From Dehalococcoidia bacterium (lineage in GTDB: Bacteria > Chloroflexota > Dehalococcoidia > E44-bin15 > DAOWNJ01): a stretch of DNA of 49,927 nucleotides. Shown piece by piece: positions 1 to 49,927 of the stretch (positions within the stretch are counted from its first letter, which is position 1; each line of letters opens with the position of its first letter). Made by a program: the position numbers and the translations under genes. The stretch covers positions 1 through 49,927 of the forward strand of contig DAOTXZ010000028.1 of the NCBI GenBank assembly GCA_034435115.1, read 5' to 3'. The notes under the pieces were generated by a model, which worked only from the letters and a program-made list of their open reading frames with translations, searched no databases and was not told the DNA's origin.

Positions 1-1
1 C

Positions 2-2020
2 ATCCAGGAGTTGGGAGTAGACATCAGAACCAATACCCCGGTCAAAGACCTCAAGTCCATCTTCGAGCAGGGCTATGGTGCCATCTTCTTAGGCACCGGC
101 GCCCCAGTGAGCCAGAAGATGGGGATTCCCGGCGAGGCCACCCCGGGGGTGATGCATGCCCTCGACTTCCTGAGGCGGGTGAATAGCGGTGAGAAGGTCG
201 CTTTAGGCAATAGGGTAGCGGTGATCGGTGGTGGCAACGCCGCCATCGACTCCTCACGAGTGGCACTGCGCCTGGGCGCCAAGGAGGTATCAATTGTCTA
301 TCGCCGCTCCCGGGCTGAGATGCCAGCCCAGACCACCGAGATACAGGAGGCGGAGCGGGAGGGGGTAAAGATTCACTTCCTGGCAGCACCGACAAGGATT
401 CATGCGAAGGATGGCAAGATAGCCTCTATGGAATGCATCAGGATGGAATTGGGGGCGCCCGATGCCAGCGGTCGCCGTCGCCCTGTCCCCATCAAGGGCT
501 CAGAGTTCACCATGGCGGTGGACAATGTGATCATCGCCGTCGGGCAGGCGGTGGACAAGTCGGAGTTGCCCGAGCAGCTAGAATACACTAGCTGGGGCAC
601 TCTCAAGGTAGACCCCGTCACGCTGGAGACAAACATAGAGGGGGTATTCGCCGGTGGCGATGTCGTTTCTGGACCTGCCGGGGTCATTGAGGCCATCGCC
701 GCGGGCAAGGAGGCAGCCATCTCCATCGATCGCTATCTCAGGGGTCTCGACCCCAAGGAGGGAAGGCCGCAGCCGCTAAAGAGGGTGAGAGAGGTACCAA
801 AGAAGGGCATCGAGCGGAGGGAAAGGGCGGTTATGCCCATGCTCGATGTGAAGAAGCGAGCAGGCGCCTTCACCGAGGTGGAGCTTGGCTTTGACGAGAG
901 AACCGCCATTGCGGAAGCGAAGCGCTGCCTAAACTGCCCTGCCTGCTCAGAGTGCCTTGAGTGCGTCAAACTCTGCGAGGCAAAGGCCATCAATCACGAT
1001 ATGGAGGATGAGACGGTTGAGGTGGAGGTGGGGAACATAATTCTGGCCACTGGCTATCAAACCTTTGATCCCACCTCACTTCGCCAGTATGGCTATGGGC
1101 GGCTTCCCAATGTATTCACTGCCCTGGAGTTTGAGAGGCTAATCAACGCCGCAGGACCGACCAGCGGCGAGGTGATACTAAAGGATGGCTCTCACCCCAA
1201 GGAGGTGGCAATCATCCATTGTGTGGGCAGCCGCGATAAGAACTATCACGAGTACTGCTCGCGGGTGTGCTGTATGTACTCTATGAAGTTTGGCCATCTG
1301 GTGAGGGAGCATGTGCCGGGGGCCCAGGTGTACGAGTTCTACATCGACATGAGGAGCTTTGGCAAGGGCTTTGAGGAGTTCTATAACCGGGTACTCAACG
1401 AGGGCACCCTCTTTATTCGTGGCCGCCCTGCCGAGGTGACCGATGTTGCTGAGACCGACGAGGAGCGGGGCAAGCTCATCGTGGTCTGCGAGGATACCCT
1501 AGCTGGTGTCCAGCGCCGTATTCCAGTGGACATGGTTATCCTCAGCACTGCTCTTGAGCCTCAGGCCGATGCCGAAGAGGTCGCTCGTCTCTTTTCCATC
1601 AGCCGCAGCCCCGATGGCTTCTTCCTAGAGAAGCACCCAAAGCTTGACCCAGTGGCCACCATGACCGACGGTGTCTTCGTGGTCGGCTGCTGCCAGGGGC
1701 CCAAAGACATCCCCGATACCGTGGCCCAGGCCTCGGCAGCGGCAGCACGGGTGATAGCGATGATCACCAAGGGCAGAGTTCAGCTTGAGGCCATCACCGC
1801 AGCGATCGATGAGGAGAAATGCTCCGGGTGCAAGACCTGCGTTCTCCTCTGCCCTTATACTGCAATTACCTTCGACGAGGAGAGAAAGGTCTCCCGGGTC
1901 AACGAGGCCCTGTGCAAAGGGTGTGGCACCTGCGTCGCTGCCTGTCCCAGTGCTGCCATAACTCAAAGACACTTCACCACTGAACAAATCATGGCTGAGA
2001 TAGAAGGAGTGTTAGTATGA
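2..2020 (+). CDS. hdrA: HdrA-family flavoprotein with an N-terminal GltD/NfnB-like NAD(P)-binding module; 5' end lies outside the window
   Basis: The frame is open to the window start. It shows GltD-like Rossmann motifs ([20 protein letters not shown]). It also has the HdrA core ([16 protein letters not shown]) and two C-terminal ferredoxin motifs ([24 protein letters not shown]). The stop overlaps the next start (ATGA). Confidence 0.85.
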
Positions 2021-2469
2021 GTTTTGAGCCAAAGATCGTTGGTTTCTGCTGCAACTGGTGCTCCTACCGGGGGGCAGATATGGCGGGCACAGCCAGGATG
2101 AAGTGTGCCCCCAACGTTAGGATAGTGCGGGTTATGTGTAGCGGAAGGGTGGACCCCGTCTTCGTGCTCAAGGCCTTCAAGGAGGGAGCGGATGGGGTCT
2201 TGATCCTGGGCTGCCACCCCGGCGATTGCCACTACGCCGAGGGAAACTACAAGGCGGCCCGCCGTATCCCGCTGCTGAAGAAGATGCTGGAACAGTTTGG
2301 CATCGAGGGTGATAGGGTGCGTCTGGACTGGGTCTCCGCCTCTGAGGGGGATCGTTTTACCAAGATCATAAATGAAGTGACAGAGAAGATCAAAAAATTA
2401 GGGCCTCTCAGCCAGGATGAAAGGAGAGAGCATGCCAAAGTTGAAACTGGCTCTATACTGGTCCGCTAG
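2017..2469 (+). CDS. mvhD: Methyl-viologen-reducing hydrogenase delta subunit (MvhD/FlpD family)
   Basis: Characteristic [14 protein letters not shown] and [10 protein letters not shown] motifs. It is translationally coupled to hdrA. Confidence 0.9.
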
Positions 2470-3385
2470 CTGCGGCGGCTGCGATGTGGCCGTTCTGGAC
2501 ATCAATGAGAGAATCCTAGATGTGGCCCAGATCGCCGATATCGTTCTCTGGCCAGTAGCGATGGACTTCAAATATCATCACATCGAAGCTCTCGATGACA
2601 ACAGCATTGACGTTTGTCTGTGGAACGGTTCGGTGAGGAACTCGGAGCAGGAGCATGTTGCCAAATTGCTTCGGGCCAAGTCCAAGGTGATGGTGGCTTT
2701 CGGCTCCTGCGCCGTCTCCGGAGGCATCCCTGCGCTGGCAAACTTCATCAACCGTGATCTCGCCTTCGAGCGAGCCTACGTCGAGGCGCCCACCAATGAC
2801 AATCCAAATCGGGTGTTCCCCCAAACCTCGACCCAGGTCAAAGAAGGGACGCTGGAGCTTCCTGAGTTTTGGGATACTGTGCTTGCCCTGGGTCAGGTGG
2901 TGCCGGTGGAGTACTACCTGCCCGGCTGTCCCCCACCGGTCAAGCTCATCAACCAGGTAGTGGATGCCCTGGCCTCAGGAAACTTGCCACCCCCAGGATC
3001 TGTGATTGCTTCGGAGAAGACCCTGTGCGACGAGTGCCCCCGGGTCAAGAAAGAGAAGAACATCAACAAGGTCTACCGGGTGCATGAGATCATCCCCGAC
3101 CCGGAGAAGTGCCTCCTGGAGCAAGGGCTGATCTGCATGGGGCCGGCCACCAGGGGGGGGTGTGGTGCCAGTTGCATCCTGGTCAACATGCCCTGCCGTG
3201 GTTGCTTCGGCCCGCCCGCAGGGGTCTACGACCAGGGGGCTAAGATGCTCAGCGCCCTGGCCTCCATCTACGATGCCAAGAACGAAGGTGAGATCGCCCG
3301 AATGCTGGGGGAGGTTGTCGATCCAGCCGGCACCTTCTACCGCTTCGGAATGTCCACCTCGATGCTGGTAAGAAAGAGGATCTAG
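2432..3385 (+). CDS. mvhG: [NiFe]-hydrogenase small subunit, Mvh/group 3 type
   Basis: N-terminal [20 protein letters not shown] and CRGC Cys motifs. ATG 2432 is preceded by AAGGAGAG. The ORF-track start at 2417 is an alternative. Confidence 0.85.
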
Positions 3386-3392
3386 GCGAACC

Positions 3393-4859
3393 ATGAAAAG
3401 GATAACCATCGATCCAATAACAAGACTCGAAGGACATGGGAGGATAGAGATATTCCTGGACGATGAGGGCAATGTGGCCAATTCCTATCTTCAGGTGCCG
3501 GAGTTTCGCGGCTTTGAGAAGTTCTGCGAGGGAAGGCCGGTTGAGGAGCTACCCCGAATCACCCCCAGGATCTGTGGCGTCTGCCCCTCGGCCCACCATA
3601 TGGCCTCGACCAAAGCAGTAGACGCCGTGTTTCACGCCGACCCTCCCCCGGCAGCAAAAAAGCTGAGAGAGCTCTACTACTCGGCCCACATGTGTCACTC
3701 CCATATCGCCCACTTCTATGCACTAGCCGCTCCCGACTTTGTCCTCGGCCCTGATGCTGACCCCGCCCAGAGGAACATACTGGGGGTTATTGCCAAGGTG
3801 GGAATCGGGATCGGGGGCGAGGTGATCAAGCACCGCGCTTATGCCCAGGATATCCAGGCTGTCATCGGCGGCAAGGCAACTCATTCCGTCTGTGGTCTGC
3901 CCGGCGGGATGAGCCGACCGATCACTGAAGAGGAGAGGAAGGACTTTGAGGAGAAGGCCAAGTCCATGGTGGAGTTTGCCAAGTTCTCCCTGAAGCTCTT
4001 TGATGACATTGTCTTAGCCAATAAGGACTATATGAACTTGATCACCGGCGACATCTATACCATGAAGAGCTACTACATGGGCATGGTCGATGCCAAGAAC
4101 AAGGTGAACTTCTATGACGGCAATATCCGGGTGGTTGACCCCGAGGGAAAAGAGATTGCCAAATTTAAGCCTGCCGATTATCTGGATTACATCGGGGAGC
4201 ACACCGAGCCCTGGTCCTATCTCAAGTTCCCATTCCTGAAGAGAGTTGGCTGGAAGGGATTTACTGAGGGCAAGGAGAGCGGGGTATATCGGGTGGCACC
4301 GCTGGCGCGGCTGAATGCTGCCGACGGCATGGCGACCCCCCTAGCTCAGGAGGCCTACGAGAAGATGTATCAGACGCTGGGGGGTAAGCCGGTTCATGCC
4401 ACCCTGGCCTTCCACTGGGCGAGACTAGTTGAGCTCGTGTATGCCGCAGAACGGCTTCTGGAGCTCTCCCAGGACAAGGAGGTCACCGACCCCAACATTC
4501 GCACCATCCCCACTGCAACCCCTGATGAGGGGGTGGGGGTGGTCGAGGCGCCCCGGGGAACTCTATACCACCATTACAAGACCGATGATAAAGGCGTGGT
4601 GGAAAAGGTAAACCTCATTGTGGCCACCGTTCAGAACAATCCGGCGATGAACATGTCTATAAAGAAGGCTGCCCAGAAGCTGATCACCAAGGGCAAGGCA
4701 GCAACCGAGGGACTACTCAACATGGTGGAGATGGCCTTCCGCGCCTATGACCCCTGTCTTGCCTGTGCCACCCATTCCCTGCCCGGCCAGATGCCACTTG
4801 AGGTGATAATCCGCGACCCACAGGGGAACATCCTGGAAAGACTGAGCCGTAAGCTCTAG
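3393..4859 (+). CDS. mvhA: [NiFe]-hydrogenase large subunit, Mvh/group 3 type
   Basis: N-terminal RICGVCPSAHH and C-terminal DPCLACATH metal-site motifs. A C-terminal extension follows the His, consistent with endopeptidase processing. Confidence 0.92.
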   Translation: MKRITIDPITRLEGHGRIEIFLDDEGNVANSYLQVPEFRGFEKFCEGRPVEELPRITPRICGVCPSAHHMASTKAVDAVFHADPPPAAKKLRELYYSAHMCHSHIAHFYALAAPDFVLGPDADPAQRNILGVIAKVGIGIGGEVIKHRAYAQDIQAVIGGKATHSVCGLPGGMSRPITEEERKDFEEKAKSMVEFAKFSLKLFDDIVLANKDYMNLITGDIYTMKSYYMGMVDAKNKVNFYDGNIRVVDPEGKEIAKFKPADYLDYIGEHTEPWSYLKFPFLKRVGWKGFTEGKESGVYRVAPLARLNAADGMATPLAQEAYEKMYQTLGGKPVHATLAFHWARLVELVYAAERLLELSQDKEVTDPNIRTIPTATPDEGVGVVEAPRGTLYHHYKTDDKGVVEKVNLIVATVQNNPAMNMSIKKAAQKLITKGKAATEGLLNMVEMAFRAYDPCLACATHSLPGQMPLEVIIRDPQGNILERLSRKL

Positions 4860-4885
4860 GGCCCAGCTAGCCCGGGGGGCCCAAG

Positions 4886-5374
4886 TTGAAAACACTGGTT
4901 CTGGGACTGGGGAATCCGATTCTTAGCGACGACAGCGTGGGGCTTCGCATTGCTGAGGAGCTTAAAACCCTCTACAATGAGCAGGAAGTGACGGTGATGG
5001 CCACCGACATCGCCGGACTCGGCCTCCTCGACTTCATGCTGGGCTACGACAAGGTGATCATCATTGATTCCATTCAGACCAAAAAGGGCAGGGTTGGACA
5101 GGTCTATCGCCTAGATGCCCAGGACTTTGCCACCACCCGACACGCTGCCTCCCCCCACGATGTGAACCTCGCTACCGCCTTGGAACTGGGAAAGAGGCTT
5201 GGGCTCGCCATACCACAGGAGATAGTCATCTTTGCCATTGAGGCTCAAGATGTGACCACCTTCAGCGAGAGCCTGACCCCTGAGGTGGAACAGGCAATTC
5301 CCAAGGCCGTTCAGATAGTGGCCAGGGAGCTGGACGGCCGAGGGGTGAAGGGGAAAAACGACAAACAGATATAG
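4886..5374 (+). CDS. Hydrogenase maturation endopeptidase (HycI/FrhD/HoxW family)
   Basis: MKTLVLGLGNPILSDDSVG N-terminus and an H..D motif typical of the family. TTG start. It sits directly after the large subunit. Confidence 0.8.
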   Translation: MKTLVLGLGNPILSDDSVGLRIAEELKTLYNEQEVTVMATDIAGLGLLDFMLGYDKVIIIDSIQTKKGRVGQVYRLDAQDFATTRHAASPHDVNLATALELGKRLGLAIPQEIVIFAIEAQDVTTFSESLTPEVEQAIPKAVQIVARELDGRGVKGKNDKQI

Positions 5375-5414
5375 AGACACCAGGTCAGGCAATACAGCCT
5401 AGCCTGGTGTCTCT
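5373..5414. terminator. Bidirectional hairpin between convergent operons
   Basis: AGAGACACCAGG (5373-5384) pairs perfectly with CCTGGTGTCTCT (5403-5414), giving a 12-bp stem. It lies between the plus-strand gene ending at 5374 and the minus-strand gene ending at 5430. Confidence 0.6.
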
Positions 5415-5429
5415 GCGCCCAAACGGGGT

Positions 5430-6437
5430 CTATTGTGCTTTGGCTCGAGCCCGCTCCTCTTTCTTCCGTAAAGCCTCTCGTCTCACAGCAAGCTTAGCCT
5501 GTCTCCTGTCCAGCTCATCCTGCATTCCCTGACCGAACTCACAGATGGCGCACTGGAAGAGTCTGACGCAGAGCCTGTAGGAGACATCTCCGGTCAGGGC
5601 ATAGCGGCAGAGTCTCTGGTTGCCGGCTAACCCCTTGCGCCTCTCCAGCGCCTCGGTGAGCTCGGGTGTCTCCCCGGCTGCCGTCTGTTCTTGCATCATC
5701 TGGTCGAACTCGCAGGTGAGGCAGTCGTAGTTCCTGGTGCAGGCGCGATAGCCGACCACGCCGAGCTTCATCCAGACACAGGGCTTTATCGCCTCCTCAA
5801 CCAAGGCCTCACCCTCAACCTTGGGCTTCGCTGCCTCTTGCCTTGCCCGGTGGAGCAACACTCGAGCCTCGATGTTGCCCGGAGCCACACCCAGAACAGC
5901 CTCAAACTCCCTCACCGCCTCACCAAAGTGCCCCGCTTTTAGCTGCTCTTTGCCCCGCTCGAGATGGGCTGGCACCTCAGTCTCGGTTATGGTGATGACC
6001 TCTTCAACCCCAACCTCAACCCCCTCAGCTACAGTCTCCTCAACAGCAGCCTTCGGTCTTATCTCCACCTGCACCGGACCCAGGGTCTGCCTGATCAATC
6101 TCTCCAGGGCATCAAGGTCGAAGGGCTTGGGCAGATAATCGATGGCCCCGAGTTTCATTGCCTCCACCGCTGTTTCCACCGACGGATAAGCGGTGATGAT
6201 GACCCCCTTGAGCCCTGGCTGTCGCTTCCTCGCCTCCCGCAGCACCTCAAGCCCATCTTTTCCTGGTAACCTGAGGTCGAGAACCGCAATACTGAAGGCC
6301 CGCTCAGCAACCATCTTAAGCGCCTCTTCTCCATCCTCGGCAGTAGCTACCTCATAGCCGCTGTCAACTAGCCAGTCCCTGAGTGACTCACGCATAATTG
6401 CCTCGTCTTCCACTATCAGTAAAGGTCGTTGCCTCAT
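5430..6437 (-). CDS. Response-regulator receiver protein with a TPR-like linker and a duplicated 4-Cys C-terminal module
   Basis: Receiver motifs are present (LLIVEDE, VLDLRLPGKDG, ITAY, KP). The C-terminus has two repeats of C-x12/13-C-x5-C-x2-CEF. ATG 6437 has a GGGGGTG ribosome-binding site. The ORF-track start at 6479 lies upstream of the predicted transcription start. Confidence 0.8.
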   Translation of the reverse strand: MRQRPLLIVEDEAIMRESLRDWLVDSGYEVATAEDGEEALKMVAERAFSIAVLDLRLPGKDGLEVLREARKRQPGLKGVIITAYPSVETAVEAMKLGAIDYLPKPFDLDALERLIRQTLGPVQVEIRPKAAVEETVAEGVEVGVEEVITITETEVPAHLERGKEQLKAGHFGEAVREFEAVLGVAPGNIEARVLLHRARQEAAKPKVEGEALVEEAIKPCVWMKLGVVGYRACTRNYDCLTCEFDQMMQEQTAAGETPELTEALERRKGLAGNQRLCRYALTGDVSYRLCVRLFQCAICEFGQGMQDELDRRQAKLAVRREALRKKEERARAKAQ

Positions 6438-6486
6438 TTTTGTCACCCCCTTCTTTAGTTCTTTTACCGCTTCCGCCATCTATATT

Positions 6487-6502
6487 TGCAATTTTCTTGC
6501 CA
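6487..6502 (-). promoter_or_regulatory. Sigma-54 type -24/-12 promoter
   Basis: The minus strand reads TGGCAA-GAAAA-TTGCA, against the consensus TGGCAC-N5-TTGCW. The GG to GC spacing is correct. It lies about 50 nt upstream of ATG 6437. Confidence 0.6.
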
Positions 6503-6511
6503 AAATAAGAA

Positions 6512-6536
6512 GGTCATCCCAAAGTTTGGGATGACC
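6512..6536 (-). terminator. Hairpin terminator after the sigma-54/kinase/activator operon
   Basis: Perfect palindrome GGTCATCCCAAA-N-TTTGGGATGACC, followed on the minus strand by TTCTTATTTT. It is located 42 nt after the stop of the 6578-7939 gene. Confidence 0.5.
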
Positions 6537-6577
6537 CAGTTGGTCAGCTTGGTTGTCAGACGGTGTAAAACTATCAG

Positions 6578-7939
6578 TCAGTTGGTGTCTATTCTCTTTA
6601 CATCCAGCCCATATTTCTTTATTTTGTTATAGAGTGTCATCCGCGTAATCCCCAAGACCCTGGCAGCCTTGCTATAATTCCGCCTGGTTTCAGCGAGGAC
6701 GCTTAAGATATGGTCCTTTTCCACCTCCTCAAGGCTCTTCCCCGCCGAAGCCTGACGAGGCGAGGGCAGGTTTTGCAGAGATAAATCGGCGGCTGTAATC
6801 GTGCTATTCTTCGCCAGAACCACTGCCCTTTCGATGGCATTTTCCAGCTCCCGAACATTGCCCGGCCACTCATATTTCATGAGAAAGTCCATAGCATCGG
6901 GGGAAAATGTGGTGACCACTTTTTGATTTTCCAACGCAAACTTGTTCAAGAAATGTTGGGCTAAGAGGGGAATATCCTCCACCCTCTCCCTTAGCGGAGG
7001 CAATTGAATAGTAACCACATTCAGTCGGTAATAGAGGTCATCGCGGAATTCGCCTCTCCTCACTGCCTCCTTTAGATCCTTATTGGTGGCTGAGATGAGG
7101 CGCACATCGCTCTTAATTGTCTGAGTGCCACCGACCCTGGTGAACTCTCTCTCCTCGAGCACCCGCAGCAGATGAACCTGAACATTGGCGCTAATCTCCC
7201 CGATTTCATCCAAAAAGAGGGTCCCTTTGTGGGCCAGCTCAAATCTTCCTTTCCTTTGCGCTATGGCACCGGTGAAAGAGCCCTTTTCATGGCCAAATAG
7301 CTCGCTTTCCAGGAGGCTCTCAGGCAGGGCAGCACAGCTTACGGCGACAAACGGTTTATCCCGGCGGGGGCTCAAGTTATGGATGGCCCGAGCTACCAGC
7401 TCCTTACCGGTGCCGCTTTCGCCAGTGATCAGAACTGTAGCGTTGGTAGGAGCCACTGTCGTGACCACCTCGAATATCCGCTGCATTTTATGGCTCTTGG
7501 CAATGATATTCTCAAAGCGATAGCGCTCTTCTAACCGTTGGCGCAGGGCGAGGTTTTCTTCGATCAGCCCCTGATGCTCTACCAACTTCTTGATGAGCAA
7601 TTCCACCCGCTCCGGGCAAAATGGCTTCTCGATATAATCATAGGCCCCCTCTTTCATGGCAGCGATAGCCGTGGGTATGCTCCCATAGGCGGTGATGATG
7701 ATTACCTCAGTGCCGGGAAACATCTCTTTGACCCTCTTCATCAACTCGATGCCATCCATCCCCGGCATCACCAGGTCGGCGATAACGATCCCTATCCTCT
7801 CCTTATTGACAATCTCCATGGCCTGGGAGCCATCCCCAGCGGCAAACACTTGATAGCCGGCATTGTTGAGCCAGTCCACCAACGATTCGCGGACAACGGC
7901 CTCATCATCGACGACAAGGATTTTAGCCTTCCTATTCAC
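6578..7939 (-). CDS. Sigma-54-dependent response regulator (NtrC-family enhancer-binding protein)
   Basis: Receiver domain, AAA+ Walker A GESGTGKE, the GSFTGA loop (a GAFTGA variant), Walker B LFLDEIGE, and a C-terminal Fis-type HTH (AARVLGITRMTLYNKIKKYGL). Confidence 0.92.
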   Translation of the reverse strand: MNRKAKILVVDDEAVVRESLVDWLNNAGYQVFAAGDGSQAMEIVNKERIGIVIADLVMPGMDGIELMKRVKEMFPGTEVIIITAYGSIPTAIAAMKEGAYDYIEKPFCPERVELLIKKLVEHQGLIEENLALRQRLEERYRFENIIAKSHKMQRIFEVVTTVAPTNATVLITGESGTGKELVARAIHNLSPRRDKPFVAVSCAALPESLLESELFGHEKGSFTGAIAQRKGRFELAHKGTLFLDEIGEISANVQVHLLRVLEEREFTRVGGTQTIKSDVRLISATNKDLKEAVRRGEFRDDLYYRLNVVTIQLPPLRERVEDIPLLAQHFLNKFALENQKVVTTFSPDAMDFLMKYEWPGNVRELENAIERAVVLAKNSTITAADLSLQNLPSPRQASAGKSLEEVEKDHILSVLAETRRNYSKAARVLGITRMTLYNKIKKYGLDVKRIDTN

Positions 7940-9869
7940 GCCCGACCCTCAAATAGACACTAAACGTCGTTCCCTTTCCCACCTCGCTTTGAACCTCGAT
8001 TCTTCCTTTGTGTCGCTCGATAATGCCGTGAGTCACAGCCAGCCCCAAGCCGACACCCTTCCCCTTCTCCTTGGTGGTGAAAAAGGGGGTAAACAGCTTG
8101 CGCAGGTTCTCCTTGGAGATGCCACAGCCTGTATCCTGAACATCGACCCTGAGCTGACCATCACCAACAAGCCTGGTGCGAATGGTCAACTCCCCTCCCT
8201 GTGGCATTGCCTGAATGGCATTCAATATGAGATTGGTGAATACCTGTTGTAGCTGGTCGAAATCAGCGGTGATCAGTGGCAGCGACGGGCTTAGCTCCTT
8301 TATCACCTTAACGCCCTGCATCTGGGCCTGATGAGCTACTAGGGATATGGCTTTTTCTATAGCCTGATTGACATCCGTCTCCCTTAAAAGTGGCTCTGAT
8401 TGCCTGGCGAAATCCAGAAGATTGCGGATTACCTTCGAACTATGGCTGATCTCAGCCTCTATCTTCGAGAGGTAGCGCAGGGCCTCTTCCTTTGTCAGGG
8501 TGTCGCCCTCGGTCTTTTTCATCAATAATTTGGTGTAGACCAAGACACCGGCTAAAGGATTATTAATTTCGTGGGCAATGGCAGCAGCCATCTGGCCCAG
8601 CGAGGTCAGCTTCTCCGCTTGAATAAGCTCCTCTTGAGCAGTCTGTAACCGTTGAATCAGGTAGGGCCAGCACATCTCACTTTCAGCCAAGCCCTGACAG
8701 ACAGCAATGGCCAACTCCCGGCAAGAGGAATAGCCGCAAGCGCCGCAATTAAGCTGGTCTTCAGGGGCTGCCTTTTTGATATGGGCTAAGGCGCGGCTGA
8801 TTTCCTCTTCGCGCGGGGCATCGAGCGCCGTGAATCGATTGGTGAACCTCCGACTCAGGTCAAGGTCAGCATATTCCTTGGCGTCTCTCTCTGCTTGAGC
8901 AGGATCAGCCTCCCTCAGCGCATAATCGACGATGAGCTCCCTCCGTCCGCTAATTGATAAGTCGTTATAAATCGCTGGCCCACCAACGCAACCTTCGCAG
9001 AAGAAAAGATCCAGGAATCTAGTCCTGATCTTGCCCTTGGCGAAGTCTCGAAGGCACTTGACCACGCGCTCCTTGCCCTCACCGATGACGATATCGTTTG
9101 ACGAGATGTCGCTGGTGAGCCCGGCCACTTTGAGTAAACCCCCTGGAATAGCGTACAGGCGCCCAAGGTGCGACTTGGGGCCAGCGAATTGCCCCTCCTC
9201 CTCATGACCAGGGTCGATCCCTCTGGCAGCGAGCATTTCCTTAAGTTCAGCAAAGGTCAACACAGCATCAATGACACCGGCAACCTTTTCGTCCACCCTC
9301 TCAACTTTCTTGGCGACACAGGGGCCAATGAAGACTACCTTGGCCCTGGGATTATACCGCCACTTAATCAACCGGCCCATCGCTACCATGGGCGAAACGA
9401 GAGGCACCAGGTTGCCGATTAGCTGGGGATAGAATTTTTCAATGACCAAGACGACAGCAGGGCAGGTGGAGGAGATGATAGGCTTATCCCCATTTTGCTC
9501 CATCAGTCGCTGATATTCTCGGGCCACCAGTTCGGCACCAAAGGCAACCTCCATCACCTCGCTGAACCCCAGTTTCTCGAGGGCAGTCGCCATCTGCCGC
9601 GGGCGCACCTCAGCCCAGGCGGCAGGGAACGAGGAAGACAGGATGGCAATTACTGGATATTGCCCCAAGAGCTGCCAAACGATGCCAACATCATTCTCCA
9701 CTTGCTTGGCGCCGACGGCGCAGACCCGAACACAGGTGCCACAGGCAATGCAGCGCTCCTTCATCACCTCAGCCAGCCCATCCCTGACCCTGATGGCCTT
9801 CACCGGGCAACTGCGGATGCAGGCATAGCACCGTTTACATTTGTCTCGCGACGTGAACACAATGCTCAT
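7932..9869 (-). CDS. Sensor histidine kinase with N-terminal 2x[4Fe-4S] ferredoxin, an [FeFe]-hydrogenase-like domain and an RnfB-type Fe-S domain
   Basis: Ferredoxin motifs CKRCYACIRSCP and CIACGTCVRVC. H-cluster-like motifs SSTCPAV, GPCVAKKVE and FCEGCVGGP. Also CGACGYSSC..C, then HisKA (AHEINNPL) and HATPase (DTGCGI, GKGVGLGL). ATG 9869 overlaps the upstream stop as ATGA. Confidence 0.87.
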   Translation of the reverse strand: MSIVFTSRDKCKRCYACIRSCPVKAIRVRDGLAEVMKERCIACGTCVRVCAVGAKQVENDVGIVWQLLGQYPVIAILSSSFPAAWAEVRPRQMATALEKLGFSEVMEVAFGAELVAREYQRLMEQNGDKPIISSTCPAVVLVIEKFYPQLIGNLVPLVSPMVAMGRLIKWRYNPRAKVVFIGPCVAKKVERVDEKVAGVIDAVLTFAELKEMLAARGIDPGHEEEGQFAGPKSHLGRLYAIPGGLLKVAGLTSDISSNDIVIGEGKERVVKCLRDFAKGKIRTRFLDLFFCEGCVGGPAIYNDLSISGRRELIVDYALREADPAQAERDAKEYADLDLSRRFTNRFTALDAPREEEISRALAHIKKAAPEDQLNCGACGYSSCRELAIAVCQGLAESEMCWPYLIQRLQTAQEELIQAEKLTSLGQMAAAIAHEINNPLAGVLVYTKLLMKKTEGDTLTKEEALRYLSKIEAEISHSSKVIRNLLDFARQSEPLLRETDVNQAIEKAISLVAHQAQMQGVKVIKELSPSLPLITADFDQLQQVFTNLILNAIQAMPQGGELTIRTRLVGDGQLRVDVQDTGCGISKENLRKLFTPFFTTKEKGKGVGLGLAVTHGIIERHKGRIEVQSEVGKGTTFSVYLRVGRE

Positions 9870-10978
9870 CTGACACCCTTTCCTTTTCTCATCCAAGACG
9901 CAGGTATCTTAAGTTCACTCCTGAGCTTCGCCACCGAGCGCCGGGAAAGTGAGACACCCAATTCCTCCAGCTTGGCCTTAATTGCCTGGTCAGTGAGAGG
10001 CTCCTCCTCAGCTTCAAGGAGTTTGATGAGCAATTCCTTCTTGAACCTCTTCGGTCGGGGGAAAAAGTCCTTAATAGGTTTCTCCTCCCCCCAAGGGGTA
10101 TCGATGCTCTTGCCCCAGATAGCCCGGCTGATTGTGCTTGGGGCGACTCCGATCATCTTGGCCAGTTCCTTTTGGCTTAAAGGCAAAAGGGCCTTCGGGT
10201 CAGCCGATTCCAGGTACAGGCTCTGTTTTGCCACGATATTCTTCAATATTTGATACATTGTGTCCTTGCGGCTATTAATTAATTCCAACTTCTTAAATAA
10301 CCGCCTGATTTCCCTGGCCTCGGTCTCGCTGAAAAAGCCTTCACCTTTTAAGCCTTCAAACCTTTCATAATCGATCACATATCTCCCACGGGCAACGGAG
10401 GGCGAGGAGTAGCCAATCAAAAAGCCCTCCGGACCCCTCTCCACCGATGCCACCTTGGAGTAATGGGTCAGCCCTGGGGCGATGGTTAAAGGGTGATAGA
10501 ACTCGCTCGAGATAGCGAAGTCGTTAATGAGCTCGTTTATCCGCTCTACCTGAGAGGGCTCCAAATCACACTCCCGAGCGATTTCGTCCACGGTCATCCC
10601 CGCTTCGGGGAATAGGAAATATCGCTTGAATTTCTCCAACCCCAAATTGTTTATCCAGCCTACCACGGCTTCCCTGTTCAGCAAGATGGATTCCAGATCC
10701 AAAGAGCCTTTATCGGCTGCGATCTCTTCTTTAAGCTCATAAAAATGGGATGAAACATCGGTTCTGGGGAATCTCTGGTAGCGGATAATCCTTTCCCTCT
10801 GGCAGAGCCTGAAGAGAGGGTTCTTCTCTATCTCAGCGATGAGACGCTGAAACTCCCCTTCGGACATTTCCAGTAGGTTCGCCTGTTCCAAGCGGGCGAT
10901 TAGTTTAAACCCCTGCTGTGTCTTCAGCGATTGTGTTTGCTCGACTTCCAATGTATTCAAGCTCATACCAGCCCCCAT
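9866..10978 (-). CDS. rpoN: RNA polymerase sigma-54 factor, compact form (about 366-370 aa)
   Basis: Region I-like Gln/Leu N-terminus ending EIEKNPLF, a core-binding region, HTH PSTISRAI, and the RpoN box SRRSVAKLRSELKIP. An alternative start is ATG 10966. Confidence 0.82.
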   Translation of the reverse strand: MGAGMSLNTLEVEQTQSLKTQQGFKLIARLEQANLLEMSEGEFQRLIAEIEKNPLFRLCQRERIIRYQRFPRTDVSSHFYELKEEIAADKGSLDLESILLNREAVVGWINNLGLEKFKRYFLFPEAGMTVDEIARECDLEPSQVERINELINDFAISSEFYHPLTIAPGLTHYSKVASVERGPEGFLIGYSSPSVARGRYVIDYERFEGLKGEGFFSETEAREIRRLFKKLELINSRKDTMYQILKNIVAKQSLYLESADPKALLPLSQKELAKMIGVAPSTISRAIWGKSIDTPWGEEKPIKDFFPRPKRFKKELLIKLLEAEEEPLTDQAIKAKLEELGVSLSRRSVAKLRSELKIPASWMRKGKGVR

Positions 10979-11084
10979 CTATATGAGCTACGATTTCCCA
11001 CAGATGACGCTGAGGAGAACCGATCGCATAGGTGGCCCCGGCCTTCTCGTCACCTCAGACGGGCGAAAACCGAACTGCGCAACA

Positions 11085-11294
11085 CTAACCGCGCTTTTTG
11101 GCCCCTAGCCACAAGTTCGCGCTCCTCTCCGGCAGGCTCAGCCCCCAGCCCCGCCCCAGCTCGCTTCTCCCGGCCGACCCTAGTCCTTGGGGGCGCGTTG
11201 CCAAGACTACCCCGCCGACAATGGCAAACCCAATTGCAGCGGGGATGCCGATGTAAATAACCAAAACTAATAGAATCACTAGAGCGCTTCCCAT
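11085..11294 (-). CDS. Hypothetical small membrane protein
   Basis: Strong AAGGAGGAGG ribosome-binding site 6 nt upstream of the ATG. The N-terminal ~30 residues are hydrophobic (ALVILLVLVIYIGIPAAIGFAIVGGVVLA). The C-terminal half is low-complexity, so confidence is low. Confidence 0.35.
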   Translation of the reverse strand: MGSALVILLVLVIYIGIPAAIGFAIVGGVVLATRPQGLGSAGRSELGRGWGLSLPERSANLWLGAKKRG

Positions 11295-11487
11295 CGGCTA
11301 CCTCCTCCTTCTGAGCATAGCTTACCATCCACGATGTATGAACACATCCGCTGGCCAGCCTATGCTCCGGCGAGCAATAAGCCTAAAAAGCTTTGTTGGT
11401 TTCCTAGGGATTTGTGCGGGGTGACAATACAGAGGAGTAGGTCAACTGCCCTAGAAGGGATAAGTATCTTCGCTTAAAGGGGAAACA

Positions 11488-11561
11488 CGACCCCGAGGGG
11501 ATTCGAACCCCCGATCTCCACCGTGACAGGGTGGCATGTTAGTCCGCTACACTACGGGGCC
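11488..11561 (-). tRNA. tRNA-Asp (GTC)
   Basis: The minus strand folds by hand into a cloverleaf. Acceptor stem GGCCCCG/CGGGGTC, anticodon arm CCACC-CTGTCAC-GGTGG, T-arm GGGGGTTCGAATCCCC, discriminator G. No CCA is encoded. Confidence 0.9.
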
Positions 11562-11611
11562 AGAGATAAACCACCTTGCTCATTCTATCAAGAGCCTGCT
11601 ATGTTGTCAAG

Positions 11612-11640
11612 CTAAAGGGGGTTGAAAAAGGACCACGACT
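11612..11640 (+). promoter_or_regulatory. Sigma-70 type promoter of the pyr operon
   Basis: TTGAAA, a 17-nt spacer, then TATAGT, located upstream of the pyr leader. Confidence 0.5.
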
Positions 11641-11689
11641 GTGGTATAGTAATCTAACTAAATAGTATATTATTGTTCAAACCTTTAAA

Positions 11690-11773
11690 TCAGTCCCGAG
11701 AGGCTGGTAAGGGGAGAGAAGAGGAAAAACGGGTTCAAAAAACCCCTTGCCAGCAAAAAGGCAAGGGGTTTTT
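11690..11773 (+). promoter_or_regulatory. PyrR-binding leader with intrinsic terminator (pyrimidine attenuator)
   Basis: AGUCCCGAGAGGCU matches the conserved PyrR binding-loop core. Terminator arm AAAAAACCCCTTGCC (11737-11751) pairs with GGCAAGGGGTTTTT (11760-11773). GGTAAGGGG (11706-11714) could form an antiterminator. Confidence 0.7.
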
Positions 11774-11774
11774 A

Positions 11775-12320
11775 ATGCCTGAAAAGACCATAATGAATGA
11801 GGAGGATATCCGACGAGCCCTCGTTCGCATTGCCCATGAGATTGTGGAGAGGAACAAGGGCTGTAGCCAATTGGTCTTTATCGGCATGCAGACCCGTGGG
11901 GTGCCTCTAGCCAGAAGAATAACAGCCAAAATAGAGGAATTTGAGCACGCCGCGGTGCCTGTCGGTGAGTTGGACATCAACCTATACCGAGACGATCTCC
12001 CCGCCCTAGCCTTAAAGCCTCATATCCGCCCCACTAATATCCCCACCGATATCGCTGGTAAACGAGTTATCCTGGTTGATGATGTCCTGTATACCGGGCG
12101 AAGCATACGAGCCGCTATGGATGCCATCATCGATTTTGGGCGACCACAATCCATCCAGCTAGCAGTGCTTGTTGACCGCGGACATCGCGAGCTCCCCATC
12201 CGCGCCGATTATATAGGAAGGAACATACCCACCTCAAGATATGAGGAGGTCGCAGTGCGGGTAAAGGAAATCGACGGCAGGGACGAGGTGGCTATTATCA
12301 AGGGCGAGGGAACATCATGA
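11775..12320 (+). CDS. pyrR: Bifunctional pyrimidine operon regulator / uracil phosphoribosyltransferase PyrR
   Basis: The PRTase motif [17 protein letters not shown] and the N-terminus [16 protein letters not shown] match PyrR. The ORF-track start at 11673 would read through the attenuator. Confidence 0.9.
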
Positions 12321-13300
12321 AGACTACAGAGCAACAAGAAACTCTCTCTGGGGCCTCCTTAGCGCCACCCTGGCGGCATCGCCATATCCTCGACCTGGAT
12401 GACTTCTCCCGCCAGGAAATAGAGCTTGTCTTTAAGACAACAGATGCTATGAAAGAGATTCTATCCCGCGAGATCAAGAGGGTGCCCACCCTGCGCGGCA
12501 AAACCATTATCACCCTTTTTTATGAGCCGAGCACCAGGACCAGGGTCTCCTTTGAACTGGCAGCAAAGAACCTAGGTGCTGATGTAGCCTCACTCATCGC
12601 CTCGGCAAGCAGTGTGGTCAAAGGGGAATCTCTCATTGATACTGTCTCCGCCCTACAGGCGCTGGGCGCTGACATTATTGTGATGCGCCACCCCCAATCG
12701 GGCGCCCCTTACCTCGTGGCTCAGCACCTTGGGGTGAGCGTGATCAATGCTGGAGATGGCTGGCATGCCCACCCCACCCAAGCCCTCCTCGACCTCTACA
12801 CAATCCAGCAGAGAATAGGGAGGGTCGAAGGACTGAAGGTGGTCATTATTGGAGATATTATGCACAGCCGGGTGGCTCGCTCCAATATCTGGGGCCTGAC
12901 CCTTATGGGTGCCGAGGTAGTCCTCTGCGGCCCCCCCACCCTTCTGCCAATCGGGCTGGACAGCGAGGCTGCCCTTCCTAGGGTTTTGATTGAGACAAAC
13001 CTGGATCATGCTATTCGGGAGGCTGATGTGGTGATGCCACTTCGCCTGCAACTTGAAAGGCAAAAACGAGGGCTAATCCCAAGCATTCGCGAGTATGCCG
13101 AGCTTTACCAGCTCAATGGGAGGCGGCTTAAGATGGCAAAACCCTCCGCTCTTGTCCTCCACCCAGGACCCATGAACGAGGGGGTGGAGATCGCCCCTGA
13201 TGTTGCCCATGGGGCACAGTCAGTGATCGAGCAGCAGGTGACCAACGGGGTAGCAGTGCGCATGGCTCTGCTTTATATACTGGCAAGGGGTGGCAAATGA
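12317..13300 (+). CDS. pyrB: Aspartate carbamoyltransferase catalytic subunit
   Basis: [13 protein letters not shown] and HPGP motifs. The ATGA start overlaps pyrR. Confidence 0.95.
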
Positions 13301-14676
13301 TACAGCCCCTGTTGATTAAGGGTGGTCGTATTATTGACCCCAGCCAAGGGATCGACCATTCCGGCAACATCCTCATCAAAGATGGCACGATTGCCTGGCT
13401 ACTCAGGGATGAAGGGCAGGAAACCTGCCTTCCTGAGCATTGCCTAGTGCTCGATGCCCACCGCCTTGTGGTCTGCCCTGGATTTATCGATCTTCACTGC
13501 CACCTCCGAGAACCGGGCTTCGAGGAGAAGGAAACCATCGCCACCGGCACCGAGGCAGCAGCAAGGGGTGGGTTCACCACCGTCTGCTGCATGCCAAACA
13601 CCAATCCTCCTATCGACAATAAGGCGGTGGTGGATTATGTGAAGGACAAGGCCAGGAAGAGGGGGATTATTCGGGTTCTCCCTATAGGCTGCATCAGCAA
13701 GGGGCGAAGGGGGGAGGAGCTCGCTGAGATGGGCGAGCTCGCCCAAGCCGGGGTGGTGGCATATAGTGATGATAGCGACCCGGTAAGGGACTCCCGGCTT
13801 ATGCGTCACGCCCTCGAGTATAGCCGCAATTTCGGCTTGCCCATTATCGACCACTGCGAGGATACCACACTCACCGAAGACGGGGTGATGAACGAAGGCT
13901 GGGTGGCAACAAGGCTCGGGCTCAGAGGGATGCCAACCATCGCTGAGGAGATTATGGTTGCCCGGGATATTGCCCTTGCTGAACTAACCAAAGGAAGACT
14001 TCATATCGCTCATGTGAGCACCCGGGGCTCGGTTGAGCTCATCCGCCGCGCCAAGGAGAAGGGGGTCGCCATCACCGCCGAGGTTACGCCCCATCACCTG
14101 ACCCTGACCGAGGAAAGGGTGATGGGCAACGAGGCGGCACCCCAACCCCTGTCACTCCTCTCTTATGATACCAATGCCAAGGTGAAACCGCCACTGCGGA
14201 CAAGGAGGGAAATCGAGGCGCTGATTCTGGGGCTGAAGGAGGGCGTCATCGATGCCATCGCCACAGATCACGCCCCCCATACTGAGGTCGACAAGAGGTG
14301 TGAGTTCGGACTCGCCGCCTTCGGCATCAGCGGTCTGGAGACGGCACTGGGGGCGCTCATGGGCCTTGTCCATAGTGGAGAGCTTGATCTGCCACTGCTT
14401 ATCTCAAAGCTCACCATAGAGCCAGCAAGGATCATCGGAAAGGAAATTGGCACTTTGAGGATGGGTGCCCCAGGCGATGTAACTATCTTTGACCCCGAGG
14501 CGGAGTGGGTGGTCGATCCAAAGGCTTTCGCCTCCAAAGGCAAAAACACCCCCCTCGCCGGGCGCATCCTCAAGGGCAGGGTGATGGCTACTGTTTGTGG
14601 CGGGAAGATTGTGTTTCAGGACAAGCATCTTCGGCTGGAGAAAAGCCACGACATTAAGGAAAGAGTCCGCGAGTGA
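13297..14676 (+). CDS. pyrC: Dihydroorotase
   Basis: [10 protein letters not shown] metal motif and amidohydrolase fold signatures. It overlaps pyrB and carA. Confidence 0.9.
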
Positions 14677-15764
14677 AAAAGGCGATTCTGGTACTTGGGG
14701 ATGGGTCAGTATATGAAGGGGATTCCTTTGGCGCCGACCGTAGCGCTTACGGAGAGGTTGTTTTCAATACCAGCATGACCGGCTATCAGGAGATGCTCAC
14801 CGACCCATCATATGCCGGTCAGATCGTGGTTCCCACCTACCCCATCATCGGAAATTACGGTATAAATAGCGAAGATGTTGAATCAGGGCGGATTCAGGTA
14901 AGCGGCTTTGTGGTCAGGGAGAATTGCCCCATGCCCAGCCACTGGCAGAGCATCACCACCCTGCATGAATACCTCGCCGCAAGCGGAATCCCCGGGATAA
15001 GCGGGGTTGATACCCGCGCCATAACCAGGCGCCTTCGCTCGGCTGGGGTGATGATGGGAACCATCACCTCTGAGGAATCACCAGAGGAGGCGCTGGAGCG
15101 GCTGAAGAAACTTCCCCGGTATGATAACATTGACTTTGCAAGGCAGGTCACGACCGAGACCATTTACCGGTGGAAGCCCCGGGAGTGCGACCCGCCCCCC
15201 AGCTATCATATAGTTGTTGTTGATTGCGGGGTTAAATACAGCACCCTGCGCATCCTGAGCAGCATGGGCTGTCTTCTCACCGTTGTTCCCAGCATCACCC
15301 CGGCGGAGGAGATACTCGACTTGAATCCCGATGGCATCCTCCTCTCCTCGGGGCCGGGCAACCCGGCACTTCCCTACCTTGAGGAGACGGTTAGAAAGCT
15401 CATCGGCAAAAAGCCCATCATGGGGATATGTCTCGGGCATCAGCTAATTGGGCGCGCCTTTGGCGCCCAGACCTTCAAGCTCAAGTTCGGGCATAGGGGC
15501 GGAAATCACCCCGTCCGTGACCTTGTGACAGGTCGGGTTTACATCACTGCCCAGAATCATGGCTATGCCGTTGATGCCGATAGCGTTAAAGGGGGCTTAG
15601 AGGTAAGCCATATAAACTTAAACGATGGCACAGTGGAGGGGCTCCGCCACCGCGAGCTTCCGATATTCTCGATTCAATATCACCCCGAGGCATCTCCGGG
15701 ACCGCTGGACAATGTTTGTCTATTTGAGAGATTTCTGGAGATGGTGAGGGGGGTGAACATATGA
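14673..15764 (+). CDS. carA: Carbamoyl-phosphate synthase small (glutaminase) subunit
   Basis: GICLGHQ active-site Cys motif and YHPEASPGP. GTG start overlapping the pyrC stop. Confidence 0.95.
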   Translation: MKKAILVLGDGSVYEGDSFGADRSAYGEVVFNTSMTGYQEMLTDPSYAGQIVVPTYPIIGNYGINSEDVESGRIQVSGFVVRENCPMPSHWQSITTLHEYLAASGIPGISGVDTRAITRRLRSAGVMMGTITSEESPEEALERLKKLPRYDNIDFARQVTTETIYRWKPRECDPPPSYHIVVVDCGVKYSTLRILSSMGCLLTVVPSITPAEEILDLNPDGILLSSGPGNPALPYLEETVRKLIGKKPIMGICLGHQLIGRAFGAQTFKLKFGHRGGNHPVRDLVTGRVYITAQNHGYAVDADSVKGGLEVSHINLNDGTVEGLRHRELPIFSIQYHPEASPGPLDNVCLFERFLEMVRGVNI

Positions 15765-15837
15765 TGACCGAAGCCTGAAATCATAGAGCTTATAAAGCAA
15801 GCACAAGCAAAGAAAACACAAGAGAGCCCTAAGCGAC

Positions 15838-16149
15838 ATGTCTACTTCGAATCTTGCCCAGGAACCTTCTGAGAAAGGAAAGATTGCAATCAGGTGGACT
15901 GTGCGGGACGACTGCCCAGCCGACTTTATAGCCTGTGTTGATCTAACGAGGGAGAAGTTCCGGCCTATAAGTAGTGCAGAATTCAGACAAAAGGCCCAAC
16001 AGCATAATCGCGGCAATTCACACTTGTGGTGGTTAATCGAGCCGGGGCCAAAGTCGAAAAAGTCGTTGCGCGAGGATGACCTCAGCATTTATGATGCGGA
16101 TAGTGCCATCCCTAGAATCTTCGGCGTAAGGGGGCAGGGGGTGAGGTGA
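15838..16149 (+). CDS. Hypothetical protein inserted between carA and carB
   Basis: A 103-codon ORF fills most of the otherwise unexplained 388-nt carA-carB gap. It has no clear ribosome-binding site and no recognisable motif. Confidence 0.3.
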   Translation: MSTSNLAQEPSEKGKIAIRWTVRDDCPADFIACVDLTREKFRPISSAEFRQKAQQHNRGNSHLWWLIEPGPKSKKSLREDDLSIYDADSAIPRIFGVRGQGVR

Positions 16150-16152
16150 CCG

Positions 16153-19100
16153 TTGGCTAAACCATCTAAAGTCCTAGTCATCGGCTCGGGGCCGATCGTA
16201 ATCGGGCAGGCGGCGGAGTTCGACTACGCCGGAACCCAGGCGTGCAAGGCACTCCGCGAGGAGGGGGTTACCAGCGTGCTGGTCAACTCCAACCCCGCCA
16301 CCATCATGACCGACGAGGGAATCGCCGATATCGTCTATATCGAGCCATTAACCGTTGAGGTTCTGGAGCGCATCATCGCCCGCGAGCGCCCCGATGGTCT
16401 CCTTCCCACCCTCGGCGGTCAGACGGGGTTAAATTTAGCCGTTGAGCTCGCCGATGCCGGCGTCCTCGATAAATACAATGTGCGCTCCCTAGGAACGCCC
16501 ATTGAGACCATCAGAAAGGCTGAGGATCGGGCCTACTTCAAAAAGACCCTCCTGGAGATCGGCGAGCCAGTGCCTGAGAGCGAGACGGTCACCACCGTTG
16601 GGGAGGCGCGAGAGGCGGCCAAAAAGATCGGCTTTCCCGTGGTGGTACGCCCCGCCTACACCCTGGGCGGAACCGGCAGTGGTATCGCCAAAAACATGGA
16701 GGAGCTGGAGAGGATTGTATCCGGAGGGCTTCGAACCAGCCCGATAGGGCAGGTTCTCATCGAAAGTTGCGTTCTGGGGTGGAAGGAGATCGAGTATGAG
16801 GTGATGCGCGATGGGGCTGATAACTGCATCACCGTCTGCAACATGGAGAACATAGACCCCATGGGGGTGCACACCGGGGATTCGATTGTAGTCGCCCCTA
16901 GCCAGACGCTAACCAATAAAGAGTACCAGATACTGCGCTCAGCCAGCCTCAAGATCATCCGCGCCCTGGGGATTGAGGGGGGGTGCAATATCCAGTTCGC
17001 CCTCCCCCCAGGACCGGTTGTCGCTGAGGCATGGTCGTTGAAAAGGAACCGGGAGAATTCGAGCCCATATTATGTCATTGAGGTCAACCCTAGGGTGAGC
17101 CGGAGCTCGGCACTAGCTTCAAAAGCCACCGGATACCCGATTGCCCGTGTCGCCGCCAAGATCGCTGTCGGCAAGAGGCTCGATGAGATTGCCAACCGGG
17201 TAACCGGAAAAACAGTCGCCGCCTTTGAGCCAGCGCTGGACTACTGCGTGGTCAAGATACCGCGGTGGCCGTTTGACAAGTTCCCCTTCGGCGACCGCAG
17301 TATTGGCACCCAGATGAAGGCGACCGGTGAGGTGATGGCTATCGATCGCTCTTTCGAGGCAGCCTTCCAAAAAGCGGTGAGATCCCTGGAGATGGGCGGC
17401 AAGTCCATCCTGTGGGAGGATCAGAAGTGGGGTGATGGCTCCTATCCCCTTGAGCCAAACGCTCTGAGGCTGTGGGCGATAATGGCGACACTGAGGCGAG
17501 GGATAAGCCCTGAGGAAGTCTCAAGGCGCACCGGCATCGATCCTTGGTTCATCTATAAGTTTCAGAACATCGTGGAGATGGAAAAGCGCCTCCTCTCCGA
17601 GCCGCTTACCCCGTCACTCCTCCGACAGGCGAAGTGCCTTGGATTCTCCGATGAGCAGATCGGGATCCTGGCCGACAGGCTCCCGGAGCAGGTGAGAAAA
17701 CTCCGCCATGATTGGCGGATTCGCCCTGTCTACAAGATGGTGGACACCTGCGCCGCTGAGTTCGCCGCCGAGACCCCCTATTTCTATAGCACCTATGAGG
17801 AGGAGAATGAGGCCGAGCCGATCGCGGAGCCGAGCGCTGTTGTCATCGGCAGTGGCCCGATTCGCATCGGCCAGGGGATCGAGTTCGATTACTGTAGTGT
17901 TCATTCCGCCTGGGCGCTCCGTGAGGCTGGGATAAAGAGCATCATGGTCAACTCCAACCCGGAGACGGTCTCCACCGACTTCGATACCAGCGATCGGCTC
18001 TACTTCGAGCCCCTTGATGAGGAAAGCCTGAGGGATATTATAGAGAACGAGAGTAGACTGCCCGAAAAAGTGCCACCCTCGATCGTGCAATTTGGGGGGC
18101 AGACAGCGATAAACCTGACCGAGCCCATCTCGCGCAGCGGCCTCCCCATCCTTGGCTCCAGCGCCGAGGTGATTGACCTGGCAGAGAACCGCCGTCGATT
18201 TGAGGACTTCCTTGACCGACTGGGCATCCCTCAGCCACCGGGGGCCGCGGTAACCTCCGTTGAGGATGCCCTCACTGTAGCCAAAGCCATAGGCTACCCA
18301 GTGCTGGTTCGCCCAAGCTATGTGCTTGGGGGAAGGGCTATGGAGATCGTTCACAACCCCAGCGAGCTAATCCGCTATATGACCATGGCCGTAGAGGTGG
18401 GCAACGGGCGCCCCATCCTCATCGATAAATACCTCGAGGGAAAGGAGGTGGAGGTTGATGCCATCTGCGATGGGGAGAGGGTGCTCATCCCCGGGATCAT
18501 GGAGCACATTGAAAGGGCTGGGGTGCATAGCGGGGATTCCATGGCAATTTACCCCGGCCTGAACCTCAGCGAGCAAGAGGTGAAAACCCTTGTTGATTAC
18601 GCCATAAAAATCGGACTCGGCCTCAAGGTAAAGGGGCTAGTGAATATCCAGTATGTGATCATGCACAATGAGGCTGAAGGCTCCACGGTCTACGTTCTAG
18701 AGGCAAACCCCCGCGCCAGCCGAACCGTCCCCTTCATCTCAAAGGTTACTGGCGTGCCCATGGTGCGCATCGCCACCCAGGTCATGCTTGGGAAAAGCCT
18801 AAAGGAGTTGGGCTATGAGTCGGGGCTTTGGAAAAGACAGAAGCTGGTAGCCATCAAGGCGCCGGTATTCTCCATGTCCAAGCTTATAGGGGTGGATACC
18901 TATCTTGGGCCTGAGATGAAGTCCACCGGGGAGGTGATGGGGATCGATTACACCTTCGCCGCCGCCCTGGCCAAGGCATTGTCAGCCGCTGGCTTGATGC
19001 TGCTACGCAAGGGAGCCATCCTCCTTAGCATCGCCGACAAGGATAAGCCTGAAGCCCTTCCAATCATCAAGAAACTATTCTCGATTGGCTACAAACTCTA

Positions 19101-19428
19101 TGCCACTGAGGGGACAGCGCGGATGATCCAGGCAGTGGGAATTCCGGTTAAAGCGGTGAGCAAGAAGCTGAGCGAGGGTCACCCCAATGTCGTTGACATT
19201 ATTCTCGATGGCACCGTTGATGGGGTAATAAATACTTTGGGTGGAGAGACCACCCCGCTAAGGGATGGCTTTGAGATCCGCCGTGCCGCTGCCGAGAAGC
19301 GCATCCCTTGTTTCACCTCCCTAGATACCGCCAACGCCGCTATAGAAGCACTAGTGAGTAGAAACCAGATCTATAGTATCCAGCCACTAAAGGAATATCT
19401 AGTAAAACCTCGAAGAGAAGGTGGCTAA
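16153..19428 (+). CDS. carB: Carbamoyl-phosphate synthase large subunit
   Basis: Duplicated ATP-grasp halves ([19 protein letters not shown] and [18 protein letters not shown]) and a C-terminal MGS-like domain. TTG start after GGGGGTGAGG. Confidence 0.96.
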
Positions 19429-19494
19429 CTGAAGCAGGTTCATGGCAAAATCATCTACCATATCGAGCTCTTACCCGGCGTCTATCTCACCTGG

Positions 19495-20211
19495 TTGCAA
19501 GCTGAGGCGGTCTCAGCACTGTCCCAGCCAGGGCAGTTCGTCATGGTGCGCTGTGGCGAAAGCCTTGACCCCCTCCTACGCCGCCCCCTGAGCATTCATC
19601 GCCTCGCCCCGAGCCCCTCGCCAACACAGCTTGCCCTTCTCTTCTCCGTGGTAGGGAGAGGGACCCAGTGGCTGGCCCACCGAAAGGAAGGGGAGATGCT
19701 CGACCTTCTGGGACCCTTAGGCAACGGCTTCTCCATCCATGCCAAAAGCCAGAATCTACTCCTAGTTGCTGGAGGCATGGGGATTGCCCCCCTGGTTTTT
19801 CTCGCCGAAAGGGCAATCGCCGAGGGGCGCTCGGTAACCCTAATTCTAGGGGCAGAAACAAAGGCTAAGCTCTACCCAAAGGACTTGCTGCCTGCAGGTG
19901 TTGAGACTATCATCACCACTGAGGATGGCTCCCATGGCAGAAAGGGGATGGTAACCGAACTCTTGCCCGATTTAGCAGGTCACGCCGACCAGCTCTTCGC
20001 CTGCGGCCCCGCCTCCATGTATCGAGCCATGATGGATTTGAAGGAACTCAAAGGGAAAAGTATTCAGGTGTCGCTGGAGGTAAGGATGGGTTGCGGGCTC
20101 GGGGCATGCCTTGGCTGCGGGATGGAGACAAAAAGGGGCTTCAAACTTGTGTGCAAGGATGGACCTGTATTTGAGTTGGAGGATGTTATCCTAGAAAAGC
20201 TATATCTTTGA
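19495..20211 (+). CDS. pyrK: Dihydroorotate dehydrogenase electron-transfer subunit; the true N-terminus probably lies upstream (see finding)
   Basis: PGQFVMV, RRPLSI and GGMGIAP flavin/NAD motifs. C-terminal Cys cluster CG.GAC.GC for [2Fe-2S]. The first canonical start is TTG 19495. Confidence 0.85.
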   Translation: MQAEAVSALSQPGQFVMVRCGESLDPLLRRPLSIHRLAPSPSPTQLALLFSVVGRGTQWLAHRKEGEMLDLLGPLGNGFSIHAKSQNLLLVAGGMGIAPLVFLAERAIAEGRSVTLILGAETKAKLYPKDLLPAGVETIITTEDGSHGRKGMVTELLPDLAGHADQLFACGPASMYRAMMDLKELKGKSIQVSLEVRMGCGLGACLGCGMETKRGFKLVCKDGPVFELEDVILEKLYL

Positions 20212-21202
20212 GATAGGAAATCGCCTCTTTCCATGTCCGGACGAAGGGATGAGCCCCCACGACCCTGAGGTCACTTGCTTCATGGGGCGTCTTGATATAG
20301 GGGGGGCAACCCAAAACTGCCCATGCTTTCCGCCGTTAGTCCGGCAGTTCACATATAAAGAATGGCTCCCCACTCAGGAAGGATTCCGAACCTTCAGCCC
20401 GTGAGGCAATAAGGCCTAAGGGTAGGTTCGGCTCTACCTTCAGGTAGAGATGCCTGAGCACAGTTTCGCACAGAAGACGTCTCTCGTCAAAGCTTCCCCC
20501 GCTGCACAGGAAGCCGACTTCACTGGCCAGTTGGAGCGCGATTTCAAAGTCGCCCCTGACCAGGTGCTGGCGCGACCTTATCACCTCTATAAAAAGTCCG
20601 GAGGGGTGGGCTGCACAGCGTGGCAATGGGAGAAGAAAGGTGACCAAGTACAACCCAGCGAGGTCCGTTAAGTGGAAGGTGAGGAGGGCTGTCTGGAGAG
20701 AGACAAAGCCTGCGTCTACTGTGGTCTGACGTTAGCAAGAGTGGTAGGCATGGAGGCCGGAGGCGGTGGCTGGCGAGCCTATGATGAGTATGGCGCCCGT
20801 TCCATTTTGATCACCGTACGCCTTTTAGCAAAGGCGGCAATTCAGATGAGGCGAATATCGTCCTGGCGTGGCGCCGACTGCATTTTGAGGAAGTCCATAG
20901 GCCAGCACCCCAGGGCCGCCGTTGACCCCAGACAAGGGAGACTGGCCCTTATGTTTGAAGAGGAGAAGGCGCCGGTATGAATCTGGACTGGTACAAAGTA
21001 AAGCTCACGTAGAGCTTTAGATAGAGAGGTGGCTTCTCACTCTGCAGACGGCCAACAGGTAAGTGTAACATAAAAAAACCTTTGCCTACCTTCCTTGGAT
21101 AAGCAATTCTTTTAACTGGTATTGCGAAACACCCAGTAAGCGCTTCACCATCCTGAAACTCTGAATTGAGAACCCAGCTCGAAACCCGTCAGGTGCTGAG
21201 AT

Positions 21203-21218
21203 TGGCAGGCTGCTTGCT
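21203..21218 (+). promoter_or_regulatory. Sigma-54 type -24/-12 promoter candidate
   Basis: TGGCAG-GCTGC-TTGCT with correct GG/GC spacing. It lies 120 nt upstream of the DUF134 gene, in an intergenic region. Confidence 0.45.
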
Positions 21219-21263
21219 CACAACGGCCTCAGTAGAACTGAGAATAAGCAACGAAAAACCCTC

Positions 21264-21292
21264 TTGACTGTTTGTTGACCAAGTGTTATCAT
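21264..21292 (+). promoter_or_regulatory. Sigma-70 type promoter candidate
   Basis: TTGACT, a 17-nt spacer, then TATCAT, about 45 nt upstream of ATG 21338. Confidence 0.5.
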
Positions 21293-21298
21293 AAATTA

Positions 21299-21312
21299 TG
21301 AGCATATGCTCA
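21299..21312. promoter_or_regulatory. Perfect 14-bp palindrome, candidate operator
   Basis: TGAGCATATGCTCA sits immediately after the -10 element, at the expected transcription start. It lies upstream of a gene for a predicted DNA-binding protein. Confidence 0.5.
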
Positions 21313-21337
21313 CTATGCTGGTAGGGAACGTACTGGG

Positions 21338-21808
21338 ATGCCGAGACCGCCGAAATGTCGCAGGGTAGCCTTTTTGCCGGAGGTGACCTACTTCAAGCCA
21401 GCAGGCATACCGCTAAAGGCTGTGGAAGAGGTACGCCTTTCGGTAGAAGAGGCTGAGGCCATACGCCTCAAAGACCTGGAGGGCCTGGAGCAGGAGCAGG
21501 GTGCGGAGAAGATGAATATCTCTCGCCCCACCTTTCAGAGGGTATTAGCTTCTGCGCGCCAGAAGATAGCCGATGCTCTACTTAACGGAAAGGCGATAAG
21601 GATTGAGGGCGGTAGTTTTGAGATGGCTTATCGGCGATTCAGATGCCTGAATGGTCACCAATGGGAAGTACCCTTTGAACTGATGATTAGCACGCCTCCC
21701 CAGTCCTGTCCGACCTGCAACACAGCAGGCATTGAGCCGCTGTTGCCGGGAATATTTGGCTGGGGTGGAAGAGGCTGGGGGAGACATCGCGGAAGACCCA
21801 TGAGATAG
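21338..21808 (+). CDS. DUF134/UPF0251-type putative DNA-binding protein with a Zn-ribbon and a Gly/Arg/Trp tail
   Basis: Family-typical N-terminus MPRPPKCRRVAFLPEVTYFKPAGIP and HTH-like MNISRPTFQRVLASARQKIA. Then C..H..CPTC and the tail GWGGRGWGRHRGRPMR. Confidence 0.85.
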   Translation: MPRPPKCRRVAFLPEVTYFKPAGIPLKAVEEVRLSVEEAEAIRLKDLEGLEQEQGAEKMNISRPTFQRVLASARQKIADALLNGKAIRIEGGSFEMAYRRFRCLNGHQWEVPFELMISTPPQSCPTCNTAGIEPLLPGIFGWGGRGWGRHRGRPMR

Positions 21809-21839
21809 AACCATGTCGGAGAATAGGTCGGGTAGCAAT

Positions 21840-22308
21840 ATGAAGATTATTGACAACTTGCTCTACACATCAAATTACGAGGCACCGGTAATAGATGTAC
21901 ATCAGGGGCCCTTCCAAACAGTGGTATTGACGCGTAACTGTGGTCTGGCCTCAACCCCTCATGACCCGGGCCCTCATCACAGCAGAAACTCCAGTAAAGG
22001 AGGTCGGGCTGTTGATGGATAAGAACGCCCTGACACTTGCTAGCATGGCTCGCTCTTCAGTCCCTCACGAGGCAGCAATCGGCATGGCAGCTATTAACTC
22101 ACTTATTGAGGTTGATGAGCAACGTTGTGTCGAGCTTAACGCTGGCGACCTTCTTGCTTTAGAGGGGCAAGGCAAGAGAGTAGCCATAGCCGGTCATTAC
22201 TATGAGAGGGGCAAACGATGTTCACCGTTGACAGCAATAAATGTACGGGATGTGGCGCCTGTATTGGTGTTTGCCCACAGAGAGCTATCAGCGTCCAGGA
22301 CAACATAG
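21840..22308 (+). pseudogene. DUF4213/DUF364-type (putative metal-chelation Rossmann) gene, frameshifted and 3'-truncated
   Basis: MKIIDNLL...CGLASTPH lies in one frame. ETPVKEVGLL...EAAIGMAAINSL...KRVAIAGHY lies in the +1 frame, with the shift near 21975-21985. The reading then degenerates where the ferredoxin gene begins. Confidence 0.6.
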
Positions 22309-22601
22309 CAGTGATAGACCACCGAATCTGTAGCCAATGCGGAAGCTGCGCTGAGATGTGTCCCACTGGCGCTATCTGTGTCCTGGAGCCGGTGTATGCA
22401 AAATCAGGGAAAGGGGGTGATAGCATGAGAGGAAGAGGCTGGTTTGGTTGGGGATATCCAGGCTGGGGAAGGGGCAATCCCTATCCCTTCTGCCGGTTCT
22501 ATCCTTGGCTACCCCGGAGATGGTGGGCCTATGGTTGGGGTGCTTACCCGCAAATAGCACCTCTCTACAGCCCGGCGTTCAGGCCCTACCGATGGTGGTA
22601 A
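22218..22601 (+). CDS. 2x[4Fe-4S] ferredoxin with a ~55-aa Gly/Arg/Trp/Tyr/Pro-rich tail
   Basis: CTGCGACIGVCP and CSQCGSCAEMCP motifs. Ribosome-binding site GAGAGGGG. The tail reads RGRGWFGWGYPGWGRGNPYPF...RPYRWW. Confidence 0.8.
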   Translation: MFTVDSNKCTGCGACIGVCPQRAISVQDNIAVIDHRICSQCGSCAEMCPTGAICVLEPVYAKSGKGGDSMRGRGWFGWGYPGWGRGNPYPFCRFYPWLPRRWWAYGWGAYPQIAPLYSPAFRPYRWW

Positions 22602-22641
22602 GGGTTAAGCAAGGTATAAGCAGGAAAAGGAGGTGACAGAC

Positions 22642-22917
22642 ATGTATTACGGATATGGATTTGGCTTCAGGGGTGCTTCTCCACCCTGGCCCTATGTGGG
22701 AAGAGGACGGGGGGGACTTCCTCGGTGCTGGTATCCAGGACTCTGGAGAGCAGCTTATGGCCCACTGCCTTATCCCTTTTATGGGCCAACTCCCTACGCG
22801 CCCCCGCCAACCAAAGAAGCAGAGTTGAACTTCCTGAAAGAGGAAGCAGAGGCAATAAAACAATACCTTGAGGAGGTAGAAACCAGAATCAAAGAACTTG
22901 AAAGCAAAGAGGGGTAG
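22642..22917 (+). CDS. DUF5320-like small protein (aromatic/Gly/Arg/Pro N-terminus plus C-terminal coiled coil)
   Basis: AAGGAGG lies 8 nt upstream of ATG 22642. N-terminus YYGYGFGFRG...GRGRGG. C-terminus EAELNFLKEEAEAIKQYLEEVETRIKELE. Confidence 0.75.
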   Translation: MYYGYGFGFRGASPPWPYVGRGRGGLPRCWYPGLWRAAYGPLPYPFYGPTPYAPPPTKEAELNFLKEEAEAIKQYLEEVETRIKELESKEG

Positions 22918-22988
22918 GCCCGTAATTCCGGCCGGGGGCGGTGTCTGTTGTCACTATTCACTGCCCTCAGCTGGAGGAAAGGAGCGCT

Positions 22989-23465
22989 ATGAAAATCGCG
23001 ATTTCAGCCACAGGTCCAACCTTTGACGCCGAGGTAGACCCCCGCTTTGGCAGGTGTCAGTATTTCATCATTGCTGACCCAGATACCCTAGAGTTTGAAG
23101 CCTTGGAAAACCCCAATATGATGGCTGGGGGAGGAGCAGGGATTGCCACAGCCCGGATGATTGCCAATAAAGGGGTTCAGGTAGTGCTCACCAGCAACTG
23201 CGGTCCTAATGCTTACCAGACCCTATCCGCCGCTGGCATCCAGATAATTTCCGGGGTCTCAGGGAAAATCCGGGAGGCTATTCAAGGGTTTAAGAGTGGA
23301 CGATTTCAGGCATCTGCTCAGCCCGGTGTACCTGCTCATTTCGGCATGGGATCTACCCCCGGAATGGGGATGGGTAGTGGAATGGGAACGGGTCGCGGTA
23401 TGGGACGAGGTATGGGTTGTGGCAGGGGCAGAGGGATGCGTCGGGGTATGGGCGGCGGGGGATAA
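22989..23465 (+). CDS. NifX/NifB-type (dinitrogenase FeMo-cofactor-binding fold, COG1433) protein with a Gly/Met/Arg repeat tail
   Basis: MKIAISATG...DPRFGRCQYFII...GAGIATA family pattern. Ribosome-binding site GGAGGAAAGGAG. The tail reads GMGSTPGMGMGSGMGTGRGMGRGMGCGRGRGMRRGMGGGG. Confidence 0.85.
   Translation: MKIAISATGPTFDAEVDPRFGRCQYFIIADPDTLEFEALENPNMMAGGGAGIATARMIANKGVQVVLTSNCGPNAYQTLSAAGIQIISGVSGKIREAIQGFKSGRFQASAQPGVPAHFGMGSTPGMGMGSGMGTGRGMGRGMGCGRGRGMRRGMGGGG
23341..23462 (+). repeat. Imperfect GGN-ATG-GGN / GGN-CGN-GGN codon repeat encoding the GMG/GRG tail
   Basis: Direct reading of 23341-23462 shows reiterated ggaatgggg/ggtatggg/ggcagaggg units in frame with the CDS. Confidence 0.6.
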
Positions 23466-23489
23466 AAAAAAGGGACTTTCGGAGGTGCA

Positions 23490-23684
23490 ATGATGCCCAG
23501 AGGAGATGGAACCGGGCCGCCTACAGGGCGTATGATGAGAGGTGGCAGGATGGGCGGTAACCGCGCTGGACCCGGCGGGAACTGTATCTGTCCCAGTTGT
23601 GGGACAAGGGTGCCGCACCAGCAGGGCACACCATGTTACAGCATTAGCTGTCCGAAGTGTAGAACCAGGATGGTGCGGGAATAG
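23490..23684 (+). CDS. Small Zn-ribbon protein with a DUF5320-like Gly/Arg/Met N-terminus
   Basis: GGAGGTG ribosome-binding site. N-terminus MMPRGDGTGPPTGRMMRGGRMGG, then CICPSCG...CPKC (four Cys). Confidence 0.7.
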   Translation: MMPRGDGTGPPTGRMMRGGRMGGNRAGPGGNCICPSCGTRVPHQQGTPCYSISCPKCRTRMVRE

Positions 23685-23686
23685 AA

Positions 23687-24553
23687 GTGATTATCTCGGT
23701 AGCCAGTGGCAAAGGGGGAACGGGCAAGACATTGGTAGCTACCAGCCTCGCCCTTTCCTTGAAAGATAGATACAGGGTGCAGCTTCTTGATTGCGATGTA
23801 GAGGAGCCGGACGACCATATCTTCTTAAGACCAGTCATTACCCACAAAGAAGTGGTCTCCATTCCGGTTCCCAGGGTAGATGAGACCAGGTGCACCTACT
23901 GCGGCAGATGTGCTGAGGTCTGCGCCTACCACGCCATTGCTGTTCTCCCTAAGAACGTTCTTGTCTTCCCTCAACTTTGCCATGGCTGTGGCGCTTGCTC
24001 TTACCTCTGCCCGGAAAGGGCTATCTTGGAGGAGGCAAGAGAAATCGGCGTGGTTGAGACCGGGCACTCAAACGGACTGCACTTTGCCCAAGGGAGACTT
24101 ATTGTTGGTGAGGCCATGCCCACCCCTGTAATCAGGAGAGTAAAGGAAAAGGCCAGCGCTGAAGGGATAGTCGTCATTGATGTCTCCCCGGGAACGTCAT
24201 GCCCGGTAGTCCAGGCGGTTAGGGGCAGTGACTGCTGTTTGCTTGTGACTGAGCCAACCCCCTTCGGTCTTAGCGACCTGGTTCTGGCAGTAGACATGGT
24301 GAGAGAGCTCAAGATACCCTGCGCCGTTATTATCAATCGCGCCGGGAGAGCAGACGGGAGGGTAGAAGAATACTGTCAAAAAGAAAACATACCTGTGCTT
24401 CTTAGCATTCCCCTGGATATGGAGATTGCACGTCTCTACTCAAGAGGAGTACCTCTGGTCGAGGGTATGCCGCATTGGAGGGAGAGCTTCCTCAGGCTTT
24501 TTGACCATGTTCTGGAGATAATAAATGAGAGAAGTCGTGGTCTTAAGCGGTAA
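23687..24553 (+). CDS. MinD/ParA-superfamily P-loop ATPase with an inserted 2x[4Fe-4S] ferredoxin domain (COG1149 type), copy 1
   Basis: Deviant Walker A SGKGGTGKT. CTYCGRCAEVCAYHAI and CHGCGACSYLCPERAI are inserted after the P-loop. GTG start. Confidence 0.9.
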   Translation: MIISVASGKGGTGKTLVATSLALSLKDRYRVQLLDCDVEEPDDHIFLRPVITHKEVVSIPVPRVDETRCTYCGRCAEVCAYHAIAVLPKNVLVFPQLCHGCGACSYLCPERAILEEAREIGVVETGHSNGLHFAQGRLIVGEAMPTPVIRRVKEKASAEGIVVIDVSPGTSCPVVQAVRGSDCCLLVTEPTPFGLSDLVLAVDMVRELKIPCAVIINRAGRADGRVEEYCQKENIPVLLSIPLDMEIARLYSRGVPLVEGMPHWRESFLRLFDHVLEIINERSRGLKR

Positions 24554-25394
24554 GGGAGGCACGGGTAAGACCAGCATTGTTGGCTCCTTTGCCGTCTTAG
24601 CTAAAGGTGCCGTGCTGACTGATTGCGATGTTGATGCTGCCGACCTTCACCTCTTGCTCAAGCCGGCTATTCGGCAGGAACACGAGTTCTGGGGCGGGCA
24701 GGTTGCCGTTATTGATGAGAGCAAATGCACAAAGTGCGGCCTGTGTCAGGACCTGTGCCGGTTTGGAGCAATAAGAGAGTTCAAGGTTGACCGCACCTCA
24801 TGTGAGGGCTGCGGTCTCTGCTTCCATGTTTGTCCTGAGAATACAATCATAATGAAGGATAATCTTGCCGGGCACTGGTTCATCTCCGATACCAGATACG
24901 GGCCTCTGGTCCACGCCAGGCTGGGGACTGCCCAAGAGAACTCGGGCAAGCTAGTGGCCATGGTCAGGCAGAACGCCAAGGCCATCGCCCAAGAGTATGG
25001 TTTCGACTATATCATCAGCGATGGTCCGCCTGGGATCGGCTGTCCCGTCATATCCTCGCTATCTGGGTCGAACCTGGCTCTTTTGGTCACAGAGCCGACC
25101 CTACCGGGGATGCACGACCTCGACCGTATACTGGGCGTCTGCCGCCACTTCGGCATTCCCGCCTCGGTGTGCATCAATAAGTATGACCTCAACGAGGAGA
25201 ATACCCGCCAGATCGAGGACTTCTGCCAACGCCAGGGGATAGAGGTTATTTCAAAGCTACCCTTCGACAATGCAGTCACCGAGGCTTTGGTTCAGGGGCT
25301 ACCAGTAGTGGAATACTGCAAGGATGGGATTGCCCGAGATATTGAGATGCTATGGCAAAGGGTTTCCGCAGTTTTGGCCGGGGCATGTAAATAG
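24525..25394 (+). CDS. MinD/ParA-superfamily P-loop ATPase with an inserted 2x[4Fe-4S] ferredoxin domain (COG1149 type), copy 2
   Basis: SGKGGTGKT, CTKCGLCQDLCRFGAI and CEGCGLCFHVCPENTI. Overlaps copy 1 by 29 nt. Confidence 0.9.
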   Translation: MREVVVLSGKGGTGKTSIVGSFAVLAKGAVLTDCDVDAADLHLLLKPAIRQEHEFWGGQVAVIDESKCTKCGLCQDLCRFGAIREFKVDRTSCEGCGLCFHVCPENTIIMKDNLAGHWFISDTRYGPLVHARLGTAQENSGKLVAMVRQNAKAIAQEYGFDYIISDGPPGIGCPVISSLSGSNLALLVTEPTLPGMHDLDRILGVCRHFGIPASVCINKYDLNEENTRQIEDFCQRQGIEVISKLPFDNAVTEALVQGLPVVEYCKDGIARDIEMLWQRVSAVLAGACK

Positions 25395-25416
25395 AAAATA
25401 AAAGAAGAGGTTGAAT

Positions 25417-25690
25417 ATGAAGAATACTGACCTAGTAGTAGCGCCGCTGGGGTTCAGGTAGCCATGGTTGCCAGCATACATTGCCTTCAAGAAGGAGGTG
25501 GGCTATCTTCGTTAGCTCCAAGAGGCCTTAGTGGAGCTCAAGACCTAGTGGTTATCAGTAGTGGCTTTATCGGAGTTGAGTTTGCCGACGAGTGCCGCAA
25601 GTTGGGGTTGAACATGACGATAGTGGAGTTATTACCGCACTGTCTGCAACTGGTCTGCAGTGAGGACCGAGGATCTTTGTGCCAAAGCTG
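25417..25690 (+). pseudogene. Internal fragment of a pyridine-nucleotide-disulfide oxidoreductase (NADH oxidase/CoA-disulfide reductase-like)
   Basis: DLVVISSGFIGVEFADECRKLGLNMTIVELLP matches the second Rossmann (NAD) motif of this family. The upstream part is broken by stops and frame changes. Only about 90 codons remain. Confidence 0.55.
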
Positions 25691-25789
25691 AAGAAAAGCT
25701 CCATGAGCGGGGATAAGGGGTGATAAACGGAAATGCAGTGCCAGCACGGGAAGCAGGCTTTGACCAAATTGCCTTAAAAGGAGGAGGTC

Positions 25790-25969
25790 ATGCCAATCTA
25801 TGAATACGAGTGTCTTAAATGTGGTGAGCGCTTCGAGGTGCGGCGGAGCATGAGCGAGAGCGACCGGCAAGTAAGATGTCCCTGGTGTGGGGCAGAGAGT
25901 CCACGCCTCGTCTTCTCGGCCTTTGCTACAACTTCTGGCGGTTCTTGTGCTCCGAGCAACCCTACCTGA
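25790..25969 (+). CDS. FmdB-family Zn-ribbon protein (CxxC_CxxC_SSSS type)
   Basis: MPIYEYECLKCGERFEV...RCPWCG signature. AAAGGAGGAGG ribosome-binding site. 59 codons, so it is absent from the ORF track. Confidence 0.75.
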   Translation: MPIYEYECLKCGERFEVRRSMSESDRQVRCPWCGAESPRLVFSAFATTSGGSCAPSNPT

Positions 25970-26177
25970 AGCATCAAATCGTGAGACGGTCTGTCTCATG
26001 CGAAGCAAGCTTCGAAAGGAGGAGGGATAGGCAGCGATAGCCTGAAGAAGCTAATGTCCTCATCTTACACAGTCAGAACGAGCACTCAGGCACCCGGTAC
26101 TACCTGCTGTGGCCGGACAGGGCGCGGTGAAACGCTGCCATGCTCTACAGATGATGTCTGCCCCTGGAGGTAAGGGA

Positions 26178-26666
26178 ATGGTCAAACCCAAGAGCAATCT
26201 CCATTTCAGGTTAATGGCGTTTGCCCTCAAGTTCCGGGACCTGCTCCGACCACCTCAACGGCTCTTGAGGAAAGCACGCCTGGAGAGAGGGATGTATGTT
26301 GTTGACTATGGCTGTGGGCCAGGCGGATTTACCATCCCGGCGACAGAGCTGGTAGGGCCAGAGGGTAAAGTGTTTGCTGTGGACATCCATCCCCTGGCCA
26401 TTGAAAGCGTGAAAAGGAAGGCCTCGCGAAAGGCTCTGGAGAACATTGAGACGATTCTGGTTGAGGGATATTACACAGGGATTAGGGAATCGAGCATCGA
26501 CCGCGTCCTGCTTATTGACACCTTTGCCCAGATACAAGACCGGGAGGCATTGCTCCGTGAGCTTCATCGGGTGCTCAAAGGGGATGGCTTACTCCTTATG
26601 GCCCGAGAGCATATGAGCATATCACAGCAGAAGGGAATTGTGATGAAGAGTGGACTTTCAACATAG
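26178..26666 (+). CDS. Class I SAM-dependent methyltransferase
   Basis: Motif I VVDYGCGPGGF and a post-I acidic residue (VFAVDI). GGAGG lies 8 nt upstream of ATG 26178. The ORF-track start at 26109 is an alternative. Confidence 0.8.
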   Translation: MVKPKSNLHFRLMAFALKFRDLLRPPQRLLRKARLERGMYVVDYGCGPGGFTIPATELVGPEGKVFAVDIHPLAIESVKRKASRKALENIETILVEGYYTGIRESSIDRVLLIDTFAQIQDREALLRELHRVLKGDGLLLMAREHMSISQQKGIVMKSGLST

Positions 26667-26727
26667 TAGATTCCTGGAAAGAGGGGATGCTCCTCACCAA
26701 GGAAATCAGAGGGGGAAAGGAGATGAG

Positions 26728-27123
26728 ATGAAAATAGCTGCTATATCAGACGACGGGGTCAATATCAGCCAGCACTTTGGCAGGGCCCTCCTTTATGTTG
26801 TGCTCACTGTGGAAGGAGGTAAGGTAGTAGGCAGGGAGACAAGGCCAAAGGCGGGCCACCATACCTTTGCGGCTATATGGCACCCCCAGGCACCGGGGCA
26901 GCGCCATGGCTACGATGCAGGCTCACAGGCAAAGCACTGCAGCATGGCCGAGACCATCGCTGACTGCCAGGTGCTCCTCGCCGGGGGGATGGGCTGGGGC
27001 GCCTACGAAAGCATGAAGACCTTCAACATTGAGCCCATCGTCACCGACGTGGAGAGCATCGATGAAGCGGTGCAGTTGTACCTGGAGGGAAGGCTCCCCA
27101 ACCTTATGGAGCGGCTGCATTAA
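26728..27123 (+). CDS. NifX/NifB-type (COG1433) protein, second copy
   Basis: MKIAAISDDG...HFGRALLYVV...LLAGGMGWGAYESM pattern. Ribosome-binding site GGAAAGGAG. Confidence 0.8.
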   Translation: MKIAAISDDGVNISQHFGRALLYVVLTVEGGKVVGRETRPKAGHHTFAAIWHPQAPGQRHGYDAGSQAKHCSMAETIADCQVLLAGGMGWGAYESMKTFNIEPIVTDVESIDEAVQLYLEGRLPNLMERLH

Positions 27124-27139
27124 GATTCTGGAGGTTCGT

Positions 27140-27925
27140 ATGGACATCGGAGTACTCGCCATACTGCTTGTTGTCGGAATACTGGCCGGTGGGCTAGGTG
27201 GGCTTTTAGGAATCGGCGGCTGCGTCATTATGATGCCGGCTATTCGCTTTGGATTCGACTTCTCACCTACACTGGCAGTGGGAACGACCCTGACAGCAGT
27301 AATCTTTACCGCCGGTGCAGGTGCACTTCAGCACTGGCGGCTGGGCAATGTTGACTGGAAATCTGTCAAGTATATCGCACCAGCAGGCGTTGCGGGGGTG
27401 CTAGCTGGGTCGGCACTTTTCTACTATATTCATGACTATGGCAAGGTCATTGATTTGATTGTCGGCTTGGCTTTTACTCCTGTTGCCCTGAGAATGGCCT
27501 ATGAAGGAACACTCAAGAGAAAGATGCCTGAAGTACTCGGAAAAGAACTAGCGGGTAGCAAACCAGCCAAAGCAGGAGTCGGTGGTGGAGTCGGGTTTCT
27601 CACCGGCATAATTGGTCTCGGTGGCGGCTACGCTCTGGTACCAACCTTTATTTACCTGTTACGGTCACCGCTTCGAATTGCCATCGGTTCATCTATGGCA
27701 TCCTTCGTCTGGTTTGCCCTGGTGGGTGGCATTATCAAAATGGTTCAGGGCTTTTGCGACATTCCAGCAGCCGTTGCCCTGGGGTTGGGCGCAGCTGGTG
27801 GAGCCATCATCGGCGCCAGACTCGTGTCTCGGTTCAAGCCAGCTACCCTGAAGGCAGCGTTCGGCTTCATATTTTTCTATGTGTCACTGAAGTACATATT
27901 CCTCTATTTTGGCATAACGATTTAG
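27140..27925 (+). CDS. TauE/SafE-family membrane transporter (sulfite/anion exporter family)
   Basis: Multiple hydrophobic helices with duplicated GLLGIGGC / GIIGLGGG motifs. GGAGG ribosome-binding site before ATG 27140. Confidence 0.85.
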   Translation: MDIGVLAILLVVGILAGGLGGLLGIGGCVIMMPAIRFGFDFSPTLAVGTTLTAVIFTAGAGALQHWRLGNVDWKSVKYIAPAGVAGVLAGSALFYYIHDYGKVIDLIVGLAFTPVALRMAYEGTLKRKMPEVLGKELAGSKPAKAGVGGGVGFLTGIIGLGGGYALVPTFIYLLRSPLRIAIGSSMASFVWFALVGGIIKMVQGFCDIPAAVALGLGAAGGAIIGARLVSRFKPATLKAAFGFIFFYVSLKYIFLYFGITI

Positions 27926-27935
27926 GTGGCAAGCT

Positions 27936-28898
27936 ATGACAAAGGTAATAGAGGTGTCAGGACTGACCAAATGCTATGACGGACTTGCGGCTGTAGACGG
28001 AATCGATTTTGCGGTTGAAGAGGGCGAGATCTTCGGCTTTCTCGGTCCTAATGGTGCCGGCAAGACGACCACCATCCGCCTGCTCACCGGTCTCTCAAAA
28101 CCCACCGCTGGCAGTGCCCGTGTCCTCGGCTACGACATAGCATCGGAGATTATGAAGGCAAAAAGGGAATTCGGTGTCGTGCCCGAGATGTCCAATATGT
28201 ATGACGAGCTTAGCGGGCTAGAGAATCTGGTTTTCATGGGGCAGCTCTACGGTGTGCCATCCGGGGAGCGCCGGGCGAGGGCAGAAGAGCTACTGAAGAC
28301 CTTCGGGCTCTACGAGAGAAAAGACTCTAGGTTTGCCACTTACTCGCGCGGGATGAAGCGGGCGCTGACCATAGCTGCCGCCCTCGTTCACCGACCCCGT
28401 CTCCTCTTCCTTGATGAGCCGACTGTTGGGCTGGATGTCGTCGCAGCTCGCAATTTGCGGACGCTTATCCAGCGACTTCAGAAAGAGGGGACAACCGTCT
28501 TTCTCACCACCCACTATCTTGAGGAGGCGGATATGCTGTGCTCTCGCATTGCCCTGCTCGTCAAGGGTAAGGTTATCGCCACGAATACGCCCGTCAGACT
28601 CAAAGGTATGGCAGAAGAGGAGCCAGCGCTGGAGGTTTCCTTCAGACAGCCTTCGCCCCAGGCAGGCGAAGAGCTTGGAAAACGACTCCCGGGCACGGTG
28701 GTGATGACTATCAATGAGAGAATAAGAGTCTATGGCGGTGATACTGCCACCGTCCTCGAAACCATCCTCAGCTATGCTAGGGAGAGGAAAATAGAGGTAG
28801 CTTCGGTAAACAGCCTTAAGCCAACTCTGGAAGATGCTTTTGTCAAGCTTACCGGCTTAAGCCCGCTGGTGATGGCGGCGGAAAAGGGAGGGCAATAA
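27936..28898 (+). CDS. ABC transporter ATP-binding protein (ABC-2/DrrA-like)
   Basis: Walker A GPNGAGKTT, a signature-like YSRGMKR, and Walker B LLFLDEPTVGLD. Confidence 0.9.
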   Translation: MTKVIEVSGLTKCYDGLAAVDGIDFAVEEGEIFGFLGPNGAGKTTTIRLLTGLSKPTAGSARVLGYDIASEIMKAKREFGVVPEMSNMYDELSGLENLVFMGQLYGVPSGERRARAEELLKTFGLYERKDSRFATYSRGMKRALTIAAALVHRPRLLFLDEPTVGLDVVAARNLRTLIQRLQKEGTTVFLTTHYLEEADMLCSRIALLVKGKVIATNTPVRLKGMAEEEPALEVSFRQPSPQAGEELGKRLPGTVVMTINERIRVYGGDTATVLETILSYARERKIEVASVNSLKPTLEDAFVKLTGLSPLVMAAEKGGQ

Positions 28899-29629
28899 TG
28901 CGGTACGAGAGCCTGCGCAGCATCTACTACATCGCCCTCAAGGACATGAAGACCTACTATCTGAAGCCGCCGGCGATTAGCTGGGGCATCGTTTTCCCTG
29001 TGGCCTGGATACTGGCCTTCTACCTGAGAAACCAGCAAAACTTTGGTGACCTTGTACCTGGGCTCATCGCTATGACCGTCCTCTTCAGCACCACCGCCAT
29101 GGAGGCAGTGGTCATCAACTTTGAGCTAAGGCTCGGCTCCCTGGAAAGGCTGCTGCTAGCTCCAGTTACCCTACCAAGTGTACTTTTGGGAAAGATACTG
29201 GGAGGCGCCATTTTCGGGCTGATGATAACCTCGGCAATAACCCTGGTTTCTGTTCTTGCCCTAGGGCTTTACCGCATGAATCTTGTCTATTTACTACTAA
29301 CGTTAGTGCCATCGCTTCTGTTGTTCTCTGCCCTAGGCGCCCTGATATGCGTTCTGGTCAGAGAAATATTTGAGGCACAGACTCTGGCTAACCTGCCCCG
29401 CTTCCTGATGGTGTTCCTGAGCGGCGTTTTCACTCCAGTTTCGTCCCTGCCACCGGTGCTACAGCAGTTTGCCTATGTATTGCCTCTCACTTATACCGTT
29501 GATGGGGTACGGCAGGCTTTCGGCAACGCCGGAACGGTTAATATCGCTATTGACATTCTGGTTCTCATCGTTTTCATTCCGGCTCTGATTTTGCCAGCGA
29601 CAAAGCTGCTAGCGAGGAGATTCGCCTGA
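28898..29629 (+). CDS. ABC-2 type transporter permease
   Basis: Six predicted hydrophobic segments. TAATG overlap with the ATPase gene. Confidence 0.85.
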   Translation: MRYESLRSIYYIALKDMKTYYLKPPAISWGIVFPVAWILAFYLRNQQNFGDLVPGLIAMTVLFSTTAMEAVVINFELRLGSLERLLLAPVTLPSVLLGKILGGAIFGLMITSAITLVSVLALGLYRMNLVYLLLTLVPSLLLFSALGALICVLVREIFEAQTLANLPRFLMVFLSGVFTPVSSLPPVLQQFAYVLPLTYTVDGVRQAFGNAGTVNIAIDILVLIVFIPALILPATKLLARRFA

Positions 29630-29652
29630 TAGAAGTTCCAGGAGGAGATGTT

Positions 29653-30657
29653 ATGCCAACAAAAGAAGAAGTAATGGAAAGCCTGGACGCCGTGCTCGTG
29701 CCTGGAGCCACGCGCAGCCTGGTGAAGCTCAACCTAGTTCGCCAGGTGGCTATCTCCGACCAAGAGGTCAACATTAGCCTCGCCTCCGCAGCCCTAAACG
29801 AAGGCACCCAGGACTGGCTTAAGGCGAAGGTGCGTGACGTCACTAGAAAGCTACCCGGGGTGAAGGAGGCAGAAATAGGCTTTGTCAAGGCCAAGCCTAA
29901 GGACCTCAACGAAATCCGCCACGTGGTCGCTGTGGCGAGTGGTAAGGGCGGGGTGGGCAAGTCACTGGTAACCGGCCTCCTCGGGGTGTCGCTGGCTCGC
30001 TGGGGTCACGAGGTAGGTATCCTGGATGCCGACATCACCGGGCCAAGCATCCCCAAGATGTTTGGCATCAGCACCCGCCCCAGCGGAAGCGATAGTGGCA
30101 TCCTGCCTGTGCTTTCCCGGCTGGGTATAGAGATTATGTCCATCAATCTCCTCCTGCCTAATGAGGACGATGCCATTATCTGGCGAGGACCTCTCATCGG
30201 CGGCGCTATTAAGCAATTCTGGGAGGAGGTGCTCTGGGGCAGACTCGACTACCTGCTGGTAGACCTGCCTCCGGGGACTGCTGACGCGCCCCTCACCGTG
30301 ATGCAGTCACTCCCGCTGTCGGGCGTGGTTATCGTCTTCAGTCCTCAGGAGCTGGCAGCGATGGTGGTGAGAAAGGCAGTGCAGATGGCACAGAAGATGA
30401 ACATCCCCATCCTGGGTGTGGTGGAGAATATGAGCTATCTCTACGTGCCGGATACGGGGAAGCGGATAGAGCTTTTTGGTAGTAGCAAAGCGCAGGAGAT
30501 GGTGAAGGCAGCAGGAGCTCCGCTTTTGGGGCAGCTCCCCATCGACCCGCAGCTTGCCCGACTCTGCGACGAAGGCGATATTGAACGCTATAACTCTGAA
30601 GCCATGAACAGCTTTGCCGAGGCTTTTCTTCAGGCCATTTCGGCTAAAGCAAGGTGA
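29653..30657 (+). CDS. Mrp/NBP35/ApbC-family P-loop ATPase with an N-terminal DUF59-like domain
   Basis: Deviant Walker A VASGKGGVGKS, DLPPGT and VVENMS. Note that the usual CxxC after ENMS is absent. AGGAGG ribosome-binding site. Confidence 0.9.
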   Translation: MPTKEEVMESLDAVLVPGATRSLVKLNLVRQVAISDQEVNISLASAALNEGTQDWLKAKVRDVTRKLPGVKEAEIGFVKAKPKDLNEIRHVVAVASGKGGVGKSLVTGLLGVSLARWGHEVGILDADITGPSIPKMFGISTRPSGSDSGILPVLSRLGIEIMSINLLLPNEDDAIIWRGPLIGGAIKQFWEEVLWGRLDYLLVDLPPGTADAPLTVMQSLPLSGVVIVFSPQELAAMVVRKAVQMAQKMNIPILGVVENMSYLYVPDTGKRIELFGSSKAQEMVKAAGAPLLGQLPIDPQLARLCDEGDIERYNSEAMNSFAEAFLQAISAKAR

Positions 30658-30719
30658 GACGATAGAGGTATAGAGATGGTGTCAGACCCTGATAAACTTG
30701 AGGAAGACATCACCGCTAT

Positions 30720-31124
30720 ATGAGAAAGACCTACACGGAGACAGTCACTGACCACATCATGAACCCTCGAAACGTGGGCAGTATCCAAGATGCCGATGGC
30801 TTTGCTCACTTCACCGGCCCATGCGGGGACACCATGGAGATATGGCTCAGGGTGAAAAACGACGTTATTCAGAATGCCACTTTCTGGACTGATGGCTGCG
30901 GCACCACAATAGCCGCCGGGAGCATGGTCACCGAACTGGCTAAGGGGAAGGCAATCACGGAGGCCCTGAAGATAACTGAGCAGGATATTCTGGATGCCCT
31001 GGGAGGGCTGCCCGAGGAAAGCCAGCACTGCGCGCTGCTGGCGGCCACCACGCTGAAGGAAGCAATCAAAGACTATCTTGCCTTCAGGAACGAGACATGG
31101 AAAAGGGCTTATAGAAGGCGCTAA
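30720..31124 (+). CDS. IscU/NifU N-terminal-domain Fe-S scaffold protein
   Basis: DHIMNPRNVG, GPCGD, DGCG and HCALLA give the three scaffold Cys positions. Confidence 0.85.
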   Translation: MRKTYTETVTDHIMNPRNVGSIQDADGFAHFTGPCGDTMEIWLRVKNDVIQNATFWTDGCGTTIAAGSMVTELAKGKAITEALKITEQDILDALGGLPEESQHCALLAATTLKEAIKDYLAFRNETWKRAYRRR

Positions 31125-31135
31125 TGCTTACAATA

Positions 31136-31620
31136 CTAATCGCGGTGGGGTCTTATGGATACCGGGCTCAGCTTTTCGGCAGTGCATAATACCGTGGAAG
31201 CGGAGGAGCAGTATAACGGATTGCGTCTGAGCCTATGATACAAGAGCCCTTGCGGGAGTAATGACCCAGGATGGCCACCAAATGCCAGAAGGCCATGCCC
31301 ATCGCTACACGGGGAGAGGTCCCAACGCCAGACCTGATTGGGTGCGTCGGCCTCCACCTCTGGTTTCTGGCTCCCTGGCCTGCGCCGGGGTATCGGTAGC
31401 GCCACCAGCTTTCCGCCCTCAGCACCCGAAGCACGGTGGACTCGGAAACGAATACCTTCTTCAGCCGCCCCAGCATGTGAGCCAGTTTCCTGTGGCGCAA
31501 ATCCGCCCACTCCTCCTGGGCCATCTCCAGGACCGCTTGCCTTTCTATCTCCGTTATCCGGTGTCTTATCACCCCGGCTATGGGTGGCCTGTCCACCAGG
31601 TCCTTGGCTTCCACTAGCCT
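31136..31620 (-). pseudogene. Frameshifted, truncated IS3/IS481-like transposase remnant (HTH plus the start of the rve integrase core)
   Basis: One frame reads ITEIERQAVLEMAQEEWADLRHRKLAHML...STVLRVLRAE. Another reads PNQVWRWDLS, then ...LGHYSRKG. The catalytic core is cut off after ~40 residues, and no terminal repeats were recognised. Confidence 0.6.
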
Positions 31621-31915
31621 ATCCTCCCCCTGCCACCATGAGAATGAAAAGTTCATCGCCATTCTCTGTTTGGTGGTTCAGCTCGTCAGGATAGGTGGTG
31701 TGATCATTGAGGTAAATACAGATATGGCTGTGCAATTGCCCCCGCTCATCAAAGAGGTGTTGCTTGAAACCAGGGAAGCGAGCATGTAATGAGTCGAGGC
31801 ACTGGCCCACGGTTTCCCCCTCCACCTCCACCACCTCCTGACCCCCGGTAAGACTGAGAAAAAAGGGATCGAATCGAATCTTTATGCCTATTTTCCGCCT
31901 CCGCAGACCGGGCAA
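31619..31915 (-). CDS. MoaD/ThiS-family ubiquitin-like sulfur carrier
   Basis: ~95 aa beta-grasp-like sequence ending in Gly-Gly (..MVAGGG-stop). It sits immediately after an E1-like gene. TTG start overlaps the thiF-like 3' end. Confidence 0.75.
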   Translation of the reverse strand: MPGLRRRKIGIKIRFDPFFLSLTGGQEVVEVEGETVGQCLDSLHARFPGFKQHLFDERGQLHSHICIYLNDHTTYPDELNHQTENGDELFILMVAGGG

Positions 31916-32658
31916 TCGGGATTCTTACGCAACTCCACCAGGGTGAATTCCATTGTTTCACCGTTTACATAGAGCATTTTCCCCGTAAGGAGCCTCCCGA
32001 ACCCCGAGAGGAACTTCAGGGCCTCCACTACTTGAAGCGAAGCTACTAGGGCCGCTGTGGCTCCCAATACAGGGAAGGACCTTTTCGTTTCCACGAATCG
32101 GGGGAAAATACACTCAAGACATGGGGTCTTGTCAGGAATGATGGTGGTTATCTCCCCCATAAGACCGTTGATACCCCCATGGATAAAAGGTATTCTCTCC
32201 TGGTAACATCCTTCATTCATGATGAACCTTGTCCTCATGTTGTCCACTCCATCAATAACCAGATCGGCCCCACGAACAAGCTGTCTCACATTTCCCGGGG
32301 TTATCTCTACCGAGAGAGGAACTATCTCTACACTCGAATTTATCCGGCCCAGCTTACGGCTTGCGGAGAGCACCTTTTTCTCCCCCACATCCTCTTCCCA
32401 GTGGAGGATCTGGCGATTGAGGTCAGAAAGCTCAACCGAGTCGCAATCTATCAAGGTGAGACGCCCTATCCCGGCGCAGGCAAGGTATACAGCTGATGGA
32501 CAACCCAGCCCTCCGATGCCGGCGACTGCTACATGAGCCTGCTTAAACCTCCTCTGTCCCTCCTCACCGAGCGAGGGAAAAAGAAGCTGGCGACTGTATC
32601 TTGTAAGATCTTCTTTGGTGAGGCTCAAGCAATCCTCCCCTTTTCCCCCTAAGCCCAC
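31888..32658 (-). CDS. ThiF/MoeB-family E1-like adenylyltransferase
   Basis: RYSRQLL, the nucleotide loop VAGIGGLGCP, LIDCDSVELSDLNRQ, and two CxxC pairs (CLEC, CPVC). An alternative start is TTG 32628, preceded by GGGGAGGA. Confidence 0.9.
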   Translation of the reverse strand: MGLGGKGEDCLSLTKEDLTRYSRQLLFPSLGEEGQRRFKQAHVAVAGIGGLGCPSAVYLACAGIGRLTLIDCDSVELSDLNRQILHWEEDVGEKKVLSASRKLGRINSSVEIVPLSVEITPGNVRQLVRGADLVIDGVDNMRTRFIMNEGCYQERIPFIHGGINGLMGEITTIIPDKTPCLECIFPRFVETKRSFPVLGATAALVASLQVVEALKFLSGFGRLLTGKMLYVNGETMEFTLVELRKNPDCPVCGGGK

Positions 32659-32668
32659 CGCGAGGCGG

Positions 32669-33886
32669 CTAGGCTGACTTCGCCCTTAATCCTGTCTCTT
32701 TAACAAAGATGTAAACGAGGCCGCCCAGAACAAACAGTGCGCCGAAGAAGATAAATGCCCCTATGCCGCTCCGCTCCGCTATGGCAGCACCTATTATGGG
32801 GGAGAGAAAGCCCCCCATATTAGACACCGTCATCGCTAGCCCCATAGCGCTCCCCGCGAGTAGTGGGCCAACGCCTTCAACCGTCAGGACACTAGCAATA
32901 ACCAGCGGGCTGACTGCCCCGCCAAGGAATCCACATATAGTAGCTGCCATCCAAAGGGGAGCGCCGAGGAGGATAGAAAACAGAAATACACAAAATCCAC
33001 AAATGAGAAGACTGGGTATAACAAAGACTTTCCTCAAGCCCACCAGGTCAGATATTAAGGGCATGAGTATACCGCCGGGGATACTCGCCCACAGAATGCC
33101 TGAGCACAGGGCACTGGCTGCTGTCTCGCTCATCCCTCTGCCCACGAGGTACATCGGCAGTTGGCCGATATACCCCATATAACCACCCATGAAGCCCAAG
33201 AAGGTCAGGGCACAGAGCCACACGTCGCGGAGGCGGATGACGGCCAAGAAGGAGTCACGCACCGATACCCGCATCACCTGGCTACTGGCGTGGGTGGGCA
33301 CCCTCACCGGAGCCCGCTCCTTGACTGTTAGCAGCCATAGTATGCCGATCACTAATGAAACACCTCCATAGAGAAACATGACGTTTCTCCAGCCGCCCAG
33401 CGCCGGTGACAGAATAGTTCTGCTGATCATGAGGGCCAGTGCCCCACCAACGCCGTAGCAAGCCAATAGGATTCCATTTGCCAGCCCAAGCTGTTTTTCG
33501 GGAAAGAAAATGGCCAGAGCCTTTGGTATATTGACAAAGGCAACAGAGAACGAAACGCCAAATAGAAGCATGAAGACGACCAGTGTCACAAAACCGGTGG
33601 ATGCCCCTCTGATGGCACCGACTATGGCGCAAAGTATGAATCCGATGCCAATGACCCATCGAATTCCGAAGCGGTCGCCGGCGACGCCACCGGGTATCGA
33701 GCAGAAGATGGCGGCCAAAGGGATCATCCCCCAGATGGTCCCCAATTGAACAAGGCTGAGGTTCAGGTCCTGGGCAATCTCCTGGAAGAGAACCGGCATA
33801 CAGGTCCACGCCATGCCGATGACAACGCAGTTGGCTAGACCGGCAAGGGTTAGCACATACCACTTATAAAGCGAGTGTCTGACCAA
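32669..33886 (-). CDS. MFS transporter
   Basis: ~12 hydrophobic segments and a GDRFGIR-type loop motif. GGAGGTG ribosome-binding site before the TTG start. Confidence 0.85.
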   Translation of the reverse strand: MVRHSLYKWYVLTLAGLANCVVIGMAWTCMPVLFQEIAQDLNLSLVQLGTIWGMIPLAAIFCSIPGGVAGDRFGIRWVIGIGFILCAIVGAIRGASTGFVTLVVFMLLFGVSFSVAFVNIPKALAIFFPEKQLGLANGILLACYGVGGALALMISRTILSPALGGWRNVMFLYGGVSLVIGILWLLTVKERAPVRVPTHASSQVMRVSVRDSFLAVIRLRDVWLCALTFLGFMGGYMGYIGQLPMYLVGRGMSETAASALCSGILWASIPGGILMPLISDLVGLRKVFVIPSLLICGFCVFLFSILLGAPLWMAATICGFLGGAVSPLVIASVLTVEGVGPLLAGSAMGLAMTVSNMGGFLSPIIGAAIAERSGIGAFIFFGALFVLGGLVYIFVKETGLRAKSA

Positions 33887-34212
33887 CTTAGCACCTCCAT
33901 AGCCCTAGACCGAGTATTGTATTACAATTCTCCAGTTATTGACACAAGTATATGGCTTTACTTCACAACGCACAACCGTTTTTCACACAAAAAGTGGGCG
34001 GACAATTCACCTTTGCGAAAGGCAGGCGACGAACCCAAGTCCAAGTAAACAAGACCGTGTGATGGTGGGATTCTGCTCGGCGATATAAGGGGAGAGAGTA
34101 CGGAACAGATGTAGGCAGGTGGATAGATATGATAGGCGTTGCCCCCGGGTTCAGGGCACAGGAGTAGGCCGGAGTTAGTTGAGGCATTTTATAAGGAGTG
34201 CCACAATTGAGA

Positions 34213-34241
34213 TTGCACAAAGCAGCCTTTGATTGTATAAT
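34213..34241 (+). promoter_or_regulatory. Sigma-70 type promoter for tRNA-Glu
   Basis: TTGCAC, a 17-nt spacer, then TATAAT, ending 17 nt before the tRNA 5' end. Confidence 0.55.
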
Positions 34242-34257
34242 CTCCTATTGATTTGAG

Positions 34258-34334
34258 GGCGCATTCGTCTAGCGGCCAAGGACACCTCCCTCTCAAGGAG
34301 GAGATCGGGGGTTCGAATCCCCCATGCGCTACCA
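34258..34334 (+). tRNA. tRNA-Glu (CTC), CCA encoded
   Basis: Hand-folded. GGCGCAT acceptor stem, D-arm GTCTAGCGGCCAAGGAC typical of tRNA-Glu, anticodon arm CCTCC-CTCTCAA-GGAGG, T-arm CGGGGGTTCGAATCCCCC, then ACCA. Confidence 0.9.
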
Positions 34335-34341
34335 GGTAGTT

Positions 34342-34371
34342 ACGGGAGCTGCCCTTTATGGCAGCTCCCGT
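34342..34371 (+). terminator. Hairpin after tRNA-Glu
   Basis: ACGGGAGCTGCC / GGCAGCTCCCGT form a 12-bp stem with a 6-nt loop. The T-tract is weak. Confidence 0.5.
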
Positions 34372-34385
34372 TATGTGGAGAAACC

Positions 34386-35087
34386 ATGAGGGTAGTTATC
34401 TTTGGAGATATCCACGGCTATGTCCCTGGCTTTGATATCCTGACCATAGACCTCGTGAGAAGGGTGGTTGATTTGCTGGAGGTAGATGTAATACTTCAGG
34501 TTGGCGATATGTGCTCCTATAATCCCTTCTCCAAACCGGTCTACTGGATCTATGGCAACCGCGATTCTATTAGAATGATAAATGCCCTGGAAAAGGGCAC
34601 CGTAGATATCAAAAACCTAATACATATAAGAACAGGCGAGGTTTTGACCTTCCTCGCTCCTGGTGAAAAACTCACCGTCTCTGGTCTTAACGGTGCCTAT
34701 GAGCCAATATACTATGATTACAATAGGGAGGAACTCGGGGAGGAGGGACTGGGCTGCTTTACAGCGAGCGACGTCAAGAAGTGCCTCGAACTTAGGAATA
34801 TCGATATTTTCCTAGTGCATGGTTGCCCGGCAGGGCTTGGCTTCGGCAGGGAGCCAGATCATGGTGTGCCCGCCATTAGCCAGATATTAGAGGAAGTAAG
34901 GCCAAGATATATGTTCTGCGGTCATGCTCACTTCTTCCACAAAGCAGAGTATAAGGGGTGTAAGGTTTACTCCCTAGAGCTAGCGAACCGGGAGTACTAT
35001 GTCCTAGATACTGCCTCAGACCAGCTAGAGGTGATCGGGATAAACCCTGGCGCACTATTTCCCCAGGGCAATACCCTGAGTAGCTGA
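34386..35087 (+). CDS. Calcineurin-like metallophosphoesterase
   Basis: VVIFGDIHG, GD..., GNRD and GHAH motifs in the canonical order. Confidence 0.8.
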   Translation: MRVVIFGDIHGYVPGFDILTIDLVRRVVDLLEVDVILQVGDMCSYNPFSKPVYWIYGNRDSIRMINALEKGTVDIKNLIHIRTGEVLTFLAPGEKLTVSGLNGAYEPIYYDYNREELGEEGLGCFTASDVKKCLELRNIDIFLVHGCPAGLGFGREPDHGVPAISQILEEVRPRYMFCGHAHFFHKAEYKGCKVYSLELANREYYVLDTASDQLEVIGINPGALFPQGNTLSS

Positions 35088-35145
35088 AAAACGATTCAGG
35101 GACGGTTAGGGTGGTCAATCTATTTAAAAAAGAAATCAAAACCTA

Positions 35146-35174
35146 TTGACAAATCCCAGGTTTTGTGGTTTAAT
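35146..35174 (+). promoter_or_regulatory. Sigma-70 type promoter upstream of rpoB
   Basis: TTGACA, a 17-nt spacer, then TTTAAT. An A-rich UP-like tract lies just upstream. Confidence 0.5.
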
Positions 35175-35314
35175 ATCAATTTGCTGATTTTATGAAACTG
35201 GAAAAAGCCAGGCTATCAATAACCCCCGTAATTATTGTTTGGTTCCCCTGACTAGATTCCTTGCCTGTAATTATCTGGGCTTAGGTGTGATATTGCTTTC
35301 GAGGAGTCAGTAAC

Positions 35315-38300
35315 ATGATTTCAAGTACACTTCGAAGTCCCAAGAAATCCTATGCCAAGATCACCGAAGTCCTAGAGGTGCCCAATCTTATCCAGGTTCA
35401 GCTCAACTCCTTCCGCTGGTTTCAGGAACAGGGGTTAAAGCAGTTATTCGAAGAGATCTCACCCATCCAGGACTTCATCGGGACACGACTTGAGCTCAGG
35501 TTTCTCGATTACTATATTTACCCCCTAACCGAGCAGAGAGAGGATCTCACCGAGGCTGAAAAGCAGAGATACCGCCCAAAGTACTCAGAGCAGGAGTGTC
35601 AGCAGCGGGATATGACCTACTCTGCCCCTCTATATGTCAGGGTCCAGCTTCTGATTAAAGAGACCGGTGAAGTAAAGGAGCAAGACCTATTCCTGGGCGA
35701 CTTCCCCCTAATGACCACCAAGGGGACTTTTATAATTAACGGGGCAGAGCGGGTTGTAGTAAGCCAGCTCATCCGCTCGCCAGGTGTTTACTTCACCCTG
35801 GAACAAGATATCGCTAGCGGGCGAGAGTTATGCTTTGCCAAGCTCATCCCCGATCGCGGGGCATGGCTAGAGTTTGAGACCTCAAGCAAGGATGTAATCT
35901 CGGTAAAGGTCGATGGTAAGCGAAAAATCCCTATTACCACCCTCCTTCGCGCTATAGGCTATGGAAGCGACGAGCAGCTGCTGGAGCTATTTAAGGATGT
36001 GGATACCTCCCCCGACCACCGCTACATTAAAACGACCATGGAGCGGGATCCCTTGGTAACTGGAGAGGATGAGGCCTTGGTTGAATTCTACCGAAGACTG
36101 CGACCTGGTGACCCACCATCCATCGAAAATGCCCAAAGCCTGATAAAAAACCTGTTCTTCAATTCCCGCCGCTATGACCTGGGCAAGGTGGGACGATACA
36201 AACTCAATAGTCGGCTGGGGCTCAATCTCCCCCTCACCCAACGTGTTCTCACCAAACAGGACCTGGTAGAAATAGTCCGCCATATTATCATGGTGAACAA
36301 TGGCATGGATACCCCCGATGATATCGACCATCTGGGCAATCGACGTGCACGCACTGTGGGGGAACTCATTTACAATCAGTTCCGCATTGGTCTTTTGCGC
36401 CTGGAGAGAGTGGTGAAGGAGCGCATGAGCATCATTGACCCGGAGCTGGCAACCCCCAGCGCTTTGGTTAACATCCGCCCCGTTGTTGCTGCCATGAGGG
36501 AGTTCTTCGGGGGCTCCCAGCTCTCACAGTTCATGGATCAAACAAATCCCCTGGCAGAGTTAACCCATAAGCGTCGCCTCTCAGCGTTGGGCCCAGGGGG
36601 TCTATCCAGAGAGAGGGCTGGCTTTGAGGTCAGGGATGTCCACTATTCCCACTATGGCAGGATCTGTCCTATCGAAACACCCGAAGGTCCCAACATCGGC
36701 CTCATCGGTTCACTGGCAACCTATGCCCGGGTTAATGAGTATGGCTTCATTGAGACCCCCTATCGAAAGGTAATCAAGGGGGCTGAAAACACCTCCCAAG
36801 ATATCATCGGCAAGACACTTGGAGAAGCAGTGTTCGACAATGAGGGAAACCTTATTGGGGAAAAAGGGACACTGATCACCCCAGAGATAGCAAGACGACT
36901 GGCAGACCTATCCCCCAGGGTGATCAAGCTGGTGCCCTTTGTATCTGACCAGATTATCTATCTTTCCGCCGATGCAGAGGAAAGATATACCATTGCTCAG
37001 GCAAATGCCCAGCTTGATGAAAGGGGGCAATTTGTCGCTGACAGAATAGAGGTGAGGAGAGCAAACAGGTTCTATAAAGAGGCGCCTGAGAATATCGACC
37101 TGATGGACGTCTCCCCAAAGCAGATAGTCAGCGTTGCTGCCTCTCTGATCCCATTCCTGGAGCACAATGATGCCAATCGCGCCCTGATGGGTGCTAACAT
37201 GCAACGCCAAGCGGTGCCCCTCCTCCGCCCTCAGTCCCCGCTGGTGGGAACCGGGATGGAACGACAGGTAGCCCACGATAGCGGGCAGGTGGTCTTCTCC
37301 CAAACCGATGGGGAGGTGACCTCAGTTACCGGGGAGCGGATCATTATCCGGGATAGGAATGGCAAGGAGCACTGCTACCCCCTCACGAAGTTTGCCCGCT
37401 CAAATCAGGGGACCTGTATCAACCAGCACCCCATTGTGAGCAAGGGTGAACGGGTGGAACAGGGTCAGATCATAGCTGATAGCTCCTCCACAGAGCATGG
37501 CGAGCTGGCTTTGGGGCAGAATATCCTGTGTGCCTTTATGAGTTGGGAGGGATACAATTTCGAGGATGCAGTTATCATCTCCGAGAACCTGGTCAAAGAG
37601 GACAAATTCACCTCAATCCACATCGAGAAATATGAGGTGGAGGCGCGAGATACCAAGCTGGGAGCAGAGGAGATCACCCGGGACATACCCAATGTGGGTG
37701 AAGAAAGCCTGCGCGATCTAGATGAGAATGGGGTAATAAGGATCGGCGCCGAGGTGGGTCCTAACGATATCCTAGTCGGCAAGATTACTCCCAAGGGGGA
37801 GACAGAGCTGACCGCGGAGGAGAAACTCTTGCGCGCCATCTTCGGTGAAAAGGCTAGGGAGGTAAAAGATACCTCACTAAAGATGCCTCATGGTGAAAGG
37901 GGAAAGGTCATTGCAGTGAGGGTCTTCTCTCGCGACAGGGGTGATGAGCTCCCTGCCGGGGCCAATAAGCTAGTGCGAGTATGGGTTGCTCAACGGAGGA
38001 AGATTGTAGTGGGGGACAAGATGGCGGGGAGACACGGGAACAAAGGGGTTGTTGCCCGTATCCTGCCCGTCGAGGACATGCCCTTCCTCCCCGATGGCAC
38101 GCCTGTTGACATTATCCTTAACCCCCTCGGGGTTCCCTCCAGGATGAATCTCGGACAGGTTTTGGAGACCCACCTTGGCTGGGCAGCATACAACTTGGGA
38201 TTCAAGGCCCTCACGCCGGTCTTCAATGGAGCAGATAATAGAGCTATCGAGGATGCCCTTGCTCAAGCATGGATAGCACGGCGCTCGGGGGCGTTCAGCA

Positions 38301-39028
38301 TCACTCCGGAAAACAGGCATTGTATTGATTGGGAGCGTGCCCGGAGGTGGCTTGCTGAGCATGGCTATGATTTCGAGCAGGTATTTGGTGATAAGAACAC
38401 GGGTGAGGCAAAGAGGGCTTGCCTTCGACTCTGGCTTGAAGACCTTGGAATAGCCACCACTTCCCTCACCGACCAGCAGGTTGAAGAGGAGGCAGAAAGA
38501 GTGTTATTGGAAAGGAGGCTCCCCCCACCAACCTTCGGCAAGATGACTATATACGATGGACGAACCGGTGAGCCCTTCGACCAGCCGGTGACTGTTGGCT
38601 ATATCTACATGATGAAGCTGATCCACCTTGCTGAGGACAAGATACACGCCCGCTCCACCGGCCCTTACTCCCTGATTACCCAACAGCCTGTAGGGGGAAA
38701 GGCCCAGTTTGGGGGGCAACGCTTCGGTGAGATGGAAGTGTGGGCTCTCGAAGCCTACGGTGCCGCTCATATCCTTCAGGAGCTTCTGACGGTGAAATCA
38801 GACGATATCTCCGGGAGAGCAAAAACCTACGAAGCCATCATAAAGGGGGAGGATATTGTGGCGGCGGGGGTGCCCGAATCATTCAACGTTCTGGTCAAGG
38901 AACTACAGAGCCTGGGGCTAGCCGTCGAGCTCCTGCGTGAAGAGGAGAGGGCAACCGTCAGTGAGGGCTTGACCACCGAGGTCACCAGCCACGATATAAG
39001 CCTCCTAGGATTTAAGGAGAGTGAGTAA
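35315..39028 (+). CDS. rpoB: DNA-directed RNA polymerase subunit beta
   Basis: Conserved blocks throughout, for example [10 protein letters not shown], the rifampicin region [21 protein letters not shown] and [19 protein letters not shown]. Confidence 0.98.
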
Positions 39029-42000
39029 TGCTTGAGGTAAATGATTTCAATGCAGTTCGTATCTCACTGGCCTCGCCTGAACAGATTAGAAGCTGGTCTT
39101 ACGGCGAGGTAACAAAGCCAGAGACCATAAACTATCGCACCCTAAAGCCGGAGAGGGATGGGCTTTTCTGCGAGCGAATATTTGGCCCGACCAAGGACTT
39201 TGAGTGCTACTGCGGAAAATACAAAAAGGTGCGCTATAAGGGGATTAAATGTGACAAGTGCGGGGTAGAGGTGACAAGGTCCAAGGTACGCCGTGAACGA
39301 ATGGGTCATATCGAGCTCGCCGCCCCGGTTAGCCACATCTGGTTTGCCAAGGGGACACCCAGCCGCCTTGGCCTGCTCCTTGATCTCTCCCCAAGAAACC
39401 TAGAGAGGGTCCTTTACTTCGCCCAATTCATCATCACCCATGTTGATGAGAAGGAGCGCCAGAGAGTCATCCTCCAGAAGAAGGATGAAATCGCCCAAGA
39501 GCTGGCAAGGCGAGAGAGGCAGATAGCGGAGATCAGGACACAGCTGGAGGAGGAGCTTGGAAGACTGGAGCAGGAAAGGGAGGCGGAGAACAAACGCATC
39601 GAGGAGGAGTTCTCGGCTAAGGTGGATAGGGTGATGACCGGTGCCATCCAACTAGAAAGGAGGCTAAAGGACGAGCTAGAAAGGAGAGCAGAGGAGAGGA
39701 TAACCTTTGAAGGCATAACCATTGTCCCCCAGGGGATGGCCATCTCCCCACACCATCTGGCTCAGCTCCGCGAGGCAGCAGAGAGCAGAATCGCGGAGAT
39801 AGAGCGTGAACTTGAGAGGGTACGCCAGGAGAGAAATGAACTGATTGATGCTCAGATCGAGCAAAGAAGGCGCCTGGCGATCGAGCAGATAAATGAACTC
39901 CAGCAGAGGCTTGCCCAAGAGAAGGGGAGGCTACAGGAAAGCCTTGAAAAGATGATCGAGGAGATAGAAGACATTCAGCCACGGACCCTCCTGCCTGAGG
40001 GCAGGTACCGCGAGCTAAAAGAGAAGTATGGGAGCCTCTTCAAGGCCGGTATTGGAGCCGAAGCCATCTTGGAGATCCTAAGTAGTATCAACCTGGATGA
40101 GTTGCGCGACGAACTCCTGAGAGAGATCCACTCCACATCGGGGCAGCGGGCAAAGAAAGCAATCAAGCGGTTGCGTGTAGTAGAGGCTTTCCGAAGGAGT
40201 GGCAACAGGCCGGAATGGATGATACTGACGGTCCTTCCCGTGCTCCCCCCAGACCTCAGGCCGATGGTTCAGCTGGATGGTGGCAGGTTCGCCACCAGTG
40301 ACCTCAATGACCTCTATCGGCGGGTGATAAACCGTAACAACCGGTTACGCCGTCTACTGGAACTTGGAGCCCCCGAGATCATCATTCGTAACGAGAAACG
40401 CATGCTCCAAGAGGCAGTCGATTCCCTGATCGACAATGGCAGGAGAGGAAGGCCAGTTACCACTGGAGGGAGCCACAAACTGAAGTCCCTCTCCGATATG
40501 CTAAGGGGAAAGCAGGGACGCTTCCGCCAAAATCTACTGGGCAAGAGGGTCGATTACAGCGGGCGCTCTGTGATTGTGGCGGGACCTGAGCTCAAGCTAC
40601 ACCAGTGTGGTTTACCCAAGCGCATGGCTCTGGAGCTCTATAAGCCCTTTATCCAGCGCCGCCTTATGGAGCTGGGGATCGCCCACAATATCAGAAGTGC
40701 CAAGCGAATTGTAGAACGGGCGAAACCCGAGGTCTGGGACGTGCTGGACGAGGTGATCAAGGAACGACCCGTTCTTCTCAACCGCGCCCCGACCCTTCAC
40801 CGACTGGGCATCCAAGCCTTTGAGCCGGTGCTCATCGATGGGAGTGCTATCCAGATCCACCCCCTAGTATGCCCCGCTTTCAATGCCGACTTCGACGGCG
40901 ATCAAATGGCAGTCCATATCCCCCTCTCAAAGGCAGCGATCCGAGAGGCAAGGGAGATCATGCTCTCCACCAACAACATGTTGCTTCCCAGCTCAGGGGA
41001 ACCGGTGGTGGCACCCACATTGGATATGGTTTTGGGCTGCTACTACATGACCTCGCTCCAGAGCGGAGCAAAGGGGGAGGGGAAGGTGTTCAGCAGCTTC
41101 GATGAGGCGAGGCTCGCCTATGAGCTGGGCACCATTGACCTCAGGGCAGAGATCGAGGTGAGAAACAGGAAAGGGGAGCGAATAAGAACCAGTGTCGGTC
41201 GCATTATCTTCAACGAGATTTTACCTCACGAGCTAGGCTACCTGAACCAGGAGATGGACAAGCAAGCCCTGAAGAAGCTAATTGCTGATTGCTACAAGTT
41301 ACTGGGCAATCAGAGAACCGCCACCATGGCCGATGAGATCAAGCGCTTAGGGTTTCATTATGCTACCATTTCAGGGACTACCATCTCTATGAATGATATA
41401 AGGGTGCCTGAGGTTAAAGCTAGATTCCTCGAGGAGGCGGAGCAAAGCATCGCCGAGATCGAAAAACAGTACCAACGCGGTCTCATCACCGAGGATGAGC
41501 GCTACAACAGCGCGGTGGACATCTGGACAAACACAACGGAGAGGCTCTCCGATGCCATTGAGGAGTCTCTCCCTCGCTACGGGGGGATATATATGATGGC
41601 GACCTCAGGAGCGAAGGGTAACATCGCCCAGATCAGGCAGATGGCAGGCATGCGTGGCCTGATGACCGATCCATCAGGTAGGATAATTGACTTCCCCATC
41701 AGGTCAAGCTTTCGCGAGGGGCTCTCCGTTTTGGAATACTTCATCTCTACCCACGGTGCCAGAAAGGGTCTTGCCGACACAGCGCTCAGAACAGCGGACA
41801 GCGGATACCTCACCAGGCGTCTAATCGATGTCGCTCAGGATGTTATCATCCTTGAAGAGGACTGTGGCACCACCGGCGGTATCTGGATGCAGGAAGCCGA
41901 GGAGGGGAGCATACTCGCCCCCCTTTCCGAGCGCATTATCGGGCGAATTGCTGCAGCTAGAGTGGTCCATCCCAAGACAGGTAAAACGATCGTGGAGCGA

Positions 42001-43212
42001 AACACGGAGATCGATGAGGAGAGGGCCAGCGAGATTGTTTCCGCGGGGATAACCAGGGTTTATGTCCGCTCCCCCCTCACCTGCCAGTCTCCCCGCGGCG
42101 TCTGCCAGCTTTGCTACGGGAGGAGCCCCGCACAGGGTAAGCTTGTCAGTCTGAGGGAGGCGGTGGGCATTATCGCTGCTCAAAGTATCGGTGAGCCAGG
42201 CACCCAGCTCACCATGAGAACCTTCCACACTGGTGGCGTGGCCGGTGTGGATATCACCAGCGGACTACCACGCGTTGAGGAGCTTTTTGAGGCAAGAACA
42301 CCAAAAGGACAGGCGATTATCTCCGAGATAGATGGGGTGGTGGATATAATGCAAACTGAAGAGGGGCAAAGGATCAGAGTTACTAGCCTCGAGCAGTATC
42401 GAGATGAATACCCCCTCCCCCCGGACTATCGGTTGCTCGTCAGTGATGGGGAGTGGGTCGACATAGGAACCCCTCTGGCCCAGGACCTTCCCACCCCATC
42501 TGAGGAGACAGCAGTCGCCCCTCCGGCGATCCTTGCCAGAGTCGCAGGCAGGGTGATCCTTGAAGGAGATATGCTCTCCATCGCCTATGAGGAGAAGGAG
42601 GAGCGCGAATACCTTATCTCGGCAGCCTCGCGAATTCGAGTAGAAAACGGTGCCCCTGTCAGGGCAGGAGACCAGCTCACGGATGGCACCATCGACCCCC
42701 AGGATATTCTTCGCATCATGGGGAAAGAAGCGGTACAACGCTACCTCGTGGACGAGATACAAAAGGTTTATCGCTCCCAAGGGGTTAATATTAACGATAA
42801 GCATATCGAGATCATTGTCCGCCAGATGCTCCGCAAAGTGCGCGTCGATTCCCCGGGTGACACCGACCTGCTTCCGGGGGAGCTGGTTGACCGTTTTGCC
42901 TATGAAGAGATAAACGCTAAGGTTCTGGCTGAAGGGGGAGAGCCGGCCACGGCTCAGACTGTGCTCTTGGGAATAACCAAGGCATCACTCAATACGGAGA
43001 GCTTCTTGGCAGCCGCCTCCTTCCAGGAGACGACTAGGGTTCTTACCGAGGCAGCAGTCGCTGGAAAGATAGACAGGCTGTTCGGGCTTAAGGAAAATGT
43101 AATCATCGGCAGGTTAGTCCCCGCTGGCCCCTTCCTTCCCCTAGAAACTCGCCTCGAGAAGAAGATCAGCGCCGCGGCGAGACTAGCACTCGAAGAGGAA
43201 ACGCCAATATAG
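39028..43212 (+). CDS. rpoC: DNA-directed RNA polymerase subunit beta-prime
   Basis: Zn finger [35 protein letters not shown], the catalytic NADFDGDQM, and trigger-loop/bridge-helix blocks. TAATG overlap with rpoB. Confidence 0.98.
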
Positions 43213-43228
43213 CCCTTTATAGAGCCTA

Positions 43229-44035
43229 TTGTCCCAAGCTCGTAAAAGCTATACAATAAAAGGTGTGGAGAGAAGAGCAGTTTCCCTTGAGGTAGATGGG
43301 CTCAAGATTGTGGGTGAAATCTATATCCCCGAAGACCCTGAAGGGAGGCTCTATCCCGCCCTTTGTATCTGTCACGGCATCCCCAGAGGGATACCAGACC
43401 CCAAGGATAAAGGCTATCCCCTGCTTGCGGAAAGGTTCTGTAACGCTGGATTTATCACTATGATATTCAATTTCCGTGGCACAGGGGATAGTGAAGGAAA
43501 CTTTGACCTCCTGGGGTGGGCGAGAGACCTTGAGGCTGCGGTCAATTATCTCTATAACCTTCCGAACGTGGACAAGTCCCACCTCTCGCTAATGGGTTTC
43601 AGCGGCGGTGCTATCGTTTCCCTGTTTGTTGCTGCCAGAGACCCAAGGGTATCCTCTATTGTAACCTGCGCCTGCCCGTTAGAATTCCCTGCCCTCACGG
43701 ATAAGGAGAGGGCAAAATCATTCATTGAGCACCTGCGCAGCATCGGGATAATAAGAGACAATGATTTTCCCCGCTCCCTCGATGAGTGGCTGGACGAGTT
43801 CAAACAGGTAAGCCCCATCAAATGGGTGGGAAAGATCTCCCCCAGACCCATCTTGATCCTGCACGGGGATAGGGACGAGGTTGTAGACCAATCCCAAGCC
43901 TGGGCCCTTTATGCCCTTGCCGGAGAACCTAAGGACATCGTCATAATCGAGGGAGCAACCCATAGGCTTCGCCACTATGAAAAAGCCATCGATGCTGCTC
44001 TCAACTGGCTTAAAAGCAGGTTCGGATTGATTTAG
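43229..44035 (+). CDS. Alpha/beta hydrolase (dienelactone hydrolase / S9-like)
   Basis: Nucleophile elbow GFSGG, a late D (HGDRDEVV) and H (ATHRL) in triad order. The start codon is uncertain (TTG 43229 or GTG 43265). Confidence 0.8.
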   Translation: MSQARKSYTIKGVERRAVSLEVDGLKIVGEIYIPEDPEGRLYPALCICHGIPRGIPDPKDKGYPLLAERFCNAGFITMIFNFRGTGDSEGNFDLLGWARDLEAAVNYLYNLPNVDKSHLSLMGFSGGAIVSLFVAARDPRVSSIVTCACPLEFPALTDKERAKSFIEHLRSIGIIRDNDFPRSLDEWLDEFKQVSPIKWVGKISPRPILILHGDRDEVVDQSQAWALYALAGEPKDIVIIEGATHRLRHYEKAIDAALNWLKSRFGLI

Positions 44036-44103
44036 CCCTCTGGAGAAGCTATAATTAGCTTGGGTTGGTATGTGAGATGGGCTCTGCCAAGGGGGGGATT
44101 AGG

Positions 44104-45486
44104 ATGCACGAGAGCTGTGGCATCTTTGGGATATACGCCCCCGGCGAGGATGTCGCCAGGTTAACCTTCTTCGCGCTTTATGCCCTTCAACATCGAGGTC
44201 AGGAGAGCTCCGGCATCGCTACTGCGGATGGCGAGAGGATCTACCTGCATCGCAATATGGGGCTTGTCGCCCAGGTGTTTGACGAATCTGCTGTAGCTCA
44301 ATTGCGGGGGCATATTGCCATTGGGCACAATCGCTATTCCACTACAGGGTCAAGCCGCATCTTCAACGCCCAGCCCTTGCTCATAGATGAGGGTATTAAG
44401 ATAGCGGTGGGACATAACGGGAATATCGTCAACGCCGAATACCTTCGCCATGAACTTGAGGAGCAGGGTTACAAGTTTCAGACGTCCACAGATACCGAGG
44501 TCATTGCCTACCTTATAATCGCCTCCCCTGGCAAAACGCTGGTCGATAAGATTAGACACGCTATGGGCAGGCTGGAGGGGGCTTATTCCTTAGTCCTCCT
44601 CACCCCAAGCACCCTGATAGGGATCCGTGACCCCTTTGGAGTGCGCCCCCTATGTCTGGGAAGCCTGGGCAGGGGCTGGGTAATAGCATCGGAGACCTGC
44701 GCCCTCGCCCACATAGGGGCAAGCTTCTTGCGAGAGATAGACCCCGGAGAGGTTGTTGTCATCAATTCAGAAGGGGTTTCCAGCTTCACCGGAAGAAAAT
44801 CGCAGCGCAAGGCACTTTGTATCTTTGAGTATATCTACTTTGCTCGACCGGATAGTGTGATAAATGGCAGGCTCCTTTACCTGGCCAGGGAGAAGATGGG
44901 GGAAAGACTTGCCAGGGAGCACCCAGTAGATGCCGACTTAGTTATCGGGGTCCCCGACTCAGCCACAGCAGCGGGGATCGGCTATGCTCGTGCCTCAGGC
45001 ATCCCCTTTGGCGAGGGATTATTAAAGAACCGGTATGTGGGGCGAACCTTCATCGAGCCTGATCAGCGGATTCGAGATCTCGGGGTTGCCCTGAAGTTCA
45101 ACCCCCTCCCCGAGGTGCTTAAGGGGAAGCGACTTGTTGTCATTGACGACAGCATCGTGCGCGGCACCACCACTCCAAGGGTGATAAGCCTCCTCAGAAA
45201 GGCAGGGGCTGAGGAAGTACATATGCGCATCTGTGCCCCTCCCATCCGCTACCCGTGCTTCTTTGGGGTAGACATGGCTACAAGATGGGAGCTCATTGCC
45301 TCCCAGAGGACAGTACCAGAGATAACCAAATTTATCGGCGCCGATTCCCTGGGCTACCTCAGCATAGAGGGGCTCATCGAAGCAGTCGCCCTGCCCAAGG
45401 AGATCTTCTGCCTAGCCTGTTTCACCGGTGACTACCCGATCCCGGTGCAGCTTGAAATGGATAAGCTAGCACTGGAAACAATGTAG
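44104..45486 (+). CDS. purF: Amidophosphoribosyltransferase (Fe-S type with a short propeptide)
   Basis: MHES-CGIFGIY N-terminal nucleophile Cys, PRTase motif VVIDDSIVRGTT, and Cys ligands in CIFEYIYF and CLACFTGDYP. Confidence 0.93.
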   Translation: MHESCGIFGIYAPGEDVARLTFFALYALQHRGQESSGIATADGERIYLHRNMGLVAQVFDESAVAQLRGHIAIGHNRYSTTGSSRIFNAQPLLIDEGIKIAVGHNGNIVNAEYLRHELEEQGYKFQTSTDTEVIAYLIIASPGKTLVDKIRHAMGRLEGAYSLVLLTPSTLIGIRDPFGVRPLCLGSLGRGWVIASETCALAHIGASFLREIDPGEVVVINSEGVSSFTGRKSQRKALCIFEYIYFARPDSVINGRLLYLAREKMGERLAREHPVDADLVIGVPDSATAAGIGYARASGIPFGEGLLKNRYVGRTFIEPDQRIRDLGVALKFNPLPEVLKGKRLVVIDDSIVRGTTTPRVISLLRKAGAEEVHMRICAPPIRYPCFFGVDMATRWELIASQRTVPEITKFIGADSLGYLSIEGLIEAVALPKEIFCLACFTGDYPIPVQLEMDKLALETM

Positions 45487-45528
45487 CTTTTAACCAAAAA
45501 TAGCACCAGGTTTCTGGGGGAGTAGCTT

Positions 45529-46554
45529 TTGACACAGAGGAAAGGAAAATCGGATGCCTACGCCGCCGCCGGCGTGGACATCGATGCCGCAAATAGAACA
45601 GTTAACCTGATTAAGGAGCATGCCCGCTCCACGTTCGGCCCCAAGGTTCTGAGCGAGATAGGACTCTTTGGCGGGCTTTTCCAACTTTCAGGGTTTGACG
45701 AGCCGGTCCTCGTCTCAAGCGCCGATGGAGTGGGCACAAAATTGAAGATCGCCTGTGCCCTCGATAAGCACGACACCATCGGCATCGATCTGGTAAATCA
45801 CTGTGTCAACGACATCCTCACCCTGGGCGCTGAGCCTCTCTTCTTCCTCGACTATATTGCCATGGGCAGCCTCGTCCCTGAAAAGGTAGAGACCATCGTC
45901 AGAGGAATGGCAGCCGCCTGCCGTGAGGTGGGCTGTGCCCTTATCGGTGGTGAGACGGCGGAGATGCCCGGGGTCTATGCCGAGGGAGACTATGATCTTG
46001 TTGGATTTATTGTTGGGGTGGTGGAGAGGAAAAACATCATCGATGGGAGCCAGATAAAAGCTGGCGATGCCATCATCGGACTGCCCTCAAGCGGGCTTCA
46101 TACAAATGGCTACTCTCTGGTTCGGAGACTATTTCCCATTGAGCGCCCTGCCCTAGACACCCTTTACCAGGAGCTGGGACGCACCCTCGGTGAGGAGCTC
46201 CTTGAACCACATCGCTGCTATTATAGTTCGATAAAGCCAGTTCTCCCCATCCTTAAGGGCATGGCACACATCACGGGAGGAGGCATTATCGACAATCTGC
46301 CTCGTATCCTGCCCAGGGGTCTGGCAGCAAGAATAGAGAGAGGATCATGGCACATGCCCCCCATCTTCCCACTGATCCAAAAGCGGGGAAACATTGACGA
46401 GGGGGAGATGTATCACGTATTCAATATGGGGGTGGGAATGGCCCTGGTCTGCTCACCAGAGAACACCTCGAAGCTCATGGGCGAGCTTCCCGAGGCAAGG
46501 CTTATCGGGGAGGTGGTGAAGCACGGGAGGGGGGAGCGGGTGAGGATAGTATAG
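45529..46554 (+). CDS. purM: Phosphoribosylformylglycinamidine cyclo-ligase (AIR synthetase)
   Basis: YAAAGVDIDA, DGVGTK and GGETAEMPG motifs. TTG start after GGGGGAG. Confidence 0.93.
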   Translation: MTQRKGKSDAYAAAGVDIDAANRTVNLIKEHARSTFGPKVLSEIGLFGGLFQLSGFDEPVLVSSADGVGTKLKIACALDKHDTIGIDLVNHCVNDILTLGAEPLFFLDYIAMGSLVPEKVETIVRGMAAACREVGCALIGGETAEMPGVYAEGDYDLVGFIVGVVERKNIIDGSQIKAGDAIIGLPSSGLHTNGYSLVRRLFPIERPALDTLYQELGRTLGEELLEPHRCYYSSIKPVLPILKGMAHITGGGIIDNLPRILPRGLAARIERGSWHMPPIFPLIQKRGNIDEGEMYHVFNMGVGMALVCSPENTSKLMGELPEARLIGEVVKHGRGERVRIV

Positions 46555-46568
46555 TCGAAGAGGTTTTT

Positions 46569-48101
46569 ATGCGTGCTATATTAAGCGTTTATAACAAAGA
46601 GGGAATCGTTGATTTCGCCCGTGGCCTCTCTGAGCTAGGAGTAGACATATTCAGCACCGGGGGCACTAAAAAAGCACTCCAGGAGGCCAGGGTAAAGGTG
46701 CACTCTATCGAGGACCTGACTGGCTTCCCTGAAATACTAGATGGCAGGGTGAAGACCCTCCATCCTATGGTTCACGGCGGCATCCTTGCTCGCAGGGACA
46801 TCCGAGACCACATGGAGCAACTGGCAAGAAGCGGTATCGCCACCATCGACCTCGTGGCAGTCAACCTCTATCCATTCGTCCGGACTGTCTCAAGGGAGGG
46901 GGTGAGCCTTGAGGATGCGCTGGAGAATATCGATATCGGTGGCCCGACACTGATTCGAGCAGCAGCGAAGAACTTCCCTGATGTAATCATCATCGTAGAC
47001 CCCGCAGATTACCAGCCTGTCTTGGAACAGCTGCGTCGGGGCGAGGTAGACATAGAGAGTCGAAGAAGGCTTGCACAGAGGGCGTTTCAGCATGTCGCAA
47101 GCTATGATACCGCCATCGCCCAATATCTACGCCGGGGCGAGAGAGGCTTCCCCGAGGAGATGACCATCACCCTCAAGAAACGATATGATCTGCGCTACGG
47201 GGAGAACCCGCATCAGGAGGCTGCCTTCTATACCGAGGCTGTGGTGGGTGAGAAAGGGGAATCAGGCATAGCCATGGCAACCCAGCTCTGGGGCAGGGAG
47301 CTATCCTTCAATAACATCCTCGACCTCGATGCGGCGCTTAATGTGGTGGGCGAGTTCTCATCCCCAACCGTTGCCATCATCAAGCACAACAACCCCTGCG
47401 GGCTTGCCTGTCACGATGACCTTGCCGAAGCATATCGGCGCGCCCTTGCCGGCGACCCGGTGGCCGCCTTCGGTGGCATAGTGGGATCAAATAGGCCGAT
47501 CGACCTCCCTACCGCCAAGGAAATCTCAAAGACCCACTACGATGCCATCATCGCCCCCGAATATGACCCCGAAGCGCTCGCCCTGCTCAAGCGCAAGCGA
47601 GATCTCCGCATCCTCGCCTGCGGTTCCCTTGAGCCTGAGCGCCCCTATCTCGATTTTCGCAGGGTAAAGGGTGGCTTCCTCGTCCAGAGCTCCGATTCCC
47701 TTGCTGAAGAAAGGGCGAGCCTGCGCACTGTTACCAAGCGGCAGCCTACGGAGGGGGAAATGAAAGACCTTCTCTTCGCCTGGCGGGCGGTAAAGCATAT
47801 TAAGTCCAATGCCATAGCCCTCGCCAGGGATGGGGCGCTTATGGGAATGGGTGCCGGGCAGCCCAGCCGGGTGACCAGCGTAAGGATCGCCCTGGAAAAG
47901 GCGGGGGAGCGTGCCCGGAGCAGTGTGCTCGCCTCCGATGCCTTCTTCCCCTTCGCCGACGGGGTGGAACTGGCAGCTAGGGGAGGGGTTACCGCCATCA
48001 TTCAGCCCGGCGGCTCGGTAAGAGACGAGGAGGTTATCCAGACGGCTGACCAGCATAATATGGTTATGGTATTCACCGGAATCCGACACTTCAAGCACTA
48101 A
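46569..48101 (+). CDS. purH: Bifunctional AICAR transformylase / IMP cyclohydrolase
   Basis: ALLSVYNK-type N-terminus ([10 protein letters not shown]), TGGT, KTLHP and a C-terminal FTGIRHFKH. Confidence 0.95.
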
Positions 48102-48198
48102 ATCTCTATAAGATGAGCTTGAGGGCCGAATCATGGCCTACTACCCTCTCCTTAGCCCCAAGCTTTCCCCCCAAATCCCTGAATTGAAAAGGAGCTCC

Positions 48199-49464
48199 AT
48201 GTCGAAACCAGCGAAGCGCCGGGGGGTGTTTTACGGCTGGTGGATTGTCGCTGTGGGACTCCTGAGCCTCTTTCTAGCCGGCGGAATAGGGTTTTATACC
48301 TTCGGTGTCTTCTTTATCCCCCTCACCAACGAGTTTGGCTGGAGCAGGGCACAGCTATCGGTAGCCATGACGATCAGCAGCCTGATGTGGCTATCCGGTC
48401 CCATCGTGGGCACAGCGGTTGATAGGTATGGAGCAAGGATCGTGATGACCGCCGGAGCCCTGATTATGGGCACTGCCTTTGCCCTCCTCGGCCTGACCAC
48501 CTCTCTCTGGCAGTTCTATGCCCTCTTCTTCGCTATGACTATGGGGCAAATGGGCGTTTTGAACATCCCGGTCACCACGGTGGTCTCGAACTGGTTTACC
48601 GAGAGAAGGGGGCTGGCGATGGGGATTACAATAACCGGGTTCGGCCTTGGCGGTCTATTAATGGCACCACTAGCAAGCTACCTTATCTCCATCCTGGGTT
48701 GGAGGATGGCCTATCATGTCCTGGGTGTGGCTATCCTAGCTATCCTCACCCCGCTGGTCATATTGGCGGTCAGACACAGACCTGAGGAGAAGGGGCTTTT
48801 CCCTGATGGCAAGCTGCCTGAAGCAAAGGAGGGGCAAACGGAATCACGATTGGACAAGGCCCAGGTCGGCGTGAGCTTAAAAGAGGCACTGCGGATGTCG
48901 AGCTTCTGGCTCCTGGCTGCGGTTTTCATCTTCGGCTTTATGGGGACGGGCTCAGTGCTGCCCCACATCGTCCCGCTGTTCCAGGATAGGGGGGTGTCAG
49001 CTCAGGCAGCAGCGATGGTCCTGGGCTCTATTACCGGTGTAAGCATTCTCGGCAGGGTGGGGACAGGCTATCTATCAGACAGGGTGTCGGTAAGATACAT
49101 AACCATCACCCTCTTCCTCCTCCAAACAGTGGGGCTTGTCCTTCTGGCGGCTACAAGTTCAATGGTTTGGCTCTTTGCAATACTTTTTGGACTCTCATTG
49201 GGAGGGATGGCAGCCTTGGAGCCACTGCTGGTGGGGAGATATTTTGGTCTCGCCTCCTTCGGGAAGATAATAGGGAGCTTTTGGGCTGTCACCACCGTCG
49301 GGTGGGCCGCTGGACCTACCATCACCGGCTACATCTTCGATATTACCGGAAGCTACACCCCTGCCCTGCTCGCCTTCATCATCACCTCACTCCTCGCCGC
49401 AGCGCTCATGCTCTTCCTGCACCCCCCGCCCAGTAGCTTGACTTCTCACTTTCAGAAGGAATAA
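48199..49464 (+). CDS. MFS transporter (oxalate/formate antiporter-like subgroup)
   Basis: 12 hydrophobic segments and the D-R-x-G-A-R loop (VDRYGARI). AAAGGAG lies before ATG 48199. The ORF-track start at 48133 is an alternative. Confidence 0.85.
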   Translation: MSKPAKRRGVFYGWWIVAVGLLSLFLAGGIGFYTFGVFFIPLTNEFGWSRAQLSVAMTISSLMWLSGPIVGTAVDRYGARIVMTAGALIMGTAFALLGLTTSLWQFYALFFAMTMGQMGVLNIPVTTVVSNWFTERRGLAMGITITGFGLGGLLMAPLASYLISILGWRMAYHVLGVAILAILTPLVILAVRHRPEEKGLFPDGKLPEAKEGQTESRLDKAQVGVSLKEALRMSSFWLLAAVFIFGFMGTGSVLPHIVPLFQDRGVSAQAAAMVLGSITGVSILGRVGTGYLSDRVSVRYITITLFLLQTVGLVLLAATSSMVWLFAILFGLSLGGMAALEPLLVGRYFGLASFGKIIGSFWAVTTVGWAAGPTITGYIFDITGSYTPALLAFIITSLLAAALMLFLHPPPSSLTSHFQKE

Positions 49465-49478
49465 GATAATGTGTAGCT

Positions 49479-49927
49479 ATGGCTAGTGTCGTAGTCGTAA
49501 TTGATATGCTCAGGGGATTCCTCGAGGAGGGCAATCCTCTCTATTGCGGAGAGGGGGCTCGCCGGATTATTCCGAACGTGAGGAGGCTTCTAGAACGGGA
49601 GAGGGAAAGGGGCTCCCCCGTCTTTTATATTTGTGATCATCACTCCCCCGATGACCTTGAGTTTAGAATGTTTCCACGGCACTGCATAGAAGGAACCCCG
49701 GAGACTGAGGTCATCCCTGAGCTGGCAAGCATTCCCGGGGAGATAATCCCAAAAAGGCGTTACAGCGGCTTCTTCGACACCGATCTGGGGGAGAGACTGA
49801 GAAGGCTAAAGCCGGAGAAGCTTATCGTTTGTGGGGTGTGCACCGATATCTGCGTCTTGCATACAGTGGCTGATGCCCGGAACCGTGACTACACCGTTGA
49901 GGTCCCCGTTGATTGCGTTGCCTCTTT
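49479..49927 (+). CDS. Isochorismatase-family hydrolase (nicotinamidase-like); 3' end lies outside the window
   Basis: VVVIDM (Asp), IPKRRYSGF (Lys) and VCGVCTDICV (Cys) occur in the family order. The frame is open to the window end, so it is not in the ORF track. Confidence 0.8.
   Translation, partial: MASVVVVIDMLRGFLEEGNPLYCGEGARRIIPNVRRLLERERERGSPVFYICDHHSPDDLEFRMFPRHCIEGTPETEVIPELASIPGEIIPKRRYSGFFDTDLGERLRRLKPEKLIVCGVCTDICVLHTVADARNRDYTVEVPVDCVAS

Follow-up and report, generated by a model that had tools for sequence, protein, structure and literature searches.

The gene at positions 5430..6437 (-) of the window, by which we mean the whole analysed stretch of 49,927 nucleotides of Dehalococcoidia DNA, encodes a response regulator that, judged from its promoter and gene context, is sigma-54-dependent and the conserved target of the signalling cassette located directly upstream. 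Response regulators are well known, yet the output domain of this one, hereafter abbreviated as 2xCys4 for its two repeats of four cysteines, has no name, structure or literature in the sources covered, even if it is well conserved and widespread. Our tentative reading is that the protein is a sigma-54-induced, kinase-phosphorylated regulator that would act by protein contact, probably with two Fe-S or Zn centres gating its output by redox or metal state.

Domain layout and the eight-cysteine module

The gene and the parts of its product are as follows.

5430..6437 (-), response regulator gene, stop codon included; 335 residues (database form, orthologue N-termini)
6093..6419 (-), receiver domain (Pfam PF00072; PDB relatives are the NtrC1 and FleR receivers)
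5973..6056 (-), acidic Glu/Val-rich linker of variable length (indels and low conservation in the orthologue alignment; pLDDT <50)
5823..5972 (-), TPR-like helical region with a single TPR motif and a helix that caps it (helices predicted, pLDDT 79-89)
5685..5786 (-), Cys4 repeat 1, KPCVWMKLGVVGYRACTRNYDCLTCEFDQMMQEQ (alignments, shuffle test, profile comparison)
5616..5684 (-), helical spacer between the Cys4 repeats, 23 to 48 residues across the family
5514..5615 (-), Cys4 repeat 2, RLCRYALTGDVSYRLCVRLFQCAICEFGQGMQDE (alignments, shuffle test, profile comparison)
5433..5513 (-), basic amphipathic C-terminal helix (pLDDT 89-96)

The open reading frame 5430..6479 (-) gives a translation of 349 residues, which matches the protein of the preliminary description of this DNA. 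The start at ATG 6437 adopted there, instead of that at 6479, is borne out by the orthologues, which begin with MKPxLIVEDE, and by the database, which holds the 335-residue form (counted from M15 of the longer frame); it is also preferred because the -12 element of the sigma-54 promoter ends 9 nt before ATG 6479. The resulting protein has the domain order receiver (REC), acidic linker, TPR-like region, 2xCys4 and basic helix.

The receiver is matched by Response_reg (PF00072) at residues 21-129 of the 349-residue frame with E 6.9e-29 and 100.7 bits (gathering cut-off 30.2), and alignments with NtrC-type receivers identify its canonical residues as E10/D11, the phospho-acceptor D54, T82 and K104 (335-residue numbering). 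Receivers of the NtrC family, namely Aquifex aeolicus NtrC1 (1zy2/1ny5), FleR (7w9h) and AtoC (NF008469), align with it end to end (E 1e-23 to 3e-26), and none of the phospho-acceptor residues is missing. The likeness to this family stops there, since the AAA+ sigma-54-interaction domain (PF00158) and HTH_8 (PF02954) have no Pfam match in the regulator, both being found in the neighbouring gene, and the output consists of the TPR-like region and 2xCys4. The TPR-like assignment is suggested by matches of TPR_14, TPR_19 and TPR_2 at residues 171-217 (349-residue frame), all of which lie below their cut-offs; the best, TPR_14, has 19.5 bits against a gathering value of 23.5 and covers a single motif, whereas TPR proteins usually have at least three repeats. 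Many homologues carry recorded matches to PF07719 or PF13428, and a kinase with the same region, P0126 (see below), has a TPR score of 26.7 against 27. At the other end of the protein, residues K329, L330, R333, R334 and L337 of the C-terminal helix are invariant among orthologues (349-residue numbering), and the helix is retained in the kinase-fused and stand-alone copies of the TPR plus 2xCys4 unit.

Both repeat strings quoted in the preliminary description are present in the translation, and the eight cysteines of the whole protein all lie inside the module (C234, 247, 253, 256, 291, 304, 310 and 313 in the 349-residue numbering; C220 to C299 in that of 335 residues). The repeats and their CEF ending stand as described there, but the spacing x12/13 after the first cysteine is rectified here, both repeats reading C-x12-C-x5-C-x2-C followed by EF. 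Their alignment has 10 of 30 non-cysteine positions in common, a value reached by 0 of 100,000 shuffles, and profile-profile comparison with hhalign supports their homology with a probability of 98.9% (E 1.1e-17). The preliminary description had made its claim of metal sites depend on the conservation of the cysteines in homologues; all eight are invariant in 27 orthologues, as well as in 41 module sequences from other architectures that share 25-59% identity. The signature of the 2xCys4 family comprises two homologous repeats, each with C-x(11-14)-C-x5-C-x2-C, a Trp at the second position after Cys1 in repeat 1, the motif [YF]-[RK]-x-C and C-x-[FY]-[DGA]-Q after Cys4, and it is found in the regulator by alignment and by hhalign. 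At E up to 1e-3 the module is present in 291 clusters (50% identity level), while regulator orthologues form 627 clusters; across the best 120 of the latter, the output half (residues 165-349 of 349) retains 58-82% identity. In a truncated paralogue that is conserved across 11 loci, Cys1 of repeat 1 is replaced by His, a change that a metal ligand would tolerate. From this pattern of residues, each Cys4 repeat probably holds one four-ligand metal centre, and one putative site per repeat fits the paralogue better than ligation across the repeats of the ferredoxin type; four Cys, or His-Cys3, would suit a purely structural Zn site equally well.

The earlier remark that the output corresponds to no named domain agrees with all our searches, for Pfam, NCBIfam and PDB sequences at permissive E-values, as well as Foldseek, returned nothing of use. 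The C-terminal 121 residues and each repeat had no usable match in Pfam or NCBIfam (E up to 10), nor in PDB sequences with phmmer, and a profile of the 41 module sequences had none in PDB sequences at E up to 10. Within the same 121 residues there is no C-x2-C-x2-C-x3-C-P motif and no match to the Fer4 clan at E up to 10. Among named zinc-finger families the nearest are zf-CHY (15.6 bits, cut-off 31.3) and zf-CCCH_4 (13.8 bits, cut-off 24.6), none being above gathering. WhiB-like and FNR families gave no match in Pfam or NCBIfam, and their cysteine spacing (C-xn-C-x2-C-x5-C and C-x2-C-x5-C...C, respectively) differs from that of the module; similarity to ANTAR or any HTH is equally absent from the regulator in Pfam and NCBIfam. 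AlphaFold2 modelled the full protein with 27 orthologues at a mean pLDDT of 53 and the module with 90 diverse homologues at 68.7, the Cys loops having about 60, a low confidence at which the models cannot tell which cysteines cluster together. In each repeat they put the C-x2-C pair where a predicted helix begins, and Foldseek against the PDB returned one meaningless match (E 9.9). The domain is not described in the literature searched (GcvH, cysteine-rich and Hdr proteins, sigma-54 and hydrogenase in Dehalococcoidia, and the cysteine spacing), nor does the paper on the sigma-54 regulome of D. vulgaris mention GcvH-like targets.

The sigma-54 cassette and the neighbouring hydrogenase genes

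The regulator gene is flanked by the following features.

2..5374 (+), hdrA-like, mvhD, mvhG, mvhA and hycI, genes of an electron-bifurcating-type [NiFe] hydrogenase, convergent
6488..6502 (-), sigma-54 -24/-12 promoter, TGGCAAGAAAATTGC (pattern match; 9 nt upstream of ATG 6479)
6512..6537 (-), intrinsic terminator hairpin of the upstream activator gene (T-run next to it, abutting the promoter)
6578..7939 (-), NtrC-type sigma-54 activator with REC, AAA+ and HTH_8 (Pfam; the sole true one in the genome)
7932..9896 (-), soluble histidine kinase with Fer4, Fe_hyd_lg_C, FeS, HisKA and HATPase domains (its start may be 9869)
9866..10978 (-), compact sigma-54 of 370 residues (Pfam and genome search; sole copy in the genome)

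The genome contains a single sigma-54, a single true activator and a single 2xCys4 module. The order RpoN, kinase, activator and regulator is repeated in the loci of about 50 Dehalococcoidia species. Among 151 sampled genomes of the class, three have a regulator-sized module match, all with a compact sigma-54 about 4 kb away, and a fourth shows no more than a weak match to half of the module; any sigma-54 is found in only 3 of the 147 other genomes of this sample. Variants of the cassette include one locus (L001) without AAA+ domain and without sigma-54 gene, which counts against the circuit proposed below, and some relatives that possess a membrane sensor in place of the hydrogenase-like sensor of the kinase.

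The full 16-nt promoter element, TGGCAAGAAAATTGCA, has one mismatch to TGGCAC-N5-TTGCW and is invariant in L003 and L005 (three loci with the window) despite diverging flanks, and a TGGC-N7-TTGC element precedes the orthologue by no more than 220 nt in 43 of 47 species loci. The stem of the adjacent terminator is maintained by different sequences in L003, L005 and L101; together with the T-run, this led us to reject the hairpin as a binding site of the activator. Having its own conserved promoter behind a terminator, the regulator is expected to be produced only if the activator is phosphorylated. A genome-wide scan with the strict -24/-12 pattern gave 22 matches, most of them inside genes, against about 14 expected by scaling from shuffles of the window, and yielded no convincing larger sigma-54 regulon.

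As previously described, the regulator gene is convergent with the hydrogenase operon, the hycI gene of hdrA-mvhDGA-hycI ending at 5374. Co-transcription of hdr or mvh from the sigma-54 promoter is thus rejected for the window; it is also rejected for the related loci with hdrCB, in which a terminator follows the regulator gene and a sigma-70-type promoter precedes hdrCB, the regulator gene being monocistronic with its own terminator both here and there. In 11 related loci, that promoter is accompanied by a conserved leader, about 100 nt long and containing a terminator hairpin, between the two genes; the leader has no match to any Rfam family and its motif was not found in the present genome. 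HdrCB-like or NuoE/NuoF genes come next on the same strand after the regulator in about 18 of 41 loci, and HdrA or Mvh genes are at most 9 kb away in most. The convergent [NiFe] hydrogenase genes are a candidate target or partner of the regulator. The cassette is usually beside Hdr/Mvh or NuoEF-type genes, a neighbourhood that may belong to the cassette, not to the 2xCys4 module. The cassette is patchy in its distribution, whereas Hdr/Mvh is widespread.

The kinase, with its [FeFe]-hydrogenase-like sensor, is the presumed phospho-donor of the regulator. The receivers of regulator and activator are reciprocal best paralogues, with 45% identity against at most 40% for other receivers; their alpha-1 helices share 67% identity (46% over the whole domain), and within this genome the motif RESL.DWL is unique to the two. 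Co-variation of these helices within loci is small (0.667 vs 0.649, p ~0.01).

The module in other proteins and in comparable systems

The TPR-like region, 2xCys4 and the C-terminal helix form a mobile unit of about 190 residues. The complete unit constitutes the N-terminus of two kinases, P0126 and P0386, which come from two genomes, are 83% identical and have a catalytic core with 57% identity to the kinase of this cassette. As a stand-alone protein the unit is encoded divergently from a NarL-type regulator and a kinase in 21 loci, the NarL-type regulator being 71% identical to the one adjoining the fused kinase; stand-alone copies are located among housekeeping genes. Occurrence as kinase input and as separate protein bears on whether the unit is an output at all. 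The named holders of the module (Dehalococcoidia, Desulfobacterales, Desulfobaccales and Desulfosarcina) are all strict anaerobes.

The closest relatives outside the phylum are lipoate-free GcvH-like proteins of Desulfobacterota and adjacent stand-alone module proteins, which have the same 2xCys4 with the eight cysteines aligned (phmmer E down to 1e-25) and are likewise encoded beside genes for a PAS kinase and an activator of NtrC type; a -24/-12-like element lies upstream of them. They differ from the regulator in having neither receiver nor TPR, the module being N-terminal and followed by the GcvH fold, and are themselves uncharacterised.

In the ZraP/ZraSR and PspA/PspF systems, a dedicated sigma-54 activator has as its main target a small protein encoded next door, which can act back on the system. 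The logic is the same here with unrelated proteins, except that the target carries its own receiver. In RssB-type adaptors, CheY-like proteins and REC-TPR regulators, phosphorylation controls the binding of a partner and there is no DNA-binding or enzymatic domain; by analogy, the regulator probably also works by contact with a partner protein, even if it has no sequence relation to them beyond the receiver. To our knowledge, none of these carries an eight-Cys module. As an anaerobe's signalling protein with small Cys4 sites, the regulator recalls OrpR, NreB, FNR and WhiB-like proteins, OrpR sharing also the sigma-54 context; the regulator has no sequence similarity to any of them and its cofactor is only putative, but OrpR, a sigma-54 activator with a [4Fe-4S] PAS domain, provides a precedent for redox sensing by an Fe-S cluster in an anaerobe's sigma-54 system (PMC8359166). 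The upstream kinase, not the regulator, has the Fer4, Fe_hyd_lg_C and FeS architecture of sensory (group C) [FeFe]-hydrogenase-like proteins such as TmHydS.

Possible mode of action

We propose that the regulator is the second tier of a self-contained feed-forward circuit. From sequence, the genes upstream supply the kinase, the activator of NtrC type and a compact sigma-54 private to the circuit, and the regulator would be induced through its own -24/-12 promoter. The kinase that drives the activator would also phosphorylate D54 of the regulator, because the receiver of the latter is the closest paralogue of the activator receiver and has the alpha-1 docking helix in common with it. The output would be neither DNA binding nor catalysis, but the mobile unit with one four-ligand metal centre per repeat, for which Fe-S is slightly favoured over Zn because all named module holders are strict anaerobes and the unit serves as kinase input. 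It would work by protein contact, the most likely partners being Hdr/Mvh or NuoEF-type bifurcating machinery, or the kinase itself. The regulator could thus form an AND gate, active only if the kinase is signalling (H2 or redox) and, at the same time, the state of the metal centres is right. Since its gene is monocistronic with its own terminator, the physiological output of the circuit would have to pass through it. A broader version of this proposal, possible but on the doubtful side, is that the unit represents a new Fe-S-based sensory domain family of strict anaerobes, which would respond to the redox state of either the cell or the electron-bifurcating hydrogenase/Hdr machinery and be plugged into two-component signalling as regulator C-terminus, kinase input or free accessory protein; here it would constitute a phosphorylation-AND-redox gate controlling Hdr/Mvh activity post-translationally.

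In a rather unlikely alternative, the two repeats would have zinc-knuckle or treble-clef-like folds that do no more than stabilise a small surface for protein binding, and the regulator would be a phosphorylation-controlled adaptor like RssB, with no redox or metal sensing. The position of the C-x2-C pair at the start of the predicted helix in both repeats, the classic Zn ligand set His-Cys3 in the paralogue and the lack of a ferredoxin-type motif or Fer4 match are all in keeping with structural Zn, as are the sub-threshold zf-CHY and zf-CCCH matches, weak and far under their cut-offs. Zinc fingers have no restriction to strict anaerobes, however, and the unit occupies the sensor position of a kinase. 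If the repeats instead contain two Fe-S clusters, they might serve as an extra electron entry or exit of an Hdr/Mvh or NuoEF-type complex, switched by the receiver. We deem such a redox subunit improbable: hdrCB-like or nuoE/nuoF genes often follow directly, HdrA/Mvh is mostly near and the module is fused also to the carrier-type GcvH-like domains, but the gene has its own promoter and terminator with no co-transcription with hdr or mvh, stand-alone and kinase-fused copies adjoin two-component systems instead of redox enzymes, and the cassette is patchy while Hdr/Mvh is widespread.

Two further explanations are very improbable. In one, the induced receiver would do no more than take up phosphoryl groups from the kinase, thereby restraining activation of the sigma-54 activator, with the C-terminal unit there for stability or oligomerisation; this would make sense of a gene induced by the very activator it would compete with and of the alpha-1 docking helix common to both receivers. 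Yet a pure self-brake leaves the circuit without output if the gene is its sole conserved target, and the C-terminal unit is better conserved than the linker (among the best 120 orthologue clusters noted above) and occurs without any receiver. Marginally less credible still is binding of RNA or DNA by zinc-finger-like repeats and the basic tail, for instance to the hdrCB leader of the relatives in the manner of ANTAR antiterminators. The basic C-terminal helix with invariant R333 and R334 and the leader of the 11 related loci would accord with it, but such binding makes little sense at the N-terminus of a kinase or, without TPR, on GcvH-like proteins, the leader motif is absent from this genome and ANTAR or HTH similarity is missing.

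Under the proposed circuit, a sigma factor, a hydrogenase-like kinase and an activator appear to exist in these small-genome Dehalococcoidia mainly to make one regulator. Whatever its action, this protein probably holds a central place in the control of hydrogen and electron-bifurcation metabolism in subsurface anaerobes that are abundant but uncultured. With four genes, one promoter and one target, the system is compact enough to give access in vitro to what putative sensory [FeFe]-hydrogenases signal and to the regulation of flavin-based bifurcating complexes; should the module hold Fe-S clusters, it would be a new cofactor-binding sensor fold for bacterial signalling. Against a circuit with this one target stands a further sigma-54-like site at 21203-21217, through which it could have a second output.

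Domain structure of the regulator and its duplicated Cys4 block

The translation of the minus-strand ORF 5430..6479 given in the preliminary description was reproduced exactly. In this 349-aa frame, the receiver domain spans residues 21-129 (Pfam, E 6.9e-29) and is an ordinary PF00072 member of the NtrC type; it is followed by TPR matches at residues 171-217, all sub-threshold in Pfam, whereas the last 120 residues have no Pfam match. The protein contains eight cysteines in total, arranged in two blocks of the same spacing, C-x12-C-x5-C-x2-C, with EF after each. The spacing previously proposed between the first two cysteines, C-x12/13, can thus be narrowed, since x12 is present in both repeats and x13 in neither. 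Aligned in Cys register, the two blocks are identical at 10 of 30 non-Cys positions, a value that none of 100,000 shuffles reached, and a profile of 29 first repeats matches one of 25 second repeats along all 35 columns (probability 98.9%, E 1.1e-17). Because of this shuffle test and the profile-profile alignment, we consider the duplication to be real.

A search with residues 165-349 retrieved 627 clusters, the best 120 of which show 58-82% identity over this region and are named 'response regulator' only. The eight cysteines are invariant in an alignment of 27 sequences, and they constitute the sole invariant columns among 41 of the 107 two-repeat sequences given next, which have 25-59% identity to the window protein. 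When the C-terminal 144 aa were scored against 1.84 billion cluster representatives, 291 clusters matched at E up to 1e-3; both repeats, separated by a spacer of 23-48 residues, are present in 107 of the 150 clusters listed among them. No Pfam or NCBIfam model matches the module at E up to 10, nor do PDB sequences match it by phmmer or by the 41-sequence profile at E up to 10. Foldseek returned no match for the AlphaFold2 models, in which the Cys loops were of low confidence in two runs, and a full-text literature search found no paper on the Cys motif. The regulator is not an enhancer-binding protein, since the AAA+ domain and HTH are missing, and its output falls in none of the named zinc-finger, ferredoxin, Wbl or FNR families. 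The protein can be classed as a response regulator whose eight-cysteine domain is mobile and undescribed.

Sigma-54 promoter, cassette and proposed shared kinase

Three features of the window concern the promoter of the regulator gene and a further sigma-54-like site.

6537-6512, minus strand: GC-rich hairpin with T-run, upstream of the regulator gene
6502-6487, minus strand: sigma-54 promoter element TGGCAAGAAAATTGCA, downstream of the hairpin and upstream of the regulator gene
21203-21217, plus strand: the window's other strict TGGCA-N6-TTGC match, in an intergenic region 121 nt ahead of the DUF134-like gene 21338-21808

The promoter element departs from the sigma-54 consensus TGGCAC-N5-TTGCW at one position and keeps the consensus spacing exactly. 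Its -12 element ends 9 nt ahead of ATG 6479 and so the transcript should begin at or past this codon. The expected translation start is thus ATG 6437, with GGGGGTG ahead of it; the orthologues start with MKPxLIVEDE and the database form has 335 aa. In L003 and L005, two related loci, the promoter core of 18 nt is the same while the flanks have diverged. The stem of the hairpin is retained in both loci despite its changed sequence, which is expected of a terminator but not of a protein-binding site. Of the 47 species-level loci with sufficient upstream sequence, 43 have a TGGC-N7-TTGC element no more than 220 nt before the orthologue; locus L101 carries the variant TGGCG.

Sigma-54, a true sigma-54 activator and the module each occur once in the window's genome, which measures 1.18 Mb and is 100% complete as judged from marker genes. 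Strict TGGCA-N6-TTGC occurs 22 times in it, versus about 14 expected from scaled window shuffles, mostly inside genes; only the regulator-gene site and that at 21203-21217 are both intergenic and well placed. A sigma-70-like TTGAC...TATCAT lies between the latter and the DUF134-like gene, which leaves two candidate promoters there.

In a sample of 151 related genomes of the class, which shows linkage rather than statistics, the module was matched in four. Three of these matches are regulator-sized, and each of the three genomes encodes a compact sigma-54 (369-375 aa) some 4 kb from the module; the remaining match, a weak one to half the module, comes from a genome lacking sigma-54. Among the other 147, only three have sigma-54 of any kind. 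Of 70 species loci, about 50 retain the order RpoN, kinase, activator, regulator; across the 70, most have HdrA, MvhD/G/A or HycI within 9 kb and most a hydrogenase-like module as the kinase sensor.

Within the genome, the receivers of regulator and activator are each other's best paralogue (45% identity, versus at most 40% for others). In the literature on specificity, the alpha-1 helix figures as the main kinase-docking element of response regulators. Across 40 loci the two proteins share 67% identity in this helix, compared with 46% for the whole domain, and within-locus pairs are slightly more similar than shuffled pairs (0.667 vs 0.649, p ~0.01). In this genome, the helix motif RESL.DWL is present only in these two receivers.

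Variants of the cassette were also observed. The kinase lacks the [FeFe]-hydrogenase-like sensor in L003 (7350-8519) and in L032, L033, L044, L052, L059, L062 and L091, where its place is taken by an N-terminus of about 130 aa that is hydrophobic and appears to span the membrane, with sigma-54, activator and regulator unchanged; L031, L043 and L076 have both kinase types in tandem. L001 is a sigma-54-free variant, having neither a sigma-54 gene nor a -24/-12 match upstream; its regulator overlaps by 4 nt the preceding gene (9420-10004), whose product of only 194 aa combines a receiver with HTH_8 and lacks an AAA+ domain. Elsewhere in the window's genome (contig C65:693-2455, minus strand), a kinase core 46% identical to that of the cassette is followed by three consecutive receiver-encoding stretches, which may form a multi-regulator phosphorelay.

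Other architectures of the unit

Among 60 longer proteins holding the module, 37 have it N-terminal to a GcvH-like domain, 12 C-terminal to a receiver and one, P0126, in a histidine kinase. In P0126 and P0386, the latter from a complete Dehalococcoidales chromosome and 83% identical to the former, the whole unit of TPR-like region, two Cys4 repeats and helix precedes HisKA-HATPase, the catalytic core having 57% identity to the window's kinase. A NarL-type regulator adjoins both, and their loci also hold a hydrogenase-like kinase, activator, regulator orthologue and nuoE/nuoF-type genes. Another 21 species have the unit as a protein on its own (about 190 aa), in each case with a receiver-encoding gene divergently upstream; in locus L084 that gene, accompanied by a kinase, encodes a NarL-type regulator showing 71% identity to that beside the fused kinase. 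In Desulfobacterota, module-only proteins and module-GcvH-like fusions adjoin a PAS kinase, an NtrC-type activator and an M54 peptidase. The module thus accompanies two-component systems in no fewer than four arrangements.

Ahead of stand-alone module genes of Desulfobacterota, two loci have in common TGGCATG-N4-TTGTA (L007:5885-5915 and L009:5895-5925), which is -24/-12-like with GT replacing GC at -12. About 170 nt further upstream, both loci have the inverted repeat GTGTACAG...N...CTGTACAC; the two elements are probably promoter and activator binding site.

Downstream genes and possible action of the regulator

Directly 3' of the regulator and on the same strand, we found an HdrCB-like gene in 11 loci, nuoE/nuoF-type genes in five plus L101 and L102, a short paralogue in eight and hycI in two. 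In the hdrCB loci, the regulator gene has its own terminator and hdrCB a sigma-70-type promoter, while in the window the regulator gene is convergent with hycI; on these grounds, the regulator is a monocistronic unit. Judged from sequence, the cassette has no other conserved transcriptional output, the unconfirmed 21203 site aside.

The hdrCB promoter (TTG...N17...TATACT) is accompanied by a leader, conserved and roughly 100 nt long, in L044 (10290-10404) and likewise in L040, L047, L050, L053, L054, L059, L060, L063, L074 and L091. The leader, for which Rfam has no matching family, ends with a terminator hairpin and T-run some 35 nt ahead of the start codon and resembles an attenuator or riboswitch-like element. 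The window itself has an Rfam PyrR-binding-site match at 11678-11776 (plus strand; 54.3 bits vs a gathering score of 54).

The anatomy, conservation, promoter and cassette are established from the sequences. We infer that the kinase phosphorylates the activator, whereupon sigma-54 transcription would make the regulator, which the same kinase would then phosphorylate in a coherent feed-forward loop. Being the sole conserved output of the circuit and having no DNA-binding or catalytic domain, the regulator would have to act post-transcriptionally, presumably with the unit making protein contacts. The Hdr/Mvh or NuoEF-type bifurcating hydrogenase machinery is the first candidate target, being a recurrent neighbour, and the kinase itself the second, given the kinase fusion of the unit. 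The regulator would probably resemble protein-interaction regulators in its mode of action, and possibly Fe-S redox sensors, without being a member of either group. For its putative centres, Fe-S is only mildly favoured over Zn, since the named holders of the module are all strict anaerobes, the unit takes the sensor position in a kinase, and OrpR offers a precedent. Sigma-54 promoters typically have a tight off-state, which would suit a potent stoichiometric regulator.

Alternatively, the protein might serve as a purely structural Zn adaptor, an electron-carrying accessory subunit or a phosphate sink. The terminator-bearing leader before hdrCB, directly 3' of the regulator in 11 relatives, could suggest a nucleic-acid binder, but this leader was not found in the window's genome and the other architectures of the unit speak against such a role.

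The short paralogue, a second response regulator adjoining the orthologue before or after it in 11 Dehalococcoidia loci (e.g. L034:10118-10738 and L001:11053-11670), has only a receiver match in Pfam. Its receiver is directly joined to the half-module K-K-H-x-W-L-E-L-G-A-V-S-[YF]-R-x-C-x5-C-x2-C-A-F-A-Q, the second repeat stopping after its first Cys. A conserved His takes the Cys1 position (H-x12-C-x5-C-x2-C), as would be expected where a metal ligand is replaced; though no proof, this agrees better with one centre for each repeat than with a ferredoxin-like swap. A different protein of 256 aa is encoded directly 3' of the orthologue in L076 (10086-10856); its receiver and linker are near-identical to those of the orthologue, and its C-terminus, without Pfam match, is a different Cys-rich segment (CWEMCQCPETIRGECPVPQYQSLPCWEIEGTYC...CQVCRVYKRW).

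Follow-up and report, generated by a model that had tools for sequence, protein, structure and literature searches.

The question raised by this locus is how a gene for a receiver/Cys-rich protein, situated directly after the genes of a sigma-54 cassette, is switched on, and whether the -24/-12-like element in front of it is a genuine sigma-54 promoter. The locus lies in a window of 49,927 nt (the whole stretch of DNA that was analysed, from contig DAOTXZ010000028.1), which belongs to a 1.18-Mb Dehalococcoidia genome assembled in 115 contigs. Judging from its sequence and that of its relatives, we give a probability of about 0.85 to the reading in which the element at 6503-6487 is a genuine sigma-54 promoter, through which a self-contained circuit of four parts would deliver its output. 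The features concerned are collected in Table 1.

Table 1. Genes and signals of the cassette and of its predicted target (positions in the window)
Feature	Position	Strand	Basis or remark
Compact divergent sigma-54 (putative), 370 aa	9866..10978	minus	Pfam Sigma54_DBD 2.5e-25
Histidine kinase with [FeFe]-hydrogenase-like Fe-S sensor module	7932..9869	minus	Pfam Fe_hyd_lg_C 2e-50, Fer4, HisKA, HATPase_c
NtrC/AtoC-type enhancer-binding protein: receiver, AAA+ sigma-54 interaction domain, Fis-type HTH	6578..7939	minus	Pfam Sigma54_activat 5e-75, HTH_8
Candidate enhancer (UAS), 39-bp dyad TGTAAAGAGAATAGACA-CCAAC-TGACTGATAGTTTTACA	6564..6602	minus	conserved span, genome-unique, phased
Intrinsic terminator hairpin of the cassette operon	6511..6537	minus	12 pairs, -23.1 kcal/mol, z = -3.7
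Predicted sigma-54 (-24/-12) promoter TTGGCAAGAAAATTGCA	6487..6503	minus	GG 6501-6500, GC 6489-6488
Predicted +1, G	6476	minus	placed by the geometry typical of sigma-54, 12 nt past the C of the -12 GC
Predicted 5' leader, 39 nt, with ribosome-binding site AAGGGGGTG (6452-6444)	6438..6476	minus	
Target gene, 335 aa: receiver, TPR-like helical pair, two C-x12/13-C-x5-C-x2-CEF repeats	5430..6437	minus	Pfam Response_reg 6e-29
Hairpin, 12-bp stem, between the convergent receiver/Cys-rich and hydrogenase maturation protease genes	5373..5414		AGAGACACCAGG...CCTGGTGTCTCT, then T-rich tail

The operon upstream of the element would comprise a compact sigma-54, a kinase with a hydrogenase-like module and one NtrC-type activator, and would end at the terminator at 6537-6511. 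A profile search of the whole genome found a single gene with a Sigma54_DBD domain, the one in the cassette. Its product scores 106 bits against TIGR02395, below the cut-off of 277 bits, and Pfam recognised Sigma54_DBD alone in it, i.e. neither region I nor the core-binding domain. Because of this divergence, we infer rather than assert that the cassette protein is a true sigma-54; its HTH and RpoN box (SRRSVAKLR versus ARRTVAKYR) align with the Aquifex and Klebsiella sigma-54 structures. The Fe_hyd_lg_C, HisKA and HATPase_c domains are united in one protein, whose gene adjoins that of the activator. The best NCBIfam match of the activator is AtoC, below the cut-off of that family, and its loop reads GSFTGA (GSFTGA or GAFTGA in 19 orthologues). 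It is the one true Sigma54_activat protein of the genome, the five other matches being generic AAA+ proteins near the cut-off. A stretch of 5.5 kb accommodates the whole set, from the genes for sigma factor, kinase and activator through the candidate enhancer and the promoter to the predicted +1 and the target. Orthologous cassettes were gathered from relatives, and some 20 loci show the same gene order (sigma-54, kinase, activator, receiver/Cys-rich gene). Upstream of the cassette, a tRNA-Asp (GTC) gene region (11487-11610, minus strand) carries a near-consensus sigma-70 promoter, TTGACA-17-TAGAAT with a TG; a small hydrophobic ORF (11085-11294) with the ribosome-binding site GGAGGAGG lies between the tRNA and the sigma-54 gene.

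The sequence-only reading had described a near-consensus -24/-12 motif at 6487-6502, one mismatch from consensus and directly preceded by a hairpin, and both points were borne out. The minus strand from 6502 to 6487 reads TGGCAAGAAAATTGCA, in which 15/16 positions fit TGGCAC-N5-TTGCW with the exact GG-N10-GC spacing, and the 12-pair hairpin at 6537-6511 is followed by TCTTATTTT, a T-tract that runs into the -24 element. The promoter is intergenic and correctly oriented, 50 nt upstream of ATG 6437 and within a spacer of 140 nt. The motif by itself is not significant, as 5 matches with at most 1 mismatch were counted in the window against 1.8 expected. Its position is significant, however: the whole genome holds 8 matches (at most 1 mismatch, GG and GC intact), and about 5e-4 are expected in a 140-nt spacer in the right orientation. 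In itself this is an element of an ordinary kind.

The insignificance of the bare motif is one of three observations that could suit a different explanation, namely that the element is no promoter at all but another protein's operator or a part of the terminator, the target being expressed by read-through or from an unrecognised sigma-70-type promoter; the other two are that the terminator T-tract abuts the motif and that TTGGCA resembles a -35 hexamer. The resemblance was followed up, and TTGGCA was rejected as a sigma-70 -35 element because no -10 element is found at 16-18 nt, the usable distance; a sigma-70 scan of the activator-target spacer returned no promoter on the minus strand. An operator is at odds with the motif not being palindromic, and with its invariant bases being exactly GG and GC at sigma-54 spacing. 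Read-through is opposed by the terminator, which is strongly conserved, with compensatory changes in 12/13 pairs across 10 loci; a conserved terminator between activator and promoter implies that the target gene is insulated from transcription of the cassette. We regard this explanation as very improbable.

Comparison with relatives points the same way. The core TTGGC-N5-AATTGC is invariant in 16/16 aligned orthologous sites between the activator and receiver genes, and the flanks vary (the orthologous promoter of L144, for instance, reads TGGCACGAAAATTGCG). A -24/-12 match (TGGC-N7-TTGC) is also present in the same spacer in G260 and in L171-L176; the two bases preceding TTGC vary in L171 and, in L172, at the upstream one of its two copies. 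Every orthologous cassette whose sequence continues past the activator gene carries the element. Relative to the terminator, the promoter is shifted away by about 55 nt in four loci (L039, L042, L145 and L175), so its conservation is not a by-product of the T-tract, which again speaks against the motif being a terminator part. The motif is absent from L043, a paralogous locus whose receiver gene is not preceded by a cassette. Every property of a sigma-54 promoter that can be checked in a sequence was found in the element at 6503-6487, and it is very probably a real one.

Some of the related loci differ in layout. Tandem copies of the -24/-12 promoter occur in L149 (G091:C6; 5105 and 5161) and in L172 (6336 and 6402), 56-66 nt apart and each followed by its own +1-like AAAG(G)GTG box. 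The four loci with the displaced promoter, which lies about 155 nt from the dyad described below, may descend from such a duplication in which the proximal copy decayed. In L171 (46-2789; Dehalococcoidales) the activator gene starts about 340 nt after the sigma-54 gene with no hydrogenase-like kinase between them; promoter and receiver/Cys-rich gene are retained there. The most divergent cassette, L150 (G381:C52, ~5170-5720), has about 550 nt of extra, non-homologous DNA between the activator stop codon and the promoter, and its dyad is degenerate.

The promoter also bears on where the target gene begins. Sigma-54 transcription usually starts about 12 nt downstream of the GC, which would place +1 at G6476; this column is G in 15/16 sites, and the -3 column is A in 15/16. 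The ATG given by the ORF track (6479-6477) is only 9 nt past the C of the -12 GC (6488) and has no Shine-Dalgarno sequence, while ATG 6437 has AAGGGGGTG in front of it, 6 nt away. In an alignment of nine orthologous spacers, this Shine-Dalgarno sequence and ATG 6437 coincide with the AGGAGG-N-ATGAAACC starts of all orthologues; the stretch from promoter to start varies among them in length, sequence, frame and presence of an upstream in-frame ATG. The 335-aa reading from 6437 is therefore supported, both by the orthologue alignment and by ATG 6479 lying before the predicted +1 and lacking a Shine-Dalgarno sequence. The earlier proposals that transcription starts downstream of ATG 6479 and that translation starts at ATG 6437 thus agree with the predicted geometry and with the orthologous starts, and the annotated start of the target gene is corrected by 14 codons. 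An Rfam search of leader and spacer assigned no family to the leader and gave one chance hairpin match only.

At the other end of the gene, the hairpin at 5373-5414 was read directly from the sequence (an Rfam hairpin match there is weak and attributable to chance) and is likely a bidirectional terminator. Situated after the target gene, it implies a monocistronic sigma-54 transcript of about 1.1 kb.

How many promoters would such a sigma factor serve? A Sigma54_DBD gene was detected in 3/36 genomes of the order and in 12/401 sampled genomes of the class. The strict motif TTGGCVRRAWAATTGC was matched, once per genome, in 4/36 genomes of the order and 8/401 of the class. Three of the 4 order-level matches and 4 of the 8 class-level ones are on the contig of the cassette, where they follow the sigma-54 gene by 2.8-3.9 kb on the same strand; the remainder are in genomes without sigma-54, in a number comparable to that obtained with a reversed-pattern control (2). 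Where a cassette genome escaped the strict pattern, a closely related variant occupies the corresponding position. A search of 10 cassette-bearing genomes, among them one complete chromosome, with the loose core TTGGC-N5-AATTGC recovered the cassette site every time; the 10 additional matches in those genomes all sit inside long ORFs. The genome-wide search for sigma-54 promoters in the present genome, run with motif patterns, gave the lineage consensus TTGGCAAGAAAATTGCA once; the runner-up, with 3 mismatches, falls within coding sequence. That the motif occurs in this genome only beside the sigma-54 gene is a further point against its being anything other than a promoter.

Several candidates outside the cassette were discarded. 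Those on C44, C46, C90, C29, C109, C19, C47 and other contigs are inside ORFs or have no plausible downstream gene. An isolated intergenic TTGGCAAAATAATTGC in G008, a genome without a sigma-54 gene, was treated as chance because the control rate is 2 in 401 genomes. The site (L120, G008:C12, 16133-16148) precedes a Pro/Thr-rich, secreted-looking ORF and may be either chance or a relic. The intergenic TGGCAGGCTGCTTGCT at 21203 (plus strand) was rejected as a second conserved target because, in cassette-bearing genomes, neither of the two orthologous upstream regions contains it.

That last match belongs to an alternative in which the promoter is real but one of several, the others being too divergent or off the contig and serving operons such as the neighbouring [NiFe]-hydrogenase/HdrA-like one or that of the Fe-S cluster at 21.3 kb. 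Cassette and hydrogenase genes are linked in many loci, and the neighbouring hydrogenase operon, which is convergent, is entered by the contig inside the operon, so that its promoter lies beyond the contig start and is not visible. However, no second -24/-12 site with at most 2 mismatches was conserved in seven 9-13-kb loci, the extra core matches in the 10 genomes are all coding, and the dyad described below is unique in the genome. The 21203 match is not only missing from both orthologous regions, but these carry sigma-70-type promoters instead; L124 also keeps the ATGAGCATATGCTCA operator. We consider a wider regulon of this kind rather unlikely. As the extra matches are intragenic, implausible or not conserved, there is one detectable target within the limits of fragmented assemblies; further targets may exist, given an assembly in 115 contigs and a hydrogenase operon whose promoter is out of view. 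As regards the 21203-21300 region itself (plus strand), TGGCAGGCTGCTTGCT lies upstream of a DUF134-type gene whose operon has a sigma-70-type promoter, TTGACT-17-TATCAT, and the palindrome ATGAGCATATGCTCA found there is also upstream of the L124 orthologue.

The proposal that the receiver/Cys-rich gene is a direct target of the neighbouring sigma-54/activator pair thus gains support from four sides: the conserved promoter, the presence of a sole sigma-54 and a sole activator, the intervening terminator and the motif-less L043. It remains to be asked from where the activator would act. Upstream activator sequences usually lie 80-150 bp upstream, and the candidate found here, a 39-bp dyad centred about 107 nt before +1, can be viewed as a pair of TGT/TGA-N11-ACA sites at a distance of 22 bp. 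It spans the last codons of the activator gene, its stop codon (6580-6578) and 14 non-coding bases. An element of 38-40 bp with the same arms is present in 16/20 loci scanned, though the C-terminal residues and the stop position differ, and it is a near-perfect palindrome in G260 and L173. The pattern TGTAAA-N26-28-TTTACA has one occurrence in the genome, and 20 shuffles gave 1 match in total. Measured from the centre of the dyad, the -24 element lies at distances that group around 82, 92, 103, 114, 155 and 169 bp. A face-of-helix spacing is expected for an enhancer that loops to sigma-54 polymerase, and the Rayleigh R indeed peaks at about 0.6 for periods of 10.5-10.75 bp (nominal P ~ 0.001); this phasing is suggestive only, since the loci are related and non-independent and several periods were scanned.

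Could the promoter be real and sigma-54 dependent without the dyad being its enhancer? The activator would then act from solution or from another site, as some activators, e.g. Borrelia Rrp2, do without a defined enhancer, and the dyad would be kept for the activator's C-terminal peptide, for another regulator or for feedback by the receiver/Cys-rich protein. Half of the dyad is coding sequence, so that part of its conservation could be at the protein level; moreover, four loci (L041, L150, L171 and L176) keep the promoter with the dyad degenerate or missing, and in L150 the ~550-nt insertion separates activator gene and promoter. Against this, the span of 38-40 bp and both arms persist while stop codon and C-terminal residues shift, the conserved TTTACA arm is non-coding, and third-codon identity in the activator gene reaches 0.81 over the last 12 codons versus 0.65 for the gene mean and at most 0.75 in any other window. 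The uniqueness of the dyad in the genome and distances that peak at the helical repeat are likewise not what this account would lead one to expect. It seems to us improbable, though less so than the absence of a promoter, and we retain the 39-bp dyad as a candidate enhancer.

The predicted target itself has two recognisably different parts. Its receiver has the usual acidic pocket and Lys, is modelled confidently by AlphaFold2 and is 44% identical to the receiver of the activator, from which it follows that the protein is probably a second substrate of the same kinase. The Cys-rich part has a pLDDT below 50 and matches no family in Pfam or NCBIfam; all eight Cys of its two repeats are invariant in 10 orthologues, and the module possibly binds a metal or an Fe-S cluster. 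We suggest that the protein is probably an inducible second-tier output or a phosphate sink. In the orthologues of L040, L044, L173 and L175, a tryptophan-rich C-terminal tail (SWWWSYW...) replaces the basic KKEERAKA tail seen here. In L038 (7170-8702) and in L040/L044 (9540-13020), the target is followed on the same strand by extra receiver genes that stand alone, by a second Cys-rich module and by one more kinase. The sigma-54 transcript may be polycistronic in these loci and feed a larger phosphorelay.

Under our preferred reading, that of a genuine sigma-54 promoter with the dyad as its enhancer, the circuit would work as follows. Sigma-54 RNA polymerase would wait as a closed complex on TTGGCAAGAAAATTGCA; the kinase, whose signal is putatively hydrogen or redox state, would phosphorylate the activator, which would then oligomerise on the 6602-6564 dyad, loop over the terminator DNA and open the promoter with ATP. 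Transcription from about G6476 would yield a monocistronic mRNA with its 39-nt leader, translated from ATG 6437. A bolder version, which we put forward tentatively and at somewhat less than even odds, holds that this sigma-54 is not global but private, in the manner of an ECF factor. It would belong to a patchy, possibly transferable module with its own sensor kinase, a sole activator, an enhancer embedded in the activator stop codon and exactly one promoter, which induces a second phospho-acceptor carrying a new, probably metal- or redox-active Cys-rich module.

Many of these parts have counterparts in NtrB/NtrC-type systems (glnAp2/NtrC, AtoS/AtoC, ZraS/ZraR), which share the -24 GG/-12 GC promoter, a GAFTGA-type activator with receiver, AAA+ domain and Fis-type HTH, an adjacent kinase gene and, about 100 nt upstream, a dyad-symmetric element like the candidate enhancer found here. 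Several traits set the present locus apart from those systems. Its sigma-54 gene lies in the kinase/activator operon and encodes an unusually short (370 aa), divergent protein; a single activator and a single detectable promoter are present in the genome; and the candidate enhancer, which extends over the stop codon of the activator gene, is separated from the promoter by a terminator hairpin. In HoxBC-HoxJ-HoxA of Cupriavidus necator and HupUV-HupT-HupR of Rhodobacter capsulatus, a histidine kinase and an NtrC-family regulator work together with a hydrogenase-like sensor; both systems are linked to hydrogenase genes, and the HoxA-type regulator of C. necator acts at sigma-54 promoters. The cassette resembles HoxJ/HoxA in joining a hydrogenase-like sensor, a histidine kinase and an NtrC-family regulator, H2 sensing being putative. 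It differs in that the sensor is an [FeFe]-type module fused to the kinase instead of a separate [NiFe] regulatory hydrogenase, in having its own sigma-54, and in that the only promoter found drives the receiver/Cys-rich gene and not hydrogenase structural genes.

Another point of comparison is the Rrp2-RpoN-RpoS pathway of Borrelia burgdorferi, in which one sigma-54 and one NtrC-like activator serve a promoter whose product is itself a regulator (PMC3037356, PMC11109971). A minimal sigma-54 regulon as the first tier of a cascade is common to both; however, the Borrelia target is a sigma factor (rpoS) and the genes do not form one cassette with the promoter, whereas here a receiver/Cys-rich protein is the target and the locus has an enhancer-like dyad. 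The sensor module of the cassette kinase is of the kind found in group C/D sensory [FeFe]-hydrogenases (TmHydS, TamHydS), for which sensing is termed 'putative', having been proposed from domain and gene context, and whose characterised members have no defined transcriptional output (PMC8163306). Unlike TmHydS and TamHydS, the module here is fused to a kinase and has activator, sigma factor and target promoter within 5.5 kb. As to sigma-54 in this lineage, we found no literature linking it with Dehalococcoidia beyond the remark of Francke et al. that it occurs in 'some Chloroflexi' (PMC3162934).

The circuit predicted here is an undescribed variant, in which a private sigma-54 appears to be paired with one promoter. 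Sigma-54 is normally a global factor that serves many activators. In this genome it seems to have shrunk to a switch for a single promoter, passed on by descent or by transfer as one module within a class where sigma-54 is rare (12/401). Since all parts lie within 5.5 kb and the layout recurs in about 20 genomes, the circuit could be rebuilt with a reporter and tested with H2 or redox changes; a putative hydrogen- or redox-sensing circuit thereby gains a defined, testable read-out. If the private-module reading is true, a 'sensory' [FeFe]-hydrogenase would for the first time have a circuit that is complete from input to output.

Follow-up and report, generated by a model that had tools for sequence, protein, structure and literature searches.

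What does a histidine kinase sense when its input module resembles an [FeFe]-hydrogenase, and what does it control? A kinase gene of this kind lies in a stretch of 49,927 nucleotides from a Dehalococcoidia bacterium, all of which we analyzed (the window). An earlier note, made by inspection of the sequence, had described the product as a histidine kinase with an [FeFe]-hydrogenase-like Fe-S sensor lacking the proton-relay cysteine, and had placed its gene at 7932-9869, which matches the annotation of the public assembly exactly.

Domain architecture of the kinase

The kinase open reading frame was called as 7932..9896 on the minus strand, and the annotated start gives 7932..9869. Pfam searches of the product identified, from N- to C-terminus, two ferredoxin motifs (Fer4 families), the hydrogenase H-domain, a Cx2Cx4Cx16C motif (FeS PF04060, E=1.3e-9), HisKA (1.6e-14) and HATPase_c (2.1e-29), as the earlier note had read them (two ferredoxin motifs, and an RnfB-type domain followed by HisKA/HATPase). 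The features of the gene are:

7932..9869, minus strand: sensor histidine kinase gene (645 aa, P0001; public-assembly annotation)
9708..9851, minus strand: N-terminal 2x[4Fe-4S] ferredoxin domain, CKRCYACIRSCP and CIACGTCVRVCA (Pfam Fer4, motif positions)
8976..9653, minus strand: [FeFe]-hydrogenase H-domain, residues 73-298 (Pfam, HMMER alignment, Foldseek)
9453..9473, minus strand: L1, SSTCPAV, with T135 at CpI C299 and C136 at C300
9300..9326, minus strand: L2, GPCVAKKVE, with G182 at M353, C184 at C355, K187 at K358 and E190 at E361
8976..9002, minus strand: L3, FCEGCVGGP, with C291 and C294 in Cx2C spacing
8670..8747, minus strand: C-terminal accessory cluster motif, C375-x2-C378-x4-C383-x16-C400 (Pfam FeS PF04060)
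8397..8666, minus strand: predicted continuous helix, residues 401-452, from C400 to the DHp/HisKA domain (AlphaFold2 secondary structure, HisKA)
8553..8576, minus strand: H-box, AHEINNPL (HisKA, motif positions)
8571..8573, minus strand: phospho-acceptor His433 (motif positions)
7944..8264, minus strand: HATPase_c catalytic domain with N, G1 (DTGCGI), F and G2 (GVGLGLA) boxes (Pfam, motif positions)

The kinase is predicted to be soluble, with no TM segment and a maximum Kyte-Doolittle 19-residue mean of 1.56. No PAS domain was matched in it by Pfam, and HisKA and HATPase_c come straight after the cluster domain. The accessory cluster sequence, CGACGYSSC-x16-C, carries the same Cx2Cx4Cx16C motif that defines HydS groups C and D. 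Features of the HisKA class (NtrB/ZraS/AtoS-like) are present, namely the H-box histidine, the N, G1, F and G2 boxes (the remaining boxes being LILNAIQA and FTPFFTTK) and an adjoining response regulator. In the AlphaFold2 model (mean pLDDT 93.7), the C-terminus overlays the ZraS kinase core with a TM score of 0.8 normalised to the target (Foldseek; ZraS 9jfj, E=2e-41). Orthology to AtoS or ZraS was rejected because the full-length equivalog cut-offs were not reached. Together, sequence and model indicate that the input module is an entire [FeFe]-hydrogenase of the HydS type (group-C-like); a single long predicted helix connects it directly to His433 and an NtrB/ZraS-like core.

The H-domain is not that of a catalytic hydrogenase

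The Fe_hyd_lg_C search that the earlier note had called for gave a match far above chance (E=1.8e-50; 172 bits, cut-off 22) along the full profile (positions 3-245 of 245), and the three motifs L1 to L3 are present as that note described them. H-domain positions were assigned by HMMER alignment to CpI, TmHydA, TkHydA1 and HDCR HydA2. The proton-relay Cys (CpI C299) is Thr in the kinase and is followed by a Cys on C300, the GPC of L2 aligns with CpI M353-P354-C355 so that Met353 is replaced by Gly, and L3 is one residue shorter between its two cysteines than in the solved hydrogenases (Cx2C for Cx3C). The four ligands of [4Fe-4S]H (CpI C300, C355, C499 and C503) are present as C136, C184, C291 and C294, and these cysteines are 97-100% conserved in all groups of homologues and 100% conserved in the Dehalococcoidia clade. 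The first ~420-440 residues of the AlphaFold2 model overlay solved [FeFe]-hydrogenases with TM scores of 0.44-0.48 (normalised to the 645-aa query), with Foldseek matches to CpI, DdH, TkHydA1 and CbA5H at E values of about 1e-18 to 1e-20 over 405-445 columns. Profile, alignments and structure model thus agree on a hydrogenase-like sensor module without the relay cysteine.

Judged by the group A reference motifs (L1 TSCCPxW, L2 MPCxxKxxE, L3 ExMxCxxxCxxGGGQP and the pathway residues E279, E282 and S319), a catalytic group A [FeFe]-hydrogenase was rejected on the changes C299 to Thr, M353 to Gly, S319 to Val and E282 to Arg and on an L3 that reads LFFCEGCVGGP. The kinase scores 202 bits on NCBIfam TIGR04105, against a cut-off of 450. 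What it does contain is the set of HydS elements: two [4Fe-4S] motifs at the N-terminus, an H-domain lacking the relay Cys, and the C-terminal Cx2Cx4Cx16C motif with its exact spacing. It might still be a catalytically relevant hydrogenase merely bearing a kinase domain, or a non-functional relic with a constitutive kinase, and TmHydS and TamHydS, which lack the relay Cys, do turn over H2 at a low but measurable rate (PMC8163306, PMC10055695). However, the proton-transfer residues at C299, S319 and E282 are gone, and all 16 cluster cysteines are kept across hundreds of homologues. The same module also occurs joined to kinases, sigma-54 activators and GGDEF domains as outputs. Because it is fused to three output types, we take the hydrogenase-like module to be an input domain under selection, and an enzyme or a relic to be very improbable.

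Relationship to known sensory hydrogenases

The class had been called largely uncharacterised in the earlier note, but it is better known than this suggests: in vitro work has been published on both TmHydS and TamHydS, and the protein type is already known as the putative sensory [FeFe]-hydrogenases of HydDB group C1, catalogued as 'histidine kinase-linked (putative)' (PMC5037454) and described in 2024 as proteins with HATPase_c and unrecognisable P1-P3 H-cluster motifs (PMC11406978). By its sequence, the kinase appears to fit the published description of C1, the kinase linkage being provided by fusion: it shares with C1 a histidine-kinase-linked, hydrogenase-like sensor, P1-P3 motifs that are hard to recognise and a proposed regulatory role (PMC5037454, PMC11406978). 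The same two reports contain neither the Cx2C signature nor the pocket relaxation and sigma-54 cassette of Dehalococcoidia described below.

TmHydS (Thermotoga maritima, group C, M2f) shares with the kinase the two N-terminal [4Fe-4S] motifs, the H-domain and the Cx2Cx4Cx16C motif. The relay Cys is replaced in both (Ala in TmHydS, Thr here), both have Gly at M353 and Tyr at F417, and L1 and L2 are almost identical (FITTACPVVV and FVGPCIAKK in TmHydS, as read from primers). They differ in L3, EASACYGSC (Cx3C) in TmHydS against LFFCEGC (Cx2C) in the kinase, and in that TmHydS ends in a PAS domain without a kinase while the module is fused directly to HisKA/HATPase_c here; a PAS C-terminus defines M2f/group C HydS (PMC11216029, PMC8163306). 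TamHydS (Thermoanaerobacter mathranii, group D, M2e) has the same three-part Fe-S architecture without PAS and a closely similar L1 (VISSACPAVV, compared with IISSTCPAVV). It stands alone, at about 450 aa, and its gene is flanked in its genome by those of a kinase-like ATPase and a regulator (PMC8163306). It has Ser at both M353 and E361, keeps the APS motif and has a Cx3C L3, LACIGGC, as rebuilt from a coding sequence with OCR damage.

A complete HydS architecture that extends to Cx2Cx4Cx16C and the L1 and L2 similarities speak for a genuine H2 sensor, in which HydEFG encoded elsewhere would mature a complete H-cluster. Slow H2 oxidation would reduce the clusters and switch the kinase, in line with proposals for TmHydS and TamHydS, and H2-linked metabolism (Hdr/Mvh) would then be tuned by the sigma-54 cascade. 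In the same direction, 21 of 53 Hydrogenedentota C1 genes adjoin group A3 hydrogenases (PMC11406978), in contrast to the [NiFe]/Hdr neighbours here. On the other hand, both biochemically validated HydS enzymes carry Cx3C rather than Cx2C, and the authors who found no P1-P3 motifs in C1 proteins doubted that these sense H2 (PMC11406978).

A conserved sigma-54 cassette and its predicted target

The genes and signals around the kinase are:

9866..10978, minus strand (annotated as 9866..10966, 366 aa): short sigma-54-family factor (HTH, RpoN box SRRSVAKLR)
6578..7939, minus strand: NtrC-type response regulator/sigma-54 enhancer-binding protein (REC, AAA+, Fis-type HTH)
6511..6537, minus strand: intrinsic-terminator-like hairpin, 12-bp stem and T-run, ending the sigma54-kinase-activator operon
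6487..6502, minus strand: sigma-54 -24/-12 promoter TGGCAAGAAAATTGCA (TGGCA-N6-AATTGC pattern)
5430..6437, minus strand: predicted target gene, REC, TPR-like and double-Cys4 (ORF, Pfam)
11..5374, plus strand: neighbouring convergent operon (context only) for an HdrA-like protein, MvhD, MvhG, MvhA and a HycI-type protease

The N-terminus of the sigma-54-family factor is rich in Gln and resembles region I. Neither AID nor CBD was recognisable by Pfam in its N-terminal half, and the factor is presumably competent. The stop of its gene overlaps the kinase ATG at 9869 (ATGA), and the GTG start of the activator gene overlaps the kinase stop by 8 nt, an arrangement by which the three genes appear to be translationally coupled. 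The activator has a Walker A motif (GESGTGKE) and a GSFTGA loop. The earlier note had paired it with the kinase, and signaling from one to the other is supported because of the 8-nt overlap and because the order sigma54-like, kinase, NtrC-type, receiver is kept in all Dehalococcoidia loci with contigs long enough. Hairpins analogous to the terminator are present in related loci. Across Dehalococcoidia, 9/9 loci carry the promoter elements TGGCA and AATTGC without change, while the flanks average 58% identity, and this promoter is the sole strong sigma-54 match in each 10-22 kb locus. Activator, -24/-12 promoter and sigma-54-family protein are thus all found, as expected for a putative NtrC-type two-component/sigma-54 system. 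The only recognisable local target of the activator would be the downstream receiver gene, not a hydrogenase operon; no sigma-54 promoter was found before the genes of the neighbouring Hdr/Mvh operon. The double-Cys4 domain of the receiver protein, with two C-x12/13-C-x5-C-x2-C-E-F repeats, is novel.

In the neighbouring operon, the HdrA-like flavoprotein has a GltD/NfnB-like N-terminus, and MvhG/MvhA make up a group-3c-type [NiFe] hydrogenase. In 5/10 related loci, the cassette has Hdr/MvhD genes no farther than 10 kb away. Farther off, at 23-31 kb of the window, are the Fe-S assembly-type genes NifU_N, FeS_assembly_P/ParA, Nitro_FeMo-Co and CbiA-Fer4.

The HoxBC-HoxJ-HoxA system of Cupriavidus necator has the same signaling logic, a crippled hydrogenase acting through a histidine kinase on an NtrC-type sigma-54 activator, and controls hydrogen metabolism. 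It differs in that its [NiFe] site and protein family are unrelated (regulatory [NiFe]-hydrogenases are listed as group 2b, PMC5037454), sensor and kinase are separate proteins and its targets are the hydrogenase operons themselves, whereas the receiver gene is the sole detectable target here. Clostridiales sigma-54 enhancer-binding proteins that carry an N-terminal Fer4/Fe_hyd_lg_C/FeS regulatory domain (PMC6615313) feed the same sensor module into sigma-54-dependent transcription, but in the present locus a separate kinase and a receiver-type activator are used, as in a two-component system, and the sigma factor is in the same operon.

Four predicted clusters in a strict-anaerobe lineage, a target protein that is likewise Cys-rich and the Fe-S assembly-type genes of the window would suit a sensor of oxidants or of Fe-S integrity (O2, NO, reactive species, iron/sulfur supply), in which cluster loss or oxidation switches the kinase by FNR/NsrR-type logic. 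We regard this as improbable: the Fe-S genes are at least 13 kb off and are not kept beside the cassette in other loci, and a conserved wire of several clusters and descent from HydS fit reversible electron transfer better.

Relaxed diiron pocket in the Dehalococcoidia lineage

In the 120-member Dehalococcoidia clade, which consists of the best 120 matches to the query and is not an unbiased sample, conservation at 13 diiron-pocket positions did not exceed that of random H-domain positions (P=0.44). For the TmHydS-like Cx3C group and for other Cx2C proteins, conservation at these 13 positions was strong (P<1e-4 and P=4e-4, respectively), and mean pocket scores were 7.6/12 in the clade, 11.4 in Cx3C and 10.0 in other Cx2C proteins. 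The 120 sequences show 70 distinct pocket signatures, which differ even inside one L3 subtype. CpI A230-P231-S232 (APS), kept with a conserved pocket in the TmHydS-like group, has become S-S/A-variable in the clade, and SSS in this kinase. The relaxed pocket and the APS loss, specific to this lineage and adverse to H2 sensing, favour a redox sensor that would bind only [4Fe-4S] clusters. Eukaryotic Nar1/NARFL (IOP1) is an analogous precedent, with an H-domain that keeps its cysteines (and Cx3C) and binds only [4Fe-4S] without HydEFG; it acts in cytosolic Fe-S protein assembly, not signaling, and has neither kinase nor Cx2Cx4Cx16C.

Several observations stand against this interpretation. The positions K358, E361, G353, P324 and A272 are 98-100% conserved in the clade and would also fit a retained diiron site; K358 and E361, together with the four conserved Cys, count in favour of H2 sensing. 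The pocket score of TamHydS is just 9/12, and yet it binds the H-cluster in vitro (PMC8163306); bona fide sensory hydrogenases ordinarily vary at the C299 and M497 positions (PMC10055695). In part, the pocket also varies by subclade, which could reflect tuning of H2 affinity, not decay. The earlier note had remarked on the shortened CxxC. Cx2C marks a large signaling clade whose outputs are a kinase, a sigma-54 activator (one-component fusions, 14/70 Cx2C representatives) or GGDEF, and because one Cx2C kinase, P0125 (49% identical, pocket 12/12), is encoded directly downstream of hydG-hydE-hydF, Cx2C alone does not exclude an H-cluster. [NiFe]-hydrogenase/Hdr genes, moreover, adjoin the cassette in 5/10 loci.

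As the earlier note had stated, no hydE, hydF or hydG was found in the window, with no Radical_SAM/BATS or HydF domains among all called genes (Pfam), and no maturase gene lies within 10 kb of the kinase in the window or in 11 related loci. This absence from all 12 clade loci counts against H2 sensing. The suggestion that the domain may bind only [4Fe-4S] gains from the relaxed pocket of the lineage, but a 50-kb window without hydEFG is in itself weak evidence. We consider a genuine H2 sensor possible rather than probable.

Proposed mechanism and significance

The best explanation, which we put forward tentatively, is a cytoplasmic sensor kinase in a sigma-54 circuit whose H-domain is a hydrogenase-derived [4Fe-4S] redox sensor, the diiron subsite being lost or dispensable, so that it would not sense through H2 turnover. 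The architecture, the conserved cassette and the conserved promoter form the part of this mechanism that our analyses showed. What the H-domain would read out is the pool of low-potential electrons, or how reduced the cell is. A change in redox state along the Fe-S chain would alter the protein's conformation near the C-terminal cluster and the signaling helix, and this would set His433 autophosphorylation. The phosphate would pass to the receiver Asp of the activator (Asp in IADLVMPGMDG). At the one invariant -24/-12 promoter, the activator would then remodel RNA polymerase that has the sigma-54 factor of the cassette bound. The receiver-TPR-double-Cys4 gene would then be switched on and its protein would act further downstream, plausibly on systems that are often encoded nearby, namely Hdr/Mvh-type electron bifurcation and [NiFe]-hydrogenase.

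New to this protein type are the Cx2C signaling clade, the occurrence of Cx2C beside hydG-hydE-hydF, the pocket relaxation in Dehalococcoidia and the conserved sigma-54 cassette. As a conserved four-gene sigma-54 circuit of Dehalococcoidia, the cassette would make hydrogen or redox sensing by the kinase testable.

A soluble histidine kinase with a HydS-type sensor

In the public-assembly annotation, the minus-strand ORF 7932..9896 starts at the ATG at 9869 and encodes a protein of 645 aa (P0001), which is exactly the 7932-9869 gene of the earlier note. The gene is also present on contig CAZYRL010000049.1 (MAG GCA_964649655.1) and on a JGI metagenome contig. The note had described a kinase with a hydrogenase-like Fe-S module lacking the proton-relay cysteine; the finding is real and this interpretation correct, being upheld in full by domain matches, aligned residues, motif positions, the structural model, and structural matches. 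Fe_hyd_lg_C matched P0001 over the entire profile (E=1.8e-50), and Pfam also recognized two Fer4 motifs, PF04060 ('FeS'), HisKA, and HATPase_c. In HMMER alignments with solved hydrogenases, T135 occupies the position of the relay cysteine C299 of the reference hydrogenase CpI and C136 that of C300, while G182-P183-C184 corresponds to M353-P354-C355, K187 to K358, and E190 to E361. The C-terminal cluster motif is exactly Cx2Cx4Cx16C, the motif by which HydS proteins of groups C and D are recognized (PMC8163306). The kinase part contains every catalytic box, and no hydrophobic segment was found in P0001. The AlphaFold2 model (from 70 homologues; mean pLDDT 93.7) predicts a single unbroken helix, residues 401-452, that runs from just past the last cluster cysteine (C400) through the phospho-acceptor His433. 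With Foldseek, the first approximately 420-440 residues matched [FeFe]-hydrogenases and the remainder matched the ZraS kinase core. Orthology to AtoS or ZraS was rejected: the kinase core is alike, yet the scores fall far under the equivalog cut-offs.

The protein class of P0001 is already catalogued. In HydDB, [FeFe] group C1 bears the label 'histidine kinase-linked (putative)' (PMC5037454), Clostridiales sigma-54 activators bearing Fer4/Fe_hyd_lg_C/FeS regulatory domains have been noted (PMC6615313), and a 2024 study of Hydrogenedentota, in which the P1-P3 motifs of C1 proteins with HATPase_c could hardly be found, questioned H2 sensing (PMC11406978). The putative sensory hydrogenases of Thermotoga maritima (TmHydS) and Thermoanaerobacter mathranii (TamHydS) have been characterized spectroscopically (PMC10055695, PMC8163306, PMC13104023). 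Our literature search found nothing relevant on Dehalococcoidia maturases, sigma-54, or a P0001-type kinase; the Dehalococcoidia cassette, the split between Cx2C and Cx3C, and the pocket relaxation described below were likewise absent from the papers it covered.

The Cx2C spacing defines a clade and is compatible with an H-cluster

More than 120 proteins with the P0001 architecture were found at 61-82% identity among 5.8 billion proteins, their named sources being Dehalococcoidia/Chloroflexota MAGs. A genome scan gave 9 loci, eight from species representatives of Dehalococcoidia/Chloroflexota and one a distant match in Bacteroidetes. When 1.84 billion cluster representatives were searched exhaustively with HMMER for the sensor region, 959 relatives were obtained at E<1e-30, and we typed the H-cluster motif L3 in the best 150 of these. 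The motif separated cleanly into two types. In 74 of the best 150, L3 reads [VLI]-D-x-L-F-C-x-G-C-I-x-G-P (Cx2C; proteins mostly of 600-1035 aa), with a CCxGC variant in 8 more, and in 64 it reads [VI]-E-x-x-A-C-x-x-x-C-I-x-G-P (Cx3C; mostly approximately 570 aa). The 'shortened CxxC' of the earlier note is therefore real: C291-E-G-C294 of P0001 has one residue fewer between its cysteines than the solved hydrogenases. L3 is Cx3C in both TmHydS (E-A-S267-A-C-Y-G-S-C, read from published primers) and TamHydS (L-A-C-I-G-G-C, from an OCR-damaged published coding sequence with one base restored), in contrast to P0001. As judged from these sequences, Cx2C is thus a clade signature that is absent from the characterized HydS enzymes.

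Cx2C representatives carry HATPase_c in 44/70 (with HisKA too in 42), a sigma-54 AAA+ activator domain in 14/70, and GGDEF in 4/70. Because it is fused to kinase, sigma-54 activator, and GGDEF outputs, the hydrogenase-like module is a portable input domain. The cluster-representative search also returned a giant multi-H-domain protein of 4122 aa (P0253), in which 13 separate stretches match the H-domain region at 33% identity.

A kinase-fused Cx2C relative (P0125; 49% identity over the sensor) is encoded in a complete 4.9-Mb genome directly downstream of hydG, hydE, and hydF and then an NfnAB-like pair:

L017 (CP070648.1) 4133..12046: hydG, hydE, hydF, NfnAB-like pair, Cx2C HydS-like histidine kinase, single-domain receiver, receiver-PAS hybrid kinase

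In this locus, the C-terminal part of HydG is readable and contains CTSCYR, HydE is a Radical_SAM protein, and HydF has HydF_dimer/HydF_tetramer domains. The diiron-pocket signature of P0125 is fully canonical (12/12). Taken as an argument against an H-cluster, Cx2C is overturned by this relative; the spacing does not exclude an H-cluster. The gene cluster is a candidate for a system with maturases dedicated to a sensory hydrogenase-kinase. When used as tblastn queries, HydE, HydF, and HydG of L017 gave no match in the other loci, within the +/-10 kb covered. P0121, a further relative (55% identity; HisKA_3 kinase with a NarL-type regulator), adjoins sat-aprBA.

The diiron pocket is relaxed in the Dehalococcoidia clade

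We mapped the 13 CpI residues around the diiron subsite onto the alignment and compared their conservation with that of random H-domain positions.

Conservation of the diiron pocket by group (score, group mean with a maximum of 12; P, pocket versus random H-domain positions)
Cx3C (TmHydS-like): n=64; mean pairwise identity 39%; far above random, P<1e-4; score 11.4/12
Other Cx2C: n=73; mean pairwise identity 39%; far above random, P=4e-4; score 10.0/12
Dehalococcoidia clade: n=120; mean pairwise identity 69%; not above random, P=0.44; score 7.6/12

In the Dehalococcoidia clade, C300, C355, C499, C503, G353, P324, K358, E361, and A272 are kept at 98-100%. A230-P231-S232 of CpI is replaced by S (99%), S/A (79%/15%), and S/A/P/T, and positions 268, 299, 325, 417, and 418 are variable; the variability of positions 231, 232, 268, 299, 325, 417, and 418 lies at the 57th-90th percentile. 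The 120 sequences contain 70 pocket signatures, and variation occurs even inside one L3 subtype. On these alignments, such a pattern would be expected if the [4Fe-4S]H site were selected and the diiron site were not, or were being retuned. That the Dehalococcoidia kinase is a cluster-only redox sensor seems to us to have not quite an even chance. The pattern is qualified in three ways: TamHydS still binds the H-cluster with a pocket score of just 9/12, K358 and E361 are retained, and the clade was sampled as the top hits to the query. The kinase may instead be a true H2 sensor, a possibility that we hold in some doubt. A cluster-only, purely [4Fe-4S] sensor in Dehalococcoidia would be a bacterial signaling counterpart of eukaryotic Nar1.

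A conserved cassette with its own sigma-54-like factor and promoter

The kinase gene lies within a minus-strand cassette, with overlaps of ATGA between the sigma-54-like and kinase genes and GTGAATAG between the kinase and activator genes:

9866..10978 (-): sigma-54-family protein (366 aa) immediately upstream of the kinase, with Sigma54_DBD domain, HTH, RpoN box SRRSVAKLR, and Gln-rich N-terminus
6578..7939 (-): NtrC-type activator, downstream of the kinase
6537..6511 (-): terminator hairpin after the activator gene
6502..6487 (-): sigma-54 promoter TGGCAAGAAAATTGCA, after the hairpin and 49 nt upstream of the next gene
5430..6437 (-): receiver-TPR-double-Cys4 protein, predicted sigma-54-dependent target

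In the sigma-54-like protein, neither Pfam (Sigma54_AID, Sigma54_CBD, even at E<=10) nor profile searches recognized an AID or CBD, and its N-terminal 250 aa matched no credible family in Pfam or NCBIfam. Its AlphaFold2 model is middling (pLDDT 71), with sigma-54 chains as the top structural matches. All related loci have such a short sigma-54-family gene (product 366-370 aa) directly upstream of the kinase gene, and PF04552 is the only Pfam domain in at least 120 homologues of approximately 365 aa, which seem to be restricted to Dehalococcoidia. The protein may be a minimal sigma-54 for a single promoter.

Across nine Dehalococcoidia loci, the four-gene order is maintained, the target proteins are 51-63% identical, and the promoter elements TGGCA and AATTGC are invariant, unlike the surrounding DNA; no other strong sigma-54 match occurs in any of these loci, which span 10-22 kb each. 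The whole window contains 64 matches to the sigma-54 pattern with 1 mismatch, barely above the shuffle mean of 48 (3/100 shuffles reach 64); the 6487..6502 site is convincing only through its comparative conservation. Most loci also share an element just past the activator stop, approximately 90-110 nt upstream of the promoter, that might be either a half-site for activator binding (an enhancer) or a -35-like element:

~6555-6575 (L008, a related locus: ~7960-7975): TTTCTTTACA-like element

The C-terminal domain of the target protein consists of two C-x12/13-C-x5-C-x2-C-E-F repeats and matched no credible family in Pfam or NCBIfam. Only 174 homologues of this protein occur among 5.8 billion proteins, most of them stand-alone TPR+Cys4 proteins of approximately 205 aa from Dehalococcoidia that are annotated as hypothetical. 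In the related locus L006, a relic lies downstream of the activator (13292..13450): besides the terminator, it has a promoter that is degenerate (TTGGCAGAAGAATTAC) and a piece of coding sequence for the end of the Cys4 protein (...DYDCLTCEFDQLM*). The receiver-Cys4 gene is intact elsewhere in L006, upstream of the sigma-54-like gene and beside an extra kinase, and has a sigma-54 promoter of its own there. Relic and intact gene are evidence of cassette rearrangement.

Genes around the cassette

Hdr/MvhD/[NiFe] group-3 genes occur within 10 kb of the cassette in 5/10 loci; from neighborhood alone, their control by the cassette would be a guess. Relaxing the threshold still revealed no sigma-54 promoter ahead of the Hdr/Mvh operons of L006 and L007, and the operon start in the window lies beyond the contig end. 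For these reasons, we no longer consider the adjacent hydrogenase operon a direct target of the activator. The conserved gene order and the invariant promoter support a chain in which the sensor kinase would act through the activator on the sigma-54 promoter of the receiver/Cys4 gene. Other features of the window are:

11..2020 (+): HdrA-like gene upstream of mvhDGA (17850..20957 in L001, encoding 1035 aa on the longer JGI contig)
11085..11294: small ORF (predicted 69-aa hydrophobic peptide) between tRNA-Asp(GTC) and the sigma-54-like gene
11487..11562 (-): tRNA-Asp(GTC), upstream of the cassette
11582..11610 (-): its near-consensus extended -10 sigma-70 promoter (TTGACA-17-TGnTAGAAT)
21203..21218 (+): second, weaker sigma-54-like match, TGGCAGGCTGCTTGCT

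In the HdrA-like gene, a GltD/NfnB-like NAD(P)H flavoprotein is fused to HdrA, which suggests that the Mvh-type [NiFe] hydrogenase is coupled to a pyridine-nucleotide-linked bifurcating module and not to HdrBC. Approximately 120 nt downstream of the weaker sigma-54-like match is a DUF134/Sigma70_r4_2 gene (21338..21808), which heads a cluster, to approximately 31 kb, of Nitro_FeMo-Co proteins, CbiA/ParA-Fer4 ATPases, an ABC transporter, FeS_assembly_P/ParA, and NifU_N.

Implications

We tentatively propose that P0001 derives from a HydS-type H2 sensor that would have lost the diiron subsite, becoming a pure [4Fe-4S] redox sensor wired to its kinase by one helix. It would drive a minimal private sigma-54 regulon with its own short sigma-54, one activator, and one invariant promoter; the only product would be a receiver protein whose double-Cys4 domain had not been described before. 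If so, the wider Cx2C clade would comprise members that bear an H-cluster (hydGEF-linked, canonical pocket) alongside cluster-only ones, a natural series on how sensory hydrogenases transmit their signal. P0001 bears on signal transmission by these putative sensors. Direct fusion to a kinase means that a complete chain, with partner activator, dedicated sigma factor, and defined promoter, could be rebuilt in vitro and read out as autophosphorylation, phosphotransfer, and transcription; this tractable assay is the main source of interest. Setting the hydGEF-linked, canonical-pocket set against the relaxed-pocket Dehalococcoidia clade would provide a comparative test of H2 versus general redox sensing. 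For Dehalococcoidia biology, the cassette would represent a conserved regulator adjoining Hdr/Mvh-type energy metabolism.
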